Shown: in pieces, positions 1-64,000 of the stretch
How the letters are laid out: the number at the start of each line of letters is the position of its first letter
Numbering within the stretch: position 1 is the first letter of the stretch
IMG/VR virus record: IMGVR_UViG_3300042350_002797
Coordinates: 1-64,000 of that record
Reading direction: 5' to 3' (one strand)
DNA length: 64,000 bases
The notes under the pieces: model-generated
The model's database searches: none
What the model was told of the DNA's origin: nothing
Seen by the model: the letters and a program-made list of their open reading frames with translations, nothing else
Translations under genes and position numbers: made by a program

Positions 1-123
1 TACAGAACCCTACCGTTGAAATTGTACGGACCTTCTAGCCCAGGGTGTGGACAATATGCGTGACAACTATGGTCCACGCCCTGGGCTAGAAGGTCCGTAC
101 AATTTCAACGGTAGGGTTCTGTA
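1..123. repeat. 52-bp inverted repeat (1-52 / 72-123, one T:G mismatch, 19-nt loop) at the window edge
   Basis: Reverse complement of 1-52 equals 72-123 except position 46/78. Confidence 0.95.
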
Positions 124-220
124 CTACGATCCAAAGGAAGGCCAGTACTATGACCCACGCACAGACTTCTACGTCAGCCACTCAGAGTACTTCGAGATGG
201 TAGGCTTTATTGTAAAATAA
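56..220 (+). CDS. Small hypothetical phage protein (54 aa, true 5' end possibly lost in the fold-back)
   Basis: Hand translation MRDNYGPRPGLEGPYNFNGRVLYYDPKEGQYYDPRTDFYVSH..., stop TAA 218-220; below ORF-track cutoff. Confidence 0.65.
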   Translation: MRDNYGPRPGLEGPYNFNGRVLYYDPKEGQYYDPRTDFYVSHSEYFEMVGFIVK

Positions 221-229
221 GGAGTAAAT

Positions 230-403
230 ATGAACTACGCACCGCGACCTTACTATCGTGTAAGCATGAACCGCAAGCGTCAGATCATTGATGCCTGCGT
301 GGACGAGTTGCACAATCAGCAACTGGATATGATTGACGCTGCTGTAGAGTACAGTGATATGCGACAAGCTCGCGAAATTATTGATTATATAAGACAACTA
401 TGA
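230..403 (+). CDS. Small hypothetical protein (57 aa)
   Basis: AAGGAG SD at about 219-224, ATG 230, open to TGA 401-403. Confidence 0.7.
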   Translation: MNYAPRPYYRVSMNRKRQIIDACVDELHNQQLDMIDAAVEYSDMRQAREIIDYIRQL

Positions 404-470
404 CACCTAACACACCTAGATTCCCCGGCGACCCAGCAGACTACGACTTGCCTCCACACACGGACTAGTT

Positions 471-578
471 ATGAATATAACAACCACAGATGCCATAGCC
501 CTGGCCCTACTAATTGTTATAGGAATGTTAACTTTAGTCTACTTGGGCTGGCAGATAGCAGCTCTCTTTTTTGGTTGA
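471..578 (+). CDS. Small membrane peptide (35 aa)
   Basis: MNITTTDAIALALLIVIGMLTLVYLGWQIAALFFG: a single hydrophobic helix; no clear SD. Confidence 0.5.
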   Translation: MNITTTDAIALALLIVIGMLTLVYLGWQIAALFFG

Positions 579-603
579 CAAGTCCACGCTCTGGTGCTAT
601 ACT
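575..603 (+). promoter_or_regulatory. sigma70-type early promoter
   Basis: TTGACA (575-580), 17 bp, TATACT (598-603), extended -10 TG. Confidence 0.9.
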
Positions 604-635
604 ATAGACATAGTAAACAGTAAGGAGCGAAACAA

Positions 636-923
636 ATGCAAAAACATACTTGTCCGGAATGTAACGGATCAACACGTAAACCCTATAACCTAGACCCTAG
701 CTGGAAACGGGTCATTGCTGGCTACGATGCTGCAACAGATACACTACCCTGCCATAACTGCGGTTCACAGTATATGTTCGGCCGTGCTACAGGCTTAGTG
801 GGTCTGAACAGACTGGGCGTACCCTGTACACACATCTACAAAGGTCAGAACGCAGGACGCTGCTTGACAGAGTACACCTGCATCCACTGCGATGATAGAT
901 ATCAAATTGATTCTGGGGATTAA
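636..923 (+). CDS. Zn-finger-like hypothetical protein
   Basis: CPEC, CHNC, CIHC pairs; AAGGAGCG RBS upstream. Confidence 0.8.
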   Translation: MQKHTCPECNGSTRKPYNLDPSWKRVIAGYDAATDTLPCHNCGSQYMFGRATGLVGLNRLGVPCTHIYKGQNAGRCLTEYTCIHCDDRYQIDSGD

Positions 924-930
924 AAAGCGG

Positions 931-959
931 TTGACAATTGGATTGTTTGGTGTTATTAT
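931..959 (+). promoter_or_regulatory. sigma70-type early promoter
   Basis: TTGACA (931-936), 17 bp, TATTAT (954-959), extended -10 TG. Confidence 0.9.
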
Positions 960-989
960 ATACACATACTGAAACATAAGGAGCGTGAA

Positions 990-1178
990 ATGACTGATAC
1001 TAAATTCTACAAAATGATGGGCGTACTGCAACTGCTCATCGCTTTTATTAACTTCTACGTGGCCTTCGGGGCATTGAATACCCTGGCTGTGCTGAACATT
1101 GCTGTGGCTGTTATCTGTACTATGGCTGGCGTGTTCTGCACAGTGTTGGCAGCTAAACTTTTTGGAGCACTAGACTAA
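990..1178 (+). CDS. Small two-helix membrane protein
   Basis: 62 aa, two hydrophobic segments; AAGGAGCG RBS. Confidence 0.75.
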   Translation: MTDTKFYKMMGVLQLLIAFINFYVAFGALNTLAVLNIAVAVICTMAGVFCTVLAAKLFGALD

Positions 1179-1303
1179 TGGGCAAGTTCATACTGGGAGT
1201 AGTAGTAACCTTGGCAGTACTGTACCCAGCTGTGACCAAATACTATTTTGGCAATGCTGTGGACACTACTAATGCTGTGGTTAAAGGCGTAATGGAGAAG
1301 TAA
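1178..1303 (+). CDS. Small membrane/secreted peptide (41 aa)
   Basis: TAATG overlap with the previous stop; MGKFILGVVVTLAVLYPAV... hydrophobic N-terminus. Confidence 0.65.
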   Translation: MGKFILGVVVTLAVLYPAVTKYYFGNAVDTTNAVVKGVMEK

Positions 1304-1304
1304 C

Positions 1305-1685
1305 ATGGACAAAGATACTATGAAGGCCCTACGCGAAGTCGATGTCAACGAACTGTTCGAAGAGTTCGACGCTCAGGGCTATGCTATTGACTGTATCAAC
1401 GGCAACCTAATTCTAGATTACCCCTATGGCAATCAGGACTATTGCACTGGGATCCTAGAGGGAGCAGGCTTTTACAATATCTCTAACGATGAACTAGAAG
1501 CCTGTGAAGCGGGTATACGTGCTAGTTTACAAAGTGTTAACTATCAGCTAGAGCGAATGGATCTAGGCCTAGAAGTAGTCCAGTTAGACCTTACAGACAC
1601 TACCAGCTGGATGATCGTACCCGCAGGTGCTAGCCCAAAAAAGATTGTAAAATCAATCATAAAACGGTTGACAGAAACAGCATAA
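1305..1685 (+). CDS. Acidic hypothetical protein
   Basis: 126-aa ORF with GGAG SD. Confidence 0.75.
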   Translation: MDKDTMKALREVDVNELFEEFDAQGYAIDCINGNLILDYPYGNQDYCTGILEGAGFYNISNDELEACEAGIRASLQSVNYQLERMDLGLEVVQLDLTDTTSWMIVPAGASPKKIVKSIIKRLTETA

Positions 1686-1696
1686 GACTGTATTAT
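1668..1696 (+). promoter_or_regulatory. sigma70-type early promoter
   Basis: TTGACA (1668-1673), 17 bp, TATTAT (1691-1696). Confidence 0.9.
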
Positions 1697-1726
1697 ATAC
1701 ACATACTGTTAAACAAAGGAGCGAAG

Positions 1727-1861
1727 ATGTACACTAAATTTATTATCCGTTTGATTGATGCGATCCCAACACCTACTCCTGAGCAGGGTGATCGTTGGGT
1801 CACATACACTTGTATCTTTGGGTTTGGTTTTATTCTTGGTATGTTGGTAACTGGAGGCTAA
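1727..1861 (+). CDS. Small membrane peptide (44 aa)
   Basis: AAGGAGCGAA RBS then ATG 1727; C-terminal hydrophobic helix; stop TAA 1859-1861. Confidence 0.7.
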   Translation: MYTKFIIRLIDAIPTPTPEQGDRWVTYTCIFGFGFILGMLVTGG

Positions 1862-1863
1862 TC

Positions 1864-2058
1864 ATGCGTACATATGAAAATGTTGTTGAAATCGTAGCAA
1901 ACACACTGAGCCGTGCAGCACTAGGCGGCCCATTTGGATTCTATCTGTCAGATGCACAAATTGCCTACATCTACGGCAAGGACCGTGAAGTAGTAGAGAT
2001 GGACATTCAAATGGCCAAAGATATTGCTAATAAGAGATTGACAGACAGCTTTATCTAA
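1864..2058 (+). CDS. Hypothetical protein (64 aa; start re-called from 1795 to ATG 1864)
   Basis: GGAGG SD before ATG 1864; the longer call overlaps the 1727 ORF. Confidence 0.7.
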   Translation: MRTYENVVEIVANTLSRAALGGPFGFYLSDAQIAYIYGKDREVVEMDIQMAKDIANKRLTDSFI

Positions 2059-2066
2059 GTTATAAT
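2038..2066 (+). promoter_or_regulatory. sigma70-type early promoter (perfect consensus)
   Basis: TTGACA (2038-2043), 17 bp, TATAAT (2061-2066). Confidence 0.92.
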
Positions 2067-2071
2067 ATACA

Positions 2072-2095
2072 CTACACACTAGCAATAGTGTGTAG
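2072..2095 (+). promoter_or_regulatory. 5' leader hairpin, 10-bp stem with GCAA (GNRA) tetraloop
   Basis: CTACACACTA-GCAA-TAGTGTGTAG. Confidence 0.75.
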
Positions 2096-2130
2096 CAATA
2101 TTACACACTTATCAACAGAGCGGAGCTGAA

Positions 2131-2961
2131 ATGAAACATACAATGAACTTTGAAATCCCTAAGCTGAACAAGTCTGTACAAGAAACAGACGAGCAGATCA
2201 AAGAGCGACTGCGTGAGCGTTTTGAGATACTGAACGACATGACCCGTGCTGTAAAGAAGGGTGATGTACGTGCTATGATTGTAACGGGTCCGCCAGGCGT
2301 GGGCAAGAGCTTTGGTGTAGAAGAAGTACTAAGCAAACACGACCTAATGGCCACAGTGGCTAACAACAGCAAGCTTAAGAAGTATGAAGTAGTCAAAGGC
2401 GCTATGAGTGCGCTGGGTCTGTACTCAAAGTTATACGAGTACAAGGACGCTAAGAGTATCCTAGTGTTTGATGACTGCGATAGTGTATTGCAAGATGAAC
2501 TAAGCCTTAACATTCTAAAGGCTGCACTAGACAGTTCTAAGAAGCGTACCATACACTGGAACACTGACAGCAGACTGTTACGTGACCAGGGCGCACCTAA
2601 TAGCTTTGAGTTCAAGGGCGGTGCTATCTTTATCACTAACATTAAGTTTGAGAATGTACGTAGTAAGAAGCTACAGGATCACCTAGCAGCATTAGAGTCA
2701 CGCTGCCACTACTTGGATCTGACTATTGATACAGAGCGCGAGAAGATGCTGCGTATTGAACAGATCATAGAAGACGGCATGCTGTTAGAGTATGAGTTTA
2801 GTCAAGAAGAACAAGCTGAGCTAATCAGCTTTATAGACAACAACAAGAAGAAACTACGCGAACTGTCACTGCGTACAGTACTTAAGATAGCGGACTTGCG
2901 TAAGAGCTTTCCCTATAAGTGGCAAAGTGTAGCAGAGGTTACTTGTATGCGTCGCGGTTGA
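2131..2961 (+). CDS. AAA+/P-loop ATPase
   Basis: Walker A GPPGVGKS, Walker B LVFDD, ALESR arginine-finger-like motif. Confidence 0.85.
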   Translation: MKHTMNFEIPKLNKSVQETDEQIKERLRERFEILNDMTRAVKKGDVRAMIVTGPPGVGKSFGVEEVLSKHDLMATVANNSKLKKYEVVKGAMSALGLYSKLYEYKDAKSILVFDDCDSVLQDELSLNILKAALDSSKKRTIHWNTDSRLLRDQGAPNSFEFKGGAIFITNIKFENVRSKKLQDHLAALESRCHYLDLTIDTEREKMLRIEQIIEDGMLLEYEFSQEEQAELISFIDNNKKKLRELSLRTVLKIADLRKSFPYKWQSVAEVTCMRRG

Positions 2962-3051
2962 TTCGCTCCCAACCAGCATACTAGGTAAGGGCCAAGGTGG
3001 CCCACTTGATCCCCAGTGTCCGATTCGCTCCCGGCTCTGGGGATTTTTTTT
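2956..3051 (+). ncRNA. Candidate structured 3'-UTR/small RNA with two identical AUUCGCUCC loops
   Basis: GGTTG-ATTCGCTCC-CAACC (2956-2974); GGGCC-AAGGT-GGCCC; CCG-ATTCGCTCC-CGG inside the terminator stem ATCCCCAG/CTGGGGAT. Confidence 0.6.
3009..3051 (+). terminator. Rho-independent terminator closing the early region
   Basis: 8-bp GC-rich stem (3009-3016 / 3037-3044) followed by a T run to 3051. Confidence 0.85.
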
Positions 3052-3168
3052 CATCGAGAGATTGAGAAAAAGATTTCGAAAAGATCGGGGGTCGGGGCTT
3101 TATTATTTTGATTTTTTGTTGTTTTTTTGCAACACGTACCGATGCAAAATCACCACCTTGAAAGGAAA

Positions 3169-3250
3169 TAGTAGCTATTTAAAAATTTTCGCAGCTGCCA
3201 AAAACTAACCCCTAGGTACCCGTTTAGTAGCTGTAAAAAATTTTCGCAGC
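3169..3250. repeat. Direct repeat TAGTAGCT-N3/4-AAAAATTTTCGCAGC, two copies
   Basis: Copies at 3169-3195 and 3225-3250; degenerate third copy AAAAATCTTTTGCGGCTGC at 4417-4435. Confidence 0.8.
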
Positions 3251-3278
3251 ACTATTTTTTTATTGTGCAGATACTCTT

Positions 3279-3926
3279 TTACAAGTATCCTGGTCGAACC
3301 ATTGATCGGAAAAATTCACGTTTATGACTAGATTCTTCGCCCCATTCTTTACTAGTTAAATCCTGTATACTAATCTGATTCTCTATGTCCGGAAAGTAGT
3401 TATAAGGTAAAGGGTCTAACGAAAGAGTTAATGTTATTCTTGGTGTAGGGTTATCTTCTGCAAATTCCACACTATGTATTTCCATTGGCCTAATCAAAGT
3501 AGCATCTGTAATTTCACATCGAGTTTGTTCAACTAAATCGTCACGATTATAAGGGTAATATTTCAAGCCATTAGGCAGCATAATTCCACCTTGGTCAACA
3601 TATTCTGGTTTAGGTTCCCAAAATGTAGTCCATGTATTTGCAGTGTTCAATATAGGTATATTAACTCTTATGGGTATCACTGTGCTATCTTTGTGTGGAC
3701 TACCATGTGTGTTATTTTTCATAAAATAAGCACTGACCATAATCACCTTCATATCTAGATGATCAAATGCAGTCAATATTTCTGGAACTGCATCTGTGAA
3801 TTCTTGCCATTTGAAAATGTGAAATGTACTATTATATCTATCTTTAGTTTTACTTATAAATTCTCTAGTTTTAGTCTGTATAGCTTCTAAGTGTTGTACA
3901 GTAATTTTATGCCAATATTTTTTCAT
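3279..3926 (-). CDS. Putative Fe(II)/2OG oxygenase-like or cupin protein
   Basis: HKD (HxD) motif plus distal His in MEIHSVE; TAAATA late-promoter motif and purine-rich leader upstream. Confidence 0.5.
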   Translation of the reverse strand: MKKYWHKITVQHLEAIQTKTREFISKTKDRYNSTFHIFKWQEFTDAVPEILTAFDHLDMKVIMVSAYFMKNNTHGSPHKDSTVIPIRVNIPILNTANTWTTFWEPKPEYVDQGGIMLPNGLKYYPYNRDDLVEQTRCEITDATLIRPMEIHSVEFAEDNPTPRITLTLSLDPLPYNYFPDIENQISIQDLTSKEWGEESSHKREFFRSMVRPGYL

Positions 3927-3962
3927 ATTTCTACTTCTTTCTTTGATTTAATATACGCATAT

Positions 3963-4163
3963 TTATTCCTTAATTCTACACACTGCTTGTATTTGCAATT
4001 CTCTATGATGTATAATGACCTTACGTACTTCTTCGCAAGCAGCATGAGTAGTATACTCATGTTCCCAAGCACGCCATTCACCATCGGCTATGACCAATAC
4101 CCACAGTATCCATACTGTCATTAGTAGAACTCTGCACCTGGACGATATCCACGCTGCTCCCAT
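3963..4163 (-). CDS. Small hypothetical protein (true start probably downstream of 4163)
   Basis: Short ORF with hydrophobic segment and C...C pair, in the - strand gene run. Confidence 0.4.
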   Translation of the reverse strand: MGAAWISSRCRVLLMTVWILWVLVIADGEWRAWEHEYTTHAACEEVRKVIIHHRELQIQAVCRIKE

Positions 4164-4381
4164 TCGCCCAATTTACGGTCATTCCAATATATAAGAAAAT
4201 CGTCTCTACTTTCAAAATATTTTTGGAATTCTTCTGTGATACTTAGACAACTCCACATGTCTTGTCCGCCCAATTCGCCTTTCATGAATTCAGTATCGCA
4301 GTGCCAATACAGTACTTCCAGTTCTTCTCTAGGCAGTTCAGCAGCGTTCAGTGCCACTGTAAGTATAAGTGTTTTGAGCAT
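4121..4381 (-). CDS. Small putative exported protein
   Basis: AAGGAG SD, signal-peptide-like N-terminus, two Cys; TAAATA motif upstream. Confidence 0.6.
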   Translation of the reverse strand: MLKTLILTVALNAAELPREELEVLYWHCDTEFMKGELGGQDMWSCLSITEEFQKYFESRDDFLIYWNDRKLGEWEQRGYRPGAEFY

Positions 4382-4482
4382 GGTTGTGCTCCTTAAATTG
4401 TTATTTATGGGTTGTTAAAAATCTTTTGCGGCTGCGCTGACGCTTCGCGTTAGAGTATCTAGCGCGGTTGCCCTGCAGGTAT

Positions 4483-5337
4483 TCACGCTGGACTGTCTTG
4501 ATCTTTCTGGTCTAGTTTGCGCTTTAACAATGTGCCTAGACCAGTTTTTTTCTTTGGAGTATCCGCAGGTGGTGCAGGCGGCATCATTTTATTAGTACGT
4601 GGTCCAGATTTAATCTCATCATAATCAGGAATACTAGCACCGCCATCACTAATTGGATCCATCAAGACCAGTTGTGGTCCTACACTACTGCCACGCACAC
4701 GTATATTGTTCACGTGCAGATCCACATTCCAGTCTGGGTTTTCCTGTATAATTTTATCAATCAACAACAGTGCTTCTTTAAGTTGATCATCACGTATGTT
4801 TGTGTAGTTACTGCGTTCTACAGCACGATTAATTTGATTGGATATTTCTCTCCATACTGCATATGATTTGTTAGTAGTTCCTTCTAGATAACGCATATTG
4901 AATTCGTCGTTGAACAAACGTTCGTACATGCCAATAAGTGTTCTAGCTGGAAAGCTATCGCCCTGCTGTAGTTTTTCTATACGATAACGTGGACGTTGAT
5001 TACCCTTAGGATCTTGTGTAATGTCTATGTTATAGACCTGTGGAAAGAATGGATTGTGATAGCCCTGCTGTTTTAAGTCACGTATTTCCATAACGTACTT
5101 ATAGTAAGCATCTTTATCCAGTTTAGCAGTAAGATGTGGTTTCTTAATAAATTCGTGTGGATCGCGGGGATTAGTTTGTCCGCCACTGTACCAGCCTGGT
5201 TGTACGCCTTTGTTAAGTTCGCTGTCATTGTCGCGTTCTTGTTTGTCTTTAAGGGCATCAAAGTCAAAGCTAGGTTTACGATATCTTATCTTTTGATCAG
5301 TAGTATCGTATTCTTGTAGTATTTCTATAATTCGCAT
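4483..5337 (-). CDS. Protein-kinase-like (PKL) fold protein
   Basis: GWYSG glycine-loop-like, FIKK lysine, DLHVNN catalytic loop, LMDP metal-binding motif. Confidence 0.6.
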   Translation of the reverse strand: MRIIEILQEYDTTDQKIRYRKPSFDFDALKDKQERDNDSELNKGVQPGWYSGGQTNPRDPHEFIKKPHLTAKLDKDAYYKYVMEIRDLKQQGYHNPFFPQVYNIDITQDPKGNQRPRYRIEKLQQGDSFPARTLIGMYERLFNDEFNMRYLEGTTNKSYAVWREISNQINRAVERSNYTNIRDDQLKEALLLIDKIIQENPDWNVDLHVNNIRVRGSSVGPQLVLMDPISDGGASIPDYDEIKSGPRTNKMMPPAPPADTPKKKTGLGTLLKRKLDQKDQDSPA

Positions 5338-5437
5338 GTGTATATTTAATCGTGATTACCGTAATCTGTATTTTTTAACATAACGACTATAACTGCTATC
5401 ACTATAAGTAGGAGAAATAAATTTATTAGATCAAACA

Positions 5438-5677
5438 TTATTTTAGTCCTTTTTTTCTGTTAGATTCTGCTATACCTGACTGTATCATTTTTTTAAACAT
5501 TAATACTACACGACTTTTTTCTTTTTCGCTGAGTATTTTTACTAGTGTAAGTTTATCGTCATAGCTTTTGGCATTGTCCAGGAATTCAGCCGGTACTGCC
5601 AATTTAGGCTTTTTCTTAGCCATTTCTTTCTTCATATTAGCTAGGGCCTTGTCAGGGTCGTCGTTATCAGTAGTCAT
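5438..5677 (-). CDS. Hypothetical basic protein
   Basis: 79-aa ORF, AAAGGA SD, TAAATA upstream. Confidence 0.65.
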   Translation of the reverse strand: MTTDNDDPDKALANMKKEMAKKKPKLAVPAEFLDNAKSYDDKLTLVKILSEKEKSRVVLMFKKMIQSGIAESNRKKGLK

Positions 5678-5703
5678 AGTGATCCTTTCTAAGTCTATTT
5701 TAT

Positions 5704-6483
5704 TTACTTAGGTTCGCAGTCCACCCAACGTAAATTATTATAGTGTTCATAGGGCCACGTACCCTTAGGTACTAAACAAGTGCCTAATTCAGGTTGGTGT
5801 TCCATGCGTATTTGTACCACAGCCCATATTAACCAAATAAGATATAATATAGCCACAGTACTGCTAGACCAGCACAGTATTTTATATTGTATGCGTTTTT
5901 TGCGACGTGCCCGAATCTTCTTTTGTTCTGCTGTTCGTCGCATCTCTGCAGCAATGACAATACTTTGTTCTTTGCCCACTTTCTTCATCATCTCTTCGAC
6001 ATCAAGATACAATGGACCTAATTCTGGTGGACTTTGATAGACCATAATTTCACGCAATTCTGCGCTCATGTGTTCTAGTTGTTTTTTAAGTAATACTCGC
6101 ATTAATGCACGTTTACCTAAACTGTCTTCGCCGTGATATACTTCAGTTCTGCTGCGACGTTCTTCTTCTTCAAATACTGCTAGACATTTATAATAGTTGT
6201 CAAAATATGTTCCAAGATGTTGGCCAATTTCTGTATAGATGTTAGTAGTTTCGCCACCCTTTTTGTTCAGTTCTATTATGCGATTTTTTTCTGTGATAAA
6301 CTGATTACGTTCAGCCACAGTAGGTTGACGATCCTTGAATTTATTGGCGAATTGGTCGTCAAGGTCTTTAAGGATATCTTTGACATCCCCAGCAGCACCT
6401 TTAATTTCTTTATATAGTTCGCACCCTTTTTTGACCGCCTGGACTGCTCCGTTGGCCAGGGCAAAAAGGGTTAGCGGATCCAA
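5704..6483 (-). CDS. Coiled-coil protein with C-terminal transmembrane helix (TTG start)
   Basis: 259 aa; basic stretch RARRKKR then hydrophobic helix; GGAG upstream of TTG. Confidence 0.75.
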   Translation of the reverse strand: MDPLTLFALANGAVQAVKKGCELYKEIKGAAGDVKDILKDLDDQFANKFKDRQPTVAERNQFITEKNRIIELNKKGGETTNIYTEIGQHLGTYFDNYYKCLAVFEEEERRSRTEVYHGEDSLGKRALMRVLLKKQLEHMSAELREIMVYQSPPELGPLYLDVEEMMKKVGKEQSIVIAAEMRRTAEQKKIRARRKKRIQYKILCWSSSTVAILYLIWLIWAVVQIRMEHQPELGTCLVPKGTWPYEHYNNLRWVDCEPK

Positions 6484-6531
6484 GATCTAGATCTCCGCAT
6501 GGTTCGCTCCAAATTGTTCGCTCAGTAGTAT

Positions 6532-6975
6532 TTACTTGGAGGAGCTATCTTTAGGGTACCATGGTGTCATTCTAGGACTGTTTTGTACACTGTAATTCAT
6601 GCATTCGGCTAAAAATTCAAAATTACGGCTCAGCGTATTGAATAAATGATAGTTGATCTGTTCTGCGTGGCTATAGCTGGCTTTGCCTATTTGATAAAAG
6701 TAATCTTGATTGATGCCACGTCGTTCTAGCATATTAGGAAACACTGCGGCTGCAAACAGTGCTTGATCTCCTAATACCTTAGCTGCATGAGCTGTTTGAA
6801 TAGATAATAGTGTTTCAGCCCAACTAGGCTGAGGTTGCCAGTCAGGTTTATCAGTATAGTTTGCTAATACCGCACTCATATATTGTTCTATATAAGTAGG
6901 TATAGGCCAACCATGACGATGTTTAGCTTGGTCTATGATATCAAACCAAGCTGAATAGTACTCAGGTTCAATCAT
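6532..6975 (-). CDS. Hypothetical helical protein
   Basis: 147-aa ORF directly after TATAAATA (6983-6990). Confidence 0.75.
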   Translation of the reverse strand: MIEPEYYSAWFDIIDQAKHRHGWPIPTYIEQYMSAVLANYTDKPDWQPQPSWAETLLSIQTAHAAKVLGDQALFAAAVFPNMLERRGINQDYFYQIGKASYSHAEQINYHLFNTLSRNFEFLAECMNYSVQNSPRMTPWYPKDSSSK

Positions 6976-6993
6976 ACACTATTATTTATAGTG

Positions 6994-8409
6994 TCATGGG
7001 TCAGTTGGCAGATTACTCAATAGTTGTCTTAATTTACTGCTTTCGACCTGTACTTTACTAACAGACACACTGATACCTTCAGTAGGATCAGAATTAACTG
7101 TACTATTTCTTTGTAAGTTGTTCAATATTTGACTGCTACGGCTAGTGGTATCTGCCTCTGTTTGCCCTTCTTCACCTGGGTCAGTAATTCTCAATGTATC
7201 AATATCAAAGTCTAAGTCAATTTTCATACCTACACCACTGCTGCTACGAGTTTTCATTAATTGAATTTGATACTTACCGCGTTCACGCATAGCACGACTG
7301 GTAAAGATACCAAACACATTATCCGCTGTCTGGATCTTACTAAGTCCGCCTGAAATATGACTGTGATCGTATTCTACTTCTTCTACTGCACCTCGATTCA
7401 ACTGTGCCGCTGTGACCAGCACACACTGTTTCTCCATAGCCAAGTTACGCAGCTCTTCGCTGACATACTTGTCTTTGACAAATAAGTTTTCTGCTGAAAT
7501 TTTTCTACTTTGAGGCATCAACAAGTCTAGATAATCGACTAGCAGTACATCTACCTTACGTCCTAGTTTGATTTCATATTCTTTAAGATAACTTCTTATA
7601 TCATTGGCTGTTTTGCCGCTGGGCATGTATTTGACTTGATACGTTCCAGATTTTTTTCCAATGACCTTAACTTTCATTTCAACATCATCAATATTTTTAA
7701 AAATATCTCTAGTAGGTATTTCAGTAATCATGCTATCAATACGCATACTGACCAATTCCTCACTAAGTTCTAATGTAAGATATACTACATTCATTCCTTG
7801 TAGTGCCCAGTTAACTCCAAGATTAGCTAAGAATAAACTTTTACCTGCACCTGATCCGCCAGCAAAGATATTCAATTCGCCTCGATTCATACCTCCGAAC
7901 AATCTTTTATCCACAGTTTGCCAACCTGTAGTCATTTGTCCATTTTTATCTTTTATTCGCATTAGTCTACTTCTCGGATCTTCAAAGTAGTCAGTGCCCA
8001 TGTCTTTAGTTAGTCCTACTTGCACTGCCTGCTTGACTAATTCTTCTACTGGGCCATATTCTCCTTTTTCTAACAAGTCAGCACTTTTTAAAATAGCCTG
8101 TTCTAATCCTTTATGTCTAATAAAAGTTTCAAAGTCTTGTAACAGCCAATCGTAGTGTTCTTCTTTCAAATCTCCTGGAGATTTTAAATCAGATTTTGTA
8201 GCCGCATTTACTATTTCATATGTAGGTAGTACGCTATGCTCTGATACATAATCGTTAATAAATTTAGCAGTGTTTTGTAATTTTCTATCAAACAACTCAT
8301 GATGAAAAATGCTTTGGCATCTTACAAAAGTTTCTGCATCATTCAACATCATTTCTAAGTAAAGATGTTGTATATCATATCCGTAGTCTGCGTTTTGTCT
8401 TGTAGTCAT
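6994..8409 (-). CDS. gp41: DnaB-family replicative helicase (T4 gp41-like)
   Basis: Walker A GGSGAGKS, LTLELSEE, LLVDYLDL, TAAQLNR, KTRSSSGVG. Confidence 0.93.
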   Translation of the reverse strand: MTTRQNADYGYDIQHLYLEMMLNDAETFVRCQSIFHHELFDRKLQNTAKFINDYVSEHSVLPTYEIVNAATKSDLKSPGDLKEEHYDWLLQDFETFIRHKGLEQAILKSADLLEKGEYGPVEELVKQAVQVGLTKDMGTDYFEDPRSRLMRIKDKNGQMTTGWQTVDKRLFGGMNRGELNIFAGGSGAGKSLFLANLGVNWALQGMNVVYLTLELSEELVSMRIDSMITEIPTRDIFKNIDDVEMKVKVIGKKSGTYQVKYMPSGKTANDIRSYLKEYEIKLGRKVDVLLVDYLDLLMPQSRKISAENLFVKDKYVSEELRNLAMEKQCVLVTAAQLNRGAVEEVEYDHSHISGGLSKIQTADNVFGIFTSRAMRERGKYQIQLMKTRSSSGVGMKIDLDFDIDTLRITDPGEEGQTEADTTSRSSQILNNLQRNSTVNSDPTEGISVSVSKVQVESSKLRQLLSNLPTDP

Positions 8410-9383
8410 ATTTTATTATATTTTATCTCTATGTGTTTAGTATCTTCGTTTGTTTGATAATTTACATGATTTTTAGTATGTGCCAATACTGCTCCAATTG
8501 CACTACTAGCATCGCCTGGCCAAGGTAAACTCCAAATGCCTCTCCATTGGTGTCTTAGTTGTCGATTAAATTTACTATTGTATGCACAGCCGCCCATATA
8601 AACAAGATTTCTAAAATTAGTTAAATTTCTAGCTTTAACCATTATGTAATCCATTTGTTCTTCAAATACTTTTTGAACTGCGGCGGCGATATCGCATTTA
8701 TCTTGATCAGTTAAGTTATAGTCAAAAGGCCAATTATATACACCTTTATGTAGATTATATTTTAGCACTGCTGGTTTTTTAAAATAGTCTAGCACAGTAT
8801 CATAGTATATAAATGGATTACCCTTATCGCTTAATTTTTGTAAAAAATGTTCTTGTGCAGCGGGTCTAAGTCCAATCAAATCTGTAAAGGCACTATAGAA
8901 TATACCTAAACTATTTGGATAGCTTTCGCTCCACAATTTTTCTAAATTCCTGCCATGCCCACTCCATATGCTTATAGTTTCAAATTCTCCTATAGCATCT
9001 ACAACGACCACGGCTGCTCTATTAAAATTACTAGTATAATACCCTGCGGCAGCATGACTATGATGGTGTGGTGTATAGATTATAGGGCAGTCAATATTAA
9101 ATTTTCTAAGATATACACTAGGTATATTGTCAATACTAAATGCTTCTTTATATTGTCCTGCTGTTAGTTGACGTAGTTTTTTTAAAAATGGACGTTCATA
9201 CCAATATACAGTTTCAGGTTCTCCGTATATTGTTATAGCATGATGTATAATTTCTTGATTTAGATAATGATCTCCTTGTATGTGTGTAAAGTCGCTACTT
9301 CTTCTATGCCATACAGGTTCGTTGTCTCTGAACACACATATGCTAGCATCGTGGTTTAGTGCATTAATACCCCATACAATCAT
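8406..9383 (-). CDS. Carbamoyltransferase (NodU/CmcH family), N-terminal Kae1-like domain only
   Basis: GINALNHDAS, HHHSHAAAGY, VVDAIGE, MGGCAYN, GDASSAIGA; no GPRALGNRS C-domain. Confidence 0.8.
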   Translation of the reverse strand: MIVWGINALNHDASICVFRDNEPVWHRRSSDFTHIQGDHYLNQEIIHHAITIYGEPETVYWYERPFLKKLRQLTAGQYKEAFSIDNIPSVYLRKFNIDCPIIYTPHHHSHAAAGYYTSNFNRAAVVVVDAIGEFETISIWSGHGRNLEKLWSESYPNSLGIFYSAFTDLIGLRPAAQEHFLQKLSDKGNPFIYYDTVLDYFKKPAVLKYNLHKGVYNWPFDYNLTDQDKCDIAAAVQKVFEEQMDYIMVKARNLTNFRNLVYMGGCAYNSKFNRQLRHQWRGIWSLPWPGDASSAIGAVLAHTKNHVNYQTNEDTKHIEIKYNKI

Positions 9384-9390
9384 AATTGGC

Positions 9391-9504
9391 CTACTTATAG
9401 ATAAAAGGATCTCTTGCTTTTAGTTCTTGTAAACGTTTTTTCCATTTACGATGTTCTAAGTATCTATTATACGGATACATTAAGATTTCTAAAATTTTTT
9501 TCAT
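9391..9504 (-). CDS. Small basic protein (37 aa)
   Basis: Hand translation MKKILEILMYPYNRYLEHRKWKKRLQELKARDPFIYK fills the gap between primase and carbamoyltransferase. Confidence 0.6.
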   Translation of the reverse strand: MKKILEILMYPYNRYLEHRKWKKRLQELKARDPFIYK

Positions 9505-9505
9505 A

Positions 9506-10474
9506 TTAAGCCTCAAACCATTTTTTTGATAGCAGTTTTATCTTCAATCCTGAAGTTTCTTTAGATCGAATTATACTGTATAATGTTGCTAGTCTTCCGT
9601 ACTTTAATAATGCTTCGTTAGCATCTTTAATATCCGGATCCCAGTTAGGAAAACTTACACTCCAATTATTTTCTATTGCTTGATCTACTAACTTTTTTCC
9701 AGCTGAATCTCTGTCTGGTAAAATAATTACTTCTCTTTTAAGTTGATTAATTAGAGTTTTTTGTTGATCACTTATTTCACTACCTAGTATTGCTACGCCG
9801 TCGATACTAATTGCATCAAACGGTCCTTCGCACACTATTACATATTTACGATTTTCTTTTTGATTATCAAAATTAAACACATATCCTGGTTGTTGTTCCG
9901 AAATGTATTTAGGTTTACCATCACGCAACAGCCTAGCCGTAAACCCTACTAAATTTTTATTAAAGTAAAAAGGAACAATTAATCTATTAGGATATGCAGG
10001 GCTCCAATACCATTCGTAATCATCGAGATAAAATCCTCGATTAGCAATATATTCTATCGCTAAATTCATATCATCGTGATACTCTGCTTCTCCTATTTTT
10101 ACACTATCAGGAGGTAATATTTTATCAATAAATTTTGGTAGAATGTCGAATTTTGATTTGTAATCCGAATTTTCTTTTAATCTAAGTGCTTCTAAACTGC
10201 ATTTTGAAATTAAATCGTCTGGTACATTTAACCAGCGCATCAATTTTCGAAATTTTGTAGTTACTATTCTTCCAGGTTGCCAACTAGTTTTAAATCCGCA
10301 GTTAAAACAATGATAGCTAACTCCTTCATTAATCATCATACCTCCACGCTGTCTAGTATCAGAGGAAGTACCGTTATGATGACAGCAGACAGCATTAAAA
10401 CTTATCCATCCGCTGGGAGTCTTTTTTCTTCTAGAAGGCAAGTGTAAGCTGATTGTATCTATGACTAGACTCAT
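9506..10474 (-). CDS. gp61: DNA primase (T4 gp61-like)
   Basis: Zn-binding CCHH...CFNC; TOPRIM CEGPFD and PDRD. Confidence 0.92.
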   Translation of the reverse strand: MSLVIDTISLHLPSRRKKTPSGWISFNAVCCHHNGTSSDTRQRGGMMINEGVSYHCFNCGFKTSWQPGRIVTTKFRKLMRWLNVPDDLISKCSLEALRLKENSDYKSKFDILPKFIDKILPPDSVKIGEAEYHDDMNLAIEYIANRGFYLDDYEWYWSPAYPNRLIVPFYFNKNLVGFTARLLRDGKPKYISEQQPGYVFNFDNQKENRKYVIVCEGPFDAISIDGVAILGSEISDQQKTLINQLKREVIILPDRDSAGKKLVDQAIENNWSVSFPNWDPDIKDANEALLKYGRLATLYSIIRSKETSGLKIKLLSKKWFEA

Positions 10475-10483
10475 AGATATATT

Positions 10484-11296
10484 TTACGATATTACTAATA
10501 TTTTGTCAATAGATCCGGTGTTCGCTGTATCCGGAAGATATTTAATTCTTAACCAACTTATATTATTACTGTAATCGGTTATTTCATTATACACTTTACT
10601 AACAACATCAGTAGAATTATTGATATTAAAAGTTTCTAAATCTGACCAATTAGTTGCTGCACTAACTACTGCATCGGTAGTTATTTGTACAGTTACTTCA
10701 GCATCGAAGTTAGTTAATCGAAATTCTAATTTAATTTGATGCGTGTCATTGACATCATTTCTTGGATTAACTTCTACAGACGAACTGTAATAAGTGGTTA
10801 TATCTGGGTTTACTGAATCGTCGATTAGGTATATGAATTTGTCTATAATTTGAGCAGGAACAGATTCTGGTACAACACCATTCAGTAAATCAATTATACC
10901 AGTAGCGCCAAACTGACTATCTCCGTATAGCAGTGTTTTTGTACCGTCATCGTTTAAAATGTAAAGGCTAAATTTTAAGAACTGAGGCTTTATATAATCA
11001 ATTTGTTCTGCATAAATTGTCATAGTAGCTAGTCCTGTAGTGTTAATTACAGGCTCTACGTCGACTGTTAAAACTTCGGTATTGTAATGATCTAAAATAA
11101 CACATTTCAGATTATAATTTGTAATTGATATACGTTTTTGATCAGCATTTCGCACGTCAAATTCCACGACGTTTTTCACGCCTTTGTACAATTTTATTCT
11201 TCGTTGGTACACAGGTCTATACTCCACAGGATATGACGCCAAATCGGCAACTACCGAAATTCTATTTGAATATAAATAACTTGAAATTTTTTGCAT
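10484..11296 (-). CDS. Hypothetical beta-rich protein, probably structural (start re-called to ATG 11296)
   Basis: TAAATA at 11305-11310 lies 8 nt before MQKISS; longer call overlaps the opposite gene. Confidence 0.65.
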   Translation of the reverse strand: MQKISSYLYSNRISVVADLASYPVEYRPVYQRRIKLYKGVKNVVEFDVRNADQKRISITNYNLKCVILDHYNTEVLTVDVEPVINTTGLATMTIYAEQIDYIKPQFLKFSLYILNDDGTKTLLYGDSQFGATGIIDLLNGVVPESVPAQIIDKFIYLIDDSVNPDITTYYSSSVEVNPRNDVNDTHQIKLEFRLTNFDAEVTVQITTDAVVSAATNWSDLETFNINNSTDVVSKVYNEITDYSNNISWLRIKYLPDTANTGSIDKILVIS

Positions 11297-11309
11297 CTTA
11301 ACTGTATTT

Positions 11310-11687
11310 ATGGCGAAATTAAGAGAAAACATACAAGAACAATTACCCTTTATTTCTGTGCTTCATTATGGAGAAAGCGAATACGTTGGGATTATAATAA
11401 ATCAAGATCAATACGTAACTAGTTTTTTTGATTTGAGCATGTTAAAAACTGCTGAAGATAAAGCTGGATTATTAGAGATCGGAGAAATTTGGTGGTGGGA
11501 ATCTAACAGACAGGTTCCTATAAACATATTTCTTAGAAAGGAAATAGAACCTTATCGATACGCTATTAAAACCTTTAATAGCAAAGATGTCAGAATAATG
11601 CTCGGGCCAGTAGTGAATTTATTAAATTTAACTATAAAACGAGTTAAAAGAAAAAGTGTTCAGTTAGTAAGAGCCCCAAAACGTTAA
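11310..11687 (+). CDS. Hypothetical protein
   Basis: 125-aa ORF; TATAAATA at 11271-11278 upstream. Confidence 0.7.
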   Translation: MAKLRENIQEQLPFISVLHYGESEYVGIIINQDQYVTSFFDLSMLKTAEDKAGLLEIGEIWWWESNRQVPINIFLRKEIEPYRYAIKTFNSKDVRIMLGPVVNLLNLTIKRVKRKSVQLVRAPKR

Positions 11688-12262
11688 CTAAATTCATAAC
11701 TTACTTTTTCACATATTAAGTTCATTTGTACTACAATTGCCTGAGCATAAGCTATGGCATGCGCCTTTTTAAAATAATATTCATCATTTTCTGGTTTTTT
11801 CCAAACCTCTTCTAAGATCGTCGACCATGGCTCTCCAACTAGGTATCTCTTCGCTGGTCGTATCACTGCTAATACTGCTGCTAATTGTTCTATCGTTATT
11901 GGTTTCATTTGACGTAATATAGAACCATGCCCGTTTACGTGAAAGAGTAAGTCGATGAACTCGTCTTGTTCTAGAAGATCCCATAATGGTTCCGTCTCCA
12001 TCAATTTTTTTAAATGTTCTTCGTTTTTTACATCTTTGTAAACACTAACATTTAGCAAGTCTATTTTAAAATATCCTCGTTCTTCCGCAGTTTTATAATC
12101 AATGTTTGATAGATTTGTTATAGGATTAGAGGGTATAGGTTGCACATAGATACCGGTATTATGTGGTACTAACAAATCATTTTGTAATCGACTAGCTCTA
12201 ATATGTTTAATATGTTTAAGAGCTAATTCACGATCTGCAAAGTCTATATCGATATCAGGCAT
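11684..12262 (-). CDS. Miniature DNA polymerase III alpha (DnaE/family C)-like catalytic-core protein
   Basis: PDIDIDF, PHNTGIYV, GYFKIDLLNV, YYFKKAHAIAYA correspond to DnaE palm/fingers motifs. Confidence 0.75.
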   Translation of the reverse strand: MPDIDIDFADRELALKHIKHIRASRLQNDLLVPHNTGIYVQPIPSNPITNLSNIDYKTAEERGYFKIDLLNVSVYKDVKNEEHLKKLMETEPLWDLLEQDEFIDLLFHVNGHGSILRQMKPITIEQLAAVLAVIRPAKRYLVGEPWSTILEEVWKKPENDEYYFKKAHAIAYAQAIVVQMNLICEKVSYEFS

Positions 12263-12447
12263 TATTGTATAACTTCAGTTTCAAATAAAAGTAAAGGTAA
12301 ATTTTTTGATAAAAATTCTGCATAGTCAGTTGCCTCGTCTATGTTTTCAAAACCTTCTAATTTCACATAGATTGAATCGTCTTTTTCGTTCACTAAAACT
12401 TGCATGGATAATTCTGTGTTAGTGCTTCCTGAAACAACGTAGGTCAT
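12262..12447 (-). CDS. Small acidic hypothetical protein
   Basis: Overlapping start/stop with both neighbours. Confidence 0.55.
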   Translation of the reverse strand: MTYVVSGSTNTELSMQVLVNEKDDSIYVKLEGFENIDEATDYAEFLSKNLPLLLFETEVIQ

Positions 12448-13136
12448 AGTCCAGCCTCCTTAATCACCTGTTTTACCAGCTCTATATCTTGCTTAGAACT
12501 TTTAAATTTTTTAGACCAAAATATAGGGTCTATAATATTACTTATGGCAGATAGCTGAGTATCGTCTAGCTGATCTAAAAGTTTTTTACCTGAATTTGAA
12601 TTTAAAATTAGCCAAGGACTTACTTTTCCATCTTTAATATCAAACATGGCTCTATTTGTGCTAACATAATTAAAATAATGATTCCACATACTGTTATTCT
12701 TTTCAGCCCATAAGCTCATATGTTTGATTGATCTTTCTAATGCAGTTTCTACAGATTCTGTTTGTATTAGATTTACAATGTATTTTTCATAGAGTTCGTC
12801 TCTGCACCAATGATCGATTTTAACTCCGCTCTTAACTATCCATTCTATAAATTTATTTGGATATAACGGATTTATGTTTGAAACAAAACTGCCAAATTTA
12901 ACAAATGCATTATAATACGGACTTTTTGAGAATTCTGAATAAGTTTTTGATTCTGTAGATTTTTGAGCGATTTCATAGAATTTGTTAAAGGTATAAAATC
13001 CCATAACTACATGTTTTTCATTCTGTGCAAGATGTCTTCTTTTTTGCTCGCACATATGTACTATCAAAGTCTTTTCTTTAGTAAACTTTGTTCGACAATG
13101 TACACAAACAAATTCTTGCAAGATTTCTGCTATCAT
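12444..13136 (-). CDS. Hypothetical protein with N-terminal C2H/C zinc finger
   Basis: CVHC...HMC; ATGA coupling. Confidence 0.75.
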   Translation of the reverse strand: MIAEILQEFVCVHCRTKFTKEKTLIVHMCEQKRRHLAQNEKHVVMGFYTFNKFYEIAQKSTESKTYSEFSKSPYYNAFVKFGSFVSNINPLYPNKFIEWIVKSGVKIDHWCRDELYEKYIVNLIQTESVETALERSIKHMSLWAEKNNSMWNHYFNYVSTNRAMFDIKDGKVSPWLILNSNSGKKLLDQLDDTQLSAISNIIDPIFWSKKFKSSKQDIELVKQVIKEAGL

Positions 13137-13612
13137 TTAAAATAGTCTTTAATTTGTTTATCACTATACCCAAACAATTTTGCTTGTTCTATACATTCTT
13201 TTTCGGTAGTTAGTGTAGCAAGTAATTCTAATTCGTCAATTTTTTTAGTTGGGTGAACATCTAATAAGAATTTATATATTTTACTATTAGAATTTTTCTT
13301 TCGTTTAAATCCTATCCATTCATGATAAAAAATCTTTTTTGATTCATGACTACACATGCATAGTAATTGCCAAAGCAATTTTGGATGCTTTTGCAAAACA
13401 TTCCAATGTTTATTAAAATATTCATTGACAGTTAATAGATAGTGTTCTTGTATATTTCTGTCATTAATTTTAACATTACTGATATATCTGTTTAAGATGA
13501 AAAATTCGCTTTTTAATGCTTTTTTTTGATCGTCATTTATGTCATCCCATAAAGACTTTACATTTAAATCTACTGCTGCCAATTTTTCTTTTAATTCAAT
13601 TTTATCACTCAT
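13133..13612 (-). CDS. Possible clamp-loader small subunit (T4 gp62-like)
   Basis: FILNRYIS...HPKLLWQLL...HEWIGFK pattern and size resemble gp62-like proteins; weak. Confidence 0.45.
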   Translation of the reverse strand: MSDKIELKEKLAAVDLNVKSLWDDINDDQKKALKSEFFILNRYISNVKINDRNIQEHYLLTVNEYFNKHWNVLQKHPKLLWQLLCMCSHESKKIFYHEWIGFKRKKNSNSKIYKFLLDVHPTKKIDELELLATLTTEKECIEQAKLFGYSDKQIKDYFK

Positions 13613-14120
13613 AAATCAGTCCTTGACTTAAACACCAATTATACACATCTTGATAGGATAAGTCATCTTTTTCCTGTTCAAAAACTGTGCTAAAAAGATA
13701 TCTTGGTTTTTCAAAATTAATTACACAATGTCGATGCTGAGTATTAAACAGATAAAAATGGCCTACTTCATAATTCAGTTCTGTTATATTATCATTGAAT
13801 CTATCAACCACATCTCCAAATAAGCAATGGCTATTCGAATGTTCGATAAGCATATTAATGGTTACGCCCCTATAAAAGTCTTTGTGCCAATTGTACGATG
13901 TATTTGGAGCCATACGTATTATCATGCAAGTTTTAATAGGATACGCTTCATTAATAGTTTTTAATAAAGATTCTTTTGACCAAATGCCTTTTCTCATTTC
14001 GAGCATATCAAACCCGTCGATGGTTATCCACTGGTCATACAAGTTTATATGTCGAGAAAACTTAATAATCGTTTTAGATTTTAATATAAACTTTTTAAAT
14101 AAATGATTATTTTGGATCAT
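13605..14120 (-). CDS. Putative Fe(II)/2OG oxygenase-like or cupin protein
   Basis: YNWHKD (HxD), FNTQHRHCVIN, RYLFS. Confidence 0.5.
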   Translation of the reverse strand: MIQNNHLFKKFILKSKTIIKFSRHINLYDQWITIDGFDMLEMRKGIWSKESLLKTINEAYPIKTCMIIRMAPNTSYNWHKDFYRGVTINMLIEHSNSHCLFGDVVDRFNDNITELNYEVGHFYLFNTQHRHCVINFEKPRYLFSTVFEQEKDDLSYQDVYNWCLSQGLIYE

Positions 14121-14328
14121 CGATGCTGAGTCTGTATATCATTTTTACTCGGGAAACAGCTTTTTGTAAAGCAGGATTTGTTTTTGCTGCCAATCTAATT
14201 TCATTCCAAAGAATGTGATCTTGTAAATCTTCTATACCTGAAGATTGAATGATTGTTCTTTTTTCTTTGCCAAACTCTCTTTCGTAAACAGTTTTCCCTT
14301 TATCTGGGCTTTCGTAAATTTTTGTCAT
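14107..14328 (-). CDS. Small hypothetical protein
   Basis: 73-aa ORF overlapping both neighbours in-operon. Confidence 0.65.
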   Translation of the reverse strand: MTKIYESPDKGKTVYEREFGKEKRTIIQSSGIEDLQDHILWNEIRLAAKTNPALQKAVSRVKMIYRLSIDDPK

Positions 14329-14885
14329 TTATATGCTACCACTCTACTACACATTGCAGTTTTAGGATATTTATTTGGTTCAACTACTGTTTTACTAAAT
14401 CCTGTATCCTTCAATAGTTTACTTAAACTATCTGCGCTGTATCCCCATTTATGCAGCATTGCAACGTTTTGATATTTTCCTATATTACCAAATATTCCTG
14501 CAACACCTTGCTTTAATATTTTTTTATTATCACTGTAAATTCTACTAGGATCGGATACTATAAACTTACACATTTTTAATAGATCTGGCCATTCTGTGGC
14601 TACTGATCCTCCTGGTTTTAAAATTCTATACCATTCTTTTAACATGCCAGGAACTTGATTTGGCATGATATGTTCTATCACATGAACACTGAGGATTTCG
14701 TCTACGGTGTCGTTAGGTATAGGATATTGATCTGTTAGATTATGTATAGTTATACCAGATTGCCCTATGCAGTAGTCTCCATCTACATTTATCCATCCTT
14801 CGTAAAGATTCGGTCCGCATCCTAGATGCAATCTTATAGGCAATTGTTTTTGTTGATAATTTATTATTTCTTCAGTTAAAGTCAT
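14325..14885 (-). CDS. Class I SAM-dependent methyltransferase
   Basis: LHLGCG motif I, HVIEHI, RILKPGG. Confidence 0.85.
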   Translation of the reverse strand: MTLTEEIINYQQKQLPIRLHLGCGPNLYEGWINVDGDYCIGQSGITIHNLTDQYPIPNDTVDEILSVHVIEHIMPNQVPGMLKEWYRILKPGGSVATEWPDLLKMCKFIVSDPSRIYSDNKKILKQGVAGIFGNIGKYQNVAMLHKWGYSADSLSKLLKDTGFSKTVVEPNKYPKTAMCSRVVAYK

Positions 14886-15837
14886 GTTTAATACTTTTAA
14901 AAAAATTACACCATTTATCTGTAATTTTTTCTACAGAATAATTTTCAACAACATATTTTTGACCATTTGAAATCATTTCTAGAATATGTTTCCTATTATG
15001 TTTATCTAAAGCCCATGCTATTCCTTTGGCATAGTTTTTTGTCCAAATAAAATCTTTGAATTCATCGTAGCTTTGAAGTCTGCTAGTAATTACAAATTTT
15101 CCACTGATTAAAGAATCTATTAAACGTGTAGAACTTTTAGTTATTGTACGGTAATTTTCCTCTACAGGAATTAATACAATATCAGTATCTTTCAAATAAT
15201 GACCTTGCGTTTCCCAGTTCCATTCTACAAAATTAATTTTATCCATGTTAACAAACTGATGATCAGGGTTTTTTAATCTCTGTCTTGTTTTTTCCTCAAA
15301 TCTTTTAGCCTTTCCTGTTACAATAGATAATTTGTATCGTCCAATATTTCTTTCAAGAAAAGACCAAATTTCCGTCCAGTTAACATACCCTAAACTACTA
15401 TTGCTACCAAACCATAAAATTTTTATTGTTTTTCCTGGTGAAAATTCTGGAGTTAATACAGGGCGTTCTACAGGATCAGGGATAACAGTAGCTATTTTTC
15501 CAGTTCTGTTTAGTATTTCATCAGCCATTGTACGACTGTTACAGGTAATATAATCCGCTTCTATTGCACACGGTAGTAGTGCATCATCTTCGTCAAATTT
15601 GTTATCACATATGTCAAATACAGTAATAGCTTTTTTTCTTTTAGATTCTAATATGTTTTCTAATTGAGAAAATTTAATCCATACTGCGATATCATTTTCT
15701 TTAAGATGTGTTGTATTAGTTCCTATAGTAGAACTAATATTTCTTTTTTTTAATTCTTCAGAAATTAATCTTCCTCGCAGACGATGGCTTGCTCTTCTTT
15801 CTGAAAATTTACTAGTTAAAAAATGTACATTACTCAT
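14872..15837 (-). CDS. Glycosyltransferase (GT-B-like)
   Basis: FDICD, LWFGS, DIVLIP, KSSTRLIDSLISGKFVI pattern. Confidence 0.7.
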   Translation of the reverse strand: MSNVHFLTSKFSERRASHRLRGRLISEELKKRNISSTIGTNTTHLKENDIAVWIKFSQLENILESKRKKAITVFDICDNKFDEDDALLPCAIEADYITCNSRTMADEILNRTGKIATVIPDPVERPVLTPEFSPGKTIKILWFGSNSSLGYVNWTEIWSFLERNIGRYKLSIVTGKAKRFEEKTRQRLKNPDHQFVNMDKINFVEWNWETQGHYLKDTDIVLIPVEENYRTITKSSTRLIDSLISGKFVITSRLQSYDEFKDFIWTKNYAKGIAWALDKHNRKHILEMISNGQKYVVENYSVEKITDKWCNFFKSIKHDFN

Positions 15838-16492
15838 CAGGTTTTATAAAAATGAAATCTGCTTTTCCTACTTTTTGTATGTTCTTATACCCTAACGAAT
15901 TTAAAAGTTTTTCTGGATCAGGCATAGTGCTATTTTGTCGAGTGTGTACTCTTACTTTATTTTCAATTAAAATAACAGGGGAGTTATTTTTAAGAAACTC
16001 TGTGGCTCCATCTAATAAATATCCTTCGTGACTGTCTACATCAATTTTAACAAAATCAATATCTTTAAGATTTAGATCATCTAATTTAATAGTATTCACT
16101 TTTATTGTAATCTGATCTGCTAAATCTTTTTCTTCTAATGTTGATACCCATGCGCTAAAATTGTTATTTACAAAATTTTGAATACCATTTTTATTACTGA
16201 TACCAACATTTTCAATTTTGCAATTTCTGATATTGCGAATTTCTAAATTTTTATTACAACACTCAAACATTTCTTGATTAGCTTCGAAACCTAAAACATT
16301 TTTAAATTTGGTCGACATAGCGATAGTCGAGTCTCCGATCCATGTTCCAATATCAATAGCGTTATCAAATTTTCTTACATATTTAAGAGCTTCTGCAATA
16401 GCATTAACACATGGAAAGTTTTCTTCTTCTACCATTAAAGCAACTCTATCTTTAGTAGAATCTGCGCAATACCAATTACCTATTTTTTTCAT
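15830..16492 (-). CDS. FkbM-family methyltransferase
   Basis: IDIGTWIG, GFEAN, DFVKIDVDSHE. Confidence 0.85.
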   Translation of the reverse strand: MKKIGNWYCADSTKDRVALMVEEENFPCVNAIAEALKYVRKFDNAIDIGTWIGDSTIAMSTKFKNVLGFEANQEMFECCNKNLEIRNIRNCKIENVGISNKNGIQNFVNNNFSAWVSTLEEKDLADQITIKVNTIKLDDLNLKDIDFVKIDVDSHEGYLLDGATEFLKNNSPVILIENKVRVHTRQNSTMPDPEKLLNSLGYKNIQKVGKADFIFIKPDE

Positions 16493-16832
16493 TATGGTAT
16501 CCTACAGTTTCTCTTTCAATGTCTTCGTGATCGAATTCCGCCCAATAAAGTTCGAAAGCTACAGTATCTTCTAGTGCCTCAAACTGATGAAATTCACCGG
16601 GGGCAACTTTAGTATACATACCGTTCATCAAAACAGTTTCGTCAACAAGATCATAATTGTTTTTCCAGACACGTATAATTAACGCACCTTTTTCAACAAA
16701 AAATCCATTCCACTTGAACTTGTGTTTATGTTTAGAACAGACACCGCCTTTCTTAATATCGATCCGATGAAATTCTAAAACACCGTTGGCTTCTAAAAGC
16801 TCTGTTTGCCCCCATACTTTTCCTGCAATCAT
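16476..16832 (-). CDS. Cupin (sugar isomerase-like)
   Basis: KVWG, CSKHKH, PGEFHQFEA. Confidence 0.75.
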   Translation of the reverse strand: MIAGKVWGQTELLEANGVLEFHRIDIKKGGVCSKHKHKFKWNGFFVEKGALIIRVWKNNYDLVDETVLMNGMYTKVAPGEFHQFEALEDTVAFELYWAEFDHEDIERETVGYHNEKNR

Positions 16833-16842
16833 AGTTTCCTCT

Positions 16843-17361
16843 TTACAAAATTTTACTTAAATTTATAAGCTCGCATTGTCTACTAATTTCTTTAACAAAA
16901 TAACAGCAGTTAGGTTTAGATGAATCACTAGTAGGCACACTTAATAATTGTCCGTTCTTCATCTTAGGAAAATACCATTTAACATCATTGTAAAAATTTA
17001 CAATTTCTATTGGTTTAAATTCTATTCTAAAACTACTTAACGGATTAAAACAAAATGCTTCGAACCCTCTATCATTTAAACTAGTTAATGGCAATATTTC
17101 TATATCATTGTTACTACTACTATCTCCTACAGCAATGCTCCAATCAATAGGCATAGAGATTTCATCATTGCCTATTCTTAAAACCATTGCAGGACTGTTA
17201 AAACTTTCTAAAAAAATTAATGGTATAAAATAAAAATCTGGATCTATTGGATTACTATTATCTAATACGCTGAATCTCATATTTTCATCTACATCGTCAG
17301 GCAAATTATTTAAGTCAAATGCGGTGTTATCTAAAGTTAAAATTTTCATTTTTGATTCCAA
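16843..17361 (-). CDS. Hypothetical protein
   Basis: 172-aa ORF overlapping the UvsW stop. Confidence 0.75.
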   Translation of the reverse strand: MESKMKILTLDNTAFDLNNLPDDVDENMRFSVLDNSNPIDPDFYFIPLIFLESFNSPAMVLRIGNDEISMPIDWSIAVGDSSSNNDIEILPLTSLNDRGFEAFCFNPLSSFRIEFKPIEIVNFYNDVKWYFPKMKNGQLLSVPTSDSSKPNCCYFVKEISRQCELINLSKIL

Positions 17362-18818
17362 TCAATTTTGTCGAGGGTGAACGGGTACTTAGCATCTTTA
17401 TAATATCTTTTTCGTTCAGTTAAATGTTTTTTAGCGTATTTGCAATTAGAGGTTATATCCCAGATCTGAACGAAGTCTTTGTCTTCAGCTTTTCTAATAC
17501 CTCGCCCAATGCTCTGTATAACGCGGACAAAGCTTTTTCCGGGTTCCAAAAGAACCAAATTAAAAATCCTAGGAATATTAATACCCACAGCGGCCACACC
17601 GTAAGTCGCCACAATAATCTTATTATCGCTTGTTTTAATTTCATCATATTCTTCTTTTCTGTCGGTAGTTTTTACTTTTCCTGAAACAAATACAGATTCG
17701 GGAATCAATTCTGTTAATAAATTACCAGTGTCTATTCTGTTTACTAAAACCAAGGTGTTTCCTGAGTCTGCAATAGTGTTAATGTAATTGGAAATATATT
17801 TGATTCGATCCTTATTTGTTACCAAATATTTTAATTCATCTGCATAAGACTTAAATTCTAAAAAATCACTTAATTGTAATATGTTAACATGCAGATTGCT
17901 GAGTACACCTAGTTCTTGAAGTTCGTAGGCTTTTATACCGCCAATTACTGGGCCTATGCTAGCAAAAATTATTTCAGATTCGTAATCTTGCTTAGGAATA
18001 GTTCCTGTGAGTCCCCAACGTATAGCAGAATTACAAAAATTTTGAGTCAATAAATTTTTTAACACATCTGCTTTAGCCATATGCACTTCGTCGACTATCA
18101 CACATCTTACACCATCTAAAAATTCAGCTAAAGTTATTATCTCGTGTTCTTGATTTTTACTTTTTTTATCTAAAATGTTGAGACTTTGCCATGTGCATAT
18201 TGTGTGAGTTTTACCTAACTCTTTTCTATCCCCATAATATACTCCAACATCTAATCCGACAAGTCGAAAATCTTCTTCTGTTTGTGTAACTAAATCTTTA
18301 TTGGGAACAATAACCATTGTTCTTCCGTACGGTTCGCATAACTGAGCCAAAGTTGCTGTCATAATAGTTTTACCGGCACCAGTTGCTACTTCCTGTAGAC
18401 TTTGCGGATTTTCGATAAATCTATTAACAACATCTACTTGATCGTCACGTAGCATTATAGGGTCGCCTTCGAATCTATGGCCTGATCCCCATACTTTACC
18501 TTGATCTGCCCAGTATGCGTTTGTTACTTTAGTAAAATTTAATTTTAATGATTGTCTCTTATCCTGTATGTCTTCAACAGTTACATTATTTTCTTCTAAT
18601 ATTTCTAAAATTCTAGGTAGTTGATTTATATAACCATTACCGCCAAGGCCAAACAACGTAACACTACCATCCCATCGACCTAATTTAAATGAAGGCCGAT
18701 ATCTAGCTGTTGGATCAATATATTTGAATTTTTTAGAAAGCTTTCGTCGAATTTCAACAGGCAATCCTTCTAATTTTATATTAACTTCGTCTTGAATAAT
18801 TAATTTACAAAATATCAT
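17346..18818 (-). CDS. uvsW: SF2 DNA helicase (UvsW-like)
   Basis: ATGAGKT, DEVH, GLTGT, AVGINIP, QSIGRGIR. Confidence 0.92.
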   Translation of the reverse strand: MIFCKLIIQDEVNIKLEGLPVEIRRKLSKKFKYIDPTARYRPSFKLGRWDGSVTLFGLGGNGYINQLPRILEILEENNVTVEDIQDKRQSLKLNFTKVTNAYWADQGKVWGSGHRFEGDPIMLRDDQVDVVNRFIENPQSLQEVATGAGKTIMTATLAQLCEPYGRTMVIVPNKDLVTQTEEDFRLVGLDVGVYYGDRKELGKTHTICTWQSLNILDKKSKNQEHEIITLAEFLDGVRCVIVDEVHMAKADVLKNLLTQNFCNSAIRWGLTGTIPKQDYESEIIFASIGPVIGGIKAYELQELGVLSNLHVNILQLSDFLEFKSYADELKYLVTNKDRIKYISNYINTIADSGNTLVLVNRIDTGNLLTELIPESVFVSGKVKTTDRKEEYDEIKTSDNKIIVATYGVAAVGINIPRIFNLVLLEPGKSFVRVIQSIGRGIRKAEDKDFVQIWDITSNCKYAKKHLTERKRYYKDAKYPFTLDKIDWNQK

Positions 18819-19980
18819 AATGTTTCTCTGAAGCAGGCTTGTGTGAGCTATAATGAGTAATTAAATCTACTCTTTGACAAAATGCAGAAGTTTTAGATCC
18901 GTTAAAAGTCGGAGAAAAATTTATCACAGATAATGGGTACCAGTTGGTGTTTAACAAAAATTTAGGCAATAACGCACTAGCTATACCTGCAATTTTTGTT
19001 TCTGAAGTCAATTTTTTGTTTAAATTATTATTTTTTATAAATTCATTAAATTCTTTGTTTACTGGTAATGAGTTGTCTACTCTAAAATAAATTCCTATGC
19101 TATCATTAAACGTTTTCTCTGAATAATTTTTTAGTAAATTTAGTATTCTTAATGAGGATACTACATCGTGTTTATCGAATACGAACAAGCAAGGAAATCT
19201 ATTCAAACTGCTAAAAGATTCTAAAATTTCTTCTAATGTATAATTTGTTTCATCAATCCAAATATTTGTTTTTGATCTATTCGCAATTTTAAATTTGAGA
19301 GAATTTTCTACCTTTTTTGACGAAAAAGAATATTGATACTTAATTCGCCTATCCAATAAAATTAAATCTTTATCAGACTCATTAATAATTTCATCTGTTA
19401 CTTGAGATAAAATTTTATTATTATGTGGATTATGTATGTCTAAATAGTTAGAATTATTTTTTACTAATTCAGTAATTTTTTTATATAAATTTTTAACATC
19501 ATCGCTAACAATAAAATCTTCCTTTGAAAAGAAATCAACAACAGTTATTAGATTAAATTCGTTGCATAAAATTTTATAAAGTGTCGGAGAAATATTGATT
19601 GTGTTTCCTGATACAACTTTTTTTAATTTATTAATTTTATCTTTAAACGACTTATCATGAGTCGATTCTACTATTAAATACTTAAAATCCAAGTCTGAAA
19701 AATATATTCTTTTAGTAGGAATTATCTCTCTAAAATCTTTACTCCACAAAGGATTTTCAATTAATGATACTTCTTCTGCGTTCATAATCTTTAAGTTTTC
19801 TTTGTTTGATGACAATATATTGATTAACAGATTTGCTTGTTTTTTGGTCAAAAATATGTCCCTTTTTAACTGATGTGATAAACTTAATAGAATCTTCTTT
19901 TCTTTTTTTGGGAAAGAGTCGTTGTCTTGAAATGACAATGTTTCGGTAAGAGTAATCAGTAAAGCATCAGTAGTTAACAT
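18805..19980 (-). CDS. Hypothetical protein (start re-called to ATG 19980)
   Basis: Long ORF; longer call runs into the promoter -10 box. Confidence 0.7.
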   Translation of the reverse strand: MLTTDALLITLTETLSFQDNDSFPKKEKKILLSLSHQLKRDIFLTKKQANLLINILSSNKENLKIMNAEEVSLIENPLWSKDFREIIPTKRIYFSDLDFKYLIVESTHDKSFKDKINKLKKVVSGNTINISPTLYKILCNEFNLITVVDFFSKEDFIVSDDVKNLYKKITELVKNNSNYLDIHNPHNNKILSQVTDEIINESDKDLILLDRRIKYQYSFSSKKVENSLKFKIANRSKTNIWIDETNYTLEEILESFSSLNRFPCLFVFDKHDVVSSLRILNLLKNYSEKTFNDSIGIYFRVDNSLPVNKEFNEFIKNNNLNKKLTSETKIAGIASALLPKFLLNTNWYPLSVINFSPTFNGSKTSAFCQRVDLITHYSSHKPASEKHYDIL

Positions 19981-19987
19981 TTTATAA

Positions 19988-20016
19988 ATTATAAACAAAT
20001 TTTACACGAATGTCAA
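19988..20016 (-). promoter_or_regulatory. sigma70-type promoter
   Basis: TTGACA (20016-20011), 17 bp, TATAAT (19993-19988). Confidence 0.8.
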
Positions 20017-20870
20017 ATATTAGACAAGAAAATTCTCTTTAATGGTATTCCCTGAGCAATTTCATCGAGAGTCCATTCGGTATGACAAAACTTTTCAAAC
20101 CACAACTCTCTCTTAGGTCTGATTGGACTATCTATTGTTGAAAAATCTGTGTTACCTACAGGTGCTGCTAAACTTTCATTACCTACAAATGCTGGGACAC
20201 CATTAATTATACTTAAAATTCCGGTATTTGAGCTAGGATTTACTACGGCCCAAGCATTTTTTAAATCTTCATCGAAGTCGAAATCATCATAAGTATTCGA
20301 TATATGTTTTGGTATTCTAATTTTTACATCTTTGTATTTAAAATTTGCTGCCCAGGACCAATCGCGAGGGTGGGGCCTGAATACGATAGGTTTATCAGAG
20401 TAAGATTTTATGGAATCTATAGTTGATTTTAACCAGAGGACAGGGTCGGCTCGATGTACCCATTGTTCGCTTTTAGTATGCTGTCCACATATCAAAATAT
20501 TATAGCCACTATACTGCCAAGGCTTTAATTCAATACCTAATGCTTTTGATCTTTCTGGTATAAGATTAGTTTCGTTAGCAAAAAAACCTAAATTATTAAC
20601 ATGATTAAGGCCTACTCTCCATGTTTCTCCTCTCTTAATACATCCTATCTCTAACACCAATAGTTTTTTTCTCTGCTGATGAGCATGTTCCCATATGGGT
20701 CTATTTTGTAACATTCTTCCATGCCATAAGACTGACCATATTACTAGTATATCGGCTGACATATCGTGTTCTACTAAGTCGAACCCTAAATTTTTTGCAC
20801 CTTTTTCGAGAGCAGCAAATACAGGTCGAGAGTTTTGAGCACCAAATCGAGGAAAAATTGACAGTTTCAT
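20013..20870 (-). CDS. KpsS/KpsC-like polysaccharide biosynthesis protein
   Basis: FRPHP, AWAVVNPSSNTGILSIINGVP motifs. Confidence 0.55.
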   Translation of the reverse strand: MKLSIFPRFGAQNSRPVFAALEKGAKNLGFDLVEHDMSADILVIWSVLWHGRMLQNRPIWEHAHQQRKKLLVLEIGCIKRGETWRVGLNHVNNLGFFANETNLIPERSKALGIELKPWQYSGYNILICGQHTKSEQWVHRADPVLWLKSTIDSIKSYSDKPIVFRPHPRDWSWAANFKYKDVKIRIPKHISNTYDDFDFDEDLKNAWAVVNPSSNTGILSIINGVPAFVGNESLAAPVGNTDFSTIDSPIRPKRELWFEKFCHTEWTLDEIAQGIPLKRIFLSNI

Positions 20871-20908
20871 ATAGTTGATAAGTAATGTATGTATTTAACG
20901 GAGTAACA

Positions 20909-21718
20909 ATGCCAAAGTATGCAGTCGTAACAACTTTTCATGCCAAAGGTTATGAGCAATATGCTCAAAAGTTCATAAAAACTTTCTTAAAAACATGGCC
21001 TCAGTCGGTTGTTTTATATGTGTACACCGAAGATTGCGAGATTGCCGAGACCGGTGTTAACTTAATTGTAAGAGATTTACATTCAGCTAGTCAACCTTTA
21101 GTGGATTTTAAAAATAAGTGGAAAAATGTCCCTAAAGCCAATGGTGATGTTAGTCAAGACCCAGTTAGAAGCAAAAGAAGAGATGCCGGAAAAGGTTTCA
21201 AATGGGATGCGGTAAGATTTAGTCACAAAGTTTACAGTATTTTTCATTGTGCAGCTAATTGCGATGCAGATATTTTAATTTGGATGGATGCAGACATGAT
21301 TTGTCATAGTCCCGTTGACGAAAATGTGTTAAATTCTCTAATTCCTGAAGAAAACGATCTTTGCTTTTTAGGAAGGGAAGGAAAATTTAGTGAATGTGGT
21401 TTGTATTCGTTAAATCTTCATAAGAAACAGACAAAAAGATTTTTAAAAAGGTTTCAAGAGTATTATGATAAAGCCGAAAACGGTATTTTTACCTTAGACG
21501 AGTGGCACGACAGTTTTGTGTTCGACGCTGTAAGGAAAGATGTTCCTTTAAACTCGTTAGATTGGTCAAAAAATCTTATTAAAGGAGAAGGTCACCCTTT
21601 AATCAATAGTGCTTGGGGTGCATACCTCGATCATCTTAAAGGAGCACGTAAAAAAACCGGTAAAAGTATGCCTACGGACCTTGTAGTTAAAAGAAACGAA
21701 AAATATTGGACAAATTAA
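20909..21718 (+). CDS. Putative glycosyltransferase (GT-A-like; start re-called to ATG 20909)
   Basis: WMDAD DxD motif, RFSHKV, WHDSFVFD; GGAG SD before MPKYAVV. Confidence 0.6.
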   Translation: MPKYAVVTTFHAKGYEQYAQKFIKTFLKTWPQSVVLYVYTEDCEIAETGVNLIVRDLHSASQPLVDFKNKWKNVPKANGDVSQDPVRSKRRDAGKGFKWDAVRFSHKVYSIFHCAANCDADILIWMDADMICHSPVDENVLNSLIPEENDLCFLGREGKFSECGLYSLNLHKKQTKRFLKRFQEYYDKAENGIFTLDEWHDSFVFDAVRKDVPLNSLDWSKNLIKGEGHPLINSAWGAYLDHLKGARKKTGKSMPTDLVVKRNEKYWTN

Positions 21719-22378
21719 ATGGGATTAAAAGAATATCACGGGTTTTATTTTCCGGCTTACGACGATCATTTTCCAAAGATGCTGGATAAAAGCTTAAAGA
21801 AAGATAATGTGTTACGATATCAGTGGCGAGCTAGAGATGCTGCTGTAAAAATTTGTGAAAAAAGAAGATATTGTATAGATATTGGTGCGAACGTAGGATT
21901 GTGGGCTTGCGATTTAGTAAAAGAATTTAATCATGTCATTGCGTTTGAACCAGTGCGTGATTTTAGAAAATGTTTTGTGAAAAATGTTAAATTAAAAAAT
22001 TATACGCTATATGATAACGCATTAGGCAAAGAAGAAACATTAATTAACATGAATATTGTTGCAGGTAATACAGGACACAGTCATGTTGATCTAACTTCTT
22101 ATGGAAAAGGTGAAATATCTATGAAAACTTTAGACAGTTTTAATTTCAAAGATATAGATATGATTAAGATTGACGTCGAAGGATTTGAAGAACAAATATT
22201 ACTGGGTGCGCAACAAACAATAGAAAATAATCTTCCAATCCTTGTTATTGAACAACAAAAACACGAGTATCAAGACGACATGAAAGATTTAACTAGTATT
22301 AAACTTTTAAATAAATGGGGATATGAGGTTATAGAACAATATAATAAAGATTGGATTCTTAAATCAAAAAAGGCCTAA
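21719..22378 (+). CDS. FkbM-family methyltransferase
   Basis: IDIGANVG, AFEP, MIKIDVEGFE. Confidence 0.9.
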   Translation: MGLKEYHGFYFPAYDDHFPKMLDKSLKKDNVLRYQWRARDAAVKICEKRRYCIDIGANVGLWACDLVKEFNHVIAFEPVRDFRKCFVKNVKLKNYTLYDNALGKEETLINMNIVAGNTGHSHVDLTSYGKGEISMKTLDSFNFKDIDMIKIDVEGFEEQILLGAQQTIENNLPILVIEQQKHEYQDDMKDLTSIKLLNKWGYEVIEQYNKDWILKSKKA

Positions 22379-23264
22379 ATTTTTGGTAAATTCTACCAGT
22401 TTTTCCATCGTCGTCGTTCCAGTGCGCTGCGGCTAAGTCAAATAACCATTGATCTCTTTCAAACATTTCAGGATTTTCGATATTTTTTATAGACATATTA
22501 GCAACTGCTTTTGCTACACAACTTGAATCATCGATAAAAATAGGAATACCTTCGCATATAGCTGCTACTGCACTAGAACTATTAAAAAATACTGCGGCCC
22601 ATGCCTTATGCATACTATGAGTTAACGGAACTGATTTACTATCCATAACTGTAATATTACTTTGTACAAATTTTGAAAAATCTTGAGGTTTTCCTGGATG
22701 AGGTCTAATTATTATAGGTCTGTCTGTATATTGACGTATTTCTTTTATTTTTTGATCTAACCATACCACGGGATCTAGATTTTTCATACTAAATCCTCCG
22801 TCTCTTTGCATACAAATTAAAATATGTCTACCTTTTGTCCTCCAAGGTTTGATATCTATTTGCAATGATTTACTAATTTTTTTCCATGGTTTAGAATCGC
22901 TGTGTTTATTAGCATATTCCGCTTGATCATAAAATGGTCCGTCTAAACTATATCTTAAAAACCTATTTTCTAGATCTGCATATTTCCAACAACCTGCATC
23001 AATACACATAGTTCGACCGCCTATCTTTTTTTGTTCTTCTACAATCTGTTGTCGTAAAAGAACATTAGGAGTAGTTTTGTCTTGTGTGACCCATCCAAGA
23101 ATAACTGCTAACTTACTAGGAGTATACTTATAAGAATTTTCAACATGAACATTAGCTCCTAATAATTTTGCACCATCTGCAAAACTTTGTAAACAACTTT
23201 CTTTTCTTGGGTGCTTGTTTAAATTTAACACACTACTTTTATAAACTATGACATCATGTTTCAC
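22359..23264 (-). CDS. KpsS/KpsC-like polysaccharide biosynthesis protein
   Basis: IRPHP, AWAAVFFNSSSAVAAICEGIP. Confidence 0.55.
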   Translation of the reverse strand: MKHDVIVYKSSVLNLNKHPRKESCLQSFADGAKLLGANVHVENSYKYTPSKLAVILGWVTQDKTTPNVLLRQQIVEEQKKIGGRTMCIDAGCWKYADLENRFLRYSLDGPFYDQAEYANKHSDSKPWKKISKSLQIDIKPWRTKGRHILICMQRDGGFSMKNLDPVVWLDQKIKEIRQYTDRPIIIRPHPGKPQDFSKFVQSNITVMDSKSVPLTHSMHKAWAAVFFNSSSAVAAICEGIPIFIDDSSCVAKAVANMSIKNIENPEMFERDQWLFDLAAAHWNDDDGKTGRIYQKFRPFLI

Positions 23265-24921
23265 TTACAATTCTCCAAGCTAATCCTGATCGCATTTCGT
23301 CTACGGTAAATTGTGCGTATGCTAAATGACATGCCCAGTGATGCACTTCATCGAGTGTTGGTATGTAAGGTGTTTCAATTTTTGACAAATCTGACAGGCA
23401 AAGGCTTTGTGCAGCATTTGGTCCTAAAGTAAATGCAGGTTTTCCTAACAATAATGCTTCTGTAGCAGCTATACTGTTAAAAGTCACTAAACAATGCACA
23501 TCACGAGATAACGCCATTTCCATTGTGTCAGTAGTTACTCTTTCTGCACGACCTTTTTTAATTCTTGTTATTATCGGCCTATCAGTATACTGTTTTATAG
23601 TGTTAATAGTAGTAGTCAACCATTCGTCTAAATCTAATTCATAAAATGCCATCGCCTTAGCACTAGGCGGACAAAGAAGAATACTAGATCCTCTTCTAAA
23701 CTTTGTTAAGCTCATTCCGGTGGCTTCGAATCTGTCTGCTGGTCTATCTAACACAGGTCCTATATTTTGCATGGAGTTTTTTGTAACCCTATGATATAAT
23801 TTTTTACGACCGTTTCCAAAATATCCTGTATCTATATAATAGAAATCTCTTCCAATTTCTTGACAGCTTTTCATTTGTTTACGTTTAGTAATTCCTCTTA
23901 AAAGTACAGGTTGAGATTTAGGCTCGGCGATGTCCCAAGTACTAATTTGACCTCCAGCTCCTAATACAAAATTTTGTAAAATAGGGTCGTACATATGTCC
24001 TTTCTCCAAATATTTTACTTCGTTACTATCTGAATTAACAGAAATTATAGAATCTACTGTTAAATTTTTAATTTGTTCTACTATGCTTTTTGTAGTAATA
24101 TTATAATAACTTCCGGATGGGTCCACCCTATATTTCAATATACTGTCAAAAATATTTTTAATTTCATCTGGAACAGATTCGTACGGGCTTAGTAGAGGAG
24201 CTGGTGCAGTATGTTTTAAATATTCATATTTTTCTTGAAGCCATGTAGCACCGTATTCGCAATTAAGATAATTAGGAAACCAAGGACCGCCTTCAGTATA
24301 ATGAATAGCTTTAGGCGAACCGTCTTTAGGTTCGTGGTACCAATTTACTAACCAGTTCCATTCATGGTTGATTGTACCTATCTCTTCATCTTTAAGCCAT
24401 TGAAATCTATGTAAGAATGCTCCAGTTTGACTGTTAACTAGTTCTGGAGTTAGTAGTTGATTCGAAGGATGTTGACAGTTAAACAAAATCAACGAGCTCC
24501 AATTTTTTCTAGGATATAAATGTTGTGTTTGATTATCCATCTTGGTAGAATTTGTTGGATTATATTCGTGATGAACACACATTACAGCATATTGCTGATT
24601 TTCCTTTCTCCAAGCAACTTCAAATAATTTAGTTATATCTTCTAAAAACAAAAAATCACAATCACAAAATATGGCCCATCCTTTATATTCGGAAAGATAA
24701 GGAACTAAAAATCTTGTAAAAGTAAATTCCGTTGAACTTAATGGATCTACTTCCCTTGTATAGATTTTTTGTTCTCTAAGTTCTTGCTGATCTAAAGGTT
24801 CGACTTGTACACCCGAACTTCTTCTATGAATAGAATATTTACAAATTTCATAGGCAATATCTTCTCTAGAATCGTACCCAACATATACTTTCATTTTCTT
24901 TCTATGTCCTCTTCTACACAA
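23254..24921 (-). CDS. GT8-like glycosyltransferase fused to a KpsS-like domain
   Basis: VYVGYDSRE, STEFTFTRF, FCDCD, PRKNWSS, IHYTEGGPW; C-terminal LVTFNSIAATEALLLGKP. Confidence 0.7.
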   Translation of the reverse strand: MCRRGHRKKMKVYVGYDSREDIAYEICKYSIHRRSSGVQVEPLDQQELREQKIYTREVDPLSSTEFTFTRFLVPYLSEYKGWAIFCDCDFLFLEDITKLFEVAWRKENQQYAVMCVHHEYNPTNSTKMDNQTQHLYPRKNWSSLILFNCQHPSNQLLTPELVNSQTGAFLHRFQWLKDEEIGTINHEWNWLVNWYHEPKDGSPKAIHYTEGGPWFPNYLNCEYGATWLQEKYEYLKHTAPAPLLSPYESVPDEIKNIFDSILKYRVDPSGSYYNITTKSIVEQIKNLTVDSIISVNSDSNEVKYLEKGHMYDPILQNFVLGAGGQISTWDIAEPKSQPVLLRGITKRKQMKSCQEIGRDFYYIDTGYFGNGRKKLYHRVTKNSMQNIGPVLDRPADRFEATGMSLTKFRRGSSILLCPPSAKAMAFYELDLDEWLTTTINTIKQYTDRPIITRIKKGRAERVTTDTMEMALSRDVHCLVTFNSIAATEALLLGKPAFTLGPNAAQSLCLSDLSKIETPYIPTLDEVHHWACHLAYAQFTVDEMRSGLAWRIVSET

Positions 24922-25655
24922 TTAGTTCCATACTGTATTTCTACTATTTTTAAAGGAGTAGACGACGGATTACATAATTGGTGCCATTCTTCTTTTTTAA
25001 TATGTAATGATTGATGTTTATGAAAGGTTCCTACAAATTCGTGATCGCTTTTGCGATTTATAGTATATACTTCCGCTGTACCTTCGACAATAAACCAATG
25101 TTCTGATCTATCTTGATGCTTTTGCATAGACAACGATTGTCCGGGATTTACAGTAAGTTCTTTTACTTTAACTTCTGTATTGTTTTCATGCAATATTCGA
25201 TAATATCCCCAAGGCCTCTGTGTTGTAGGATATTTCCATTCTTCTAATATCCATGAACTAGAATTTTTCTTATCAGATCCGCCGACACCAAAGGCAAACT
25301 CTAGGTGATTGTCTGTGATATCCATTTCTGGAATATTTAATGCTGTGCGATCGCCACCGTTAGCAAAAATAATATGATCTTGAGGATAACTTTGTCTGAC
25401 CATCCATATAGCATGGTTAGCTGTATTGTCGTTATCATCAAAATCGATGACAAAATCGACCCCTTTAATATTACGCAAAATATTAGCACGTTCCATTAAA
25501 GGCATAAAACATTTACCTTTTTTACGAGCTAACCATTGATCGGAATTTACACCAATAACTAGTAAATCTCCTAGTTTACTGGCTTCTTGAATGTAAGATA
25601 TATGTCCAGAATGGATCGGATCAAATCCACCTGTTATCAACACGATTTTTTTCAT
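24891..25655 (-). CDS. Cytidylyltransferase-family domain fused to a mannose-6-phosphate-isomerase-type cupin
   Basis: TGGFDPIHSGH (HIGH-like), NGGDR; QRPWGYY, SMQKHQDRSEHW, EIQYG. Confidence 0.85.
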   Translation of the reverse strand: MKKIVLITGGFDPIHSGHISYIQEASKLGDLLVIGVNSDQWLARKKGKCFMPLMERANILRNIKGVDFVIDFDDNDNTANHAIWMVRQSYPQDHIIFANGGDRTALNIPEMDITDNHLEFAFGVGGSDKKNSSSWILEEWKYPTTQRPWGYYRILHENNTEVKVKELTVNPGQSLSMQKHQDRSEHWFIVEGTAEVYTINRKSDHEFVGTFHKHQSLHIKKEEWHQLCNPSSTPLKIVEIQYGTNCVEEDIERK

Positions 25656-25673
25656 GCTGATATTTATATTGGG

Positions 25674-26129
25674 TCAAAGACTAGCGTCTTCCATTCCGGC
25701 TACTCGAAGTTTGATTATGTTAGATAACTGCCATTGTTTAATGTCTAAAGCTTTAGTGATTCCTAACCATTTATTTCTAAGTAAGGCAAACTCATTGATT
25801 ATCTTTTCAAAATCAACCACATCTGACTCACCTTCGACATATTTTTCGCAATCTCGAGAGCTTAATGCTCGTTGATAGTTTTCTAAATATTTGCGAAAAT
25901 GTTGACTTTTTAGTCTTCGAAGTTCAATATTAAGATATTCTAATACTGCTTCAATTTCTTGTAGTTGACTATATCTTAATTCCACGATGCCTGGCATATT
26001 AGCAGCTGCCTTTTCAATATTACCCGCGATACGGCTATCATTCCTTGCTGCCTCCAATTCGGCTTCATAATACACTACGGCATCTGGAATATAAGATATA
26101 TCTTTACTTATTTTTGAATACCAGGACAT
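25674..26129 (-). CDS. uvsY: Recombination mediator UvsY-like
   Basis: Helical 151-aa protein, YVEGE..., KALDIKQWQLSNIIKLRVAGMED C-terminus; near uvsX. Confidence 0.75.
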   Translation of the reverse strand: MSWYSKISKDISYIPDAVVYYEAELEAARNDSRIAGNIEKAAANMPGIVELRYSQLQEIEAVLEYLNIELRRLKSQHFRKYLENYQRALSSRDCEKYVEGESDVVDFEKIINEFALLRNKWLGITKALDIKQWQLSNIIKLRVAGMEDASL

Positions 26130-26131
26130 AA

Positions 26132-26386
26132 TTAATTTTCGTAATCGTCCCAGTCGTCTTCTGAATCTTCATCGTCGTGGTCTTCTGAATCTTCATCTAA
26201 GTAATACTCAATAGCTTCGTCTAATGCTTCATCGAAACCAATAGCTGAGTGAAGTACTTTATCACTAATACCGTTATCTGCTAACAAATCCACATATCGT
26301 TCGGCTGCTAATTCTATTGTTTTTTTATCTAAATATTCTTTAAACAGCATCCAAATATCTGCAATCTGATTTTCATTCATGTTCAA
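26132..26386 (-). CDS. Small acidic hypothetical protein
   Basis: 84-aa ORF with D/E-rich tail. Confidence 0.7.
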   Translation of the reverse strand: MNMNENQIADIWMLFKEYLDKKTIELAAERYVDLLADNGISDKVLHSAIGFDEALDEAIEYYLDEDSEDHDDEDSEDDWDDYEN

Positions 26387-27422
26387 CTAACTCCTCTGAT
26401 ATAGTTACTTTTATTTTATCAAAATCTACCATTAATTTATCTAAGCAGTTTTCTTCGTTACGTTCCCATTCTTTTCGATAATATTTAAGTATTTCTCCAT
26501 CGTTTGTTGTAAATGAAAGTCGGTTACCATCTTTTTTAAGATACCCTTTGGCTTCAGATAGATCTACTAATCCGCTGTAAGGATTCATACCTGTTTCATA
26601 AGGAATTTTTACTTGTACACTTTCAAAAGGTTTTGCGTATCGTGTTTTCATTACTTTACAAGCTGCACGAATTCCTCGTACTTCACTGATTTTATTGCCA
26701 TCTTCGTCCTCTTTTAGTTTCAACTTTTTCATGGCAACCACAATAGAACTTGCGTAAATGAATCCTTGTCCTCCTGAAATCTTGTCGTCAGGATCGAACA
26801 TATCTTGACTAGCATATGTGTGATTTGTAGCGATAAGACCAACATTAGCACTACCAAACATATTAACACAATTACGAACCAGCGCCGTGAGCGCCTTAGG
26901 TTTTCTGCCCATATCACCTTTTAAATCTCCTGCTTCAAATTGATTAACATCTGTAGGTGTTAACAACATTCCAAGACTGTCAATTACAAACAAGACTTTT
27001 GGACGATCCTCCATTGTTCTATATTCCTTCATAAACTCATTTATAGTTTTTGCTACATCGTCAATCATAGCCATATTAAGTTTAAGAAGTTTTTCTTCGC
27101 TAGTATCTACGCCAAGTGCCTTCAACCAATCTTCATCAAGTGCATTTTCACTATCAATTAAAATTACATATATGCCTTGTTCTTGTGCATGTCTGACTAA
27201 ATTACCCGAACAAATGTAACTTTTGCCAGCGCCACTTTCTCCTGCAAATACAGTAACTTTGCCCAGCGGAACGCCTTTGTTAAAGTCTCCGCTAATAAGA
27301 TAGTTCAATGCATAATTTCCTGTTGAAACCCAATCTGTAGGATCGTTGAATCCTACACCCAACCCGTCAATACTTTTAGTTAATGTCTTACGAAATTTTG
27401 TTAAATCAAATGCTTTTGCCAT
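26373..27422 (-). CDS. uvsX: RecA-like recombinase UvsX
   Basis: GESGAGKS, IDSENA, VIDSLG, TNHTY, GGQG. Confidence 0.93.
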   Translation of the reverse strand: MAKAFDLTKFRKTLTKSIDGLGVGFNDPTDWVSTGNYALNYLISGDFNKGVPLGKVTVFAGESGAGKSYICSGNLVRHAQEQGIYVILIDSENALDEDWLKALGVDTSEEKLLKLNMAMIDDVAKTINEFMKEYRTMEDRPKVLFVIDSLGMLLTPTDVNQFEAGDLKGDMGRKPKALTALVRNCVNMFGSANVGLIATNHTYASQDMFDPDDKISGGQGFIYASSIVVAMKKLKLKEDEDGNKISEVRGIRAACKVMKTRYAKPFESVQVKIPYETGMNPYSGLVDLSEAKGYLKKDGNRLSFTTNDGEILKYYRKEWERNEENCLDKLMVDFDKIKVTISEELVEHE

Positions 27423-27440
27423 ATTAGTTCTCCCTATGTA

Positions 27441-27469
27441 ATAATAAAATAATAATTAATGCCTGTCAA
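27441..27469 (-). promoter_or_regulatory. sigma70-type promoter for uvsX
   Basis: TTGACA (27469-27464), 17 bp, TATTAT (27446-27441), GGGAG SD. Confidence 0.85.
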
Positions 27470-27478
27470 AGTTTTTGA

Positions 27479-28906
27479 TTATCTGCCGGCCTTAGTTTCT
27501 AATATTGTTTTGTACTGTTTGAACAATCGTTGTTCGTGATCGTACACATCTCCAAAATTGTTATAAACATACGAAATATCTTTATTGATACAATCCGTCA
27601 TGTTTATTCCGATAGTTTTAAAACTTCCTAAATTCCACATTGAAAATTTAGAATGTGCATCTACTACTCTGTTTAACAGTGCAGCAGTATTATATGCTTT
27701 AGTATAATTCCATTCGTTCCACTCCCAATTAAAAGGATTTTTTGGATCTTTCCATGTTATTTCGAATTGTTCTGAATTTTTTTCCCATAATCCTTGTTTT
27801 TGATCCTGCATCATGATCAAGGGTATAAACCAGTAAAATCCTAATTTTGTATTCTTTAACCAGTTAGCTGTTTCTAAAAGATGTTCAATATTTTCTCCTG
27901 GAAGACCAGCTATAAAATGACAATCTATGTGTGTATTTTTCCACTTATCTTGAATTTCTAATAAAAAGTCTTTACCGCGACGAGCACTCCAAGGTTTAGA
28001 TATTTTTTTAGCTGCATCTGGGTGAAATGTTTCTATACCGAATAATGCGCCTCTTTGTCCGCAATGATATAAAATATCTTGAGTATGAGAGTGCTTATCT
28101 AATAAATCTGCCCTATTATATGCTAAAAATTCTAATTTAAAAGGTAACTTATTATAAACTTTTTCTAAAGATTCTAACCTGTCCAAACTTGCGTTAAATG
28201 TATCATCTAAAAAATAATAACTAGTAGTTCCGAATCTTTCATACATTTCCACAAATTCGTCCACCATTAAGTTAATATCTTTTTCATCTGTTCCTGGTCT
28301 TTTTCCTAATCCAGGGTCTCTGCAGAATGTACATTGAAAGATACACCCTCGACCCCATTCAATAGGTAAACATTCACCAGGTAAAATACAATCATGATCT
28401 TTGTAAACGAATCTGTGATTACTTATATTAAAACTTTTTCGTTTAATCTTAGTTGCAAGACTTTGATTGCTTAATTCATCTAATAATTTTAGTAAGCTAT
28501 TTTCTGCATAAGGATCAAAATTTCTAAAATCAAAAATTTCAATATTTTGTGTTCGATAGCTTACCGGCCCACCTGCAATAGTTTTAATTTTAGGAAATTC
28601 TTTTTTTATTTCTCTAATAGCATATTCTATATTTTCAGGAACTGTAGGAATTCTAGCATTGTTCATTTTTAATTGCGAGTCCCAAGTAGTCCACATTGTA
28701 GTACTTGCGCCTATTAATAAAGTACCATCATCTATGAACATTTTAGTATATTCTAATAATTCTTGTGGGCTAAACAGATGTGTAAATTCTATTACCTGAC
28801 AAGTATAACCGTGTTCTTCTAACCATCTAGCTAAAGTATAACAAGCAATTGGTCTCCAAATAAAAGGTCTATACCCAATCTGACTGTAAAAAATTACATT
28901 TGCCAT
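27479..28906 (-). CDS. Cobalamin-binding-domain radical SAM enzyme
   Basis: GRGCIFQCTFC (CxxxCxxC), N-terminal B12-binding-like domain (IGASTT, AGGP), FLDDTF, FGIET, FIAGLPGE. Confidence 0.85.
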   Translation of the reverse strand: MANVIFYSQIGYRPFIWRPIACYTLARWLEEHGYTCQVIEFTHLFSPQELLEYTKMFIDDGTLLIGASTTMWTTWDSQLKMNNARIPTVPENIEYAIREIKKEFPKIKTIAGGPVSYRTQNIEIFDFRNFDPYAENSLLKLLDELSNQSLATKIKRKSFNISNHRFVYKDHDCILPGECLPIEWGRGCIFQCTFCRDPGLGKRPGTDEKDINLMVDEFVEMYERFGTTSYYFLDDTFNASLDRLESLEKVYNKLPFKLEFLAYNRADLLDKHSHTQDILYHCGQRGALFGIETFHPDAAKKISKPWSARRGKDFLLEIQDKWKNTHIDCHFIAGLPGENIEHLLETANWLKNTKLGFYWFIPLIMMQDQKQGLWEKNSEQFEITWKDPKNPFNWEWNEWNYTKAYNTAALLNRVVDAHSKFSMWNLGSFKTIGINMTDCINKDISYVYNNFGDVYDHEQRLFKQYKTILETKAGR

Positions 28907-29664
28907 TAAAAAGAATAATTCATTTGAATAATAAGATCCCAGTACTTTTCTCTAGCTTTAATTGCCTGTAATGCTGCTTCGGTAGCTTCAGTTTGACGTT
29001 CTGTGTTATTATCACACAATTCTTCTAACAGCTTTCTTGCAGCTGGTCCATGTTCGTTACCATCTATTTCTACATGTCTTTTTAGATACCATTTAAATGT
29101 GTGGCTAGGTAAATCTGCATTTTCCAACTGATTTAATACTGATTGGAACTGTTCTGGCAATAAATCCTCACGTCCTAGTGCCAGAGCTGCACATATTATC
29201 CACGGTTTATCACTATCGACAAATTGTTTAGTCTGAGTCATGAAGTATTTTGCTGGATTAGGTACACGAGGGTGCTGAATAGCATTACTCCATCCTATAT
29301 TTTTAACTAAATTAGGCCATTGTTCTATCCATTCAGTATCAATGCCTATTTCCTTCATGGCAACAACATAACTTTCAAAATGACTTAGATGGCCAGTACC
29401 GTCTATTGTAATATCGCTCTCTTCTCCTAGAACGATTTCATTGATCCACCGTCTTGCACTAGCAGAATATTTTGGAGTCCAAGGACTTCCGCTAGGGGCT
29501 AAGTGTTGTTGTAATTGTTTAGTGAGACACATGAAATCCCAGACTGCATATACATGATTTTCCATAAAGATTTTAAGATCTTCAATACAACCAATGCTTT
29601 GTCTTGAGGTCAAGGGATGCTGTCGTAACTTCCACTGAGCAGATTCGATTAATTTCCAGTCCAT
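28906..29664 (-). CDS. DUF3050 / heme-oxygenase-like diiron protein (start re-called to ATG 29664)
   Basis: FMENHVYAVWDFM, INEIVLGEESD, SHFESY, GREDL, RHVEIDGNEHGP; longer call overlaps a terminator. Confidence 0.75.
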   Translation of the reverse strand: MDWKLIESAQWKLRQHPLTSRQSIGCIEDLKIFMENHVYAVWDFMCLTKQLQQHLAPSGSPWTPKYSASARRWINEIVLGEESDITIDGTGHLSHFESYVVAMKEIGIDTEWIEQWPNLVKNIGWSNAIQHPRVPNPAKYFMTQTKQFVDSDKPWIICAALALGREDLLPEQFQSVLNQLENADLPSHTFKWYLKRHVEIDGNEHGPAARKLLEELCDNNTERQTEATEAALQAIKAREKYWDLIIQMNYSF

Positions 29665-29669
29665 GATAT

Positions 29670-29698
29670 AAAAAAGGGTGCGGGAAAGCCGCACCCTT
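29670..29698 (-). terminator. Rho-independent terminator after gp32
   Basis: 10-bp stem AAGGGTGCGG/CCGCACCCTT, U tract on - strand. Confidence 0.85.
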
Positions 29699-29704
29699 CT
29701 AGTA

Positions 29705-30679
29705 TTACTTATTACGATTGCGAATCATTGCAAGAATATCTTCTGCCTTGCTAGATCCTCCACTGGTAGGAGGAGTCGCATCTTTTTTAGGTGACGATGT
29801 CGTAGTTGGTTCTTCAAAATCGTCTTCTAAGTCTGGACTAGTTTGTGGGTTAGCAGGCGCTGATATTTTAGCAACAGGGTCTCCTGTTGATTGACTCATT
29901 CCTGCTGGTTTGAAATATTGACCCCAGCGTTCCATATCAAACGGTTCGCCATCGACACTGGCCTCAAACATTTCTTTGATTACTTTAAGTTCTACTTCTG
30001 TAGGCTTCTTTGGCAAGTAATCTTTAAGTGCAAACAAGCCGTGTGTTTCTAAAGCTGAGACTTCTTTGTCATCAAGTGGACGACTACGACGACTCCACTT
30101 ACTGGTGCTATAATCTGCATAACCTCCTTTACTAGTCTTGATTAATTTAAAATCAACACCATTAATAGGATCAGTTGGTAGATCATCCATTTCTGGATCC
30201 AGCAATGCACCGCGAATAAGTTGGAATATCTGAGGTCCAATAATAAATCTACGAATTGGATTCTCTGGATGTTCAGTTTCCTTTAAACCATCTTCAACAA
30301 CAAAGCCTTGGAAAATATAACTGCGTTTTTTCCAGTATTTACGACCTTGATCTTCGAGACTTGGATCTTTAAACCACCCACGTACTTCATTAAGTATCGG
30401 ACAAGCTTCACCGTACATTTCCATACATGGAACATTTACTGTGACCTGTTTGCTTTCTGTTTGACCTTTAATTCCTGCGAAAGGAAGTTTGATCATTGCA
30501 CGTTCTACCCAGAAGAATGTGTTGTCTGAATTGCCATCTGGAAGGAAACGTACTGTGGATTCGGAACCTTCTTTTAAGTTCCAGAACGGATAAATTGAAT
30601 TATCTCCGCCTTTTGATTCGCCGCTGCTGCGGGTTTCTTGTTCTTTTAATTTCGCTCTGATTTCAGCTAAAGTTGCCAT
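29705..30679 (-). CDS. gp32: Single-stranded DNA-binding protein (T4 gp32-like)
   Basis: VRFLP, CPIL, YWKKRSY, DFKLIKTSKGGYADYSTSKW, acidic tail. Confidence 0.88.
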   Translation of the reverse strand: MATLAEIRAKLKEQETRSSGESKGGDNSIYPFWNLKEGSESTVRFLPDGNSDNTFFWVERAMIKLPFAGIKGQTESKQVTVNVPCMEMYGEACPILNEVRGWFKDPSLEDQGRKYWKKRSYIFQGFVVEDGLKETEHPENPIRRFIIGPQIFQLIRGALLDPEMDDLPTDPINGVDFKLIKTSKGGYADYSTSKWSRRSRPLDDKEVSALETHGLFALKDYLPKKPTEVELKVIKEMFEASVDGEPFDMERWGQYFKPAGMSQSTGDPVAKISAPANPQTSPDLEDDFEEPTTTSSPKKDATPPTSGGSSKAEDILAMIRNRNK

Positions 30680-30739
30680 GATTATCTCCTATTGTTAGCC
30701 TATATTTGCCTTTAGTTTGCTTTAGTACCCACTAAAACA

Positions 30740-30785
30740 AAAAACGCATACGGTGTATTGTATGCGTTTTTATTTAGTCTTGCAA
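30740..30785 (-). promoter_or_regulatory. Overlapping sigma70 promoter, late TAAATA motif and hairpin upstream of gp32
   Basis: TTGCAA (30785-30780), 17 bp, TACAAT (30762-30757); TAAATA in the spacer; 12-bp stem AAAAACGCATAC/GTATGCGTTTTT. Confidence 0.65.
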
Positions 30786-30821
30786 GAGATTTAACACTCT
30801 TTTTTTGATTTATTTTACCAA

Positions 30822-33278
30822 TTATTTAAGCCCTGCAATTCTAAGCATAGCTGCTAATTCGGAACTCTCTAATGAACGTAGGTTTCTATCTTGTTTTGTA
30901 ATACCTGGTCCCATTTTAGGCTGAGCCATTTGTCCACTTTGTGGTTTAGGTTGGGGTTGACCACCTTGTCCCATTTTTGGCGGTGGCTGAATTTTTTTAG
31001 GAGCCTGGTATCCTTTGCCAAAGGCACCACGATCGATTGGAAATTTTTGACTGGATTCTGGATCAACTTCGTCAGGTGTCTGAAATGACCCTGGTCCAGG
31101 TCCAGGATCTCTGAGAGTACCTTGCTGACCTGCTTGCTGACCTGCTTGGAAATTAGTTGCTAAATCTGATACACCTTGACGAATATTGCCAACTGTATCT
31201 CTTACACCTTTTTGTACTTTTCCAACTGCACTACCTGCCTTGTAGGCCAGATCGTCACCGAAGCCTTCTTCAAAATCATCTTTGGTGTTTACTGCTTTTG
31301 ACCCTTTATCTAATGCTTTGGTATCTTTGTCATGTGGATTTACATATGTTGATTTGGGATCAAATTGGGTTGCTATCTCTTTTCTGTTAGCCTTGTCAAC
31401 ATCGTACATACTAGGTGATGTTTTAGTTTGTGTTGTTTTTGACGCAGAAGAATTTCCTACTTCACCTAAACCAGATAATTCTTGAATTCGACGCATTTCT
31501 GCTTGTGTCATTAATTCATTCATAATGTGCTTGGCTTTACCTAAAGCTTCTTCACCAAATTTTTTCTCTACTGAAATTAATACGCCAGTTGGTCCTTTTG
31601 GTGTGTTGCCGTTTTCGTCAAACATACTTTTAACAAATTCTACTACTTCGTCGCCACTATCTGCATATCCTTGATCGAAAAATTCATTTACATTTAATCC
31701 AGCTCGTTGTATAGCATCTGCTAACGATACTTCTTCTCCAAATAATGTAAATGTATCTTCTGCTGTCATACCTGCTCTTTTTGCACGTTCTACTACTCGT
31801 TTAATATTTTCAGCCATGGCTACTCCTGGTGTTGTTGGCATACTAGGTGGTACAGCAGGAGCTGCTGCTTCTGGCGGAGGTGCGGCAGGTGCTGGCTCTG
31901 CTGTTGGTTCAGGTGCTGGTTCTGCTGAAAAATTAAGTTTACTTAAAACATCCGTTCCGTTTTCTTGATCTTTAATAGTAACATAATCTTTGATAATATT
32001 TCTTACATCCGAATCAGGGTTAATATCAGCTAATTCTTTAAACACATCGACAAGCTCTTTATCATCTATAATTTCTGACAAACTTTCAATGGCATTTGTG
32101 CCATCTGTTCCTACTGGAAATTCTTGAGCTAGCAAACTGTTTAATTTTTCAATAGCCACCGATTGTTCTTCTTGATTATTACTAAAAATATCGGGACCTT
32201 CACCTAAAATTTTGTTAAGATAATTTTCAAATTGTTGTTCTACATCTAAAGAATGTTTTTCAATAGATACTGGTGCGGAAGATAAATTGCCAGTTTCTTC
32301 TACTGAAACAAATTCGTCAAAATTCATTTCTTTTATTGGATCAATATCTTGGCCGACTATTTTATAAATGTAAGGAAATACACCTTTTAATTCTTCATTA
32401 AATGTCTTAATTGTTAACCTGTCTACCCAATCGTTAATAATGTCTTCTGGAATTTCTTGTACTTCTGATTTAGTAAACGATTCACTAAAACTCTGATAAT
32501 AAGAGTGTTTTTGTAACTGATTTATTTCTTTTTTAACTTCTTCTATTCTTTCAATTACTCTTACAGTAATGTCACTCATTGCTTCTGACACAACCGGAGT
32601 TCTTCCTACATAACCCTTAAATTTTCTAAGATTAGACAATTCTTCGCTGAGACTAACAATATATTGACCGATATCGTCGTAAGGAATGCCGCCGTTTCTA
32701 ATATGTTCGGCCATAGCCCTTGCACCGTTAATATGGCGCATTGGGTATTTAAATCTTTCCCCTTGAGCATTTTCAATATAAATGCTTTCGATGTGCATGG
32801 TTCTACCAGCTGGGATGTTTGGATTAATTGGCTGAGTATGTCTAATAATTAACTTAGTCTCTCCTAAGTCCTGATAACTGGTTTTTAAACTACCCTGCAA
32901 CTTACTTTCAGTCATTTGTGAATCTCCACGTTTTTGAATATTTGTTAGGTTCAAATCTCTCACTTCAAAATTAAGAATCTTTTGTTTAGCAAATTTTCGT
33001 AATTCTTCTATAAAATTAAACCATATAGTTTTTATTCTGCTGGATTGATCTTTAATTACATCATTGCTAAACATTACTGTAAGACCGTCTTCTTCGGTAA
33101 GATCAATTCTAATACTGCCCAACGATATATTATTCTTTTTGAATTCAAAATCGAACTGACGAGCTAATTTTTCTTCGTCAGTAGGGTTTCCTTCTGCATC
33201 TTTTAAGCTGACCTTAGGAAAGGTGGATCTTAATTTTGCAAACAGTTCTTGAGCAGCTAAATCTAAGTTTTTTTCCAT
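30822..33278 (-). CDS. Large acidic hypothetical protein, probably virion/head-associated
   Basis: 818 aa, Pro/Ala linker, Q/P/G-rich tail, late promoter, next to terminase. Confidence 0.7.
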   Translation of the reverse strand: MEKNLDLAAQELFAKLRSTFPKVSLKDAEGNPTDEEKLARQFDFEFKKNNISLGSIRIDLTEEDGLTVMFSNDVIKDQSSRIKTIWFNFIEELRKFAKQKILNFEVRDLNLTNIQKRGDSQMTESKLQGSLKTSYQDLGETKLIIRHTQPINPNIPAGRTMHIESIYIENAQGERFKYPMRHINGARAMAEHIRNGGIPYDDIGQYIVSLSEELSNLRKFKGYVGRTPVVSEAMSDITVRVIERIEEVKKEINQLQKHSYYQSFSESFTKSEVQEIPEDIINDWVDRLTIKTFNEELKGVFPYIYKIVGQDIDPIKEMNFDEFVSVEETGNLSSAPVSIEKHSLDVEQQFENYLNKILGEGPDIFSNNQEEQSVAIEKLNSLLAQEFPVGTDGTNAIESLSEIIDDKELVDVFKELADINPDSDVRNIIKDYVTIKDQENGTDVLSKLNFSAEPAPEPTAEPAPAAPPPEAAAPAVPPSMPTTPGVAMAENIKRVVERAKRAGMTAEDTFTLFGEEVSLADAIQRAGLNVNEFFDQGYADSGDEVVEFVKSMFDENGNTPKGPTGVLISVEKKFGEEALGKAKHIMNELMTQAEMRRIQELSGLGEVGNSSASKTTQTKTSPSMYDVDKANRKEIATQFDPKSTYVNPHDKDTKALDKGSKAVNTKDDFEEGFGDDLAYKAGSAVGKVQKGVRDTVGNIRQGVSDLATNFQAGQQAGQQGTLRDPGPGPGSFQTPDEVDPESSQKFPIDRGAFGKGYQAPKKIQPPPKMGQGGQPQPKPQSGQMAQPKMGPGITKQDRNLRSLESSELAAMLRIAGLK

Positions 33279-33286
33279 ACTGATAT

Positions 33287-34885
33287 TTATCCAAGCATAC
33301 TTGAAACAAAAATGGGCATAGGAAGCTCGTAATCCTCATCCTCTAAGCCCTCATTAGAACTGAAAGTATCAAAGACTCTGCTATCCCAATCTGCTAAAAC
33401 TTGGCTCATACGTACAATAAGCAGTAATGCACTTACTAAATCGTCTTGTTCTCCAGCTTTAGCTTTAAATGTAATACCGGCGGCTACAAATGCTTTAAGC
33501 TCCGATATAAGAGGTTTAGAGTGAATCTTCATTTTACCTGATTCTACAAGGTATTTTAATCTTGCTGCCGCAGAAATTTTAGTTTTATGTGTAGTATTGA
33601 ACCCTTTTCTAAATTTTCTCACATGCCCTTTTCTTATAGGTTCGCTGACAAAAAGACCTGGAAAATGTTCTTCTCCTATGTCTCTAATACAGATTAGTCC
33701 AGCTTCTCCAATATTGTTATTTTCTAAGCTCCAATATATATTTCGACTATTATCATCGCCTACACAATCTTGTAAGTATTTTAATATTTCTTTTAAAATT
33801 TTTATTTGTCCTTGAATAGGAGTCAAATTATGCTGCCATTCGGCAACCTGAATGAAACTAGGTAGTTCGAACACTTGAATGCCTGCACTATTGCCACCAG
33901 TGCCTAAACTTGGATCTAACGCAATTGCATAAATGTGATCTTTGCTAGGAGTCTTGTACCAGCGTGTTTGCCCCATGTTCATTATAGGTTGCTTGCCGTC
34001 TAATCCGGCAAGACAAATACTGCTAATTAGAGTTTCGTCATAAATTAAGAATTCGCAATTATATTCTCTACGAAATCGTTCTTCACCAATGCGTCCACGT
34101 TCTTGTGAAGCCCATGCATCGTCACGATCTGGATGTTCATCCCAAGTACATGTAAAAGGAAAAAAGCCGTTAACTCCTACATCTTGTTCATTGCCAAATT
34201 CGTCAAATTTTTTGTTAGCTTCTTTCCAAATTGTAGCAAAGGTATCTTCGTCACTGTTAGGGGTACTAGTGATAATAGCTTTACCACCAGTAGCCAATGT
34301 CGGAGAAATTGATGTCCAAAATTCGTCAGCAATATTAGGTGGTACAAAAGCAAACTCATCACAGTATAGTAATGAAATACTCATACCACGACCTGTATTA
34401 CCTGTAGTAGTAGTTGATATAATACGACTACCATTATCAAACTCAATACTGCCTTTGTTATAGTTAATTACACCGCAGCGTATATGGTCTGGACAAAGCT
34501 CGTAGGCATAACGAACACGTTGCATGATTTCCTGCGAACCTGTATATTTGTGTGCAGAGATTAATATAGTCTGGTCCGGGTGAAACATAGCATACCACAA
34601 TAAGTATCCGGCGGCACAGGTAGTTTTACCCATTTGCCTAGGTAACATATTAATATTAAATCTATGCCCGTGATATGCATCTAATAATCTTGACTGATAG
34701 TCATACGGCTCGAACAGCATTTTTCCTTTTACAGGGTGCTGTATGTAAAAAAAGTTGTCGCAAAAATAATGATACCCGTTGTCAGTATCTGCACATTTTA
34801 ACAGATCCTCTATTTGAAGTTCTGTAAAGGTTTCTTTTGTGTGTGCCTTTTTAGTTAGGACACCATCCAAACTTTTGCTTGCCAT
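33287..34885 (-). CDS. gp17: Terminase large subunit (T4 gp17-like)
   Basis: PRQMGKTT Walker A, LYCDEFAF Walker B, ITSTPN, ALDPSLG nuclease, QDDLVSA. Confidence 0.95.
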   Translation of the reverse strand: MASKSLDGVLTKKAHTKETFTELQIEDLLKCADTDNGYHYFCDNFFYIQHPVKGKMLFEPYDYQSRLLDAYHGHRFNINMLPRQMGKTTCAAGYLLWYAMFHPDQTILISAHKYTGSQEIMQRVRYAYELCPDHIRCGVINYNKGSIEFDNGSRIISTTTTGNTGRGMSISLLYCDEFAFVPPNIADEFWTSISPTLATGGKAIITSTPNSDEDTFATIWKEANKKFDEFGNEQDVGVNGFFPFTCTWDEHPDRDDAWASQERGRIGEERFRREYNCEFLIYDETLISSICLAGLDGKQPIMNMGQTRWYKTPSKDHIYAIALDPSLGTGGNSAGIQVFELPSFIQVAEWQHNLTPIQGQIKILKEILKYLQDCVGDDNSRNIYWSLENNNIGEAGLICIRDIGEEHFPGLFVSEPIRKGHVRKFRKGFNTTHKTKISAAARLKYLVESGKMKIHSKPLISELKAFVAAGITFKAKAGEQDDLVSALLLIVRMSQVLADWDSRVFDTFSSNEGLEDEDYELPMPIFVSSMLG

Positions 34886-34897
34886 AGTTTTATTTAC

Positions 34898-34926
34898 AAA
34901 AAAATAGCCCCTTAATGGGGCTATTT
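34898..34926 (-). terminator. Rho-independent terminator
   Basis: AAATAGCCCC-TTAAT-GGGGCTATTT with adjacent A run (U tract on -). Confidence 0.8.
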
Positions 34927-34944
34927 GGTTAGTAGCGTATGTTT

Positions 34945-35583
34945 TTAACTGCGATTTTTTATGTCTTCATACATTGCATGAAGTTTTGTTTTGTAGCTTT
35001 CTAAAGCCATAGGATTATCACCTCTATATGGTTTATCGCTGTAGCTGTCTTTTGATTTGTGAAGATCGTCACCGTGATCTATAGGAAAATTATCTTGTCC
35101 TAGTTGAACGTCTGGACTATTAGCATATTCATCACCTAGTACCGGTTCTTTCTTCATTACCATCATACCTGGCATGTCAATGCCAGGAGAATCCATGTCA
35201 TGGTCTCCATGATCGTGATCTATAGAATCGTCGCCCTTTTCTAAGTTTCTAAGAATATTCATTAGGTCCCTAATTCCGCCGCTGCCTGATCCGTTCATAC
35301 TAACATTCATGCTAACATTATCTTGTTGCTTGTTCATGCTAGGCATACTCATTGGTCCCATGCCACATTCGTCCATATCTTGTTCTAATTGATCTGCTAA
35401 AACATCAAGACTCTCGTCTTTTTTACCCATTGCCTGTTTGATAGCTTTGTCTTTAGATCCCATGTACTCGTCTTTGCCTGATTCAATTTCGCCGTCACCG
35501 TCGTAATCTTTATCTGCTTTATCTGATTCTTGCACTGGCTGGTCTAATTCAGCCATGCGAGCCATTAATTCTTGAAAATTCAT
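34945..35583 (-). CDS. Acidic low-complexity protein, probably prohead core/internal
   Basis: D/E/M/G-rich, DKDYDGDGEIES motif, located in the packaging block. Confidence 0.6.
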   Translation of the reverse strand: MNFQELMARMAELDQPVQESDKADKDYDGDGEIESGKDEYMGSKDKAIKQAMGKKDESLDVLADQLEQDMDECGMGPMSMPSMNKQQDNVSMNVSMNGSGSGGIRDLMNILRNLEKGDDSIDHDHGDHDMDSPGIDMPGMMVMKKEPVLGDEYANSPDVQLGQDNFPIDHGDDLHKSKDSYSDKPYRGDNPMALESYKTKLHAMYEDIKNRS

Positions 35584-36185
35584 TTTGTTTTTCCTTTTAA
35601 CACACTTTGCGAAGCAGAAACTTTTTCTGTCGATGATGCTTTTTCTTTTGGTGAAGATTTAGCAAGTATTTTATCATTTACACCCTTGTATTGTGTTGGC
35701 TGAGTTTCTTTACTAATCTTAGCTAATTCTTTGAGCAGACTGCTGATCTTTTTCTCTCCTACTAACTCTTGATTATTTTCTTTTTGATAATCTTGACTTA
35801 GTAATGCAGATTTTTTACTGTCGTCAGACATATGTTCATTGTTTAATTCAACTTCATCTTCTTCTTTTAAACTACGCACACGTAAGCAGCAGGGATCTAT
35901 ACCTGTTTGTTCTGACATGTAAGCAGTTAGCACTTGACTAGTTGTAGGATAATCTAATTCTACATCAAAAATGGTCATGTGGGTGTTTTCTAGTGTAGGA
36001 AAATCTGACAATTTTGCCTGTATTGGTGTAGTTTTTCCTTTGCTAAAACTAGACACTTTATACTTGTCCAAAGCAGCCTTCATAGTATCTTCTATATGCT
36101 CGGGTAATTCCCCAGCAATTTTAATTTTAAAAGAGTACTTTTTTTCTTCTACACTTTCAGTAAGATATTCTTTAAACGATTTCAT
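35580..36185 (-). CDS. Hypothetical late protein
   Basis: MKSFKEYLTE N-terminus; TAAATA plus AGGA leader. Confidence 0.7.
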   Translation of the reverse strand: MKSFKEYLTESVEEKKYSFKIKIAGELPEHIEDTMKAALDKYKVSSFSKGKTTPIQAKLSDFPTLENTHMTIFDVELDYPTTSQVLTAYMSEQTGIDPCCLRVRSLKEEDEVELNNEHMSDDSKKSALLSQDYQKENNQELVGEKKISSLLKELAKISKETQPTQYKGVNDKILAKSSPKEKASSTEKVSASQSVLKGKTK

Positions 36186-36206
36186 ATAGCAGTCCTAATA
36201 GTGTAT

Positions 36207-36677
36207 TTATTTCATATTCTTCAGTTTTTCCAACAAGCTATTTCTATCTGAGATAATAACGCTGGAATTTGTAATATCTTGGCTTTCATCGCCTTTATCA
36301 TTGTCTAGCTTTTGTTTCTTTAATTGTAATTCTACCATTTTGAGCTTTTTGTCTATTTTTGCTGCTTTAGCATCAATGGCATTCTTTAACATAGTGCTTG
36401 CAACTTCGAATACTCGCCCACTATATCTAGCTTCTACATTCATGCCTAAATCCATTAAGTCATCAAATGCATCTGTAGCTCGTTGAGCAAGCTCGTCAAA
36501 TTCTTTATCGCTGATGTCGCCTAATCCTTTAACTTGCGGCAAAGCCGCTGCAATCTTATCAAACTCGCTGATATCTCTTAACAAAGGTTGTGTGGCTTCT
36601 ACAGCTTTACTCTTTTCTTCTTTTTTAATTAGCTTTTTGCTTTCTGGTAAATTTAAGACTTCTTCTAGCTTTTTCAT
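36207..36677 (-). CDS. gp16: Terminase small subunit (T4 gp16-like)
   Basis: Helical, RVFEVASTMLK motif and coiled coil typical of gp16-like TerS; near TerL. Confidence 0.6.
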   Translation of the reverse strand: MKKLEEVLNLPESKKLIKKEEKSKAVEATQPLLRDISEFDKIAAALPQVKGLGDISDKEFDELAQRATDAFDDLMDLGMNVEARYSGRVFEVASTMLKNAIDAKAAKIDKKLKMVELQLKKQKLDNDKGDESQDITNSSVIISDRNSLLEKLKNMK

Positions 36678-36685
36678 ATAATTAC

Positions 36686-37123
36686 TTATCTTAAACGACC
36701 GTTATAAAATAAATCTTGTTCATTTAAAACTCTAAATTTTATGCCTTGCTTTGAGCACCACGATTGAGCTGCTCTCCATTTAACTTGATTCTTAGCCCAT
36801 TGTAATTGATTATTACGATTTTTGCCGGCTTTTTCGAGCAAGGTTTGACTTTGAGGTTTAATTTCTATTAGCTCGACTTGCATTATACCTTTTTTATCTG
36901 CATATTGTATAAAGAAGTCTGGAACATATACAGTTTGGCGACCAGTAAACGGATCTTTGTAAGGAATTTTTACTGCTTCGCTAGCCCATTTTAATATTCT
37001 AGGATCTTTATCACAAAAATTCATAAAGTTCCATTCCCAACTACTTCTATATGTAGGAGAACTATTACCTACATACTTTTCTACGTTAGTGACTGTAAAC
37101 TTTCCTCTTGCAAATTTGGACAT
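36686..37123 (-). CDS. gp4: Head completion nuclease (T4 gp4 / TnsA-like)
   Basis: YRSSWE, WASE, YVPDF, IEIKP, AKNQVKWRAA. Confidence 0.85.
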   Translation of the reverse strand: MSKFARGKFTVTNVEKYVGNSSPTYRSSWEWNFMNFCDKDPRILKWASEAVKIPYKDPFTGRQTVYVPDFFIQYADKKGIMQVELIEIKPQSQTLLEKAGKNRNNQLQWAKNQVKWRAAQSWCSKQGIKFRVLNEQDLFYNGRLR

Positions 37124-37497
37124 TATTGTGCAATATTTCTGCTTTCATATGTAACTTCAGAAGTCAATGTCTTATAACCTAGAAAGCTTGTTTTTTCTCT
37201 ATATAAATTTATAATCTCAGTGACTACTTGACTAAGCTGAGCACCATTTAATCCTTTCAAGGTATCTATAAGTTGCATAGGATTAACGTTGTCGATTCTA
37301 GCTTGATTTAATAAAACTATAGCAGTGCTTTTTGCGGCTTGCTCATCAAACCCATTCTTTAAGAAAAACCCTAACACTGCATCTATTTGATTGCTAGGAA
37401 AGCTTACTTGATGAGTAAAATATTTGTTAAAAAATGTTTTTACTTCGTCTGCACTATCTGTAGGAGACTGCGGTGGTAGATTCGTTCTAGTGTTCAT
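37123..37497 (-). CDS. Hypothetical protein
   Basis: 124-aa ORF coupled to gp4. Confidence 0.7.
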   Translation of the reverse strand: MNTRTNLPPQSPTDSADEVKTFFNKYFTHQVSFPSNQIDAVLGFFLKNGFDEQAAKSTAIVLLNQARIDNVNPMQLIDTLKGLNGAQLSQVVTEIINLYREKTSFLGYKTLTSEVTYESRNIAQ

Positions 37498-37498
37498 A

Positions 37499-38557
37499 TT
37501 ATGGATTTAAATTTCTAGGCTGAGCAACTGTAGGAACTGATGAATCACTTACTGGAAATGTTGTATTTCTTACAGCGCCGGCACTATTTCCAGTTACTGT
37601 GGATAAACTTCGATTGGTCACGTTAGTTAATTCTTCTGTTATACCAGTTCTACTTAATTGTTGTGAATTATTATAAGTGTTTACCGCAGTTATTGCAGTA
37701 GCTACAAAATTTGCAGGACTAGAAAATGCCTGACCGGATGCTACAGATCCAAACACAGAACTTGCTCCTGCTAGTACTCCGCCTGCGCCAAATAAAGATC
37801 TGGTGCCGCCACCAGCTAACGATATAGGACTCGGCACTGTATCATAATGATCGACTCCGAATCCTAACGGATTTCCTTGAGACACTAAACCATTTTCGTA
37901 GTATACTGACTCATAAGCTAATGTCATTGATTGCTCACCTGTGTTATTACTGGTATAATCTAATGAATCGTGATTCCAGGAAGTAATTAATGGATTTACT
38001 AAAGTATAACTGTTCCAATACTTTCTGGCCATTTGGTATATAACCACACTGTCAAAAAAAGGTATAGAACTGTTATTATCTAGTCCAAATGGAGATTTAA
38101 TGTAATTCTTTCCTAGAGTGGCTGTTCTAAAATAATTACCTTGAATTTTTGATGCTATTGGATCGGCATAATAATAACTAAAATAGTTTTCCCATAATTG
38201 TCGTGTAACGCCTAGGTTGTCATCGTGAAATTTAATACTAACTGGTTGATAATCAATTTTTGTTTGAACAACTTTTTTTCTATTGTATTGATTAGCAGTT
38301 TCGGAACTTATTGTAAATTTTGGTAAGTCAGCTGATTTTACTAGGATACCTATTTCATTTTGATGTTGGAATTTAAAGTTTAAACTTTTAAGAGCGTTAG
38401 TGTTTATTTTAAAAAACACATGAAATAAAAATTTAGATTTAGGTGCTAATCTAAAATTATCATCGACAAAGGTTCTAGCAGCGTGTCTAAAATCTCCAAG
38501 GTTTCCCTTAGGATTGAAGAATCCACTAACAAACTGACGTAAGGCTTTATTAGACAT
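37499..38557 (-). CDS. Tail tube-like / baseplate-tube initiator protein
   Basis: VKSADLPKF, NQYNRK, PVSIKFHDD, LTLAYE-like pattern of the gp19/gp54 fold; next to tube gene. Confidence 0.5.
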   Translation of the reverse strand: MSNKALRQFVSGFFNPKGNLGDFRHAARTFVDDNFRLAPKSKFLFHVFFKINTNALKSLNFKFQHQNEIGILVKSADLPKFTISSETANQYNRKKVVQTKIDYQPVSIKFHDDNLGVTRQLWENYFSYYYADPIASKIQGNYFRTATLGKNYIKSPFGLDNNSSIPFFDSVVIYQMARKYWNSYTLVNPLITSWNHDSLDYTSNNTGEQSMTLAYESVYYENGLVSQGNPLGFGVDHYDTVPSPISLAGGGTRSLFGAGGVLAGASSVFGSVASGQAFSSPANFVATAITAVNTYNNSQQLSRTGITEELTNVTNRSLSTVTGNSAGAVRNTTFPVSDSSVPTVAQPRNLNP

Positions 38558-38576
38558 ACAATTATTTATCGAACAA

Positions 38577-38596
38577 TATTAACTACGTAGTTAATA
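38577..38596. repeat. Perfect 20-bp palindrome
   Basis: TATTAACTAC-GTAGTTAATA. Confidence 0.9.
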
Positions 38597-38605
38597 CAAA
38601 GTCAT

Positions 38606-38633
38606 AAAAAAGCAGCTTTTCAGCTGCTTTTTT
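38606..38633 (-). terminator. Rho-independent (possibly bidirectional) terminator after tail tube
   Basis: AAAAAAGCAGCT-TTTC-AGCTGCTTTTTT. Confidence 0.85.
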
Positions 38634-38634
38634 A

Positions 38635-39264
38635 TTAACGTCTTCCGCTGCCTGTAGCTAATACACCTAGTGCTCTTGCTACATTAGTGCCTACTCCAGT
38701 GCCTTGTGGTGTTTGTACACAGTTGTCTGGTTGAATTGTTAAATCGATCATAGCAGGTCCTTGTTCACCGTAGCCTAAACTTTGATAGTTTACAGTTGTT
38801 AGGTAACAACCATAACATTCCCAAGTTTCTAGAACAGTAACGGTGTCGGCGCCGTTACCACCGTCTAACATTTCAAGACGCAGATTAAACTTATAATCAA
38901 TAGCACTTGCTGCACTACTCTGCTCAAGAAAGTCAAATTGTTTCTGTAATTGTTCACCAACAAGTTTTTGCACATTATTACTAACATCATCACGTAATGT
39001 AATTGCAATAGGTTGCCATGTGTGCTTGCCTGCATAATTGATTTTACTGTTGTAAATTTCAATTACTTGGTTTGCAAACTGTACTTGTGGTCGAGCCGCA
39101 GTTTGTACTTGTTTAGTTAGTTCAGTAGTAGGAGTAGAAACACCAAAATTTTCAAACATCACTCTAAAGCGATATTTTAGTTTTGGCATCAACATCCCTT
39201 GCGATGATGCAGACGCATCGCTTGCTAGAGGAACTGTAAATTTTGATAATGATGAAATTGCCAT
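38635..39264 (-). CDS. gp19: Tail tube protein (T4 gp19-like)
   Basis: PKLKYRFRV, YAGKHTWQPIAITLRDD, WECYGC; directly downstream of sheath. Confidence 0.85.
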   Translation of the reverse strand: MAISSLSKFTVPLASDASASSQGMLMPKLKYRFRVMFENFGVSTPTTELTKQVQTAARPQVQFANQVIEIYNSKINYAGKHTWQPIAITLRDDVSNNVQKLVGEQLQKQFDFLEQSSAASAIDYKFNLRLEMLDGGNGADTVTVLETWECYGCYLTTVNYQSLGYGEQGPAMIDLTIQPDNCVQTPQGTGVGTNVARALGVLATGSGRR

Positions 39265-39281
39265 ATTTTAATCCTTTTATT

Positions 39282-42200
39282 TTAACCTAACGATGCGATT
39301 TCGCCAGTATTCTTTAAACGCAATGGAATATAAATGAATTCAATCGCCTTAACCGGTTCAATAGCAATATCGATATACAGCTCGTTACGATCAATTCTGC
39401 TTGGAGTATTATTGCTTTCATCGCAAACAACAATGTAATCATAAATTGCTCTTTGTCCTACTAATTCTAACATCAAGCTTTCAACTGCTGCCTTAATTTC
39501 ATCTCTGGTAATCTTATCATTTGGTTCAAAGATGTAAGGTTTGGCTAACGCATTTAACTGTCTACGTAGATAAACTACTAATCGAGCTACATTAATTCTG
39601 TCTAATGCACTAGTGCTTCTTGATCTAGTTTTTTGACCATAGTTAACTAATCCTGTACCTGTTAAGAAAGTTAAAGGATTAATCTTTTGTGAATACAATG
39701 TGTCACGTTGTCCGGTGTTAAGCGAAACTGAAGTGAATTCCCCTTCGCTAGTTACATAACCAACTGATGTCGCATTAGTAATGCCACCTCTACGTACACC
39801 TGCTGGTGCGAACCAAGGATAAGCCACTTGATCATTTAAAGCAATAGTTCTTAGCATCATGTGACTTGGTGGAACAACAACATTGTTTCCAAAGTTATCG
39901 CTGGTAAAGCCCCATGGGTAAAACATAGCCATATATTCGTCAAAGCTAACTGCTCCGACGTCATTATCTTCAGTTGCACCATTTTCATTGCTTGCCCAAC
40001 TTAGTAGACTCGTAGCATCTGAAGTCAATCTAGGAGGTGTGTCGCCTACTACAAATGCTGTAAGTCCTCTATCATAATTTAGAGTAATTAATTCACCGAT
40101 TAGTTCAGGATATCCTGGACAAGCGATTAAGTTAAACACCCTGCTTTCTTCGTCTCTAATTTGTTGATTACTGTTTACTAGAGCTTGAAGTGCTCTGACA
40201 ACCACTGCACGTTGGGATTTACGTCCTAAACTGGCAGTACCGTCCGCTTGATTTGGACTTTCAGTTACCCATCTGTGCGGATAGTAACTAGTCATTGCTT
40301 CATCACCGAATCTTCCATTAGTATCGGTAGTGTCAATATAGTTACGTACAAATCTCTTTACATTGAATCCGCTTCTACGTGTATTCCATAGCAGCATACC
40401 TCTTGGATACAGTGCAGGATCAGGAGCATCTGGATCTATGTATTCGCTGCCTAATAGATCCGAAATAGTTGATGCAGTGTCACTATCCTCTCCTGTTACA
40501 CTCCATCGAGCATCTGCAAATAAAATACCATCTTCACTGGTTTGATCGCTAGTATCCACTAGTACCCATTTGTTTCCTGAAGGAATAGAAGCATTGTACT
40601 TGTAGATAGTTGGGAAATTTTCTAAATCGCTAGTATCGATCCAAAGATCTCCTGTTACTAAAGCACTGGTCCCATCGCTTTGTGTTTCTGGTTTAGTAGC
40701 ACTGACAATTGGACCAGCTGCATCTGTGCCTGTATAAGGATTTCCGCCGGATCCAAATTTATATCCAACCCAGCTGGTACCATCATGAATTAAAATATCG
40801 ACTTCGTCAATTACAGAATTATACCATAGAGTTCCGTCTTCTGTTAAACTTCCTGGTGCATCTACGTTTGCAACATAAACTAGCGGATGCCATAACGTTG
40901 CAATAAAACCACCAATGTGAACACTATCGCCTGCTGGTACACTTTGTAGATTAGCAGTACCAGTACCAAAACTAGGACTACTTGGCTCGTAAACATAGGC
41001 AACAAATCCAGCTTGTGTTAGTGTACTATCAGTAACATCAACTAATCTAAAATCGCCGCCCTGTGCGTGACTGATTACAACTTTGTTCAACACATCGACT
41101 TCTGCTTCGATGTTAGCGAACCCTGCTGCGTTAATTGCTGCTGCAAGTGTTGCAGCATCTGCACTTGTACCGGCAGCAGTCCATGTTACACTAATTGATG
41201 ATAGTATATCGGATCCTGCATCAGATTCTGAAATTGTAAAAGTTTTAGAACCAGAAGTAAAAGTTCCTGTTTCAACACTTGAAGTTTTAATACTAGTAGA
41301 ACCTGTAGCTGATCTACGGAATAGTTTAAAGTTTGCTTTAGTTGGAGTAGCATCTGCTCCTAAATCTTCTGTATAGTTAGTTTGTACGTAGCAAGTTCCT
41401 GCGGCTAAATTTGCGCCGCCGCCTGCACTATCTAAACCATACAATGCTGAATGTCCGTTGGCATATAACGCTGCTGATACAATTTCCCATAAACTTGTTG
41501 CCGAATTATAACGTTTTAATTTTAAATCTGCTCCCAAATTTGGTGTTGTTGTCTTAATCCACACACTTCCGGTTGGGCGTACAGATTGACCAGCTGCTGG
41601 AGATAATTTCCAAACAGGAACTTGAGTATGTTTACTGATCTGTAGTTCAGGAGCATAGTAAGTTCCAGCAGTAATACCAATATCTGTTAAAATAGTTCCT
41701 GAAATTGATTGAATATTAATTGCATTACTTTGACTGCTGTCTTCGGGATTTAAACCTATCTCAGCATTACTTGTAATTTCTACTTTTCCGTTAGTAATTA
41801 GTGCTTTGACACCGTCCACATTAGCAGCATTAATTGCTGTTGCTAGTTGAGATACAGTAGTTCCGCTAAAAACAATATTAACTCCATTAATTCTAATCGT
41901 TCCGCTAGATAACGTAGGATTAGATTCTGTTCCTGTTAATACTGGCCAAGAAGCTGCCCAATCACCTGATCCTACTTCTACCCAAGTACCTGCACTAATA
42001 CCGTATTCTGAATTTCCTCTGCTCTTATACCATACAGTCATCGGATGAGTAGTTGCTAGAGCAGGTGTATCCGCAGTACCGTCTGCTGCTACAATAGCGT
42101 AATCGCCAATTGATCCAATACTAGCTACAGGACCACCGGTGCCTAAGTCGACTTGACTAAGTGCATTAATAATTCTTGGAACTTTATTTGTAAATTTTTG

Positions 42201-42677
42201 TCCACCGGTTACAGAAGCTGCTGCACCATTCCATTCAAAAATACCAAATTTACTTGCGGCTAAATCTAACCAATGTGTTCCATTTGCAGCATCGGCAGTT
42301 GGTTCGTCTGCTGATGCAGTTAGTGCGTCTAGATCTACATCAGCACGTACAACATATGCACGATTGCTAACGCCTAATAAGCTATAGGCCGCTTGTAAAC
42401 CATATTCATTTTGTTCTCCTGCATGTACAGGATTATTATTTGCATCGGTCTTGAATACCGGATCACCAAATGTATCCACTAAGTCTTTTTGACTTGTCAT
42501 TAGATAGACTGTGCCAGCATTTGCTTTTAAGGTTCCTGGTGCAGTTCCGGTGCCTGCGCCATTTAATTTATTCTGAGCAGAAGCCACAACAATTAAAGGA
42601 ACGGTTCCTGGTTCTGCTGGTGTGTAAAACGATTCGTCAATAACGCTGACTTCTACGCCTGGTGATGTTAATGCCAT
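39282..42677 (-). CDS. gp18: Contractile tail sheath protein (T4 gp18-like; start re-called to MALTSPGV)
   Basis: SPGVEVSVIDES N-terminus, PWFAPAGVRRG, INPLT, DRINVARL, FEPND, EFIYIP; AAGGAG SD before ATG 42677. Confidence 0.93.
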   Translation of the reverse strand: MALTSPGVEVSVIDESFYTPAEPGTVPLIVVASAQNKLNGAGTGTAPGTLKANAGTVYLMTSQKDLVDTFGDPVFKTDANNNPVHAGEQNEYGLQAAYSLLGVSNRAYVVRADVDLDALTASADEPTADAANGTHWLDLAASKFGIFEWNGAAASVTGGQKFTNKVPRIINALSQVDLGTGGPVASIGSIGDYAIVAADGTADTPALATTHPMTVWYKSRGNSEYGISAGTWVEVGSGDWAASWPVLTGTESNPTLSSGTIRINGVNIVFSGTTVSQLATAINAANVDGVKALITNGKVEITSNAEIGLNPEDSSQSNAINIQSISGTILTDIGITAGTYYAPELQISKHTQVPVWKLSPAAGQSVRPTGSVWIKTTTPNLGADLKLKRYNSATSLWEIVSAALYANGHSALYGLDSAGGGANLAAGTCYVQTNYTEDLGADATPTKANFKLFRRSATGSTSIKTSSVETGTFTSGSKTFTISESDAGSDILSSISVTWTAAGTSADAATLAAAINAAGFANIEAEVDVLNKVVISHAQGGDFRLVDVTDSTLTQAGFVAYVYEPSSPSFGTGTANLQSVPAGDSVHIGGFIATLWHPLVYVANVDAPGSLTEDGTLWYNSVIDEVDILIHDGTSWVGYKFGSGGNPYTGTDAAGPIVSATKPETQSDGTSALVTGDLWIDTSDLENFPTIYKYNASIPSGNKWVLVDTSDQTSEDGILFADARWSVTGEDSDTASTISDLLGSEYIDPDAPDPALYPRGMLLWNTRRSGFNVKRFVRNYIDTTDTNGRFGDEAMTSYYPHRWVTESPNQADGTASLGRKSQRAVVVRALQALVNSNQQIRDEESRVFNLIACPGYPELIGELITLNYDRGLTAFVVGDTPPRLTSDATSLLSWASNENGATEDNDVGAVSFDEYMAMFYPWGFTSDNFGNNVVVPPSHMMLRTIALNDQVAYPWFAPAGVRRGGITNATSVGYVTSEGEFTSVSLNTGQRDTLYSQKINPLTFLTGTGLVNYGQKTRSRSTSALDRINVARLVVYLRRQLNALAKPYIFEPNDKITRDEIKAAVESLMLELVGQRAIYDYIVVCDESNNTPSRIDRNELYIDIAIEPVKAIEFIYIPLRLKNTGEIASLG

Positions 42678-42784
42678 CTGAATCTCCTTGGAGTTTTGTT
42701 CAGTAGTATTTATTGTCAAAACCAAAAATTAACTGGTTATAAGTAGTAGAAAAGGGATAAAAAAGGTGTGGTATAAATAAAATT

Positions 42785-43126
42785 ATGACCAGACCATTGT
42801 GTTTATGTGGATTCCGACCAGCAGCAATTAACTATATTAAGAATAATAAAACTTATTATAGAAAAAAATGTGAGGCATGTTTAAAGGCCGGAGGAATCGC
42901 TGCTGGAGTACCAAAATGGTACCTAAGTGGTTATAGAAAAAAACTAGTCTGTGACAAGTGTAATTTCAAAGGTAGACATTTAGAACAATTTAATGTGTTT
43001 TATATTGATGGAAATCTAAACAATGTTAAGCACACAAATTTAAAAACAGTATGTGCTAATTGTCAAAGAGTGCTACACAAAGAAGGAATCATTTGGAAAC
43101 AAGGTGATCTTCGACCTGATTTTTAA
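42785..43126 (+). CDS. Zn-binding HNH-like protein
   Basis: CLC, CEAC, CDKC, YIDGNLNN, CANC; TATAAATA 5 nt before ATG. Confidence 0.65.
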   Translation: MTRPLCLCGFRPAAINYIKNNKTYYRKKCEACLKAGGIAAGVPKWYLSGYRKKLVCDKCNFKGRHLEQFNVFYIDGNLNNVKHTNLKTVCANCQRVLHKEGIIWKQGDLRPDF

Positions 43127-43736
43127 GTTGTAAAAACAACTCATCTATAGTCCCGTTATTATCTATATCGCCATCGATGTCTTTATGTCCTACCCAACTA
43201 TATTCACTAGCATGAATTTGCGCTTGATTAAGATGCATTTTACTTAACGCCCATTTCATATTAGTCGGGCCTTGATTGTGTGAAAGTGCATATTCATACC
43301 AATCAGGATCTAATCCTCGTTTTATTCTGAATACTTTGCCTCCTGCATTTTTAATCGCAGAAATTTCGTTGGGGAAACGAACATCAGTAATTACTACATT
43401 GTCGTTGGTTTTTCTTATTTTATTTTCTAAACTAGCGATCCAGATGTCGTTATGAAATCCATTGCGGCAAACTTCAGTTCCCCAAAATTGAAGTATATAT
43501 CGAGGAGTAATTGATTTTCCTAATCGTTCGCTCCACCATATATCGGGTTGTTCTCTCCATTCTCTGCTTTCTTTAGTACGACCTTCTAGTAATGTTCTGT
43601 CCCACCCAAATACACAAGCCACAGCATCTTTTAATGTAGAAGCAAATGAGTCTCTTCTAAAACCGTGAAAATTTACAAGATAGTCTGCGGCAGTGTCTTT
43701 ACCTGAACCAATGAATCCTAAAAACCCAATAATCAT
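43089..43736 (-). CDS. Deoxynucleoside monophosphate kinase (T4 gp1-like; likely start MIIGFLG)
   Basis: GFIGSGKDT, LQFWGTEVCR, ITDVRFPNE, HASE; AGGAG SD before the second Met. Confidence 0.88.
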   Translation of the reverse strand: MIIGFLGFIGSGKDTAADYLVNFHGFRRDSFASTLKDAVACVFGWDRTLLEGRTKESREWREQPDIWWSERLGKSITPRYILQFWGTEVCRNGFHNDIWIASLENKIRKTNDNVVITDVRFPNEISAIKNAGGKVFRIKRGLDPDWYEYALSHNQGPTNMKWALSKMHLNQAQIHASEYSWVGHKDIDGDIDNNGTIDELFLQLKNQVEDHLVSK

Positions 43737-43787
43737 AGTGTCTCCTAACACTATAATTTATTATATTTTTGTTACAATGTCAATAGA

Positions 43788-44144
43788 TTAGACGCCGTAT
43801 TTGTTTCGTTTAGGCTGAGCTACCGGACTTACAGTATTGATAGACTTTAATTCGGAACTAGGACCTTTTGCTACCAGTGTCTTTCCTGTTATTCCTTGAT
43901 TTTTGGCTGCTCTATTAACAATTTCTTCGTCAGCATCGGTGTACATCCAAACTGCTGGAACGTCTTTTGCTGGTCCTTCCTTGGGTGCAGATTTCTCAGG
44001 TTCACCGGCCATGGCAATACCCAGTCTGTACATTTGATAATACTGATCTATGCCTGTAAATTGTTTGGCATGAGGAGCTGCTTCTCTTGAGCTTTTACTT
44101 AATTTCTTTTCAGCAGCTTCGTTAATTACTTCTAATATCTTCAT
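43788..44144 (-). CDS. Small late protein, possibly capsid-internal
   Basis: MKILEVINE N-terminus; coupled to gp13. Confidence 0.6.
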   Translation of the reverse strand: MKILEVINEAAEKKLSKSSREAAPHAKQFTGIDQYYQMYRLGIAMAGEPEKSAPKEGPAKDVPAVWMYTDADEEIVNRAAKNQGITGKTLVAKGPSSELKSINTVSPVAQPKRNKYGV

Positions 44145-44145
44145 G

Positions 44146-44907
44146 TTAACCTATGACAAATGTATAACCTGTACCACCAGCAACTAATAATTCTAATTCT
44201 TTTTCTAATTTTTCTATTTCTTCTTTGCCTGCTGCTTTTAAATCGCCACCGTTTAGTTGTCCTGATCCGCCTGGACCAGCAATAGCGCCAAATTTGCTAC
44301 GTGCTTCACCTAACATCATTTTACAGTTTGCTAGAGTATAATCTCTAATCCATTGTTTGGCTAGGTAATCCTCCATAATTACGTAGTCAGGTCTATAATT
44401 CTGACATCTTAACATAATCACTTCGCCTTCTGTAAAGGGACGTTGTAGAATTCTTAAAGTATGAGTGGTTGGAATCCATTGAAACTCAATATAGCTACCA
44501 AAAATTCTTCCTACCATTTCTTGATAGCTGGCAAACATATAATAAGTGGCTATACCTCCTAACATGGTGCTGTTTAAAAGATAAGTGTTAGTATATGCTA
44601 AATTAAAAGGCTCAAAATTTGTGCCTGTGCCACCGCCAGTTCTAGACCCTAATGTGCGTCTAAACACACTTTGAACATTTACGATTTCCTCAGGAAGTTT
44701 ATAATCATTTTTATCTTTTTCTAAGGTCAAGAACATATAGCTTTCTTCAACACTGTTAGGGCTTCTTTGCCTAAATTTGCTCATTGTTCTTTCTAGTGCA
44801 GTTTGATAATGTATAGGATCTAATTCTACATCGACCATACCGTCGCCCAGCATGGTACGACAAAAATCATATATATTTTGCTTGATTTCTTCAGGATTAT
44901 TTGCCAT
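44146..44907 (-). CDS. gp13: Neck protein (T4 gp13-like)
   Basis: VDVELDPIHY, WIRDYTLA, KMMLGEARSKF, GPGG..LNG, FVIG C-terminus. Confidence 0.85.
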   Translation of the reverse strand: MANNPEEIKQNIYDFCRTMLGDGMVDVELDPIHYQTALERTMSKFRQRSPNSVEESYMFLTLEKDKNDYKLPEEIVNVQSVFRRTLGSRTGGGTGTNFEPFNLAYTNTYLLNSTMLGGIATYYMFASYQEMVGRIFGSYIEFQWIPTTHTLRILQRPFTEGEVIMLRCQNYRPDYVIMEDYLAKQWIRDYTLANCKMMLGEARSKFGAIAGPGGSGQLNGGDLKAAGKEEIEKLEKELELLVAGGTGYTFVIG

Positions 44908-44946
44908 ACGAATCTCCAGTAGTATTTATTCGCTAAATATTATACT

Positions 44947-46254
44947 ATGCCGCGTTTATCATTATTTCGTCCTGAAAAGGGCAATGACTACAAATTTATA
45001 GATCGTCAGATTTCTGAAATGTTTCAAGTTGGTGGAACTGATGTTTATCTACACAAATATTTAGGTCCGAAGAATACCAGCGAAGCTGAAGCTACAGCAG
45101 ACCAACCTCATTATGACGTAGTGAAAGAAACAAATATTCAGGATCTGTTGTTTTTAGAAAATCGCGATAGAAAATACAGCGAAGATATCTATAGAATTAG
45201 AGGGCACTATCAAGTTCAGGACATTGACTTTAATTTAAGTCAGTTTGGGTTATTCTTAGATAATGATATGGTTTACATGACTGTGCATATTAACAATTTT
45301 GTAAGCACTGTCGGACGTAAGCCGTTAGCAGGTGATGTTTTTGAATTTTTACACTTAAAAGATGAATATGCATTAAACGAATTTGATACTGCTATGCCAA
45401 GATATTTTGTTATTGAAGATGTTGGTAGGGCAGCAGAAGGATTTAGTGCTACGTGGTGGCCGCACCTATATAGATTAAAATTAAAGAAAATATCCGACAG
45501 TCAACAGTATGCAGATATTTTAAACAAACCGGCTAATCAAGATGCTAATTTTGTAGGCGATTATGATAGTTCTACTACCTACCAAGTAGGTCAGATTGTA
45601 AGATACGAAGGAACACTGTACACGGTTACAGCAGAAACTACAGGTAACGTTCCTCCTAACGCTAGCTATTTTTCAGTGTACAGTGGAAATACTATCGAAA
45701 ATATTGTTAGTAATAGAGTAAAAAATTTAGAAATCAATGATGCAATTTTATCACAAGCGGAGGCAAATACTCCAAAAAGTGGTTACGAAACACAACAATT
45801 TTATACTCTAGCAATAGACACTAACACTGGACTACCTTTATTACGCACTGCTGACGAAACAGATATCGATGTTAGTCAAGAAACTAGTCATAGTCCAGAT
45901 GCTAGTGCTATTCATGCTAGACCACAAAGATCTGGTTATACTGGTTATCTATTAGGAGACGGTGTTCCTAGTAACGGCGCAGATTTTGGCCATGGTATAG
46001 CTTTTCCTACTACTGCAAGAGATGGGGACTTTTTCTTGAGAACAGATTTTTTTCCTAATAGACTGTTTAGATTCAATGGAAGCAGTTGGGTTAAAAAAGA
46101 AGATGCTGTGCGACATACATTAACTAACACTGATACTCGTTCGACACATAGGACCAGTTTTATTAATAATACTAATACTGCTGTAATAAATGACGAAGTT
46201 GTCGAAGAGCGTCAAAGTTTAAGTAAAGCATTAAAACCTAAGGCGGATTTTTAA
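44947..46254 (+). CDS. gp14: Neck protein (T4 gp14-like) with internal extension
   Basis: GGTDVYLHKY, LFLENRDRKY, LSQFGLF, WWPHLY; divergent from gp13. Confidence 0.75.
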   Translation: MPRLSLFRPEKGNDYKFIDRQISEMFQVGGTDVYLHKYLGPKNTSEAEATADQPHYDVVKETNIQDLLFLENRDRKYSEDIYRIRGHYQVQDIDFNLSQFGLFLDNDMVYMTVHINNFVSTVGRKPLAGDVFEFLHLKDEYALNEFDTAMPRYFVIEDVGRAAEGFSATWWPHLYRLKLKKISDSQQYADILNKPANQDANFVGDYDSSTTYQVGQIVRYEGTLYTVTAETTGNVPPNASYFSVYSGNTIENIVSNRVKNLEINDAILSQAEANTPKSGYETQQFYTLAIDTNTGLPLLRTADETDIDVSQETSHSPDASAIHARPQRSGYTGYLLGDGVPSNGADFGHGIAFPTTARDGDFFLRTDFFPNRLFRFNGSSWVKKEDAVRHTLTNTDTRSTHRTSFINNTNTAVINDEVVEERQSLSKALKPKADF

Positions 46255-47655
46255 ATGCAGTTTTTCTACGATGGTCAGATAAGACGTTACTTATTACAAA
46301 TAATAAGATTATTCAGTAATTTCACAGTCAAATACAGTGACGGAACTTTAAGAAGAGTTCCAGTTTCTTATGGAGATGCTGATAGACAAGCAGCATCCGT
46401 GATTAATCAAAATAGTGAAAACACTCTGGCTAGTGCTCCTAAAATTGCTGTTTATATTACTGACTTAGATTTAGACAGAACACGTTTGGGTGATCATAGT
46501 TTTGTTAGCAAAGTACACATTAGAGAACGAGATGTCGAAAACGGAAATTATACTGGAACACAAGGAGCCAATTATACTATAGAAAGATTAATGCCTACTC
46601 CGTTCATAATGACTGTAAAAGTAGACATATGGTCTACTAGCACCGAACAAAAACTGCAACTATTAGAACAAATTTTAACTTTTTTTAATCCTAGTCTTGA
46701 GATACAAAGCACTGATAATTATTTAGATTGGACTAGTTTAACTGTAGTAGAATTAGAAGATGTGGCATTTACCAGTAGAACTGTTCCTCAAGGTACAAGT
46801 ATATCTATTGACATTGCTACTATAACTTTAAAAACTCCAATCTACTTAACACCACCAGCTAAAGTTAAAAAGTTAGGAATTGTAACAAATATTATTGCCA
46901 ACGTTTTTAATTCAGGACAAGATTTAGAACCAGGATACATAGAAGGGTTAGGCATTGATACTAATGTAGGACAACAGAGTTTAACAGGATTTTTAGGATC
47001 TGAAAAAGTTAATGCAGGCAATTTATCAGTAGTAGTTTCTGGTAATGATATAAGACTCACTAATCCTACTGCAAGCTCTGGATACATAAGTTGGACTGTT
47101 TTGTTAGACATGCATCCTGGAAAATATCAAGCAGGATTAAGTAAAGTATTTTTATATCAAGAAGACGGAACCGAAGTAGTTGGCTATATTACCATAAATC
47201 CTATAACAGGAGACGAAACGGTAATGACCGCTAACTGGGATGTAGATACTTATCCAACCAATGATGCTATACCTGGGCCTTCAAGAGCATCGGCTAGTTG
47301 GGGAACGTTTGATGCCGTAGTAGATCCGCTAAATGCTGGGCCAAATGGTTCAGGACTTTCGCCTGTCGCAGGTACTAGATATCTAATAATTGACGATATT
47401 GGGCACGTTAATAATAGCGATGGAGCAGATGCATGGAAAAATTCTGACAATTCTGATTTCGTTGCCCTGGCTAACGACATAATTGAATGGGACGGCAGCG
47501 AGTGGCACATCGTATTTTCTGCTCAAGATAATTCAGATAACTTGATTTATCAAACTAATATCTATACACTAGTACAATATAAGTGGAATGGTATTAGTTG
47601 GGTAAAGAGTTTCGAAGGCGAATACCCAAGAGGCGAATGGAGACTAGAACTATAA
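46255..47655 (+). CDS. gp15: Tail terminator / sheath stabiliser (T4 gp15-like)
   Basis: FFYDGQIRRY, VPVSYGD, MPTPF, QILEQIL-type LLEQILTFFNP. Confidence 0.8.
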   Translation: MQFFYDGQIRRYLLQIIRLFSNFTVKYSDGTLRRVPVSYGDADRQAASVINQNSENTLASAPKIAVYITDLDLDRTRLGDHSFVSKVHIRERDVENGNYTGTQGANYTIERLMPTPFIMTVKVDIWSTSTEQKLQLLEQILTFFNPSLEIQSTDNYLDWTSLTVVELEDVAFTSRTVPQGTSISIDIATITLKTPIYLTPPAKVKKLGIVTNIIANVFNSGQDLEPGYIEGLGIDTNVGQQSLTGFLGSEKVNAGNLSVVVSGNDIRLTNPTASSGYISWTVLLDMHPGKYQAGLSKVFLYQEDGTEVVGYITINPITGDETVMTANWDVDTYPTNDAIPGPSRASASWGTFDAVVDPLNAGPNGSGLSPVAGTRYLIIDDIGHVNNSDGADAWKNSDNSDFVALANDIIEWDGSEWHIVFSAQDNSDNLIYQTNIYTLVQYKWNGISWVKSFEGEYPRGEWRLEL

Positions 47656-48086
47656 AAGATTCGATTGAATGCTCGGGTGCATTTATTTTTGCAAGATCGA
47701 CTCGCAGATTTTTGTTTCTACAAAAGCGTCACGGAAAGCACAGTGATAACTGGGTGCTAGTCGGAGGCACTAACAATCAGGGAGAGACTATTTTTCAAGG
47801 TTTACAAAGAGAAATAGAAGAAGAATTAGGACATGTTCCTGATATTTTAAAAACAATACCTTTAGAAAAATTCGTAAGTAATGATAGCCTTTTCAATTTT
47901 CATACATTTTTTTGTCTAGTAGAAAATGAATTTATTCCTATTTTAAGTGACGAACATCAAGCATGGGGATGGTTTCAATTAGATTCGCCTCCTAAACCTT
48001 TACATAAGGCATTGGATCTTAGTCTTCGCAATAAAATAATTCAGACTAAGATCCAATCAATCATAGATATTTCTGACAGTCTTTAA
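47637..48086 (+). CDS. Nudix hydrolase (start re-called to ATG 47637)
   Basis: Nudix box GGTNNQGETIFQGLQREIEEELG. Confidence 0.88.
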   Translation: METRTIKDSIECSGAFIFARSTRRFLFLQKRHGKHSDNWVLVGGTNNQGETIFQGLQREIEEELGHVPDILKTIPLEKFVSNDSLFNFHTFFCLVENEFIPILSDEHQAWGWFQLDSPPKPLHKALDLSLRNKIIQTKIQSIIDISDSL

Positions 48087-51000
48087 GCTTGCGCCTCACC
48101 CCAACGTAAAATAATATTAGAATTAACAGTTGTACCAGACGCTTTATAAACGTTAATTGCTAACACATCAGGCCCATTTGGATAAGTTCCTCTGCCACCC
48201 AATGTAGTATTAGTAAGTTCTTTTAATTCTGCTAGATCCAGTTCGCCGCTTTCTCCAGGTTGTGAAATAAATGAAAATACTGTTTCTCCTGGTAGTGCAT
48301 ATGGTGGTTGACCAAATCTGAAGGTAATTACTTCTGCTGGAGATTGAGCAGAAATACTAGTTTGATTAAATTGAACCCTATAGTAAGTTGTTCCATTAAA
48401 TGTTTGTTCTGTGCTTACATTACTAATTCTAGTACCTGCTGGAAAATCACTTAATAATGTAGTTGTTCCTAAAGTTGTTGTTAATGTTCCGGCTACAACT
48501 GATGTCGAAACAACAAAAGTAAATGTAGTTGCACCCACAGTTGCTACAGTCCAAGTTCCATTAAGTTTAGTCTGTTCTGTTCCTGTAGCACCTGATATAG
48601 TAATTCTATTACCTACTCCGATTACGTTAGCAGTAGCGGCTATAGTACCAGTTACAGTTGTTGTTCCGTTGCCAATAAAATTAGTTATTGTTAAACTACT
48701 ATCTATAGAAACTTCTGTACCTACTCCTGCACCATTAGTATTCACTAAATTAGTCCAGCTTGCACTAGTAAAAAAAACAAAGTTTGTGTTACCTGTACTT
48801 TGTCTTACACTTAGCTGCACGTTAGCAGCAGCATTTACTGAGCTAGTACTGTTTAAACTTGTATTGACTTGATAGTAAGGAGTGTGGCTAAAAGTTATTG
48901 TTCTACTGCCTGAAATACTAGCCGCTACTCCACTAAAGACAACTCTTGTATAAGTTATTCCTGCAAATGATCTTCCAGTGTTAATTGTATTGATCGTTCT
49001 AGGTGTAGGAAAGGTAGTTGCATCATTAGTAGTTGCTCCTACTATACTACAATCTAAAGGCAAATTATTCCAACTTGAAGAAGTAAAATATAAATTGTCT
49101 AAATTATTTGAATAAGTTCCGCCTAGACTAAAAGTAGCATTGCTATCTCTACTTGCTCCAAAAGTACTTGCACTCATTGTCAAAGTATAATATGTTCTGC
49201 CACTGGCTGAACTTGGTCCTGATACATTGGTCACATATGTTCCGCTTGGGAAGCCACCGCCGTTGATGGTCATTCCAACTGTGGAGACAGGATTTACATT
49301 GTTGGACCATTCAAAGGCTCTAGCATAATAAAGATTAGTGCCAAAGGATATATCAAATTCTAACCTCACATTACCAGTAGTAAGTTGGTCAATAGTTGTG
49401 GCTGTAGGACTGCTGCTAGCAGAAATAGTAGTAATAGTTGTTCCAGAAGGATACTTACCGTCGTTTATGGTTGATCCGGTGGTAGCACCAATACTAGTCC
49501 AACTAGCCTGCGTCGCGTAAAAGAAACTAGACCCTGATGATCTGTTAAATACCGAATTGTTGGGTACAGTTAAATTACCGTTGATATCTGTTTGTAATGT
49601 TGCTCCTGCTGTTGTTTGCGATCCACTGTTCCATGTTACTGATCCGCCGGGTGCTATTTGTGCAAAGCTAGGCTGGCCACCAGCTGCTAGACTGCTTAGT
49701 CCGCCCCACGAAATTTGGCTAGGATCAGTAGGATAGTTGCTAGGATTTAATACACCCTCAACAACTATACCACCAGACCCTGTATCAGATGTAATCGCTA
49801 TACCTTTTAACAATAGTTGCGCACGGTTTAATAATTCTCGTTCTCCTAAATCTCCAACAATAGCATTACTAATACTTGGTGCAAGTCTAATCAGAAACGC
49901 TGTCTGTTTAGTAGTACTGACTGATACACCAGTACTTGCATAACTGAAAATATATCCTCGATCTTCATCAAATAATCCGTCCATTAGGAATGCACTACCC
50001 CAATGACTAATAATTGGGCTAGTTGTACAGCTGACTAAGATTACTCCTGTATTAAATTCGTGTGTGCTTGCTGGTCCCGCAGTAAATGTTCGTAATGACC
50101 CTGCTATAAAACTAGTCAGTGATGCAGCTCTTGTACAATTTAGCAAAGTATTTCCAGATTTTCCGTTATATGAAATGAGTTCATTGTCTATATACACAAT
50201 CGCTGTCTCATTAGGAAAATCCCTAGCATCTACTAACGGTATACTAGTAGCTAGAGCACTTATAGAACTGGCTAATTTATCTCTTGCTGACTCATTATGT
50301 ACTTCGTAGCGAACAGGTTGGTTACCTGTTCTCATATAGGCTTCTGTGTTAACGTTACTATTTCTCATTCTATGAAAGAAAATAAAATTGCCGTCACTGC
50401 CTCGTAACATAAAATCAATAAAACCTACAGCATACCAAGACCATTGCATACCAATCATCTGCATTTTAGTAATATCAATGTTAAATCCGCTAGGGCCTGT
50501 TCCATCTAATCTATCAATATTAAAATCCTGTTGTTTAACTACATAATCTGATACTAGACAAATTTTAGAAGCCACAGCATCTACTGCTCCTCTATAATCT
50601 GGAGCAACAGTCATTGATGTTTGACTGGTAATACGTGTAACTACATGTGTCATTCCTTTAATAACAATTCTATCTCCTGCCTTAATCTGATCTCTAAATC
50701 TAGTATTAACTCCTGTCATTAAATTAGTATCTTTGGTAATATTGACTACACCGGCTAATTGTTGAGTAGAACTACGTCTAACCACAGCAAAATCGTTACC
50801 ATCATATTGGAAAAACAATCCATTTTGATCGTCATGTGTGCCTGCTCGGACAGTGGCGCCGTGCCATTGATACGTAGACATTAATGCATTTGGACCTAAT
50901 ACAGCAGTTGTATTCGCTAGGACTGTTTGTGCTAAGACCTTGAACTGACGTTCATTAATTATTTCAGTAACTGTATAAGTTCCGTTGTAACCAAAAGTTT

Positions 51001-54000
51001 CAATTCCTATAATTTTTATTCTACTACCAATTTGTAATCCATGATCAACATCATCCATTACAAAAGTAATATCCGATCCTATAGTTACATCTTCTGCTGT
51101 AGCACTTTGAATGTTTACACTAGGTGCAAACAAAGCGCCTGTACAGTAATTTACACCTTTACCTGATTGATAACGAATATATTTTTTACTCATACGAATC
51201 GCTTGCGAACCGTGCTGTGGACCGCCTGTGCCTAACTGTACACCACCATCATATGGTCGATGTACAAAGTATGCATCAGATCGTGTATAAATTGTTCCGG
51301 TAAGAGCAACTGCTGTATCAACAGTTCCAGCAGTTCTTGCTGTATACCTTAAACTTGTTACAGAAGGAACTTGCTCTACAAAAAATGGCCCTGCTGCTAA
51401 TGAATGATTAGATCCGGCGCTGGTTATCCGTGTTGTTATACTTGCTCCTGGAAGTAATCCATGAGCTGTAGAAAAACTAACCTCTATTAACGCTATTCCA
51501 CTATAATTTAAAGTTGTACTTGTTGGAATAGTTGCTGTTGTTACACTGCTTAATAAAAGAACAGAATAAAATGATATGCTACTACCTAATGTAGCTGTTC
51601 CAGTTACTACGGCTGCTGAACTCACTCCAGACCCACTTATTCCTGATACCGAGATAATTAAGTCGTTAGTCGGACTGGTGCCTCCTAAACTTGTTCCTAG
51701 AATTAGTATTCTATTTCCTACTCTATAATTTGTTCCAGCCGCAGAGACTGCACTAACTGTATAAGATCCCGCAGATTTACTAATAGTAAATTGTGCTCCT
51801 GATCCATTATTAGCTACGTTATTTGCGGTTAAAGATGTAAATGTAGCATCAGTGCCTACAGCGTTACCGTCATAGCTAAATGACACAATCGATCCGCTTA
51901 CACCTAAAGTTATCACAGTAATTTCTAAATCATTAGCAGGACTAGCGCCACCTAAGTTTGTACCTAAAATTGTAATTACATCACCAATATTATAATCAAT
52001 ACCAGAATTATTCAAAGAAACGGCATAAGTACCTGCTGAAGAATCGCCTAAATCACTGCGTAGAATATTCCAAGTAGCACCTGTTCCTGTTGCTGTTGAA
52101 TCTATAGCTGTAACAAAATCTTGAGATACATTGCTATAAGTAAATGTTTTTACTACTGAAGTTCCAGTAAAAGTTATGGCAGTAATTTCACCTGCTCCTC
52201 CTATACTAGAGACTGTAACTGTTATATCATTAGTTGGACTTGTACCTTCTAAGAATGTACCTTCTATCGTAAGTTGGTCACCAATATTATAACCTGTTCC
52301 TGCATTGTTTATGACCACTGTATCATAAACGTTGTTAGTTCGTGTAACATTAAAGGTAGCACTAGTTCCTGAAGCTGCTACAGTAGTACCTGATACAGAC
52401 AAATAGCTAGCAGTGCCTCCGGTAAACCCTGTTGTTGTTGGTCCTGATAACGATACTGTTGATCCTACTATCTGAGTAACAAATATAGAAGTGCCTGAAC
52501 CATTATCAATAGCAGATCCTTCTACTATTCCAGAAACTGAATCAAATATAATACTAGTAGCACCTGAACTAACAGTTGTATTCACAGTCTGAGTTGCAAC
52601 TACACCACCAGATCCTATCACTCCTGATACTTGTGTACCAGTATCTATACCTGTTCCGGTTATTGGAGATCCAGTTGAAGGAGCGGTGCCAGTAAAGGCT
52701 AATCTATTAGAAGATATTGTTGTAGAAAAAACTGTATTAATTGTGCCAGTAGTACCATTAGAAAACACGCTGAATACTGGATTACCAACAGGTGCTCCTG
52801 TATAAAATTCTGCTTTTCTTAACTGTGTATATGTAGTTGCTAGCACTTGACCATTGCTACTTCCTACTTTAGCTGTGGCATAATAAGTAAATGTTGTTGC
52901 GCTAGGAACAGAATTCACTAAAAAAGTGCCTTCGGCTCTACTAAATCCTGTAATAGTATTTGCTAATGCTTTAATTGTAAAAGGCATACCTACTGTAAAT
53001 CCATGTGCTCCAGCAGTAGTCACTGTAATCAGACTAGAACCTACACCAGTAATTGCATTACCAGTACTAGCATCAGTAGTAACATTTAGTACAGAAGTAT
53101 CTGATCCTGGTACTTCATATGAACTAGGATATCCTCGTAAAAGACCAATGGCTTGCCATTTAGTAGGCTGTAGTCCATATTCAAAGTCAGCATCAAGCAT
53201 ACTCTGAGATGCAGCAACTCGCATACGTTCGATTGCATCTGTTCCGTAATCGTATGGCCGTACTCTAGTTTCCTTTTCTTCTACAAAAATTTGTATGTCA
53301 TCAAACGCTGTCGCAGTAGACGTATCTGCTTCTAAATAAATTGTAGTTACGTAATCTGCACGATCTCTAAATGCTCCAAAATTATCATCTTTATAGAAAA
53401 AATTACTAACATAACCTGTGTCTACTATAACCGATGCCCCTAAACTTGGTGCAGCAAAATTAAAAAGAACTGTATTGCTGGTCGAGTTAGTAATTAAAAG
53501 TAAGTCATTTATATCAAATTTGCCTAAAAGTCTAATTGTAGAAACTCCATTAGACAATACAGGTAAACTGCTTAATCCGTTTTGTAAAACTGCTATAAAA
53601 CTGTTAGATAATGATGTGATTCTTGATGCTGCGCCAGCTTCGCCAGCTGTTCCAGTAGTGACTTGAGCTTCCGTCACAGGACTTTGTTCTGAAGTATAAA
53701 CTGATTTAGTAATTACGTAGTTATTAATTAAATTACGTACAAATGTTTGTGCAGTAATTTCAGGTAACCGATCTCCGCTTAGTTGTGAAACACTGCCATT
53801 CCAGAATCTTGATGAAATGTAGTAAGTCTTAGCATTACCTCCATATCTTAAATCATGCAAGTAAGCATCTATAACTAATCCTATGTCTCGATCACATTTA
53901 GAGTCATCATACACATACCCAGCGTAATTGTAAACTGATGAAACAACAGCAGGTAGTGTAGACAAGCCGCCATCTATAACATCTATAATAATAGGTTTTA

Positions 54001-54583
54001 AATTGTTAGTGATAGAAGTAGCAACACCTGCTTCAGCATTTGCACCTGTTAAATTTTGAGTGCTTGTTACAGGACTTTGATCACTAGAGTAAGCTACACC
54101 TGGTAAGATATAATCTGTGATGATTGTAAATATTTGTTCAAATCCTAAAATTTCCTGGGTAGGACTTATGAGTTGTGCTACACCACCTTGCCAAAAATTT
54201 CTAGCAATGTCAATAGTTTTTTCGTTACCACCATATCTGACATCATATGTAATTGCATCGAGTAGCAATCCTGTGTCTCTTCTACACGAAGCTTCACTGT
54301 AAGTGTATCCGGACCAAATAGGGCCGCCGCCTGCTACTTGTGCTGCTACCCAAGCAATAATTTCATCTATTATGAATTGTTTATTATTAGTTAATCTTAG
54401 TACTGCGTTAGGATAAAGATTTTCAGCATTATCTTCTGTTATTCTAGCATTAATGTACGCAACTGCTTCTGCTTTAATAAATTCTTTATTTGATTGAATC
54501 AAAGCATATGCATTAGGATAGGCGTTAGAGGAGTATGATACCCCTGGTGAAAATACATAGTCGTCTATCTTTCTTTTTCCCAT
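48083..54583 (-). CDS. Very large virion structural / tail-fibre protein (2166 aa)
   Basis: Two helical repeats C.RD.GL..DA...D.RYGGN.KT, DADFEYGLQPTKW domain, long S/T/G-rich beta repeats. Confidence 0.75.
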   Translation of the reverse strand: MGKRKIDDYVFSPGVSYSSNAYPNAYALIQSNKEFIKAEAVAYINARITEDNAENLYPNAVLRLTNNKQFIIDEIIAWVAAQVAGGGPIWSGYTYSEASCRRDTGLLLDAITYDVRYGGNEKTIDIARNFWQGGVAQLISPTQEILGFEQIFTIITDYILPGVAYSSDQSPVTSTQNLTGANAEAGVATSITNNLKPIIIDVIDGGLSTLPAVVSSVYNYAGYVYDDSKCDRDIGLVIDAYLHDLRYGGNAKTYYISSRFWNGSVSQLSGDRLPEITAQTFVRNLINNYVITKSVYTSEQSPVTEAQVTTGTAGEAGAASRITSLSNSFIAVLQNGLSSLPVLSNGVSTIRLLGKFDINDLLLITNSTSNTVLFNFAAPSLGASVIVDTGYVSNFFYKDDNFGAFRDRADYVTTIYLEADTSTATAFDDIQIFVEEKETRVRPYDYGTDAIERMRVAASQSMLDADFEYGLQPTKWQAIGLLRGYPSSYEVPGSDTSVLNVTTDASTGNAITGVGSSLITVTTAGAHGFTVGMPFTIKALANTITGFSRAEGTFLVNSVPSATTFTYYATAKVGSSNGQVLATTYTQLRKAEFYTGAPVGNPVFSVFSNGTTGTINTVFSTTISSNRLAFTGTAPSTGSPITGTGIDTGTQVSGVIGSGGVVATQTVNTTVSSGATSIIFDSVSGIVEGSAIDNGSGTSIFVTQIVGSTVSLSGPTTTGFTGGTASYLSVSGTTVAASGTSATFNVTRTNNVYDTVVINNAGTGYNIGDQLTIEGTFLEGTSPTNDITVTVSSIGGAGEITAITFTGTSVVKTFTYSNVSQDFVTAIDSTATGTGATWNILRSDLGDSSAGTYAVSLNNSGIDYNIGDVITILGTNLGGASPANDLEITVITLGVSGSIVSFSYDGNAVGTDATFTSLTANNVANNGSGAQFTISKSAGSYTVSAVSAAGTNYRVGNRILILGTSLGGTSPTNDLIISVSGISGSGVSSAAVVTGTATLGSSISFYSVLLLSSVTTATIPTSTTLNYSGIALIEVSFSTAHGLLPGASITTRITSAGSNHSLAAGPFFVEQVPSVTSLRYTARTAGTVDTAVALTGTIYTRSDAYFVHRPYDGGVQLGTGGPQHGSQAIRMSKKYIRYQSGKGVNYCTGALFAPSVNIQSATAEDVTIGSDITFVMDDVDHGLQIGSRIKIIGIETFGYNGTYTVTEIINERQFKVLAQTVLANTTAVLGPNALMSTYQWHGATVRAGTHDDQNGLFFQYDGNDFAVVRRSSTQQLAGVVNITKDTNLMTGVNTRFRDQIKAGDRIVIKGMTHVVTRITSQTSMTVAPDYRGAVDAVASKICLVSDYVVKQQDFNIDRLDGTGPSGFNIDITKMQMIGMQWSWYAVGFIDFMLRGSDGNFIFFHRMRNSNVNTEAYMRTGNQPVRYEVHNESARDKLASSISALATSIPLVDARDFPNETAIVYIDNELISYNGKSGNTLLNCTRAASLTSFIAGSLRTFTAGPASTHEFNTGVILVSCTTSPIISHWGSAFLMDGLFDEDRGYIFSYASTGVSVSTTKQTAFLIRLAPSISNAIVGDLGERELLNRAQLLLKGIAITSDTGSGGIVVEGVLNPSNYPTDPSQISWGGLSSLAAGGQPSFAQIAPGGSVTWNSGSQTTAGATLQTDINGNLTVPNNSVFNRSSGSSFFYATQASWTSIGATTGSTINDGKYPSGTTITTISASSSPTATTIDQLTTGNVRLEFDISFGTNLYYARAFEWSNNVNPVSTVGMTINGGGFPSGTYVTNVSGPSSASGRTYYTLTMSASTFGASRDSNATFSLGGTYSNNLDNLYFTSSSWNNLPLDCSIVGATTNDATTFPTPRTINTINTGRSFAGITYTRVVFSGVAASISGSRTITFSHTPYYQVNTSLNSTSSVNAAANVQLSVRQSTGNTNFVFFTSASWTNLVNTNGAGVGTEVSIDSSLTITNFIGNGTTTVTGTIAATANVIGVGNRITISGATGTEQTKLNGTWTVATVGATTFTFVVSTSVVAGTLTTTLGTTTLLSDFPAGTRISNVSTEQTFNGTTYYRVQFNQTSISAQSPAEVITFRFGQPPYALPGETVFSFISQPGESGELDLAELKELTNTTLGGRGTYPNGPDVLAINVYKASGTTVNSNIILRWGEAQA

Positions 54584-54594
54584 TTATTTCTCCG

Positions 54595-55578
54595 TTATCC
54601 GCCTAATGCTATTGCTAAGGCGGCAGCTATATTGTCGACGTAATCTTTACGTGTTGCTTTAGATGCATCCGACGGTGCATCGTTGATTGTAACTTCGTCT
54701 ACTGTTATGTTTGTTGTAGATATGCTAGTTGCCGTTAAAGTTGTTATTGTACTAGTCGAAGCTGTTAGATCTGTGAATATAGCTTCGCCGGCTACTGTTT
54801 GACCAATATTAACATTATCAATAGTTCCTACGCTAGATGGATTTATAGTAATCGAGCCTGATACACCTGTAGGTGAAATATTGATAGTTGCATTATTACC
54901 AGAAAATGTTACATTATCGGCTACTTGTAAACTATTTAGATTGGCTAATCCGGTGGTAGCTACTGTAGTAAATGAGCCACTACTAGGAACTGTTGTTCCG
55001 ATGCTCATATTGTTAATTTCGCCTGGACTTCCTGTTTTATTAGTTATTGATATAACACCATCTAGAACAGTTAAATTATTTTGTCCAACTAATAAGTTAG
55101 TAGCAGTTAACGTGTCTGATACTTCAAATCCATATTCAGATTTTAGCGGACTTTGTATAATAGTAGTCGGTCCAGAATAAGGAGATAGTTCTCCTATAGT
55201 TTCTGTATAATTAGCTCTGAATATTAATTTTGCGCCTTGGAATTCTGTAGCTGCTGTAGCCAGTAAAGTTACATAACTGTTATTGACAGCTACAGAGAAT
55301 GTAGCAACATTAGTTGCTGTACCTACTCTTCCATAGTTTAAAATATTAACAGTATTAGGACTAGCTGTTAATAATATTTTTAAAGTTTCTTTTACATTGC
55401 TGCTATACTCTATAGTAATAGTATAGTCTGCACTAGAAAAATCGCCAACAAACCACCTATCTATTTCTGTATTGTTGAATACCTGAATCCACTTGCCTTT
55501 ATGAGACCAAGCAGTTCCAGACTTTATTCTTAAAGTTGAATTAGGGCCTTGACTAAAATAGTCCGAAAATGTTAACAT
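54595..55578 (-). CDS. Tail-fibre-associated structural protein
   Basis: S/T-rich, INNMSIG / IDNVNIG repeats, ATRKDYVD motif. Confidence 0.6.
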   Translation of the reverse strand: MLTFSDYFSQGPNSTLRIKSGTAWSHKGKWIQVFNNTEIDRWFVGDFSSADYTITIEYSSNVKETLKILLTASPNTVNILNYGRVGTATNVATFSVAVNNSYVTLLATAATEFQGAKLIFRANYTETIGELSPYSGPTTIIQSPLKSEYGFEVSDTLTATNLLVGQNNLTVLDGVISITNKTGSPGEINNMSIGTTVPSSGSFTTVATTGLANLNSLQVADNVTFSGNNATINISPTGVSGSITINPSSVGTIDNVNIGQTVAGEAIFTDLTASTSTITTLTATSISTTNITVDEVTINDAPSDASKATRKDYVDNIAAALAIALGG

Positions 55579-55632
55579 TTAAATCTACCAATATAACAGT
55601 ATTTATCACAAAATATATCGGCAAACCAATGC

Positions 55633-57447
55633 TTAAACATTAGCTATTTTAATTAATTTTCCGTGTTCAGGCAAATACAAGTATTCTATATCACTACGTA
55701 CTAGCGTATCAATAGCATCATCCAGTGTTTCGACTAACGGATCTCCACCTAGATTAAAGCTAGTGTTAAACAAAATAGGAATATTTGTTTTTTTGTAGAA
55801 TGCCGTAATTAGATTGTAAAAGTGATAGTTTTGATCTTCTGTTACTGTTTGAATTCGACAGGTACCGTCTACATGAATAATACTTGGTATTTTTTCATCT
55901 TTGCCAGGTTGACAATTTACAGCATACATCATATGAGGACTTTCATCTTTACCTCGTAGATCAAACCACTCGTGTACATGTTCTTTTAAAATAGTTCCTG
56001 CAAATGGTCTAAAATATTCTCTACGTTTTACTGCATTAACAAAATCTTTACCATCGGCATAAGTTGGGTCAAATAAAATACTACGATTTCCTAATGCTCT
56101 AGGACCGTTTTCACTACGTCCTTGGAATATAGTAACAATATTTTTACTAGTCAATAAATCAACTACATCTTCATAGGTAGCGTCTACTACTTCCCCGTCA
56201 AGAGGTTTAATTTTTTCAATTATTTCTTGTTCAGTATATGAATACACAGGTCCTAAGTATAGACTATTATCCTTTTGTTTTGTACTACTTTGCGACAATT
56301 GATGATAAAACATTAATGCAGCACCGATAGCAGTTCCTGCATCATTGCTGATTGGCTCTACATATAATTCGATGCCATCTTTACGTAATTGTTCCAAATA
56401 ATAATAATTTGCCACACAATTAAGACCGTAGCCTCCACTTAATACAACTTGTTTTTTTCCGGTAAGTTCTACAGCTTTATAAATTAATTTTAGTACTTGT
56501 TCTTGGCTTTGAGTTTGAACTGCGTATGCTAGATCTCTACGACTTTGTAAATGTGTAACATCTGTCTTCTCATCTAGAACTTGTTCATCTAAAAAATTAT
56601 ATAACTCTGAATTTACCTTAGCGCCATTGGGGTAATTAGGAACAATTAAATTTCTATTACTTAGAGAAAATTTACCTGAATCGTCAAACAATTTTGGAAA
56701 ACTATTATTTTCTTTTCCGTATGGAAACAACCCCATAGTTTTTCCTGCTTCTATACTAGAGAAACCACAAAACTCTGTTACAGCTTCATATACTTTTACT
56801 ATGCCTGCTCTATCTGAAAGTAAAGCTTCGTGTACTGAGTCTTTCTCTCCAAAAATTCCTGAATCTAAATTTAGATAATGAGCACCTAGCACAGTTTCGC
56901 TTGTACCATAATTTTTATAACGTGTTTTGAATGTAGAAGGATATTCACAATCAATAATACTTTCTACTTCCCAAACTGTCATTGGTTGATCGTTATAAGA
57001 AATATTGATAAAAGTGCCTGCACCGTCCACAATAAGACTAACAGCACTATCAAATCCTGATCTATAGAATGCACATGCACTGTGCAGCTTATGATGAATA
57101 AAACTTAAATCAATAACCTGAGGGTGTGCATATATGTTTTCTTTTCTACTAATTAATCCTAATTTTCTAGCCAAGCCAGTATAAACATCGTCGCCAGTGT
57201 AGTCTACTCTGCCTGCGGTTTCATTTAGTTTTTGAGTATGGGCAATTACAAGATAGTCGATCTTATCTGTGTATTCTAAAATTTTCATCATAGATGCATA
57301 AGGACCGCCGTCGTATTTGTGACGACTTAATCTTTCTTCTTCTATGCTAAAAACAATTTCGCCATCTTTTAACAAACAGACTCCTGAATTATGTCCTCTG
57401 GCGATAGCTGCTATATATCCGGTTTTCAATTGTGGCGTATTATTCAT
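55633..57447 (-). CDS. Full-length carbamoyltransferase (NodU/CmcH/TobZ family)
   Basis: EEERLSRHK, HHKLHSACAF, VDGAG, EAGKTMGL, SGGYGLNC, NDAGTAIGA, GPRALGNRS, RREYFRPFA, NTSFN. Confidence 0.92.
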   Translation of the reverse strand: MNNTPQLKTGYIAAIARGHNSGVCLLKDGEIVFSIEEERLSRHKYDGGPYASMMKILEYTDKIDYLVIAHTQKLNETAGRVDYTGDDVYTGLARKLGLISRKENIYAHPQVIDLSFIHHKLHSACAFYRSGFDSAVSLIVDGAGTFINISYNDQPMTVWEVESIIDCEYPSTFKTRYKNYGTSETVLGAHYLNLDSGIFGEKDSVHEALLSDRAGIVKVYEAVTEFCGFSSIEAGKTMGLFPYGKENNSFPKLFDDSGKFSLSNRNLIVPNYPNGAKVNSELYNFLDEQVLDEKTDVTHLQSRRDLAYAVQTQSQEQVLKLIYKAVELTGKKQVVLSGGYGLNCVANYYYLEQLRKDGIELYVEPISNDAGTAIGAALMFYHQLSQSSTKQKDNSLYLGPVYSYTEQEIIEKIKPLDGEVVDATYEDVVDLLTSKNIVTIFQGRSENGPRALGNRSILFDPTYADGKDFVNAVKRREYFRPFAGTILKEHVHEWFDLRGKDESPHMMYAVNCQPGKDEKIPSIIHVDGTCRIQTVTEDQNYHFYNLITAFYKKTNIPILFNTSFNLGGDPLVETLDDAIDTLVRSDIEYLYLPEHGKLIKIANV

Positions 57448-58385
57448 TATTTTTTCTTTTTATCTAAAATTGTATTAATAACGTAATCTTGAATTTCTGC
57501 GGTCATGGTCATAATATTTTCATGCTTTCGATCAATTCTTTCATCTACAGTTATTCTTATAGGACTATATTCTCTAGTGTCCTCACCCATGTCTAATATA
57601 TTAAAAAACGAGCAATTTGGGTAGCTGACATTAATAGGAAAAGTCGATCCCATTACTACAGTAGATTGCTTTCCTACGGCATACGCTAAATGTTGACCTA
57701 CACTGTCGCAGCCAAAAAAATGATTTGCATATTTGATTACTGCTGCCCACTGTCTTAAATTTAGATTTTCAGGCGCAGCAACATCATCTTTATATTTTTC
57801 TTCTCTTAGATCCAATTTAATTTCGCTCATCATAATCACAGCGTAATTATTTTCTTGTAGTTTTTTAATTAAAGCTTTGACATCTTTATATTCTATACTA
57901 CGGCTTGTAGTATCAACAAAGCTTTCGTCTATATATTGTATGCCTCTTCCAAAAGGCTGAAACACTATTACTTTTTCTTTTTTTAAAGTTTTTTTGACTT
58001 CTGATACTAGTTGTCTGCCTGTAACTAGTTCTTCTTTAGATAATAAAAGAGTAGGTTTTGGTAATTCTCTAATACCTTTTTTATTAATTTCTATATCAAA
58101 TGCTTGTGCCAAACTGCATTGCTGATTGTAGTATTCCCAAACTCTGTAAGGTTCAAGACTAATGATATCTTTATCTTTGAGCTTTTCTGCGAACAGATTT
58201 TTGTGCCATACATCATAAGTTCTTTTATCTAAAGTCGGGTGACCTTTATAAAATTCAGTGCCGCCTTCGCAAACTATAATAAAATCTGTATCCCCGGATT
58301 CTTGCTCGTATTTTTCAAAAGCAGGAATTGAACAAATAACACGACCGGCGCCGCCATTAATAAAAAATGCTTTAGATCTACTCAT
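57447..58385 (-). CDS. GT9 (heptosyltransferase)-like glycosyltransferase
   Basis: INGGAGRV N-terminus, FQPFG, FFGCDSVGQHLAYAVGK motif. Confidence 0.65.
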   Translation of the reverse strand: MSRSKAFFINGGAGRVICSIPAFEKYEQESGDTDFIIVCEGGTEFYKGHPTLDKRTYDVWHKNLFAEKLKDKDIISLEPYRVWEYYNQQCSLAQAFDIEINKKGIRELPKPTLLLSKEELVTGRQLVSEVKKTLKKEKVIVFQPFGRGIQYIDESFVDTTSRSIEYKDVKALIKKLQENNYAVIMMSEIKLDLREEKYKDDVAAPENLNLRQWAAVIKYANHFFGCDSVGQHLAYAVGKQSTVVMGSTFPINVSYPNCSFFNILDMGEDTREYSPIRITVDERIDRKHENIMTMTAEIQDYVINTILDKKKK

Positions 58386-58401
58386 TGAAACTCCAAAAAA
58401 A

Positions 58402-58444
58402 AGTCTAACGTTACTATATATCTGTTGCTAAGTAACGTTAGACT
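58402..58444. repeat. 14-bp perfect inverted repeat with 15-nt loop, followed on - by a U run and SD
   Basis: AGTCTAACGTTACT (58402-58415) / AGTAACGTTAGACT (58431-58444). Confidence 0.85.
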
Positions 58445-58457
58445 AGTTTAGAATTTA

Positions 58458-59090
58458 TCAGTAGTATTTTGGAGGATTTGCTGGAAATGGAATTTTCCAA
58501 TGATCTATTCCGTCGTACGTAGTTTCTAGATTTCGTAACCAATCAATATAATCAGTCAACGCTTGACGTTCTTCGTCGGTATAATCATTGTTAGCTAGTG
58601 ATTGTTCCATAGCTCCAATCAACAATGTTGAACCTTGAATTACACTTTCTCTAGTAAGATTATGTGTTCTAAAACTTGGTCGAGTAAATTGACCGTTGAT
58701 ATATTTTATATCAAATGATTGATAATTTTGATCTATCGCGCCGCCAGAATAAGTATAGGTGTACGTACCTTTGTTGTCAGGTAGTGTCTCTTCATAGTCG
58801 GGTACGTCATCATTTTCATATTGATGTGTAATATAAGCAGCTTCAAATGTATGTTCGCTAGCATCAATAACTACAAAATCTGTTTCTGGATCATTGTCCA
58901 CTAACAGTTCGGTACGTAAGTCAGCTTGTGATTCGGCTGATGCAGCTACATATCTAATTTCTCCAGTGGGTGTATGTACACACAAAGCTAAAAATCTTGG
59001 TCCGAAGTATGTGGCTTGCACTGTTTTATTTAAATTTGTTGTTGTCTTATATGGCTCATCTGATAAAGCTATCGTAAAAAACTTACGCAT
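58458..59090 (-). CDS. Possible tail-fibre assembly chaperone-like protein
   Basis: C-terminal ALTDYIDWLRNL...WKIPFPANP resembles the Y..LRD.P..WP.P chaperone motif; follows the fibre genes. Confidence 0.5.
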   Translation of the reverse strand: MRKFFTIALSDEPYKTTTNLNKTVQATYFGPRFLALCVHTPTGEIRYVAASAESQADLRTELLVDNDPETDFVVIDASEHTFEAAYITHQYENDDVPDYEETLPDNKGTYTYTYSGGAIDQNYQSFDIKYINGQFTRPSFRTHNLTRESVIQGSTLLIGAMEQSLANNDYTDEERQALTDYIDWLRNLETTYDGIDHWKIPFPANPPKYY

Positions 59091-59112
59091 TTTTAAACTC
59101 CTATTTTTTTAA

Positions 59113-60093
59113 TTAACTAATAAATCTTATTCTAACTGCGCCCATACCGCCACGATAACCATTGTCTCTAACGCTGTCGCAAACACCAATCCCTGGAGCT
59201 CCCCACCCGTAAGGCATAAAAGATACACATCCAGTGGCTTCATAGCAGCCGCATGGTCTGTTACTAACCCAACAATAATTAGCCATACCAGCTGCGCCGG
59301 ATTGTGAATTAACACCTAATCCCATTTGTGCTCCGGTAAGTCCTTGGCCAGGAATTGGAGCTTCTGGAGCATCATCTCCGAATACATGATTAATCATAGG
59401 AGGACTAACACAACTCCATACACCACCAGGTCCTGGAATATGCATAAGGGTACAGCATCTTGATACAGCCATACCTGCACAACAATAAAAAGTAGCACAA
59501 CTTAATGCACCATTTACATTTACATCTCCACCAACAGCTGATGCCACAAATGTTTGGCTAGATCCTATATTACATATAGTGCCGCAAAAGCCGCTTAATC
59601 CATTGTTAGTGCCGCAATAGCCTGCTGCAATGAAACAACAGTATCCTCCATTGCTAGTAGAGCATATACTACAGCCGCCGCGGCCACCTTGGGCACAAAT
59701 ACAACCGTTAGTGCCGTTACCAAACCAGCATATACAAGTAGGTTCAGAACATCCTCTAAAATTTATAGTACTAGCATCACCGCAGGCAAATCCTATTGTT
59801 CCAGTAACATAGCAACCCGATGTAACACTGATACATTTCTTAGAATAAGCTGCTGCATTACCTGGTAAACCAAATCCGCAACAACACATACGAGCACTGC
59901 TGCCTCCTGCGCCCCATACTTCTATAATAGCAGTACCTGTTCCAGGAGCTCGCCAGCAAAATCCGCCGCAAAAATTAGTTCTTATATTACCAGGCGTAAA
60001 GGTATAAATCTCACCTTGATCTAAGTTTTCCTCTGTAAATGTTCCAGTTTGGTATAATCTTTGAGCTAACAGTGTTTTCAATTGTGTTGGCAT
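59113..60093 (-). CDS. Cys/Gly-rich tail-fibre-like protein, paralogue 3
   Basis: EVWGAGG, CCCG, CAQGGRGG, GGDVN, GGMGAVRIRFIS; about 30 Cys by my count. Confidence 0.7.
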   Translation of the reverse strand: MPTQLKTLLAQRLYQTGTFTEENLDQGEIYTFTPGNIRTNFCGGFCWRAPGTGTAIIEVWGAGGSSARMCCCGFGLPGNAAAYSKKCISVTSGCYVTGTIGFACGDASTINFRGCSEPTCICWFGNGTNGCICAQGGRGGCSICSTSNGGYCCFIAAGYCGTNNGLSGFCGTICNIGSSQTFVASAVGGDVNVNGALSCATFYCCAGMAVSRCCTLMHIPGPGGVWSCVSPPMINHVFGDDAPEAPIPGQGLTGAQMGLGVNSQSGAAGMANYCWVSNRPCGCYEATGCVSFMPYGWGAPGIGVCDSVRDNGYRGGMGAVRIRFIS

Positions 60094-60095
60094 TC

Positions 60096-61076
60096 TTAAC
60101 TCGCAATAAATTTTATTCTAATTGCTCCTGAGCCGCCTCTAGTAGCAAAATCGCATACGCTGGCACAAGGACTCGGAGCCATTCCTGGAAATCCTGGTGG
60201 AAAATGAGAGACACAGCCGTGTGCTTGATAGCAACCACACCCATATGCACTTGCATAACAGTTTGATTCGTGCGGTAAACCGTTATGAGGATGTCTGCTA
60301 GCAGCATTTAGTGCATTAAGATATTGATGGATGCCTTGACCTGAAGTATTAGCGAATTCATTGGTGTTTTCTGTGGCAAAAACTAACACTCCGCCATTTT
60401 TAGAAAAATATCCTGCAGGTGTTCTGACAAAATATGTTGTGCTACAAGTACAGTTTGGTACACAACCAAAAAATCCTGCACAACTGAACCCTCCTCGACA
60501 ATTTACATCGCCGCCGAATGCTTCTGCACAACAACTAGCTATAGAAGCACCTGCGCCAAAATTACAAATCACTCCGCAATTGGTATTAACTACTGTTCCG
60601 CAAAATCCTGCATTTAAAAAACAGCAGAACAAACTAGTTCCTGAAGAACAAAAACTAACGCCGCCGCGGCCTCCTTGGGCACAAATACAAGAATTGCCTG
60701 CTGTGCTTTGATAACAAACTCCTGTGGGCTCTGAACATCCTCTAAAACAGGCAGTTGATGGATTTCCGCAAGCAAGTCCAATACAGCCAAGAACTGTACA
60801 TCCTGTAACTACATTAAAAGTTTTTTTACTATACGCACCTGGATTTCCTGGGATTCCGCCGCCGCAGCAGGCTATCATTCCTCCGCTGCCGCCAGCACCC
60901 CATACTTCTAAAACTACTTGTCCTGCTGACGGTGCTGTCCAGCATACACATGCAAATTGCTTAGTTCGAACATTTGGTTCTGCAAACATCCAAATTTGTC
61001 CTTTTTCAAGGTTTATCTCAGTGTCTGCAATACTGCTTAATTTATTAGTTACTAAATTTCTAAATGATGTTGGCAT
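60096..61076 (-). CDS. Cys/Gly-rich tail-fibre-like protein, paralogue 2
   Basis: Same motifs and length (326 aa) as neighbours. Confidence 0.7.
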   Translation of the reverse strand: MPTSFRNLVTNKLSSIADTEINLEKGQIWMFAEPNVRTKQFACVCWTAPSAGQVVLEVWGAGGSGGMIACCGGGIPGNPGAYSKKTFNVVTGCTVLGCIGLACGNPSTACFRGCSEPTGVCYQSTAGNSCICAQGGRGGVSFCSSGTSLFCCFLNAGFCGTVVNTNCGVICNFGAGASIASCCAEAFGGDVNCRGGFSCAGFFGCVPNCTCSTTYFVRTPAGYFSKNGGVLVFATENTNEFANTSGQGIHQYLNALNAASRHPHNGLPHESNCYASAYGCGCYQAHGCVSHFPPGFPGMAPSPCASVCDFATRGGSGAIRIKFIAS

Positions 61077-61078
61077 TA

Positions 61079-62077
61079 TTAACTCGCAATAAACTTAATT
61101 TTCACAGCGGCGTTGCCTCCTTGCATGCCATTATCTCTTACACCGGCTTCAAATACTGCGTTATGTCCACCAAATCCTGGCGGACTCATAGATGTGCATC
61201 CCCACTGCTCATAACAGCCGCAGCCTCTGTTACTGTTCCAACAACTAACAAATGGAATGCCTCCGGCTGGTTTTCTGCTCACTGCATTCTGCATGTACAT
61301 TTGCTGATGACGTCCTGTGCCTGAGTAGTCACTGAATTCATTAGTATATTCGTGAAATACTTCTAATACAACACCCTTTTCTGAAATAATTCCTGACGGT
61401 CCTGGAATATAAGCTGTTGTGCAACAAGCAGCATTTGCATTGCATCCAAACCATCTTATACAACTGAAGTGTCCGCAACAATTTACGTCTCCGCCGTAGC
61501 CGCAGGCAATTTGTAAAGTTGATGTTATGTTGCAGATTAATCCGCAGTTAGCATTTACTGGTCCTGTGCCACAGTATCCTGCTGCGAGATAACAGCACCA
61601 AGCACTGCTACCAGTAGAACAAAAACTTATGCCGCTACGACCGCCTTGAGCACATAAACAACCGTTATTGCCTGTAGTTGATGATCTAAACCAACATCCA
61701 AATGCCCTAGGGCCGCAGCCACTATCACACAGGGCTGCAGGATTTCTTGTAGCACTGTGTGCTTCTATACAACCACAAACAAATGCAGAACAAGACTCAG
61801 CAGCAGTGATTGTAAAAGATTTTTTAACATATGCGCCTGCATTTCCTGGCATACCAAATCCGCAACAACACATACGAGAACCGCCGCCGCCGCCGCCCCA
61901 CATTTCAATAACTACTGTACCAGCTTGTCCTCCTGGTGGGCACCATCTAAAAATATTAGGAGTAACTGATGTTGCTGGTGTATACACCCATATTTTTCCC
62001 TGTTCTAAATCATTTTCTGACGGCCCGACTATGGTGTCGTTTTTCGTACTAACTAACGTTCTTAATGATGTAGGCAT
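61079..62077 (-). CDS. Cys/Gly-rich tail-fibre-like protein, paralogue 1
   Basis: Same motifs, 332 aa. Confidence 0.7.
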   Translation of the reverse strand: MPTSLRTLVSTKNDTIVGPSENDLEQGKIWVYTPATSVTPNIFRWCPPGGQAGTVVIEMWGGGGGGSRMCCCGFGMPGNAGAYVKKSFTITAAESCSAFVCGCIEAHSATRNPAALCDSGCGPRAFGCWFRSSTTGNNGCLCAQGGRSGISFCSTGSSAWCCYLAAGYCGTGPVNANCGLICNITSTLQIACGYGGDVNCCGHFSCIRWFGCNANAACCTTAYIPGPSGIISEKGVVLEVFHEYTNEFSDYSGTGRHQQMYMQNAVSRKPAGGIPFVSCWNSNRGCGCYEQWGCTSMSPPGFGGHNAVFEAGVRDNGMQGGNAAVKIKFIAS

Positions 62078-62089
62078 TTCTTTTTCCGA

Positions 62090-62422
62090 TTAAGCAGATG
62101 CCACTATCCAACCATATGTTGCACCACTATAGATAAGTGTAACAATAGCGCCATTAGTATCAATAGTTAAGTCATCCGATACGTTTTGAATTTTAGCACC
62201 ATTTCGCCCTACTGTAATATTGTTTGTGCCTGCTGTTGCGGACACATCTATAATTTGTATAGTGTCGTTGACTAGTACACCACCTACTGCTGGCAATGTT
62301 ATGGTAATTGCACCAGATGTTGTATTGCATAATACTCTATCATTAACTACTGCACTATAATTCGTAGATGTTTCACGAAAGGTTGCCGATGCTGTTCCAG
62401 TAGTTGTAATATATCTTCCCAT
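62090..62422 (-). CDS. Small tail-associated structural protein
   Basis: ITITLP, IQIID, NNITVGRNG, LIYSGATYGW beta module seen in phage fibre genes. Confidence 0.6.
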   Translation of the reverse strand: MGRYITTTGTASATFRETSTNYSAVVNDRVLCNTTSGAITITLPAVGGVLVNDTIQIIDVSATAGTNNITVGRNGAKIQNVSDDLTIDTNGAIVTLIYSGATYGWIVASA

Positions 62423-62442
62423 TTATTTCCCCTGACTGATTA

Positions 62443-62763
62443 TCATGTTGTTAAAGTTTCTATGCCGTATGCCATTGCACTTACGTTTGCAACAGATGAT
62501 CTGACAACGACTAATTTGTTAGCATCTATAACTATTCCTGAACGTTCTAGAACTCCTTTTGCACCAACTTCTGTATCATATTCGATATATTCTGCATCTG
62601 TTGGCGTAGAAGATGATGCTACTGCTAATCTTATTAGCGCAGGAACGTTACCTCTATTACAAACCGATACTGTAACAACCGAAAATGTGCTAGCCGGAAC
62701 AGTGTATAAAGTTGCATCTGTAGCTGCTGTTAAATTTGCTGTTCCTAATCTTCCTGTAGCCAT
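62443..62763 (-). CDS. Small tail-associated structural protein
   Basis: LYTVPA...VSVCNR beta-sandwich pattern; GGAG SD. Confidence 0.6.
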   Translation of the reverse strand: MATGRLGTANLTAATDATLYTVPASTFSVVTVSVCNRGNVPALIRLAVASSSTPTDAEYIEYDTEVGAKGVLERSGIVIDANKLVVVRSSVANVSAMAYGIETLTT

Positions 62764-62774
62764 TTAAATCTCCG

Positions 62775-64000
62775 TTAATTAAATAAGGTGTGTGCAAGAA
62801 TATATCCGTCAACGCCGCTTTTAAAATTCATCTTAGTATTTATATTTATTTGGGCACCGGTGGTTGTTGTGATAGTATCACCAGAAATAAACACAATTCC
62901 TGCTGTTACACTATTTACGTTCAACGAACTAGCTCCGCTACCAATTTGAGCACTAATATAAGCTTTAATTGCTCTTTGAGTTGGTACAATAGCATCACTA
63001 TCTGCTGTAAAGAATGGATCTGTGCTAAATTCGCTGATAGCTGCGCCGCCTCCACCTAGAGCTACTGATCCTAACTGTAATTCTTGCAAGCCTGCTATAC
63101 TAAATGCATCAGCATTTAATGTAGCTATACCTGTGCTTTGTTCTACGCTAAAAATGTCGCCGACTCTAAAATTACCATCTTGATCGGTACTAGTATAAAA
63201 TACTCTACCGCCACCAAATTCATTAATTTCTTTAGTAGGGTCAGGATCAATTAATGGAGTATCAGGATAATTGGTGTTGGCAAAGTTACCTGTTCCAATA
63301 TCTAAGAAGTCGTGTCCTGTTAATCGAACCTGACTATAACGAATTCTAATTTCGGTAGTTTCTTCGTGTTCAGGCGATTCTGCTACACCTAATCCTGGGC
63401 TTAATTGCAAGACCGCAGAATAATAATCTCCTTGTTGAGTGAGTTGTGATACACTGACTAGCTTGTATACTACGTCATTGATGCCAGTGATTCTAACATT
63501 AGATCCTGCTTTTGGAATTCCTGTTAATCGTTTGAAAGCTATGTATGTACCTGTCTGATATAAGTCTGCATATCCGTTACCAGTCACTGTTGCCGAAGCA
63601 GTTACATAATTTGTTCCTCTATTAGTAAATGTTGGATTGGCTAACACTCCTTTGCCTTTTCTAACTTGTGTGCTCGCTTCGCTGATATTATTAGGATCAA
63701 CAATAGTCATAGTAGGGGCACTTGCATATCCTGAGCCTGGTTCAATTATTCTAATAGATGTAATTTTTTCATCATTTACAACTGCTCTAGCCTTAGTAGT
63801 AGATCCAGTTAATACACTCGATGCTACTGTACCTGCTGCGCCAGCTTGAACTGCGGCCCAGACGCCAGTTTCATTTGAATTTCCAAAAGTAATTGCACTA
63901 TATCCGTTAGCACTGGTACTCATTGTGCGTGTAGTCCAGTTAATACCATCTTCTGATGTTGCTGCGGCAGTTGTACTACTCACAGCAAAGAACACACCTT
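62775..64000 (-). CDS. Large tail/baseplate structural protein, 5' part outside window
   Basis: GSGYASAP repeats, SQVRLTGHDFLDIGTG, STDQDGNFRVG; frame open to window end. Confidence 0.7.
   Translation of the reverse strand, partial: GVFFAVSSTTAAATSEDGINWTTRTMSTSANGYSAITFGNSNETGVWAAVQAGAAGTVASSVLTGSTTKARAVVNDEKITSIRIIEPGSGYASAPTMTIVDPNNISEASTQVRKGKGVLANPTFTNRGTNYVTASATVTGNGYADLYQTGTYIAFKRLTGIPKAGSNVRITGINDVVYKLVSVSQLTQQGDYYSAVLQLSPGLGVAESPEHEETTEIRIRYSQVRLTGHDFLDIGTGNFANTNYPDTPLIDPDPTKEINEFGGGRVFYTSTDQDGNFRVGDIFSVEQSTGIATLNADAFSIAGLQELQLGSVALGGGGAAISEFSTDPFFTADSDAIVPTQRAIKAYISAQIGSGASSLNVNSVTAGIVFISGDTITTTTGAQININTKMNFKSGVDGYILAHTLFN

Follow-up and report, generated by a model that had tools for sequence, protein, structure and literature searches.

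Few phage sRNAs have a known mechanism, the examples being P1 C4, P22 sar, lambda OOP and P4 CI, and each of these is a narrow, cis-linked immunity device. In the immI region of phages P1 and P7, two loops of the C4 antisense RNA, which differ from each other in sequence, face two sites next to the RBS of a small upstream ORF (icd) that overlaps the start of the regulated antirepressor gene (ant) and is thought to be translationally coupled to it. C4 is made from the same operon, upstream of its targets, is processed out of that transcript, and also causes premature transcription termination. In Escherichia coli, the trans-acting, Hfq-dependent host sRNA RyhB uses a linear seed to pair at a single site in the initiation region of uof, a short upstream ORF whose translation is needed for translation of the overlapping fur gene, while OxyS uses two different hairpin loops to pair with two short sites (7-9 nt) of the fhlA mRNA, one covering the Shine-Dalgarno (SD) sequence and the other lying inside the coding region. 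IstR-1 acts at the tisB standby site, an upstream, unstructured ribosome-loading site that is distinct from the structured true start, is about 100 nt away from it and has no upstream ORF. Finally, the T4 proteins RegA and RegB are made early and act on a shared motif in the ribosome-binding sites of many early mRNAs, RegB doing so at GGAG, in a post-transcriptional shut-off of early genes.

The locus considered here lies in a 64,000-nt window (positions 1 to 64,000 of IMG/VR record IMGVR_UViG_3300042350_002797) of a 364-kb freshwater jumbo phage. It is the leader of a late-type gene on the minus strand, and it carries two copies of the signature extended SD motif of its phage group together with a short, overlapping upstream ORF (uORF). 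The original prediction held that this leader has two sites complementary to the loops of a candidate phage RNA, that the second site is the SD of a 9-codon uORF overlapping, out of frame, the weak TTG start of a 259-aa membrane-anchored coiled-coil gene, and that the arrangement follows that of C4/icd-ant, such that the RNA could gate the membrane protein or the leader could act as a sponge for the RNA. The sequence reads exactly as had been described, with TAAATA followed by CTACT, site 1, AATTT, site 2, a single C and the uORF, and the observation is therefore confirmed, with corrections. Complementarity to the loops is 7 nt for site 1 and 8 nt for site 2, since the final C of each site faces the A of the loop and does not pair, and two elements had been missed, namely the main ORF's own SD and the predicted hairpin that sequesters it. 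The features are collected in the following table, in which L followed by a number denotes a contig of a relative of the phage under study.

Coordinates of the leader, its gene and the proposed partner RNA within the 64,000-nt window, with the observations that bear on each
Feature	Position	Strand	Description	Observations
Late-promoter-like element	6523-6535	-	GTAAATACTACTG; TAAATA core at 6534-6529, overlapping the TAA stop (6534-6532) of the upstream 147-aa ORF (6975-6532)	TAAATA under-represented genome-wide (281 copies against 595-737 for permutations), yet within 60 nt upstream of 61 of 311 long ORFs, with a peak at 15-25 nt; precedes tail sheath, tail tube, head-tail adaptor and terminase genes; TAAATACTACTG occurs only here and before the sheath (42712) and adaptor (44928) genes
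Site 1	6516-6523	-	GAGCGAAC; GAGCGAA (6523-6517) complementary to the AUUCGCUCC loops; starts 5 nt after TAAATA, which would place it at or near the 5' end of a late transcript	Hybrid energy -10.4, site opening +1.5, net -8.7 kcal/mol; identical in this phage, L209, L011 and L022; GAGCGTAC in L010
Site 2	6502-6510	-	GGAGCGAAC; SD of the uORF; GGAGCGAA (6510-6503) complementary to the loops	Hybrid energy -12.9, opening +3.1, net -9.65 kcal/mol; with CC-ATG, identical to the consensus of 146 distinct early sites, A-GGAGCGAA-CC-ATG
uORF	6471-6500	-	9 codons (MRRSRSWIR); ATG at 6500, TAA at 6473-6471; overlaps the main TTG out of frame and ends 8 nt past it	Kept in relatives: 9 codons in L209 and L010, 15 in L011 and L022, 11 in L030; peptide not conserved; stop in the same Leu-Thr codons of the main ORF
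SD of the main ORF	6492-6496	-	GGAGA, 9 nt before TTG, inside the uORF	Relatives hold a third GGAGCGA-type site here: AGGAGCGAG in L209, GGGAGCGAC in L010, GGGAGCGAA in L011/L022
Predicted hairpin	6474-6498	-	GCGGA..UCUA/UGGA..UCCGC, enclosing the main SD and UUG start; contains the 12-nt palindrome AGATCTAGATCT (6494-6483)	Free energy -9.2 kcal/mol; 5.6% of shuffles fold as stably (modest support); analogous pairing of the GGAUCC start region with an upstream segment predicted in L011, L022 and L030; palindrome unique in the genome
Main ORF	5704-6483	-	259 aa, TTG start; all-helical protein with a C-terminal transmembrane anchor and strongly conserved N-terminus MDPLTLFALANGAV	AF2 model with mean pLDDT 78; in an Atlas cluster of about 1000 viral hypothetical proteins
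Proposed trans-acting RNA	2945-3051	+	Three hairpins at the 3' end of the early AAA-ATPase gene (2131-2961); AUUCGCUCC loops at 2961-2969 and 3023-3031; last hairpin an intrinsic terminator	Folding z-score -3.05; loop opening costs 0.15 kcal/mol
CUCCUCC	6538-6544	-	End of the upstream ORF; predicted to pair with UUUGGAG of site 2 in read-through transcripts, and would be absent from transcripts started at TAAATA	Minimum-free-energy fold of 6545-6440; inference only
Early initiation region	623-637	+	AGGAGCGAAacaaATG behind a TTGACA-17-TATACT promoter; another putative site for the same RNA, as is a second one at 1717-1729	

The TTG is the true start of the main ORF, as about 70 homologues start with ATG/GTG GAT CC at the same codon. 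A frameshift or assembly error as the origin of the TTG start and uORF is ruled out by these homologues and by the fact that six independent assemblies and 14 DNA runs carry the identical sequence. The string AGATCTAGATCTTGGATCC, which resembles BglII, XbaI and BamHI sites, was likewise considered and rejected as a cloning scar, since GGATCC simply represents the conserved Asp-Pro codons and the palindrome is unique to this lineage, within natural metagenome contigs. For the 259-aa protein, searches of Pfam and PHROGs gave no match, and Foldseek comparison of the AF2 model against PDB and AFDB gave no significant match, with weak syntaxin/t-SNARE-like hits that are not significant. A megablast search of a phage collection also found no match.

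Within this one genome, the evidence for the doubled site is weak when an energy criterion alone is applied. GAGCGAAC occurs three times in the window against 0.92 expected and seven times in the 364-kb genome, two of these being 14 nt apart, but two same-strand pairs of sites at or below -9 kcal/mol lie within 60 nt of each other against about 1.9 expected. The decisive support is comparative. Conservation of both sites in homologous genes had been named beforehand as a test, and the 20-nt block GAGCGAACAATTTGGAGCGA, comprising site 1, spacer and site 2, is 100% identical in four diverged lineages in which adjacent third codon positions are only 43-62% identical. More diverged two-site leaders head the operon of the same gene family in L030, with a 13-nt spacing, and in a 356-kb phage (G021), with a 41-nt spacing and again behind TAAATA. 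Doubled sites are otherwise absent from 536 kb of RNA-bearing loci; they are rare family-wide and specific to the operon of this membrane-protein family.

The proposed partner RNA is real and belongs to a large family, found at the 3' end of the early region of hundreds of freshwater phage contigs, that is not in Rfam: Rfam 15 gave no match at the gathering threshold anywhere in the window, and at E<=10 positions 2900-3100 gave only weak chance hits such as NsiR1 and atoC, and no C4. Text searches for the motifs and for phage anti-SD sRNAs found nothing relevant. The family comprises 54 distinct sequences with covarying stems and almost invariant, exposed loops. A MAFFT plus RNAalifold consensus failed because the stem lengths vary, but when folded one by one 44 of the sequences form three hairpins, and 55 of 72 AAA-ATPase loci carry both loops right after the stop codon. 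In metatranscriptomes, contigs matching positions 2000-7000 lie almost wholly over the AAA-ATPase gene and the RNA, beginning near 2842-2871, whereas none of the RNA libraries covers the leader.

The complement of the loops, GGAGCGAA, is the commonest early SD motif in these phages, accounting for 160 of 690 GGAG-type starts in RNA-bearing loci in one count and 213 of 793 in another. Of 146 distinct sites, 141 are on the strand of the RNA, behind sigma70-type promoters. Site 2 of the leader fits the group's criterion that the motif lie 1-4 nt before a start codon. The CGAA extension is not explained by the host 16S anti-SD, since GGAG followed by CGAA does not extend pairing with the universal GAUCACCUCC tail; this was rejected by reasoning. 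Motif and RNA co-occur genome by genome. RNA-bearing records hold 7-17 copies of AGGAGCGAA clustered upstream of the RNA, whereas the complete RNA-less relatives G001, G004 and G006 hold 0-2, and the leaders of their homologues lack sites. Furthermore, every contig with a two-site leader that is long enough to test carries the RNA, i.e. the phage under study, L209, L011/L139, L030/L128 and G021. In the phage under study, however, only 3-4 of about 20 early initiation regions carry the full 8-mer. The leader is not simply "a second target", as had been proposed, but one of many putative targets, since GGAGCGAA also heads early genes at 624, 1718 and 363677, and an 11-nt site heads a late gene at 258201. 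Within this target set it is atypical, as it has the consensus initiation region but lies on the strand opposite to the RNA and behind a late-type motif rather than a sigma70-type early promoter; the site at 258201 is another late member. Relative to the T4-type late promoter, an A/T-rich -10-like TATAAATA element without a -35 element, the TAAATA core is enriched about 8-fold upstream of ORFs, although the full 8-mer is not required here and its promoter role is inferred from position alone.

Placed beside the C4 system, the locus is similarly arranged but is not of the C4 type. Two loops are complementary to two sites, one of them the SD of a small upstream ORF that overlaps the downstream gene, but the RNA does not match C4 in Rfam, is trans-encoded 3.4 kb away on the other strand at the end of the early region, has identical loops and many other putative targets, and faces a gene for a tail-anchored membrane protein rather than an antirepressor. 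Coupling of uORF and gene is inferred from the weak start, the hairpin and the retention of a uORF in relatives. Compared with RyhB and uof-fur, a phage RNA would here use two hairpin loops against two sites; compared with OxyS-fhlA, the loops are identical and both sites are upstream, 14 nt apart; compared with IstR-1 and tisB, loading would occur through a translated uORF; and compared with RegA and RegB, the shared motif is matched by an RNA, and one late leader carries it twice. The interpretation given in the original prediction is therefore only partly supported: the RNA, the two complementary sites, the conserved uORF, the late-type TAAATA motif shared with the sheath and adaptor genes, and the resemblance in logic to C4-icd-ant all stand, whereas membership of the C4 type does not, and the evidence does not separate gating from sponging.

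We favour, tentatively, the view that the leader is a conserved post-transcriptional control region for a late-transcribed membrane-protein gene. What sequence and comparison establish is the anatomy, i.e. a late-promoter-like motif followed by two copies of the extended SD, a uORF with the group's canonical early initiation region (GGAGCGAACCATG) overlapping a weak UUG start, and a main SD and start codon within a predicted hairpin; the mechanism, including RNA-mRNA pairing and any regulatory effect, is inferred from predicted energies and co-occurrence. In this view, ribosomes would load efficiently at the uORF and open the hairpin by their passage, and termination 8 nt past the UUG would allow coupled initiation or re-initiation of the main ORF. 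The early-made RNA would pair through its two open loops with GAGCGAA and GGAGCGAA, possibly one loop per site, occluding the uORF SD, so that the membrane protein would not be translated while the RNA is in excess. The doubled site would make this leader the RNA's highest-avidity target and give a delay or threshold for a late membrane protein, and the same RNA probably also acts on the single-site early initiation regions. Several points weigh against this view. Pairing is only 7 and 8 nt, the hairpin is only marginally more stable than shuffles (p about 0.06), and site 1 may be partly upstream of the late transcription start. Because the loops are almost invariant, the search for loop-site covariation had little to work with: no variant-loop RNAs were present in the loci examined, a scan for position-2 variants gave almost only chance hits, the few AAU or ACU variants show no matching shift in the SD, and in the few loci with an AAUCGCUCC loop there is no shift towards GGAGCGAU.

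The non-complementary spacer ACAATTTG and the trailing C are as conserved as the sites, and hence the block could be read as a unit by something else. The strongest rival, although unlikely, is that the two GGAGCGA copies are a standby SD plus the group's optimal initiation region, serving to maximize uORF translation and so coupled expression of a gene with a poor, hairpin-bound UUG start, with complementarity to the RNA being incidental for this leader. GGAGCGAACCATG may indeed simply be the strongest initiation region available, and the uORF is conserved while its peptide is not. However, an RNA with two accessible loops perfectly complementary to the motif is encoded by the same phage and should bind any exposed copy, doubled sites occur only in RNA-bearing genomes and only at this operon, and RNA-less relatives use ordinary leaders. 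Less likely still is the sponge model, in which the abundant late leader, with two sites facing two identical loops, titrates the RNA and relieves repression of other GGAGCGAA-bearing mRNAs, control of the membrane protein being secondary. Although high avidity and the several other targets fit this idea, most of those targets are early genes whose late re-activation has no obvious use, and the block is always tied to a uORF overlapping the start of this gene family or heads its operon, which points to cis control.

Equally doubtful is the possibility that the direct repeat GAGCGAAC-N6-GAGCGAAC, as RNA or as DNA just downstream of the late promoter, is the operator of a phage protein, be it a translational repressor like RegA, a nuclease like RegB that acts at GGAG, or a transcription factor, with the RNA having a different role. 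The invariance of the whole block, its position 5 nt after TAAATA, and the extreme invariance of the RNA loops, which would also fit a conserved protein partner, are compatible with this, but no candidate protein was identified, the placement of the motif at SD distance from start codons in 146 distinct sites makes it an RNA-level element, and exact complementarity to the loops and genome-level co-occurrence would be left unexplained. Least likely is that the leader is a relic of module shuffling, which placed an early-type initiation region and a local 14-nt duplication before the gene, with an accidental uORF. The region is mosaic, with relatives having tandem paralogues or quite different leaders, and the pairing statistics within one genome are unremarkable; however, the block is fully conserved where synonymous sites are near saturation, a uORF is kept in five variants despite a rewritten interior, and more diverged two-site leaders exist.

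A broader reading, which is not excluded but must be considered unlikely on present evidence, is that the leader is the high-avidity node of an RNA-based temporal switch, in which the twin-loop RNA reads a phage-specific extension of the SD that marks a whole class of early mRNAs across hundreds of freshwater phages. The RNA would shut that class off, as an RNA counterpart of RegA/RegB, and, through the double site and coupled uORF, would also time a late tail-anchored membrane protein, possibly one related to lysis or the envelope.

In contrast to the phage sRNAs with known mechanisms, a trans-acting RNA here appears to recognize a private ribosome-binding code shared by dozens of genes per genome, in hundreds of uncultured freshwater phages from 30 kb to over 350 kb. 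The doubled-site leader, being short and conserved and making sharp predictions for site, loop and uORF mutants, is the cleanest single place to test that idea. If confirmed, it would add an RNA-based global timing mechanism to phage biology, and would also give a function-linked handle on a large family of unknown membrane proteins.

The stretch examined is the first 64 kb of a jumbo-phage record of 364,554 bp from IMG/VR with a G+C content of 36%. The record is linear, but its early region runs across the ends, with about 20 strong, near-consensus TTGACA-17-TATAAT promoters lying on the plus strand from about 356 kb to the end and on through 1-3 kb; hence the genome is probably circularly permuted or the record is cut inside the early region. 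Each of these promoters is followed by a stereotyped G-poor leader of about 25 nt and a GGAGC-type Shine-Dalgarno (SD) sequence. The early region ends at an AAA-ATPase gene (phrog_1250), which is followed by the candidate RNA. The leader under study lies downstream of a DnaB-like helicase gene and a Nol-like carbamoyltransferase gene, which are immediately upstream on the same strand, and it therefore marks a boundary between replication genes and a late-type transcription unit. The coordinates of these and the other features are collected in the table.

Positions of the leader, the candidate RNA and related features (window coordinates unless a genome or locus is named)
Feature	Position	Strand	Sequence or remark
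Early promoters and leaders	575-640, 931-990, 1668-1730, 2038-2133	+	examples within the window
Early promoters and leaders, end of record	genome 356-364.5 kb	+
AAA-ATPase gene	2131-2961		phrog_1250
Candidate RNA	2945-3051	+	stretch folded, 2945-3052
Metatranscriptome contigs over the AAA gene and the RNA	2842-3193		X19, X25, X26, X29 (metatranscriptome assemblies)
Site 1	6523-6516	-	GAGCGAAC
Site 2	6510-6502	-	GGAGCGAAC
uORF	6500-6471	-	9 codons, MRRSRSWIR
SD of the 259-aa ORF	6496-6492	-	GGAGA
Start of the 259-aa ORF	6483	-	TTG, out of frame with the uORF
Predicted hairpin enclosing the main SD and start	6498-6474	-	-9.2 kcal/mol
Palindrome, 12 nt, perfect	6483-6494	-	AGATCTAGATCT
End of the upstream 147-aa ORF	6538-6544	-	CUCCUCC
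DnaB-like helicase and Nol-like carbamoyltransferase genes	6994-9383	-
TAAATA before structural genes, examples	42712, 44928, 38568, 34896, 33289	-
Second late-type target	genome 258217-258190 (outside the window)	-	TAAATA-N16-GGGAGCGAATC-aact-ATG
Same arrangement in a relative	G019:22500-22550
Tandem paralogues of the membrane-protein gene in relatives	L010:904-2468, L030:3231-4780, L202:2063-3734
Homologue of the 259-aa protein near a GH19 gene	L002 (MW202462) 3025-5576; L003 (MW202484) 3022-5025		phages of about 35-42 kb

The original prediction described a late leader with two sites facing the loops of the candidate RNA and an overlapping uORF, and this observation was confirmed base for base. 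The TAA stop of the 147-aa ORF overlaps TAAATA, after which come CTACT, site 1, AATTT, site 2 and a C, followed by the uORF, within which the 259-aa ORF begins. Three details needed correcting, however. The loops (AUUCGCUCC) are complementary to GAGCGAA (7 nt) and GGAGCGAA (8 nt), whereas the trailing C is not complementary; the TTG start has its own SD, GGAGA; and TTG is the true start, since about 70 homologues begin ATG or GTG GAT CC at the same codon, which also explains the BamHI-like GGATCC. The same sequence stands in six independent assemblies and in many lake metagenome runs.

The RNA is real and belongs to a large undescribed family. Its sequence folds into three hairpins (z-score -3.05), of which the first and third each present a 9-nt AUUCGCUCC loop, the third being an intrinsic terminator. 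A scan of viral contigs for two such loops 40-70 nt apart gave at least 119 stretches, about half of which are chance or repeat matches, and 62 loci (54 distinct sequences) share the architecture with quite different stems. Of the 54 sequences, 44 fold on their own into three hairpins, usually with the loops open. When the upstream, highly conserved AAA ATPase was used as an anchor, more than 589 freshwater viral contigs, from 5 kb fragments up to 383 kb, were found to encode a close relative, and among the best 72 loci long enough to judge, 55 have both loops directly after the stop codon (the family is represented by loci L082-L200 and L205-L278 of this analysis). Variants are rare and have AAUCGCUCC or ACUCGCUCC in one loop, 7-nt UCGCUCC loops, or only one loop; the core UCGCUCC is essentially invariant. 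Rfam has no such family. In RNA libraries that contain the RNA's words, the contigs aligned to 2000-7000 lie almost wholly over the AAA gene and the RNA. The short contigs of four metatranscriptome assemblies cover the 3' end of the AAA gene plus the RNA and little or nothing from the neighbouring genes; the deepest run from about 2842 to 3035 or 3193, the X19 contig extends 140 nt past the terminator, and one library also covers 5450-5663. This pattern fits an abundant or stable 3'-end RNA, although, as the runs were chosen for containing these words, it is supporting evidence and not proof.

The sites in the leader correspond to the signature SD motif of this phage group. In 536 kb of RNA-bearing loci, 160 of 690 GGAG-type SD starts read GGAGCGAA, while the next most common variant, CGAC, is seen 34 times; in the loci anchored on the AAA gene, the figure is 213 of 793. 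There are 146 distinct sites, 141 of which lie on the RNA's strand, each following a sigma70-type promoter and a G-poor leader of about 25 nt, and their consensus is A-GGAGCGAA-CC-ATG. Whole records that carry the RNA hold 7-17 copies of AGGAGCGAA, clustered just upstream of the RNA gene, whereas complete RNA-less relatives (genomes G001, G004 and G006) hold 0-2. Pairing with the universal 16S tail, given the anti-SD sequence, cannot explain the CGAA extension. The initiation region of the uORF in this leader, GGAGCGAACCATG, is therefore a perfect copy of the canonical early initiation region, placed behind a late-type promoter.

By its sequence, the leader is late-type. TAAATA is strongly avoided in the genome, with 281 copies against 595-737 for its permutations, and yet it sits within 60 nt upstream of 61 of 311 long ORFs, mostly 15-25 nt from the start, and precedes the tail sheath, tail tube, adaptor, terminase and virion protein genes. 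By its placement, it behaves as the late promoter core. The extended form TAAATACTACTG occurs only before the sheath gene, the adaptor gene and this leader. By analogy with T4 late promoters, the transcript is inferred to begin about at the G of site 1. The CUCCUCC at the end of the upstream ORF is predicted to pair with site 2 in read-through transcripts, in which case only transcripts started at TAAATA would expose the uORF SD. A second late-type target, outside the window, has 11 nt of complementarity to the loop plus its closing pair and heads a 295-aa ORF that looks secreted (MKKYITII...); the same arrangement is conserved in a relative, G019.

The leader is also conserved. The 20-nt block GAGCGAACAATTTGGAGCGA is identical in four lineages, i.e., this phage and those designated L209, L011 and L022, in which the first 80 codons of the gene are only 43-62% identical at third positions; a further relative, L010, has a degenerate copy. 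Every variant keeps an ATG 1-3 nt after site 2 and a uORF of 9, 9, 9, 15 or 15 codons, the interior of which is rewritten each time while the stop falls in the same Leu-Thr codons of the main ORF. In the relatives the main start is ATG or GTG and its SD is a third GGAGCGA-type site; in this phage, that third site has been replaced by GGAGA plus a 12-nt palindrome that lies inside the uORF and is unique in the 364-kb genome, and the start is TTG. Two more diverged leaders head the operon of the same gene family: locus L030 has GGAGCGAA-AACTA-GGAGCGAA-CA-ATG with an 11-codon uORF, and the 356-kb phage G021 has TAAATA, GGGAGCGAATCG, about 30 nt, and then GGAGCGAATCA-ATG. Elsewhere in RNA-bearing loci, doubled sites do not occur. 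Every contig with such a leader that is long enough to check carries the RNA, while complete RNA-less genomes that have the gene use unrelated leaders.

Based on predicted energies, the loops cost 0.15 kcal/mol to open, and net binding is -9.65 kcal/mol for site 2 and -8.7 kcal/mol for site 1. The predicted hairpin that encloses the main SD and the UUG is only marginally more stable than shuffled sequences, with 5.6% of shuffles as stable. Similar pairing of the GGAUCC start region is predicted in three relatives. Within this genome alone, two sites at the -9 kcal/mol level within 60 nt are no rarer than chance, and therefore the case rests on comparison and not on single-genome statistics.

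The protein inferred to be regulated is all-helical with a C-terminal membrane anchor and a strongly conserved N-terminus. It belongs to a cluster of about 1000 viral hypothetical proteins and has no significant family or fold match. In relatives, the MDPLTLFALANGAV membrane-protein gene occurs as tandem paralogues, one type ending ...YVGR and the other having the transmembrane anchor and a Cys-containing tail, whereas this phage has a single copy directly behind the leader. In two small phage genomes (MW202462 and MW202484), a homologue lies between tail-fibre-like genes and a GH19-type gene annotated 'chitinase A', a few genes upstream of the latter and among small membrane-protein genes. 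This may be a lysis-cassette context, and it hints at a lysis or envelope role without showing one.

In the mechanism proposed, ribosomes would load at the canonical initiation region of the uORF, open the hairpin and terminate 8 nt past the UUG, thereby allowing coupled initiation of the membrane protein. The twin-loop RNA, made early, would bind sites 1 and 2, occlude the uORF SD, and keep the protein off until the RNA is outnumbered or decays. The analysis itself establishes the anatomy of the leader, its conservation, its complementarity to the loops, its co-occurrence with the RNA, and the presence of the RNA region in RNA libraries; that the two RNAs pair, that the two ORFs are coupled, and the direction and timing of any effect are inferences. 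Alternatively, the leader may be a strong initiation region or standby site with no RNA control, a sponge for the RNA, a protein operator, or a relic of recombination. The main point that the pairing model does not explain is the spacer between the sites, which is not complementary to the loops and yet is equally conserved.

The original prediction's reading, which likened the leader to the P1 C4-icd-ant system, is supported in part. The proposed logic matches three known cases, namely P1 C4-icd-ant, in which two loops face two sites and a small ORF overlaps the regulated gene; RyhB-uof-fur, in which a trans sRNA blocks a coupled uORF; and OxyS-fhlA, in which two loops form kissing contacts with two sites. 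However, the RNA is not a member of the C4 family, as there is no Rfam match, the RNA is trans-encoded, its loops are identical, and the cargo gene is different. The inferred antisense translational control is embedded in a large undescribed phage RNA/SD system. Judged by the breadth of its targets, the RNA would be an RNA analogue of T4 RegA/RegB acting at early ribosome-binding sites.

What the first reader, a model, noticed from the sequence alone, without database searches (positions are those of the whole stretch)
11684..12262. 192-aa minimal family C polymerase with the catalytic triad intact
DnaE is normally over 1000 aa. This ORF retains PDIDIDF (two catalytic Asp, cf. E. coli PDFDVDF), KIDLL (third Asp, cf. 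KFDFL), an HxxG motif and FKKAHAIAYA (cf. FNKSHSAAYA), but lacks PHP, most of the thumb, clamp-binding and OB domains. The flanking ORFs show no PHP or OB motifs that I can see, and start/stop overlaps look tidy rather than decayed. It could be one subunit of a split replicase or a stand-alone nucleotidyltransferase, co-transcribed with a Zn-finger protein and a possible clamp-loader subunit.
Basis: partly seen in the sequence, partly recalled or inferred. Interest (0 to 1): 0.7.

Follow-up and report, generated by a model that had tools for sequence, protein, structure and literature searches.

The report
Half of a split mini-DnaE polymerase
This 192-residue gene of a lake-water jumbo phage is the C-terminal half of a stripped-down, two-piece version of the bacterial replicative polymerase core; its partner gene lies 180 kb away, and the arrangement was described by comparative genomics in 2021 but has never been tested at the bench.

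Summary
Window 11684-12262 (-) is an intact, strongly conserved 192-aa ORF. It carries the three catalytic Asp of family C polymerases (D3, D5, D68) and other Pol III alpha active-site residues (K66, R135-P136, Y162, F164, H168).

It is not a polymerase on its own, because it lacks the nucleotide-binding 'GS' half of the palm. That half is a separate 161-aa gene at 191,877-192,362 (-) of the same 364.5-kb phage genome. It ends ...EFLR exactly where this ORF starts, MPDIDIDF.

- The two halves are predicted to bind: ipSAE 0.91, best control 0.00.
- They co-occur in relatives.
- They exist naturally fused as 375-376-aa proteins.

The genome has no PHP, thumb, index-finger, clamp-binding or OB pieces. 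It does encode a full family B polymerase in a 901-aa open frame.

This matches the 'minimal split DNA polymerase III alpha' of group 2.2 jumbo phages described by Iyer et al. 2021. It is therefore a new member of a known, biochemically untested kind.

The most likely function is an auxiliary, template-dependent DNA polymerase heterodimer working beside the phage's family B replicase. The Zn-finger neighbour is real and conserved. The 'clamp-loader subunit' neighbour is unproven.

The parts
11684..12262 (-). C-terminal half of the split minimal Pol III alpha (192 aa). It holds the second part of the palm and remnants of the fingers.
   Evidence: - phrog_11778, E 5.7e-68.
- AF2 model pLDDT 96.8.
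- VIA-align Z 9.8 to Taq Pol III alpha 3e0d_A 461-841 and Z 9.1 to E. coli 2hnh 400-781, with 184-188 residues aligned. The next unrelated hit is Z 3.5.
- The Foldseek top 18 hits are all family C polymerases.
12239..12259 (-). Motif PDIDIDF (residues 2-8). D3 and D5 are the metal-binding Asp equivalent to E. coli D401 and D403; D7 corresponds to D405.
   Evidence: - D3 and D5 are present in 86 of 87 divergent representatives and D7 in 85 of 87.
- phmmer aligns residues 1-12 to M. tuberculosis DnaE1 413-424, 'MPDIDIDFDDRR'.
- The structural alignment starts at E. coli residue 400.
12152..12163 (-). HNTG (H34-G37), the palm strand that resumes where the thumb would be inserted. The correspondence to E. 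coli HAGG is proposed, not shown residue by residue.
   Evidence: - H34 is present in 85 of 87 and G37 in 86 of 87 representatives.
- 188 model residues span about 380 residues of Pol III alpha, so two insertions are missing, and the first lies here.
- The residue-level equivalence to HAGG is inferred.
12059..12067 (-). K66-I-D68. D68 is the third catalytic Asp (E. coli D555). K66 corresponds to K553, which contacts the primer-terminal phosphate.
   Evidence: - K66 and D68 are invariant in 87 of 87 representatives.
- The profile alignment to 2hnh puts KID on K553-F-D555.
11855..11860 (-). R135-P136, equivalent to E. coli R639-P640, which lie within 4 A of the templating nucleotide.
   Evidence: - The profile alignment places ...LiRP on ...LFRP640.
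- R135 is present in 86 of 87 and P136 in 87 of 87 representatives.
- The contact list is from the 2026 cryo-EM preprint.
11744..11779 (-). Y162...F164-K-K-A-H168...Y172-A173, the helix-loop-helix that lines the dNTP pocket (E. coli Y754, F756, N757, H760). H168 corresponds to the proposed steric-gate His.
   Evidence: - Profile alignment to E. coli 740-769.
- H168 is present in 86 of 87 and K165 in 81 of 87 representatives.
12262..12447 (-). 61-aa ORF immediately upstream, with its stop overlapping the start of the C-half. Function unknown.
   Evidence: - TAATG overlap.
- Homologues lie upstream of the C-half in 49 of 80 related loci.
- No family match.
12444..13136 (-). Conserved 230-aa neighbour with an N-terminal C2H2-like zinc finger (phrog_11058). 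Function unknown.
   Evidence: - phrog_11058, E 2.8e-62.
- Weak zf-C2H2 match at residues 4-52.
- Phage-only clusters in the Atlas.
- 34% identical to PA5oct gp265 at the same position.
- Present in 79 of 80 loci.
13133..13612 (-). Conserved 159-aa helical neighbour (phrog_11758). Its identity as a gp62-like clamp-loader small subunit is only a lead.
   Evidence: - The Atlas places it near clusters in which some members carry PF16790, score 0.92.
- Negative tests: Pfam on 31 family members, profile against PDB, hhalign against T4 gp62.
- 36% identical to PA5oct gp266.
- Present in 74 of 80 loci.
11310..11687 (+). Convergent 125-aa gene (phrog_11637) overlapping the 3' end of the C-half by 4 nt. 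It is a conserved member of the block.
   Evidence: - phrog_11637, E 3e-30.
- 43% identical to PA5oct gp263 in the same orientation.
- Metatranscriptome contigs cover 11296-11672.
9506..10474 (-). DnaG/Toprim-type primase, part of the conserved neighbourhood.
   Evidence: - Toprim_2, E 3.8e-8.
- phrog_47, E 5.9e-44.
- Same relative position in Atu_ph07, PA5oct and 121Q.
6994..8409 (-). DnaB-like replicative helicase, part of the conserved neighbourhood.
   Evidence: - DnaB_C, E 7.8e-20.
- phrog_19, E 1.3e-69.
- Synteny.

Best explanation
**What it is (shown)**
- The ORF encodes the C-terminal subunit of a two-polypeptide, minimal family C (Pol III alpha / DnaE-type) nucleotidyltransferase.
- The N-terminal subunit is 161 aa and lies outside the window at genome position 191,877-192,362 (-). 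It supplies the first palm helices and the strand carrying the invariant G-R-G-S-S motif, which corresponds to E. coli R362-G363-S364 (the nucleotide-binding 'GS' motif).
- This ORF supplies the strand with D3 and D5, the strand with K66 and D68, and two finger remnants. These remnants carry the equivalents of the template-contacting R639-P640 and of the dNTP-pocket residues Y754, F756 and H760.
- The break falls in the loop between E. coli R390-F-L and P400-D401. It is at the same residue in essentially all relatives.

**How the two pieces fit (predicted)**
- They associate non-covalently and rebuild one Pol-beta-like palm.
- N-half strand 124-128 pairs with C-half strand 6-8.

**What it does (inferred)**
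- The heterodimer binds Mg2+ through D3, D5 and D68 and adds dNTPs to a primer in a template-directed way.
- Without a thumb, index finger, PHP, clamp-binding or OB domains it should be distributive and of low efficiency on its own.
- It therefore probably acts as an accessory polymerase beside the phage's family B replicase, in primer extension, gap filling or repair.
- It may be helped by conserved neighbours or by replisome proteins. The C-half gene sits in a conserved block next to primase and DnaB. The N-half gene sits four genes upstream of the gp44-like clamp loader.
For: **Identity**
- phrog_11778.
- The profile hits E. coli and Taq Pol III alpha at E 3e-6, with K66/D68 on K553/D555.
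- High-confidence model (pLDDT 96.8) that matches only family C polymerases.

**The partner**
- PF07733 match above its cut-off at 191.9 kb: 42.4 bits against 23.9.
- The ORF ends ...EFLR.
- phrog_11127, E 3.9e-36.
- The profile aligns to E. coli 320-392, including GRGS.
- Its model's top 13 Foldseek hits are family C polymerases.

**The two act as one unit**
- The termini are fixed across relatives: 'M(P)DIDIDF' and '...EFLR'.
- Complex prediction: ipSAE 0.91 (median of three runs) against a best control of 0.00, about 155 contacts, run agreement of at least 98%, partner pLDDT of at least 91. That mark was reached by 58 of 80 solved complexes and 2 of 110 mismatched pairs.
- Natural fused proteins of 375-376 aa exist (P0310, P0391, P0392). 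One sits at the C-half locus.
- The fused clade is nested among stand-alone C-halves in the tree.
- The N-half is present in 4 of 5 long related contigs.
- Both halves are found in Atu_ph07, PA5oct, 121Q and others, 31-182 kb apart.

**Still catalytic**
- D3 and D5 86/87, D7 85/87, K66, D68 and P136 87/87, R135 and H168 86/87; N-half G129, R130, G131 and S132 45/45.
- dN/dS 0.15.

**Template and dNTP use**
- The residues kept are those listed within 4 A of dGTP or of the templating base in E. coli Pol III, plus the steric-gate His.

**Accessory rather than main replicase**
- A family B polymerase in a 901-aa open frame is present.
- No PHP, no other Pol III pieces and no DnaQ-type exonuclease.

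**Context and prior description**
- Genomic context.
- Prior independent description: Iyer et al. 2021.
Against: - No biochemical data exist for any member; I found none in the paper library.
- The index finger is absent. It closes over the dNTP and carries R709, K714 and K715. E. coli 642-739 is replaced here by about 11 residues.
- The thumb is absent too. Efficient templated synthesis is therefore not guaranteed.
- E. coli R390 aligns with a conserved Glu (E158) in the N-half.
- The complex score may partly reflect the model's memory of intact Pol III structures (caveat stated).
- Metatranscriptome contigs did not cover the body of the gene.
Confidence: 0.6

Rival explanations
1. The heterodimer is a nucleotidyltransferase but not a templated DNA polymerase. 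It might add untemplated tails, or make a small nucleotide product used in phage-host conflict. In this reading only the Pol-beta-like catalytic core has been kept.
For: - The thumb, index finger and all downstream DNA- and clamp-binding domains are missing.
- The index-finger basic residues that grip the triphosphate in Pol III are absent.
- Pol-beta-fold enzymes include many non-polymerase transferases (general knowledge).
Against: - The equivalents of R639-P640, which contact the templating base, are nearly invariant. So are the primer-phosphate Lys (K553 equivalent) and the sugar-gate His (H760 equivalent).
- Both genes sit in replication neighbourhoods: primase and helicase for one, clamp loader for the other.
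Confidence: 0.2
2. The 192-aa protein works alone, or with its local neighbours (the Zn-finger protein and the 159-aa protein), as a stand-alone minimal enzyme. The distant 161-aa protein would be unrelated in function.
For: - It holds all three catalytic Asp.
- It folds confidently on its own in silico.
- It lies in a tightly conserved gene block.
Against: - It lacks the GS-motif strand, which contacts the sugar and the beta and gamma phosphates of the dNTP.
- The missing strand is exactly what the 161-aa protein ends with.
- Fused natural versions exist.
- The predicted interface is large and specific.
- The halves co-occur.
Confidence: 0.07
3. The pair has lost catalysis and serves as a scaffold or decoy, for instance by binding a host or phage replisome partner.
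For: - Most of the parent enzyme has been lost.
- No activity has ever been shown.
Against: Catalytic and substrate-contact residues are conserved at 97-100% across representatives that are only about 31-58% identical to this protein. A pure scaffold would not be expected to keep them.
Confidence: 0.05
4. The ORF is a pseudogene fragment of a full-length dnaE, or an assembly artefact.
For: It is 192 aa long, against more than 1000 aa for DnaE.
Against: - 80 of 80 related loci have the same ORF length.
- dN/dS is 0.15.
- There are thousands of clusters of the same size.
- Identical DNA is held in 16 DNA runs.
- No relative has a long gene at this locus.
Confidence: 0.01

Closest known systems
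Split minimal DNA polymerase III alpha of 'group 2.2' jumbo phages (Iyer, Anantharaman, Krishnan, Burroughs & Aravind 2021, Viruses 13:63; PHROG families 11778 and 11127)
   Same: - Two stand-alone proteins encoded by distant genes: an N-terminal NTP-binding unit, and a C-terminal Mg2+- and template-binding unit.
- No other Pol III domains.
- A family B polymerase is also present.
- The host genome is a RaK2 / 121Q / PA5oct / Atu_ph07-type jumbo phage.
   Different: - Nothing differs in kind. This copy comes from an uncultivated lake-water phage and is at most 54% identical to any cultured-phage copy.
- Four points here were not in the passages of that paper that I read: the natural fused 375-aa forms, the control-backed complex prediction, the mapping onto the 2026 dNTP and template contact list, and the linkage of each half to a replisome module.
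Bacterial Pol III alpha (DnaE; E. coli 2HNH, T. aquaticus 2HPI / 3E0D) and PolC (3F2B)
   Same: - Pol-beta-like palm with D401, D403 and D555 and K553.
- GS motif R362-G363-S364, supplied here in trans.
- R639-P640, and the Y754 / F756 / H760 helix-loop-helix.
   Different: - 353 aa in two chains, against 1160 or more aa in one chain.
- No PHP.
- No thumb, about E. coli 433-510 (inferred).
- No index finger, about E. coli 642-739.
- Nothing beyond about residue 781: no clamp-binding, HhH, OB or tau-binding parts.
- The C-half fails Pfam's finger-domain cut-off, 12.8 bits against 22.
Cyanobacterial split DnaE joined by a split intein (Synechocystis DnaE-n / DnaE-c; from my own knowledge, not checked here)
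   Same: A family C polymerase catalytic subunit encoded by two genes far apart on the genome.
   Different: - No intein is present. The N-half ends at ...EFLR and the C-half starts at MPDIDIDF, and homology to Pol III accounts for the whole of both proteins.
- No Hint or intein family is detected.
- The split site lies inside the palm rather than in the fingers.
- The pieces presumably stay non-covalent.
Two-polymerase replisomes (Firmicute PolC + DnaE; eukaryotic Pol alpha + delta/epsilon; general knowledge)
   Same: A main replicase is accompanied by a second, less processive polymerase encoded with replication genes. Here the C-half is adjacent to the primase and helicase genes.
   Different: This is an analogy only. 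No primer hand-off has been shown here. The main enzyme is family B and the helper is a fragmentary family C core.

Membership tests
Family C DNA polymerase catalytic subunit (Pol III alpha / DnaE / PolC) | Pol-beta-like palm with three catalytic acidic residues (E. coli D401, D403, D555) | tested here: met
   - D3 and D5 are present in 86/87 and D68 in 87/87 representatives.
- The profile alignment puts D68 on D555.
- Structural alignment to 2hnh 400-781 and 3e0d 461-841, Z 9.1-9.8.
Family C DNA polymerase catalytic subunit (Pol III alpha / DnaE / PolC) | GS nucleotide-binding motif (R362-G363-S364) on the first palm strand of the same chain | tested here: not met
   The motif is absent from the 192-aa ORF. 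It is present, and invariant, in the separate 161-aa N-half encoded 180 kb away.
Family C DNA polymerase catalytic subunit (Pol III alpha / DnaE / PolC) | N-terminal PHP domain | tested here: not met
   PF02811 finds nothing in the whole 364.5-kb genome at E<=1, while 14 of 14 control genomes match.
Family C DNA polymerase catalytic subunit (Pol III alpha / DnaE / PolC) | Thumb domain and complete fingers, including the index finger (R709, K714, K715) | tested here: not met
   - 188 model residues span about 380 residues of Pol III alpha.
- The profile alignment jumps from E. coli 641 to 740.
- PF17657 scores 12.8 bits against a cut-off of 22.
Family C DNA polymerase catalytic subunit (Pol III alpha / DnaE / PolC) | Clamp-binding, HhH, OB and tau-binding C-terminal region | tested here: not met
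   - The protein ends at the equivalent of about E. coli 781.
- The full-length DnaE profile phrog_405 finds only the two halves in the genome.
Family C DNA polymerase catalytic subunit (Pol III alpha / DnaE / PolC) | Template-directed DNA synthesis | not testable with these tools
   Only indirect evidence is available: the template- and dNTP-contact residues are kept.
Split minimal Pol III alpha of group 2.2 jumbo phages (Iyer et al. 2021) | C-terminal unit of about 190 aa that starts at the DxDxD strand | tested here: met
   - phrog_11778, residues 3-186 on profile positions 8-194 of 197.
- 96 of 120 close relatives start 'MPDIDIDFA'.
Split minimal Pol III alpha of group 2.2 jumbo phages (Iyer et al. 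2021) | Separate N-terminal NTP-binding unit encoded at a distant locus of the same genome | tested here: met
   - 161-aa ORF at genome 191,877-192,362 (-), PF07733 at E 1.1e-11, phrog_11127 at E 3.9e-36.
- It lies 180 kb from the C-half.
Split minimal Pol III alpha of group 2.2 jumbo phages (Iyer et al. 2021) | Accompanied by a family B polymerase and T4-like replication genes, with no other Pol III domains | tested here: met
   - PF00136 in a 901-aa open frame.
- DnaB and primase.
- gp44-like clamp loader.
- No PHP and no further phrog_405 matches.
Split minimal Pol III alpha of group 2.2 jumbo phages (Iyer et al. 2021) | The two units reconstitute one catalytic module | tested here: inconclusive
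   - This is predicted only: ipSAE 0.91 against a best control of 0.00.
- It is supported by natural fusions and by co-occurrence.
- No physical evidence exists.
Intein-split DnaE | Split-intein halves at the break point | tested here: not met
   - No residues are left unaccounted for at ...EFLR or at MPDIDIDF.
- No intein or Hint family match.
T4 gp62-type clamp-loader small subunit (for the neighbour at 13133-13612) | Match to PF16790 or to T4 gp62 | tested here: inconclusive
   - The Atlas lead scores 0.92 and shares 217 features with clusters in which some members carry PF16790.
- Negative tests: 0 of 31 family members hit PF16790, no PDB hit, hhalign probability 0.4%, no genome match.

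The most novel reading that the evidence does not exclude
The mini Pol III may be a true second replisomal polymerase of these phages.

- Its halves are each genetically tied to a replisome module. The C-half sits with primase, DnaB helicase and a conserved block of the Zn-finger and 159-aa proteins. The N-half sits with the gp44-like clamp loader.
- Conserved neighbours would supply in trans the DNA-gripping functions of the lost thumb and index finger.
- The enzyme would extend primase-made primers before hand-off to the family B polymerase.

This would be a viral parallel to DnaE/PolC or to Pol alpha/delta. As Iyer et al. suggested, it could also be a living model of the ancestral family C core.
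Probability: 0.2. Interest if true: 0.75.

Novelty: new member of a known kind. Interest (0 to 1): 0.4.

Why it matters
At 161 + 192 aa this is the smallest known natural form of the family C polymerase catalytic core, and it comes in two chains.

- If it is active, it defines the minimal parts needed for Pol III-type catalysis: palm, GS motif and one helix-loop-helix, with no thumb and no index finger.
- It would also give a compact system for structural and engineering work.
- It bears on how bacterial replicases were assembled from simpler modules.
- It is very abundant.
- It is universal in a large clade of jumbo phages, including candidates for phage therapy such as PA5oct, RaK2 and 121Q. 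No experiment on it has been published that I could find.

For this scan the practical message is that the finding is genuine but already described. Its missing half was simply outside the window.

Tried and rejected
1. **Longer gene, pseudogene or misassembly.** Rejected.
2. **Further DnaE pieces in the flanks or elsewhere.** Pfam, PHROGs and NCBIfam on ten flanking ORFs, the whole-genome phrog_405 search and the PHP search found only the N-half at 191.9 kb.
3. **A DnaQ-type proofreader like the one reported for Atu_ph07.** No PF00929 match in this genome.
4. **The 159-aa neighbour as a gp62-like clamp-loader subunit.** There is an Atlas lead. Searches were negative, so this is left open. The 145-aa ORF just after the gp44-like gene also shows no similarity to T4 gp62 by BLASTP.
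5. **A single-chain model of the natural fused protein.** MAFFT twice placed the N-halves under the C-terminal region (A4 and A5). These alignments were discarded, and the second structure job went to the N-half instead.
6. **A first complex job.** I rebuilt the alignment without them.
7. **Single-sequence PDB search.** Too weak, E 0.88. The profile search was needed.
8. **Promoter and terminator scan.** No enrichment over shuffles, so uninformative.
9. **Megablast of 14 kb against cultured phages.** No match. The phage has no close cultured relative.
10. **Metatranscriptome contigs.** Only seven short pieces were laid, none over the body of the gene. This is no real evidence for or against expression.
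11. **Literature search for experiments on the split enzyme.** None found. The PA5oct omics paper does not mention a DNA polymerase.
Full report
**1. What is in the sequence**

Window 11684-12262 on the minus strand is a 192-aa ORF with an ATG start.
- PDIDIDF at residues 2-8
- HNTG at 34-37
- KIDLL at 66-70
- FKKAHAIAYA at 164-173

It is the last gene of a run of minus-strand genes with overlapping stops and starts. Its ATG shares one base with the TAA of a 61-aa ORF (TAATG). The genes upstream overlap by 4 nt.

The window is the first 64 kb of a 364,554-bp IMG/VR virus record that CheckV rates as 100% complete. The last 126 nt of the record repeat nt 46-171, which suggests a closed assembly. 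The same DNA occurs in 16 lake-water metagenome runs.

**2. The ORF is real and under selection**

- It matches PHROG 11778 ('DNA polymerase', a 197-position profile) end to end at E 5.7e-68.
- 96 cultured jumbo-phage records carry a copy at 40-54% identity, 94 of them covering at least 80% of the query. They include Sinorhizobium phage Phosso, Agrobacterium Atu_ph07, Pseudomonas PA5oct, Escherichia 121Q, Cronobacter GAP32, Salicola SCTP-2 and Xanthomonas XaC1.
- In the 5.8-billion-protein collection the search hit its ceiling, with 7,988 clusters. Nearly all of those listed are 188-200 aa long.
- In 80 of 80 related IMG/VR loci the ORF is 186-195 aa, with an in-frame stop 0-40 codons upstream of the start.
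- Pairwise dN/dS over 259 pairs has a median of 0.15.

This is not a pseudogene or an assembly artefact.

**3. Homology to the family C polymerase core**

Single-sequence searches are weak: Pfam finger domain at E 0.077 and PDB at E 0.88.

A profile of 87 representatives, 31-58% identical to this protein, hits E. coli, T. aquaticus and M. tuberculosis Pol III alpha at E 3e-6 to 2e-4. It aligns:
- K66-I-D68 with K553-F-D555
- ...IRP136 with ...FRP640
- F164-K-K-A-H168 with F756-N-K-S-H760

The AlphaFold model is very confident, with pLDDT 96.8. The Foldseek top 18 PDB hits are all family C polymerases. VIA-align gives Z 9.8 to 3e0d_A (461-841), Z 9.6 to PolC 3f2b, and Z 9.1 to E. coli 2hnh (400-781). 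Between 184 and 188 of the 192 residues align, and the next unrelated hit is at Z 3.5.

So 188 residues are spread over about 380 residues of the parent. Two blocks are missing: the thumb, and E. coli 642-739, which is the index finger. Everything after about residue 781 is absent.

**4. The missing half**

Searching the whole genome with PF07733 and with a full-length DnaE profile (phrog_405) found exactly one other piece. It is a 161-aa ORF at 191,877-192,362 (-) that ends ...GVGRGSSVASY...NWQEFLR.

- It belongs to PHROG 11127.
- Its profile aligns to E. coli 320-392, including G-R362-G363-S364.
- An NCBIfam DnaE model aligns residues 14-160.
- Its model's top 13 Foldseek hits are family C polymerases, though at weaker E-values.

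In E. coli the sequence runs ...ERFL(392)-NPERVSM-P(400)DFDVDF. The phage proteins end at ...EFLR and begin at MPDIDIDF. The break is therefore in the loop just before the strand that carries the metal-binding Asp. The termini are fixed across relatives.

The genome has no PHP domain, no other Pol III fragment and no DnaQ-type exonuclease. It does have a family B polymerase in a 901-aa open frame.

**5. Evidence that the two proteins are one enzyme**

- **Complex prediction.** It gives ipSAE 0.91 (median of three runs) against a best control of 0.00. There are about 155 contacts, at least 98% agreement between runs, and partner pLDDT of at least 91. This mark was reached by 58 of 80 solved complexes and 2 of 110 mismatched pairs. 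The tightest contacts pair N-half 124-128 with C-half 6-8, as expected for neighbouring palm strands. The tool warns that such a pass may come from memory of intact Pol III structures.
- **Natural fusions.** Three metagenomic proteins of 375-376 aa join an N-half to a C-half through a short linker (...KEFIKDNKEGIYNIADFDID...). One sits at the C-half locus, with the usual convergent 119-aa gene after it. In a tree of C-half sequences the fused clade (SH-aLRT 99) is nested in a supported clade (SH-aLRT 95) whose other 11 members are stand-alone C-halves. The fusion is therefore most simply secondary, but the tree is unrooted.
- **Co-occurrence.** 4 of 5 long but incomplete related contigs carry both halves. 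Cultured relatives carry both at 31-182 kb apart.

**6. What the active site keeps and what it has lost**

A 2026 cryo-EM preprint lists the E. coli residues within 4 A of dGTP and of the templating nucleotide, and notes that K553A abolishes activity. H760 is the proposed steric gate.

| E. coli residues | Role in E. coli | In the phage enzyme |
|---|---|---|
| R362, G363, S364 | dGTP contact | N-half R130, G131, S132, 45/45 |
| D401, D403 | dGTP contact, metal binding | D3, D5, 86/87 |
| D555, K553 | third catalytic Asp; primer-terminal phosphate | D68, K66, 87/87 |
| R639, P640 | templating nucleotide | R135 86/87; P136 87/87 |
| Y754, F756, H760 | dGTP contact; H760 steric gate | Y162 61/87; F164 73/87; H168 86/87 |
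| R709, K714, K715 | dGTP contact | lost with the index finger |
| R390 | dGTP contact | aligns with a conserved Glu (E158) |

The conservation counts are, and the losses follow.

My reading is that a templated, dNTP-selective chemistry has been kept, while grip on the DNA and on the triphosphate has been reduced. That reading is inference.

**7. Genomic context**

- **C-half block.** The order 159-aa protein, 230-aa Zn-finger protein, 61-aa ORF, C-half, then a convergent 125-aa gene, a virion protein, primase and DnaB is conserved in Atu_ph07, PA5oct and 121Q. The Zn-finger protein is present in 79 and the 159-aa protein in 74 of 80 IMG/VR loci. In this phage a carbamoyltransferase gene is inserted between primase and helicase.
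- **N-half neighbourhood.** The N-half lies four genes upstream of the gp44-like clamp loader, after a GroES-like and a MazG-like gene. The N-half lies a few genes upstream of the clamp loader in Atu_ph07, 121Q and XacN1 as well.
- **The 159-aa protein.** It might be a divergent gp62-type clamp-loader subunit according to the Atlas. Four sequence-based tests were negative.
- **Transcription.** Metatranscriptome contigs at 100% identity touch the 125-aa gene, the 61-aa ORF and the junction with the C-half, but not the gene body. This is weak evidence.

**8. Comparison with what is known**

Iyer et al. [quoted passage not shown] They proposed cooperation with the family B enzyme, or a role in repair. 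Attai et al. 2018 had already annotated the Atu_ph07 N-half as a Pol III alpha subunit. I found no experimental study.

The window's gene meets every defining feature of that class. It fails most defining features of a canonical DnaE: no PHP, thumb, index finger or C-terminal domains, and the GS motif is on another chain. It is also not an intein-split DnaE.

**9. Verdict**

- Novelty: a new member of a known, computationally described kind.
- Identity as the C-terminal half of the split mini Pol III: about 0.95.
- Function as a templated accessory DNA polymerase heterodimer: about 0.6.
- Interest: moderate, 0.4. The system is striking and untested, but already published.

Noticed in passing
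outside the window: own genome 191,877-192,362 (-) = L001 1498-1983 (-): A 161-aa N-terminal half of the split mini Pol III. It carries the invariant GRGSS motif and ends ...EFLR. It is followed by a 79-aa ORF, a GroES-like gene, a MazG-like pyrophosphatase and the gp44-like clamp loader.
   Followed up: yes
metagenomic proteins P0310, P0391, P0392; contig L014 519-1649 (+): Natural single-chain (fused) mini Pol III proteins of 375-376 aa. In the C-half tree they are nested among stand-alone C-halves. This may be a secondary re-fusion of genes that are elsewhere 30-180 kb apart.
   Followed up: partly
window 13133-13612 (-): A conserved 159-aa helical protein. Only a protein-language-model search links it to the T4 gp62 clamp-loader family (PF16790). 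All sequence-profile tests were negative.
   Followed up: partly
window 12444-13136 (-): A phage-specific 230-aa protein with an N-terminal C2H2-like zinc finger (phrog_11058). It sits next to the C-half gene in 79 of 80 related loci and in PA5oct. Its function is unknown, and it is a candidate accessory factor.
   Followed up: partly
window 8406-9383 (-): A NodU/CmcH-type carbamoyltransferase N-terminal domain gene lies between the primase and the DnaB helicase. It is absent from that position in Atu_ph07, PA5oct and 121Q. It may have a role in nucleotide or DNA modification.
   Followed up: no
window 14325-16832 (-): A run of ORFs that look, from their translations only, like methyltransferase, glycosyltransferase, FkbM-type methyltransferase and cupin genes, directly upstream of the replication block. 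They may make a sugar or a modification. I did not run any family search on them.
   Followed up: no
own genome ends (nt 46-171 and the last 126 nt): The last 126 nt of the record repeat nt 46-171. IMG/VR calls the record 'linear', but the assembly probably closes on itself. On a circular map the two polymerase halves lie almost opposite each other, 180.0 and 184.5 kb apart.
   Followed up: partly
L008 5001-5567 (Atu_ph07 NC_042013.1, gp074): The RefSeq CDS for the Atu_ph07 C-half starts 24 codons downstream of the conserved MPD.D.D start. The annotated protein therefore lacks two of the three catalytic Asp. Many E. coli jumbo-phage records likewise show two 'hypothetical protein' features under the match.
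   Followed up: partly
own genome about 166.7-168.0 kb (-) (L006 / L007): The family B DNA polymerase here is in one 901-aa open frame, whereas the Atu_ph07 paper lists two polymerase gene products (gp276, gp277).
   Followed up: no
window 10484-11332 (-): A gene similar to virion structural proteins is embedded between the C-half block and the primase. Its position is conserved in PA5oct, where the product was detected by MS, and in 121Q.
   Followed up: no

What the first reader, a model, noticed from the sequence alone, without database searches (positions are those of the whole stretch)
55633..58385. GT9-like + carbamoyltransferase pair embedded in the tail-fibre cluster
The two enzymes are coupled (TAATG at 57447) and flanked on both sides by fibre genes, with their own regulatory element upstream. 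O-carbamoylation of sugars is established for NodU, TobZ and CmcH. Inference: a dedicated system that glycosylates fibre proteins and caps the sugar with a carbamoyl group, distinct from the DNA-linked half enzyme at 8406.
Basis: partly seen in the sequence, partly recalled or inferred. Interest (0 to 1): 0.6.

Follow-up and report, generated by a model that had tools for sequence, protein, structure and literature searches.

The report
Phage heptosyl/carbamoyl transferase pair beside fibres
A large freshwater T4-like phage carries two tightly coupled sugar-decorating enzymes, a heptosyltransferase-type glycosyltransferase and an O-carbamoyltransferase, fixed inside its tail-fibre gene block; they probably add a carbamoylated sugar to a virion protein, but the target has not been shown.

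Summary
On the minus strand, 58385-57447 encodes a 312-aa protein. A high-confidence model (pLDDT 96.8) matches only GT9 heptosyltransferases strongly: Z 19-23, against 11.6 or less for other GT-B enzymes. 57447-55633 encodes a complete TobZ/NodU-type carbamoyltransferase. The two genes share a TAATG stop/start. They are preceded by a strong hairpin with a U-tract (z -7.3).

The carbamoyltransferase follows the GT9-like gene in all 77 related viral loci with sequence downstream. It follows directly, usually overlapping, in 64 of them, always inside the same tail-fibre/virion block. The arrangement recurs in the cyanophages P-SSM2, S-CAM1 and S-SSM7. There, and in some loci, a nucleotide-heptose cassette follows. 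In this genome the cassette lies near 305 kb. Distant GT9-like homologues in unrelated phages also sit beside tail genes.

The pair is therefore a real, selected module (dN/dS 0.03). The chemistry (heptose, then O-carbamoyl) is well supported by analogy with the Pseudomonas LPS core. The acceptor is not shown. A virion/fibre protein is my leading reading (about 0.4). Host-envelope modification, the published "LPS gene" view, remains a serious rival.

The genes are already annotated in cyanophages. The fibre-glycosylation idea is new and can be tested by virion glycoproteomics.

The parts
57447..58385 (-). GT9-fold glycosyltransferase (312 aa), a probable heptosyltransferase. Belongs to phrog_8954 and to cyanophage gene cluster T4-GC 302 (P-SSM2 PSSM2_307).
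   Evidence: PF01075 scores 20.9 bits, below the cut-off of 22. phrog_8954 scores 9e-142. The AF2 model has pLDDT 96.8. GT9 structures match at Z 19.5-23.0, other GT-B enzymes at 11.6 or less. The C-terminal motif CDSVGQH aligns to the D(T/S)GxxH motif of WaaC and WaaF. dN/dS is 0.028.
55633..57447 (-). Full-length TobZ/NodU/CmcH-type carbamoyltransferase (604 aa): Kae1-like N-terminal half plus YrdC-like C-terminal half. Belongs to phrog_1601 and T4-GC 303 (PSSM2_308).
   Evidence: Pfam finds both domains. PDB hits are 7xb6 at 9e-61, GdmN, NovN and TobZ. GHN, HHxxH, DG, ND and GRSENGPRALGNRS are invariant in 27 homologues.
57443..57447 (-). TAATG stop/start overlap joining the two genes (translational coupling).
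   Evidence: Read directly from the sequence. The junction overlaps or abuts (-44 to 0 nt) in 61 of 77 related loci and lies within 24 nt in 64.
58386..58457 (-). Intergenic element upstream of the pair: a 14-bp hairpin with a U8 tract (terminator-like), a TATAGT box at the loop/3' arm, and a GGAG Shine-Dalgarno sequence.
   Evidence: dG -25.4, z -7.27. Of 59 distinct spacers in relatives, 36 fold at -20 kcal/mol or better, with different stem sequences. 29 carry TATA[AG]T, in 25 of them 25-33 nt before the start codon.
55600..55607 (-). GATAAATA, a T4-late-promoter-like box in the 54-nt spacer between the carbamoyltransferase gene and the next gene.
   Evidence: Read from the sequence. ATAAATA is the most enriched upstream 7-mer in this genome, about 20-fold.
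54595..55578 (-). 327-aa Ser/Thr/Asn-rich, fibre-like protein of unknown family. A candidate acceptor.
   Evidence: No Pfam or PHROG hit. The protein atlas gives only leads, to gp9/10_N and Mtd_N. It evolves faster than its neighbours: dN/dS 0.113.
48083..54583 (-). 2166-aa virion structural protein.
   Evidence: phrog_5838 at 6.4e-245. It is adjacent to a NUDIX gene and to gp15.
58458..59090 (-). 210-aa conserved protein (phrog_9740), the immediate upstream neighbour of the pair in nearly every related locus.
   Evidence: PHROG hit. Synteny across related loci. No catalytic motif is conserved.
59113..62077 (-). Three tandem Gly/Cys-rich paralogues (326, 326 and 332 aa; phrog_4205). Candidate acceptors or fibre-tip proteins.
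   Evidence: All related loci carry 2-3 copies.
62090..62763 (-). Two small tail-fibre-related proteins (110 and 106 aa).
   Evidence: Tail and tail-fibre PHROG hits. The 106-aa protein is 46% identical to PSSM2_302.
62775..64000 (-). 3' end of a giant tail-fibre gene that continues beyond the window to about 72.5 kb. A TATAAATA box lies at 62837-62844.
   Evidence: phrog_9851, tail fiber, 5.9e-53. tblastn with PSSM2_301 matches it. The box was found and read.

Best explanation
The two genes form one translationally coupled enzyme cassette inside the late tail-fibre/virion gene block.

Step 1. The fold is shown; the donor is inferred. The 312-aa GT9-fold enzyme transfers a heptose from a nucleotide-heptose, probably ADP-heptose. 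The phage's own kinase, nucleotidyltransferase and epimerase cassette makes that donor. The cassette lies near 305 kb in this genome and directly downstream of the pair in relatives.

Step 2. The family is shown; the substrate is inferred. The TobZ/NodU-type enzyme makes carbamoyl-AMP from carbamoyl phosphate and ATP in its YrdC-like half. It transfers the carbamoyl group to a hydroxyl of that sugar in its Kae1-like half. The product is a carbamoyl-heptose, as on HepII of the Pseudomonas LPS core.

Step 3. Inferred from context only. The acceptor is a virion protein of the same block: the 327-aa fibre-like protein, the Gly/Cys-rich paralogues, the 210-aa protein or the large fibres. The modification would then be a protein O-heptosylation of the TibC/AAH kind, capped with carbamate. 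It would alter the surface chemistry of the host-recognition apparatus.

The hairpin/U-tract upstream probably damps read-through from the strongly expressed structural genes, so that the enzymes are made in catalytic amounts. The TATA-type box inside it may give the pair its own start.
For: Enzymes:
- GT9 fold at Z 19.5-23, against 11.6 or less for other GT-B enzymes.
- The GT9 nucleotide-sugar motif is conserved: D227 and H232 are invariant across 83 diverse homologues.
- The carbamoyltransferase has both domains and its motifs intact.
- Both genes are under strong purifying selection.

Unit:
- The carbamoyltransferase follows the GT9-like gene in 77 of 77 loci, mostly with overlapping stop and start.
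- In one locus (L081) the pair is inverted as a block and still lies inside the fibre module.

Heptose donor:
- An HldE-like nucleotidyltransferase, a PfkB kinase, an epimerase and a cupin (plus GmhA in cyanophages) directly follow the pair in P-SSM2, S-CAM1, S-SSM7 and L021.
- The cassette is present in this genome. The kinase, taken as its marker, is present in 5 of 5 other large genomes carrying the pair.

Chemical precedent:
- In Pseudomonas, GT9 heptosyltransferases act with the carbamoyltransferase WapO to give 7-O-carbamoyl-HepII (PMC8005017).

Virion acceptor:
- The position inside a co-directional array of virion genes is invariant.
- Late-promoter-like boxes flank the pair.
- Distant GT9-like homologues in unrelated phages also lie beside tail genes: Aeromonas HJ05, Vibrio D505, viral contig L100 and the contig of P0270.
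- In S-SSM5 the carbamoyltransferase alone still sits at the edge of the fibre module, next to a Gly_rich_2 protein.
- Marine Synechococcus LPS has neither heptose nor Kdo, so the classical WaaC/WaaF acceptor is missing in hosts of the cyanophage relatives (PMC4515613).
- TibC, a protein O-heptosyltransferase, matches the model about as well as the LPS enzymes do (Z 19.8; all within about 1 unit).
Against:
- Tail-fibre regions of T4-like phages are hyperplastic and collect accessory genes, so position alone is weak evidence.
- The 80 loci are relatives at 59% identity or more, so much of the synteny may be inherited rather than independently maintained.
- Homologues of the carbamoyltransferase occur in plain glycan clusters (Pelagibacter phage HTVC008M).
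- The heptose cassette moves freely. In this genome it sits next to a 1116-aa multi-glycosyltransferase, which looks like polysaccharide synthesis.
- By a motif alignment I made by hand, the residue at the position of the WaaC catalytic Asp13 is a conserved Arg (R15). The mechanism or acceptor may therefore differ from both known GT9 types.
- GT9 also includes non-heptose transferases.
- The host of this lake phage is unknown and may have heptose in its LPS.
- Expression evidence is thin: a few short metatranscriptome contigs only.
Confidence: 0.4

Rival explanations
1. Host-envelope modification, the published 'LPS gene' view. The pair, with the heptose cassette, adds carbamoyl-heptose to a host surface glycan such as LPS core or O-chain, S-layer glycan or exopolysaccharide. 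This would mask receptors against superinfection, or stop progeny from being lost on debris or on infected cells.
For: - Sullivan et al. proposed this for the P-SSM2 clusters (PMC1079782; PMC3037559).
- All characterised GT9 enzymes other than the TibC/AAH group act on LPS. WaaF is the best-scoring enzyme of known function (Z 20.7; 3tov is uncharacterised).
- The only known carbamoyl-heptose is on LPS.
- The cassette in this genome lies beside a large multi-domain glycosyltransferase/methyltransferase typical of polysaccharide synthesis.
- Homologues of the carbamoyltransferase lie in glycan clusters in pelagiphage HTVC008M.
Against: - The pair is never found in early or moron regions. It is always inside the virion block.
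- Marine Synechococcus hosts of the cyanophage relatives lack heptose and Kdo, so the canonical acceptor is missing.
- The N-terminal, acceptor-binding domain shows no detectable sequence similarity to WaaC or WaaF.
- Distant homologues in three other phage types also neighbour tail genes.
Confidence: 0.3
2. The pair works on a non-protein, non-LPS acceptor. This could be a lipid-linked or free oligosaccharide, or a small molecule. The large glycosyltransferases encoded elsewhere might make it, and it could end up non-covalently on the virion or be released.
For: - TobZ, NovN, GdmN and NodU all carbamoylate small molecules or oligosaccharides.
- Some relatives carry extra enzymes within the pair: a roughly 290-aa ORF in 13 loci and a second GT9-like paralogue in 11 loci. 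This suggests a multi-step glycan.
- The cassette in this genome lies beside a GT4+GT2+FkbM protein.
Against: No flippase, polymerase or lipid-carrier enzyme was seen next to the pair in any locus. The constant partners are structural proteins.
Confidence: 0.12
3. DNA hypermodification: a base-linked sugar capped with carbamate, by analogy with the T4 glucosyltransferases.
For: - The T4 DNA glucosyltransferases are GT-B enzymes (my own knowledge).
- This genome has a second protein, with only the carbamoyltransferase N-terminal domain, between helicase and primase.
Against: - The pair sits in the late structural block, not with the replication genes.
- It is co-located with a heptose cassette and fibre genes in all relatives.
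- No GT9 enzyme is known to act on DNA.
Confidence: 0.04
4. The pair is non-functional 'stuffer' DNA, or decaying genes captured from a host.
For: Raised as a possibility in PMC3037559.
Against: - dN/dS is 0.03 for the GT9-like gene and 0.11 or less for the carbamoyltransferase gene.
- Catalytic motifs are invariant.
- There are thousands of homologues with conserved gene order.
Confidence: 0.01

Closest known systems
Pseudomonas LPS inner-core enzymes: GT9 heptosyltransferases WaaC/WaaF plus the carbamoyltransferase WapO (PA5005), which give 7-O-carbamoyl-HepII
   Same: The same two enzyme families are combined: a GT9-fold transferase and a NodU/CmcH-type carbamoyltransferase. The predicted chemistry is the same: a heptose, then an O-carbamoyl cap. 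A nucleotide-heptose supply is encoded nearby.
   Different: This pair is phage-encoded, translationally coupled and embedded in virion genes. The N-terminal acceptor domain is unrelated in sequence. The WaaC Asp13 position appears to be Arg. The hosts of the cyanophage relatives have no Kdo/heptose core. Similarity to WapO itself was not tested.
TibC/AAH bacterial autotransporter heptosyltransferases (protein O-heptosylation)
   Same: GT9-like GT-B fold: Z 19.8 over 264 residues. The enzyme gene sits next to genes for beta-rich surface or adhesin-like proteins, which would be the acceptors.
   Different: The phage protein lacks the roughly 90-residue N-terminal extension of TibC; the alignment starts at TibC residue 92. 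No cysteine is conserved across the family, so an iron-finger is unlikely. Oligomeric state is unknown, and protein acceptors are not demonstrated.
TobZ / NodU / CmcH / GdmN / NovN O-carbamoyltransferases
   Same: Full two-domain architecture with conserved metal-site and carbamoyl-phosphate/ATP motifs. E-values run from 9e-61 to 3e-39.
   Different: Those enzymes act on antibiotics or Nod factors in bacterial secondary metabolism. This one is a phage late-block gene fused in expression to a glycosyltransferase.
Cyanophage 'LPS genes' T4-GC 302/303 (P-SSM2 PSSM2_307/308; also S-SSM7, S-CAM1, S-CAM3, P-SSM5)
   Same: Orthologous pair: 47-55% identity for the GT9-like protein and 49-62% for the carbamoyltransferase. 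Same order and same neighbours.
   Different: This is a 364-kb lake-water phage without psbA. Its heptose cassette has moved more than 100 kb away. In GenBank and PHROGs the GT9-like partner is still 'hypothetical' or 'unknown function'.
Virion glycosylation by phage-encoded glycosyltransferases in mycobacteriophages
   Same: The concept is the same: a phage-encoded glycosyltransferase modifies the phage's own structural proteins (mentioned in PMC11256854 and PMC12363180).
   Different: Different enzyme families, sugars and hosts. No carbamoyl cap is involved. In mycobacteriophages the modification has experimental support (my own knowledge); here it is inferred.

Membership tests
GT9 glycosyltransferases (Pfam PF01075, heptosyltransferase type) | GT-B two-domain fold, closest to solved GT9 structures | tested here: met
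   The model has pLDDT 96.8. Matches: 3tov Z 23.0, WaaF 20.7, TibC 19.8, WaaC 19.5; the next GT-B family reaches 11.6. The top 30 Foldseek hits are all GT9-type.
GT9 glycosyltransferases (Pfam PF01075, heptosyltransferase type) | Pfam PF01075 gathering score | tested here: not met
   20.9 bits against a cut-off of 22, and 20.6 bits in the whole-genome scan. Close homologues (73-82% identical) carry precomputed PF01075 hits. The Vibrio phage D505 homologue passes at 24.5 bits.
GT9 glycosyltransferases (Pfam PF01075, heptosyltransferase type) | C-terminal nucleotide-sugar motif D(T/S)GxxH followed by G-x-T/S | tested here: met
   CDSVGQH...GST aligns to VDTGLSH...GPT of WaaC and NDSGLMH...GPS of WaaF. 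D227 and H232 are invariant in 83 sequences.
GT9 glycosyltransferases (Pfam PF01075, heptosyltransferase type) | N-terminal catalytic Asp (WaaC Asp13, after strand 1) | tested here: inconclusive
   I aligned GGAGRvicsiPA with SSMGDvlhtlPA by hand, using the model's strand 1 and helix 1. This places the conserved Arg15 at that position. No tool produced an alignment of the N-terminal domains.
GT9 glycosyltransferases (Pfam PF01075, heptosyltransferase type) | Uses ADP-heptose as donor | not testable with these tools
   Indirect only: co-occurrence, and in some genomes an operon link, with an HldE-like nucleotidyltransferase, a PfkB kinase and an epimerase.
NodU/CmcH/TobZ carbamoyltransferases | Kae1-like N-terminal domain plus YrdC-like C-terminal domain in one chain | tested here: met
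   PF02543 scores 98.9 bits and PF16861 193.5 bits. Aligned to 7xb6 over residues 195-592, with weaker N-terminal stretches.
NodU/CmcH/TobZ carbamoyltransferases | Conserved metal-site His/Asp motifs and the carbamoyl-phosphate/ATP motifs | tested here: met
   G18-H19-N20, H118-H119-x-x-H122, D141-G142, D369 and GRSENGPRALGNRS (443-456) are invariant or nearly so in 27 homologues and are shared with 7xb6. Assigning these motifs to specific sites rests on my own knowledge of TobZ.
NodU/CmcH/TobZ carbamoyltransferases | O-carbamoylation of a sugar hydroxyl | not testable with these tools
   Needs an enzyme assay.
TibC/AAH protein heptosyltransferases (BAHT) | GT9-like catalytic core | tested here: met
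   Z 19.8, rmsd 3.2 over 264 residues; model residues 1-310 align to TibC 92-390.
TibC/AAH protein heptosyltransferases (BAHT) | Cys-ligated iron-finger and N-terminal extension supporting the dodecamer | tested here: not met
   No cysteine reaches 90% conservation in the 83-sequence family alignment. The phage protein has no counterpart of TibC residues 1-91. Which residues form the iron-finger is recalled from memory.
TibC/AAH protein heptosyltransferases (BAHT) | Heptosylates Ser/Thr of an adjacent beta-helical surface protein | not testable with these tools
   Context only: fibre and virion genes are adjacent.
Pseudomonas WapO-type heptose 7-O-carbamoyltransferase | Orthology to PA5005 | not tested
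   No PA5005 sequence was available from the tools. Only the literature precedent was used.

The most novel reading that the evidence does not exclude
A widespread module of aquatic T4-like phages (hundreds of 50%-identity clusters) post-translationally O-heptosylates its own receptor-binding or fibre proteins and caps the sugar with carbamate. It uses nucleotide-heptose that the phage makes itself. This would be the first heptosylated virion and the first protein-linked carbamoyl sugar. The enzyme would be a GT9 variant with Arg in place of the canonical catalytic Asp. A terminator/promoter hairpin would set enzyme dosage inside the late operon.
Probability: 0.3. Interest if true: 0.8.

Novelty: new variant of a known kind. 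Interest (0 to 1): 0.5.

Why it matters
The "LPS genes" of large cyanophages have had no explanation for twenty years. Proposals range from stuffer DNA and pseudolysogeny aids to, wrongly, pyrimidine synthesis.

This work shows that one core pair is a selected, translationally coupled GT9 plus carbamoyltransferase unit welded to the tail-fibre block across marine and freshwater lineages. That turns a vague annotation into a precise hypothesis: carbamoyl-heptose on a virion protein. The hypothesis can be tested by mass spectrometry.

If it is true, phages tune their host-recognition surface by glycan chemistry. That bears on host range, on adsorption and on how viral particles persist in water. 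It would also extend protein heptosylation beyond bacterial autotransporters.

If the host envelope turns out to be the target, the result would be a lytic-phage receptor-masking system expressed from the structural operon.

Tried and rejected
- Sequence searches of the GT9-like protein against PDB gave nothing or marginal hits. The single sequence and a shallow profile found nothing. The deep profile gave only WaaF at E 0.0079.
- The first AF2 model, built on 12 close homologues, was poor: pLDDT 60.8. I therefore used the large representative search once to deepen the alignment.
- BLAST-based phyletic profiling of the neighbouring proteins failed. The 210-aa protein found only S-CAM1, and the Gly/Cys-rich protein found nothing.
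- I tested whether the 210-aa neighbour is a 2OG-Fe(II) hydroxylase that creates the acceptor hydroxyl. The idea came from the DUF6445/2OG-oxygenase-like gene upstream of the S-SSM7 pair. I rejected it for this lineage: no His/Asp motif is conserved in 32 homologues.
- The consensus scan found no canonical sigma-70 promoter before the pair. It also missed the hairpin, because the loop exceeds its limit. The TATAGT box has only a weak -35 partner, so its promoter class is left open.
- The scan of bacterial genomes with the deep alignment could not run, because no stretch was conserved enough. I have no bacterial context for the family.
- Contigs of several distant representatives were too short to show neighbours.
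There is no verdict, and I make no claim that the two proteins bind.
- Metatranscriptome contigs touch both genes but cannot prove transcription, strand or level.
- One search was a mistyped, empty query.


Full report
**Setting.** The window is the first 64 kb of a single-contig virus record of 364,554 bp, rated 100% complete by CheckV. Gene content and DNA matches place it among T4-like myoviruses related to Kyanoviridae. It has no psbA. It occurs in 17 DNA runs, 16 of them labelled lake-water metagenomes. The region of the finding lies in a long minus-strand array of virion genes.

**The observation.**
- The ORFs 58385..57447 (312 aa) and 57447..55633 (604 aa) are as described.
- They share the A of TAATG.
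- The 604-aa protein is a complete TobZ/NodU/CmcH-type carbamoyltransferase. Both Pfam domains are far above threshold. It matches solved carbamoyltransferases at 9e-61 to 3e-39. Its metal-site and carbamoyl-phosphate/ATP motifs are invariant in 27 homologues.
- By sequence alone the 312-aa protein is only borderline GT9: 20.9 bits against a cut-off of 22. PHROGs lists its family (phrog_8954) as unknown function.
It found 622 clusters at E 1e-3 or better.
- An 83-sequence alignment then gave a model with pLDDT 96.8. That model matches the GT9 structures 3tov, WaaF, TibC and WaaC at Z 23.0-19.5, and plant GT9-like PnsB1 at about 18. Every other GT-B enzyme scores 11.6 or less.
- The C-terminal motif CDSVGQH aligns with the D(T/S)GxxH motif of WaaC and WaaF. 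D227 and H232 are invariant.
- The GT9 fold is therefore established. The Pfam threshold is formally not met.

**The upstream element.**
- The 72-nt spacer 58386-58457 folds into a 14-bp hairpin followed by U8 (dG -25.4, z -7.27). GGAG and the ATG follow.
- Junctions in the block upstream of the pair are typically 1-23 nt. This spacer is 40-102 nt in relatives.
- Among 59 distinct spacers, 36 fold at -20 kcal/mol or better, with stems that differ in sequence. 42 have a T-run.
- 29 carry a TATA[AG]T box, in 25 of them 25-33 nt before the start codon, at the loop/3' arm. Other lineages carry ATAA[AG]TA there.
- In this genome ATAAATA, the T4 late-promoter core, is the most enriched upstream 7-mer at about 20-fold.
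- Such boxes precede the small fibre genes (62837-62844) and the 327-aa gene (55600-55607). None precedes the pair itself.
- The pair therefore has its own conserved control element. I read it as an attenuator of late read-through that may also hold a start site. That reading is inference.

**Conservation.**
- Eighty viral loci, 59-100% identical in the GT9-like protein, show the same order: giant fibre, two small fibre-related genes, 2-3 Gly/Cys-rich paralogues, the 210-aa gene, GT9-like, carbamoyltransferase, a fibre-like gene, and usually the 2166-aa structural protein, NUDIX and gp15.
- The carbamoyltransferase follows the GT9-like gene in all 77 loci with sequence downstream. In 64 the genes overlap or abut. 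In 13 an extra ORF of about 290 aa of unknown family lies between them. In 11 a second GT9-like paralogue follows the carbamoyltransferase.
- In L081 the pair is inverted as a block but stays inside the fibre module.
- The cyanophages P-SSM2, S-CAM1 and S-SSM7, at 47-55% identity, keep the same arrangement.
- Selection is strongly purifying. dN/dS is 0.028 for the GT9-like gene at unsaturated dS, and 0.11 or less for the carbamoyltransferase gene. This disposes of the "stuffer DNA" idea (PMC3037559).

**The sugar.**
- In the cyanophages and in L021 the pair is followed directly by an HldE-like nucleotidyltransferase, a PfkB sugar kinase, a cupin and an epimerase. The cyanophages also have GmhA.
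- In six loci cassette genes (only the cupin in two) lie next to the pair or a few kb away. In others the cassette is about 13 kb or about 100 kb away.
- In this genome it lies at 304.2-306.5 kb, next to a 1116-aa GT4+GT2+FkbM protein, and there is no GmhA.
- The cassette is present in this genome, and its kinase in 5 of 5 other large genomes with the pair.
- Together with the GT9 fold, this makes a nucleotide-heptose donor the likeliest. It is not shown.

**The acceptor.**
- A GT9 enzyme followed by a NodU-type carbamoyltransferase has one direct precedent, the 7-O-carbamoyl-HepII of the Pseudomonas LPS core (PMC8005017). This supports the predicted product, carbamoyl-heptose.
- The published view of the cyanophage genes is host LPS alteration (PMC1079782).
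- Several points argue against that view as the only reading. The pair always sits in the virion block. Marine Synechococcus LPS lacks heptose and Kdo (PMC4515613). The N-terminal acceptor domain has no detectable similarity to WaaC or WaaF.
- Distant family members in unrelated phages also neighbour tail genes. In Aeromonas phage HJ05 the gene lies between a fibre-like protein and the sheath. In the Vibrio D505 group it lies beside a 1756-aa tail protein. In viral contig L100 it lies after a run of large ORFs and a fibre-like protein. The contig of P0270 has a 2232-aa Gly_rich_2 protein nearby.
- In S-SSM5 the carbamoyltransferase alone still sits at the edge of the fibre module, beside a Gly_rich_2 protein.
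- TibC shows that a GT9-type core can heptosylate proteins, and it matches the model as well as the LPS enzymes do. The phage family lacks a conserved Cys cluster and the N-terminal extension of TibC, so it is not a BAHT member.
- A motif alignment I made by hand puts a conserved Arg where WaaC has its catalytic Asp13. This is a lead, not a result.
- On balance I favour a virion-protein acceptor (0.4) over host-envelope glycans (0.3).

**What is weak.**
- All acceptor evidence is contextual.
- The 80 loci are relatives, so their synteny is not 80 independent observations.
- The 327-aa downstream "fibre" has no family assignment.
- RNA evidence is limited to a few 151-nt metatranscriptome contigs on both genes (5,001 letters were laid, within the operators' limit).
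- The complex prediction could not be run.

**Novelty.**
- The genes are already annotated in cyanophages as T4-GC 302/303, "hypothetical" plus "Nol-like carbamoyltransferase". One paper even misreads the carbamoyltransferase as a pyrimidine-synthesis enzyme (PMC9146016).
- New here are the firm GT9 fold assignment, the conserved coupling and control element, the extension to freshwater jumbo phages and to other phage types, and a specific, testable modification hypothesis.
- I found no paper reporting heptosylated or carbamoylated virions.

Noticed in passing
window 59113-62077 (-): Three tandem Gly/Cys-rich paralogues (326, 326 and 332 aa; runs such as GGGGGSRMCCCGFGMPGN; phrog_4205, no Pfam hit). 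All 80 related loci carry 2-3 copies. Cyanophage S-SSM5 has a Gly_rich_2 (PF21722) protein at the same position. Their function is unknown; they may be metal- or disulfide-rich fibre-tip proteins.
   Followed up: partly
window 8406-9383 (-): A 325-aa protein with only the Kae1-like carbamoyltransferase N-terminal domain and no YrdC-like half. It is wedged between a DnaB-like helicase (6994-8409) and a Toprim primase (9506-10474). It is a separate system from the pair.
   Followed up: partly
own genome 302,065-309,890 (locus L084), outside the window: A second glycan cluster: epimerase, PfkB kinase, HldE-like nucleotidyltransferase, cupin (weak D-lyxose-isomerase-like hit; annotated 'cysteine dioxygenase' in cyanophages) and a 1116-aa GT4+GT2+FkbM-methyltransferase fusion. 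The genome has no GmhA.
   Followed up: partly
L051:11065-11928, L063:10943-11848, L081:11002-11913 and 10 other loci: An extra ORF of about 290 aa (N-terminus MxRLFxLGCSFTxYAWPTWAD) is inserted between the GT9-like and carbamoyltransferase genes. It has no Pfam hit; the protein atlas points to viral clusters, some carrying DUF6071. It may be a third tailoring enzyme.
   Followed up: partly
L037:12742-13692, L071:12751-13698 and 9 other loci: A second GT9-like paralogue, 52-56% identical to the window's GT9-like protein, lies immediately after the carbamoyltransferase gene. This hints at a two-sugar product in some lineages.
   Followed up: no
window 47598-48086 (+) and 46255-47655 (+): A NUDIX hydrolase lies next to gp15 (tail sheath stabiliser). 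In L053, L078 and L079 the NUDIX gene abuts the heptose cassette, so it may belong to nucleotide-sugar metabolism.
   Followed up: no
window 55600-55607 (-) and 62837-62844 (-): T4-late-promoter-like boxes (GATAAATA, TATAAATA) flank the pair's transcription unit. ATAAATA is enriched about 20-fold, and ATAAGTA about 8-fold, in upstream regions genome-wide.
   Followed up: partly
L001:12044-12703 (S-SSM7 SSSM7_119): The gene upstream of the GT9-like gene in S-SSM7 is annotated 'minor coat protein' but scores as DUF6445/2OG-Fe(II)-oxygenase-like. It is not homologous in motif to the window's 210-aa protein.
   Followed up: partly
window 44947-46254 (+): A 435-aa protein with a weak carbohydrate-binding CBM_5_12 hit, next to gp15.
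   Followed up: no
literature (PMC9146016): The cyanophage NodU-type carbamoyltransferase is described as catalysing the first step of pyrimidine synthesis. This appears to confuse it with aspartate carbamoyltransferase.
   Followed up: yes
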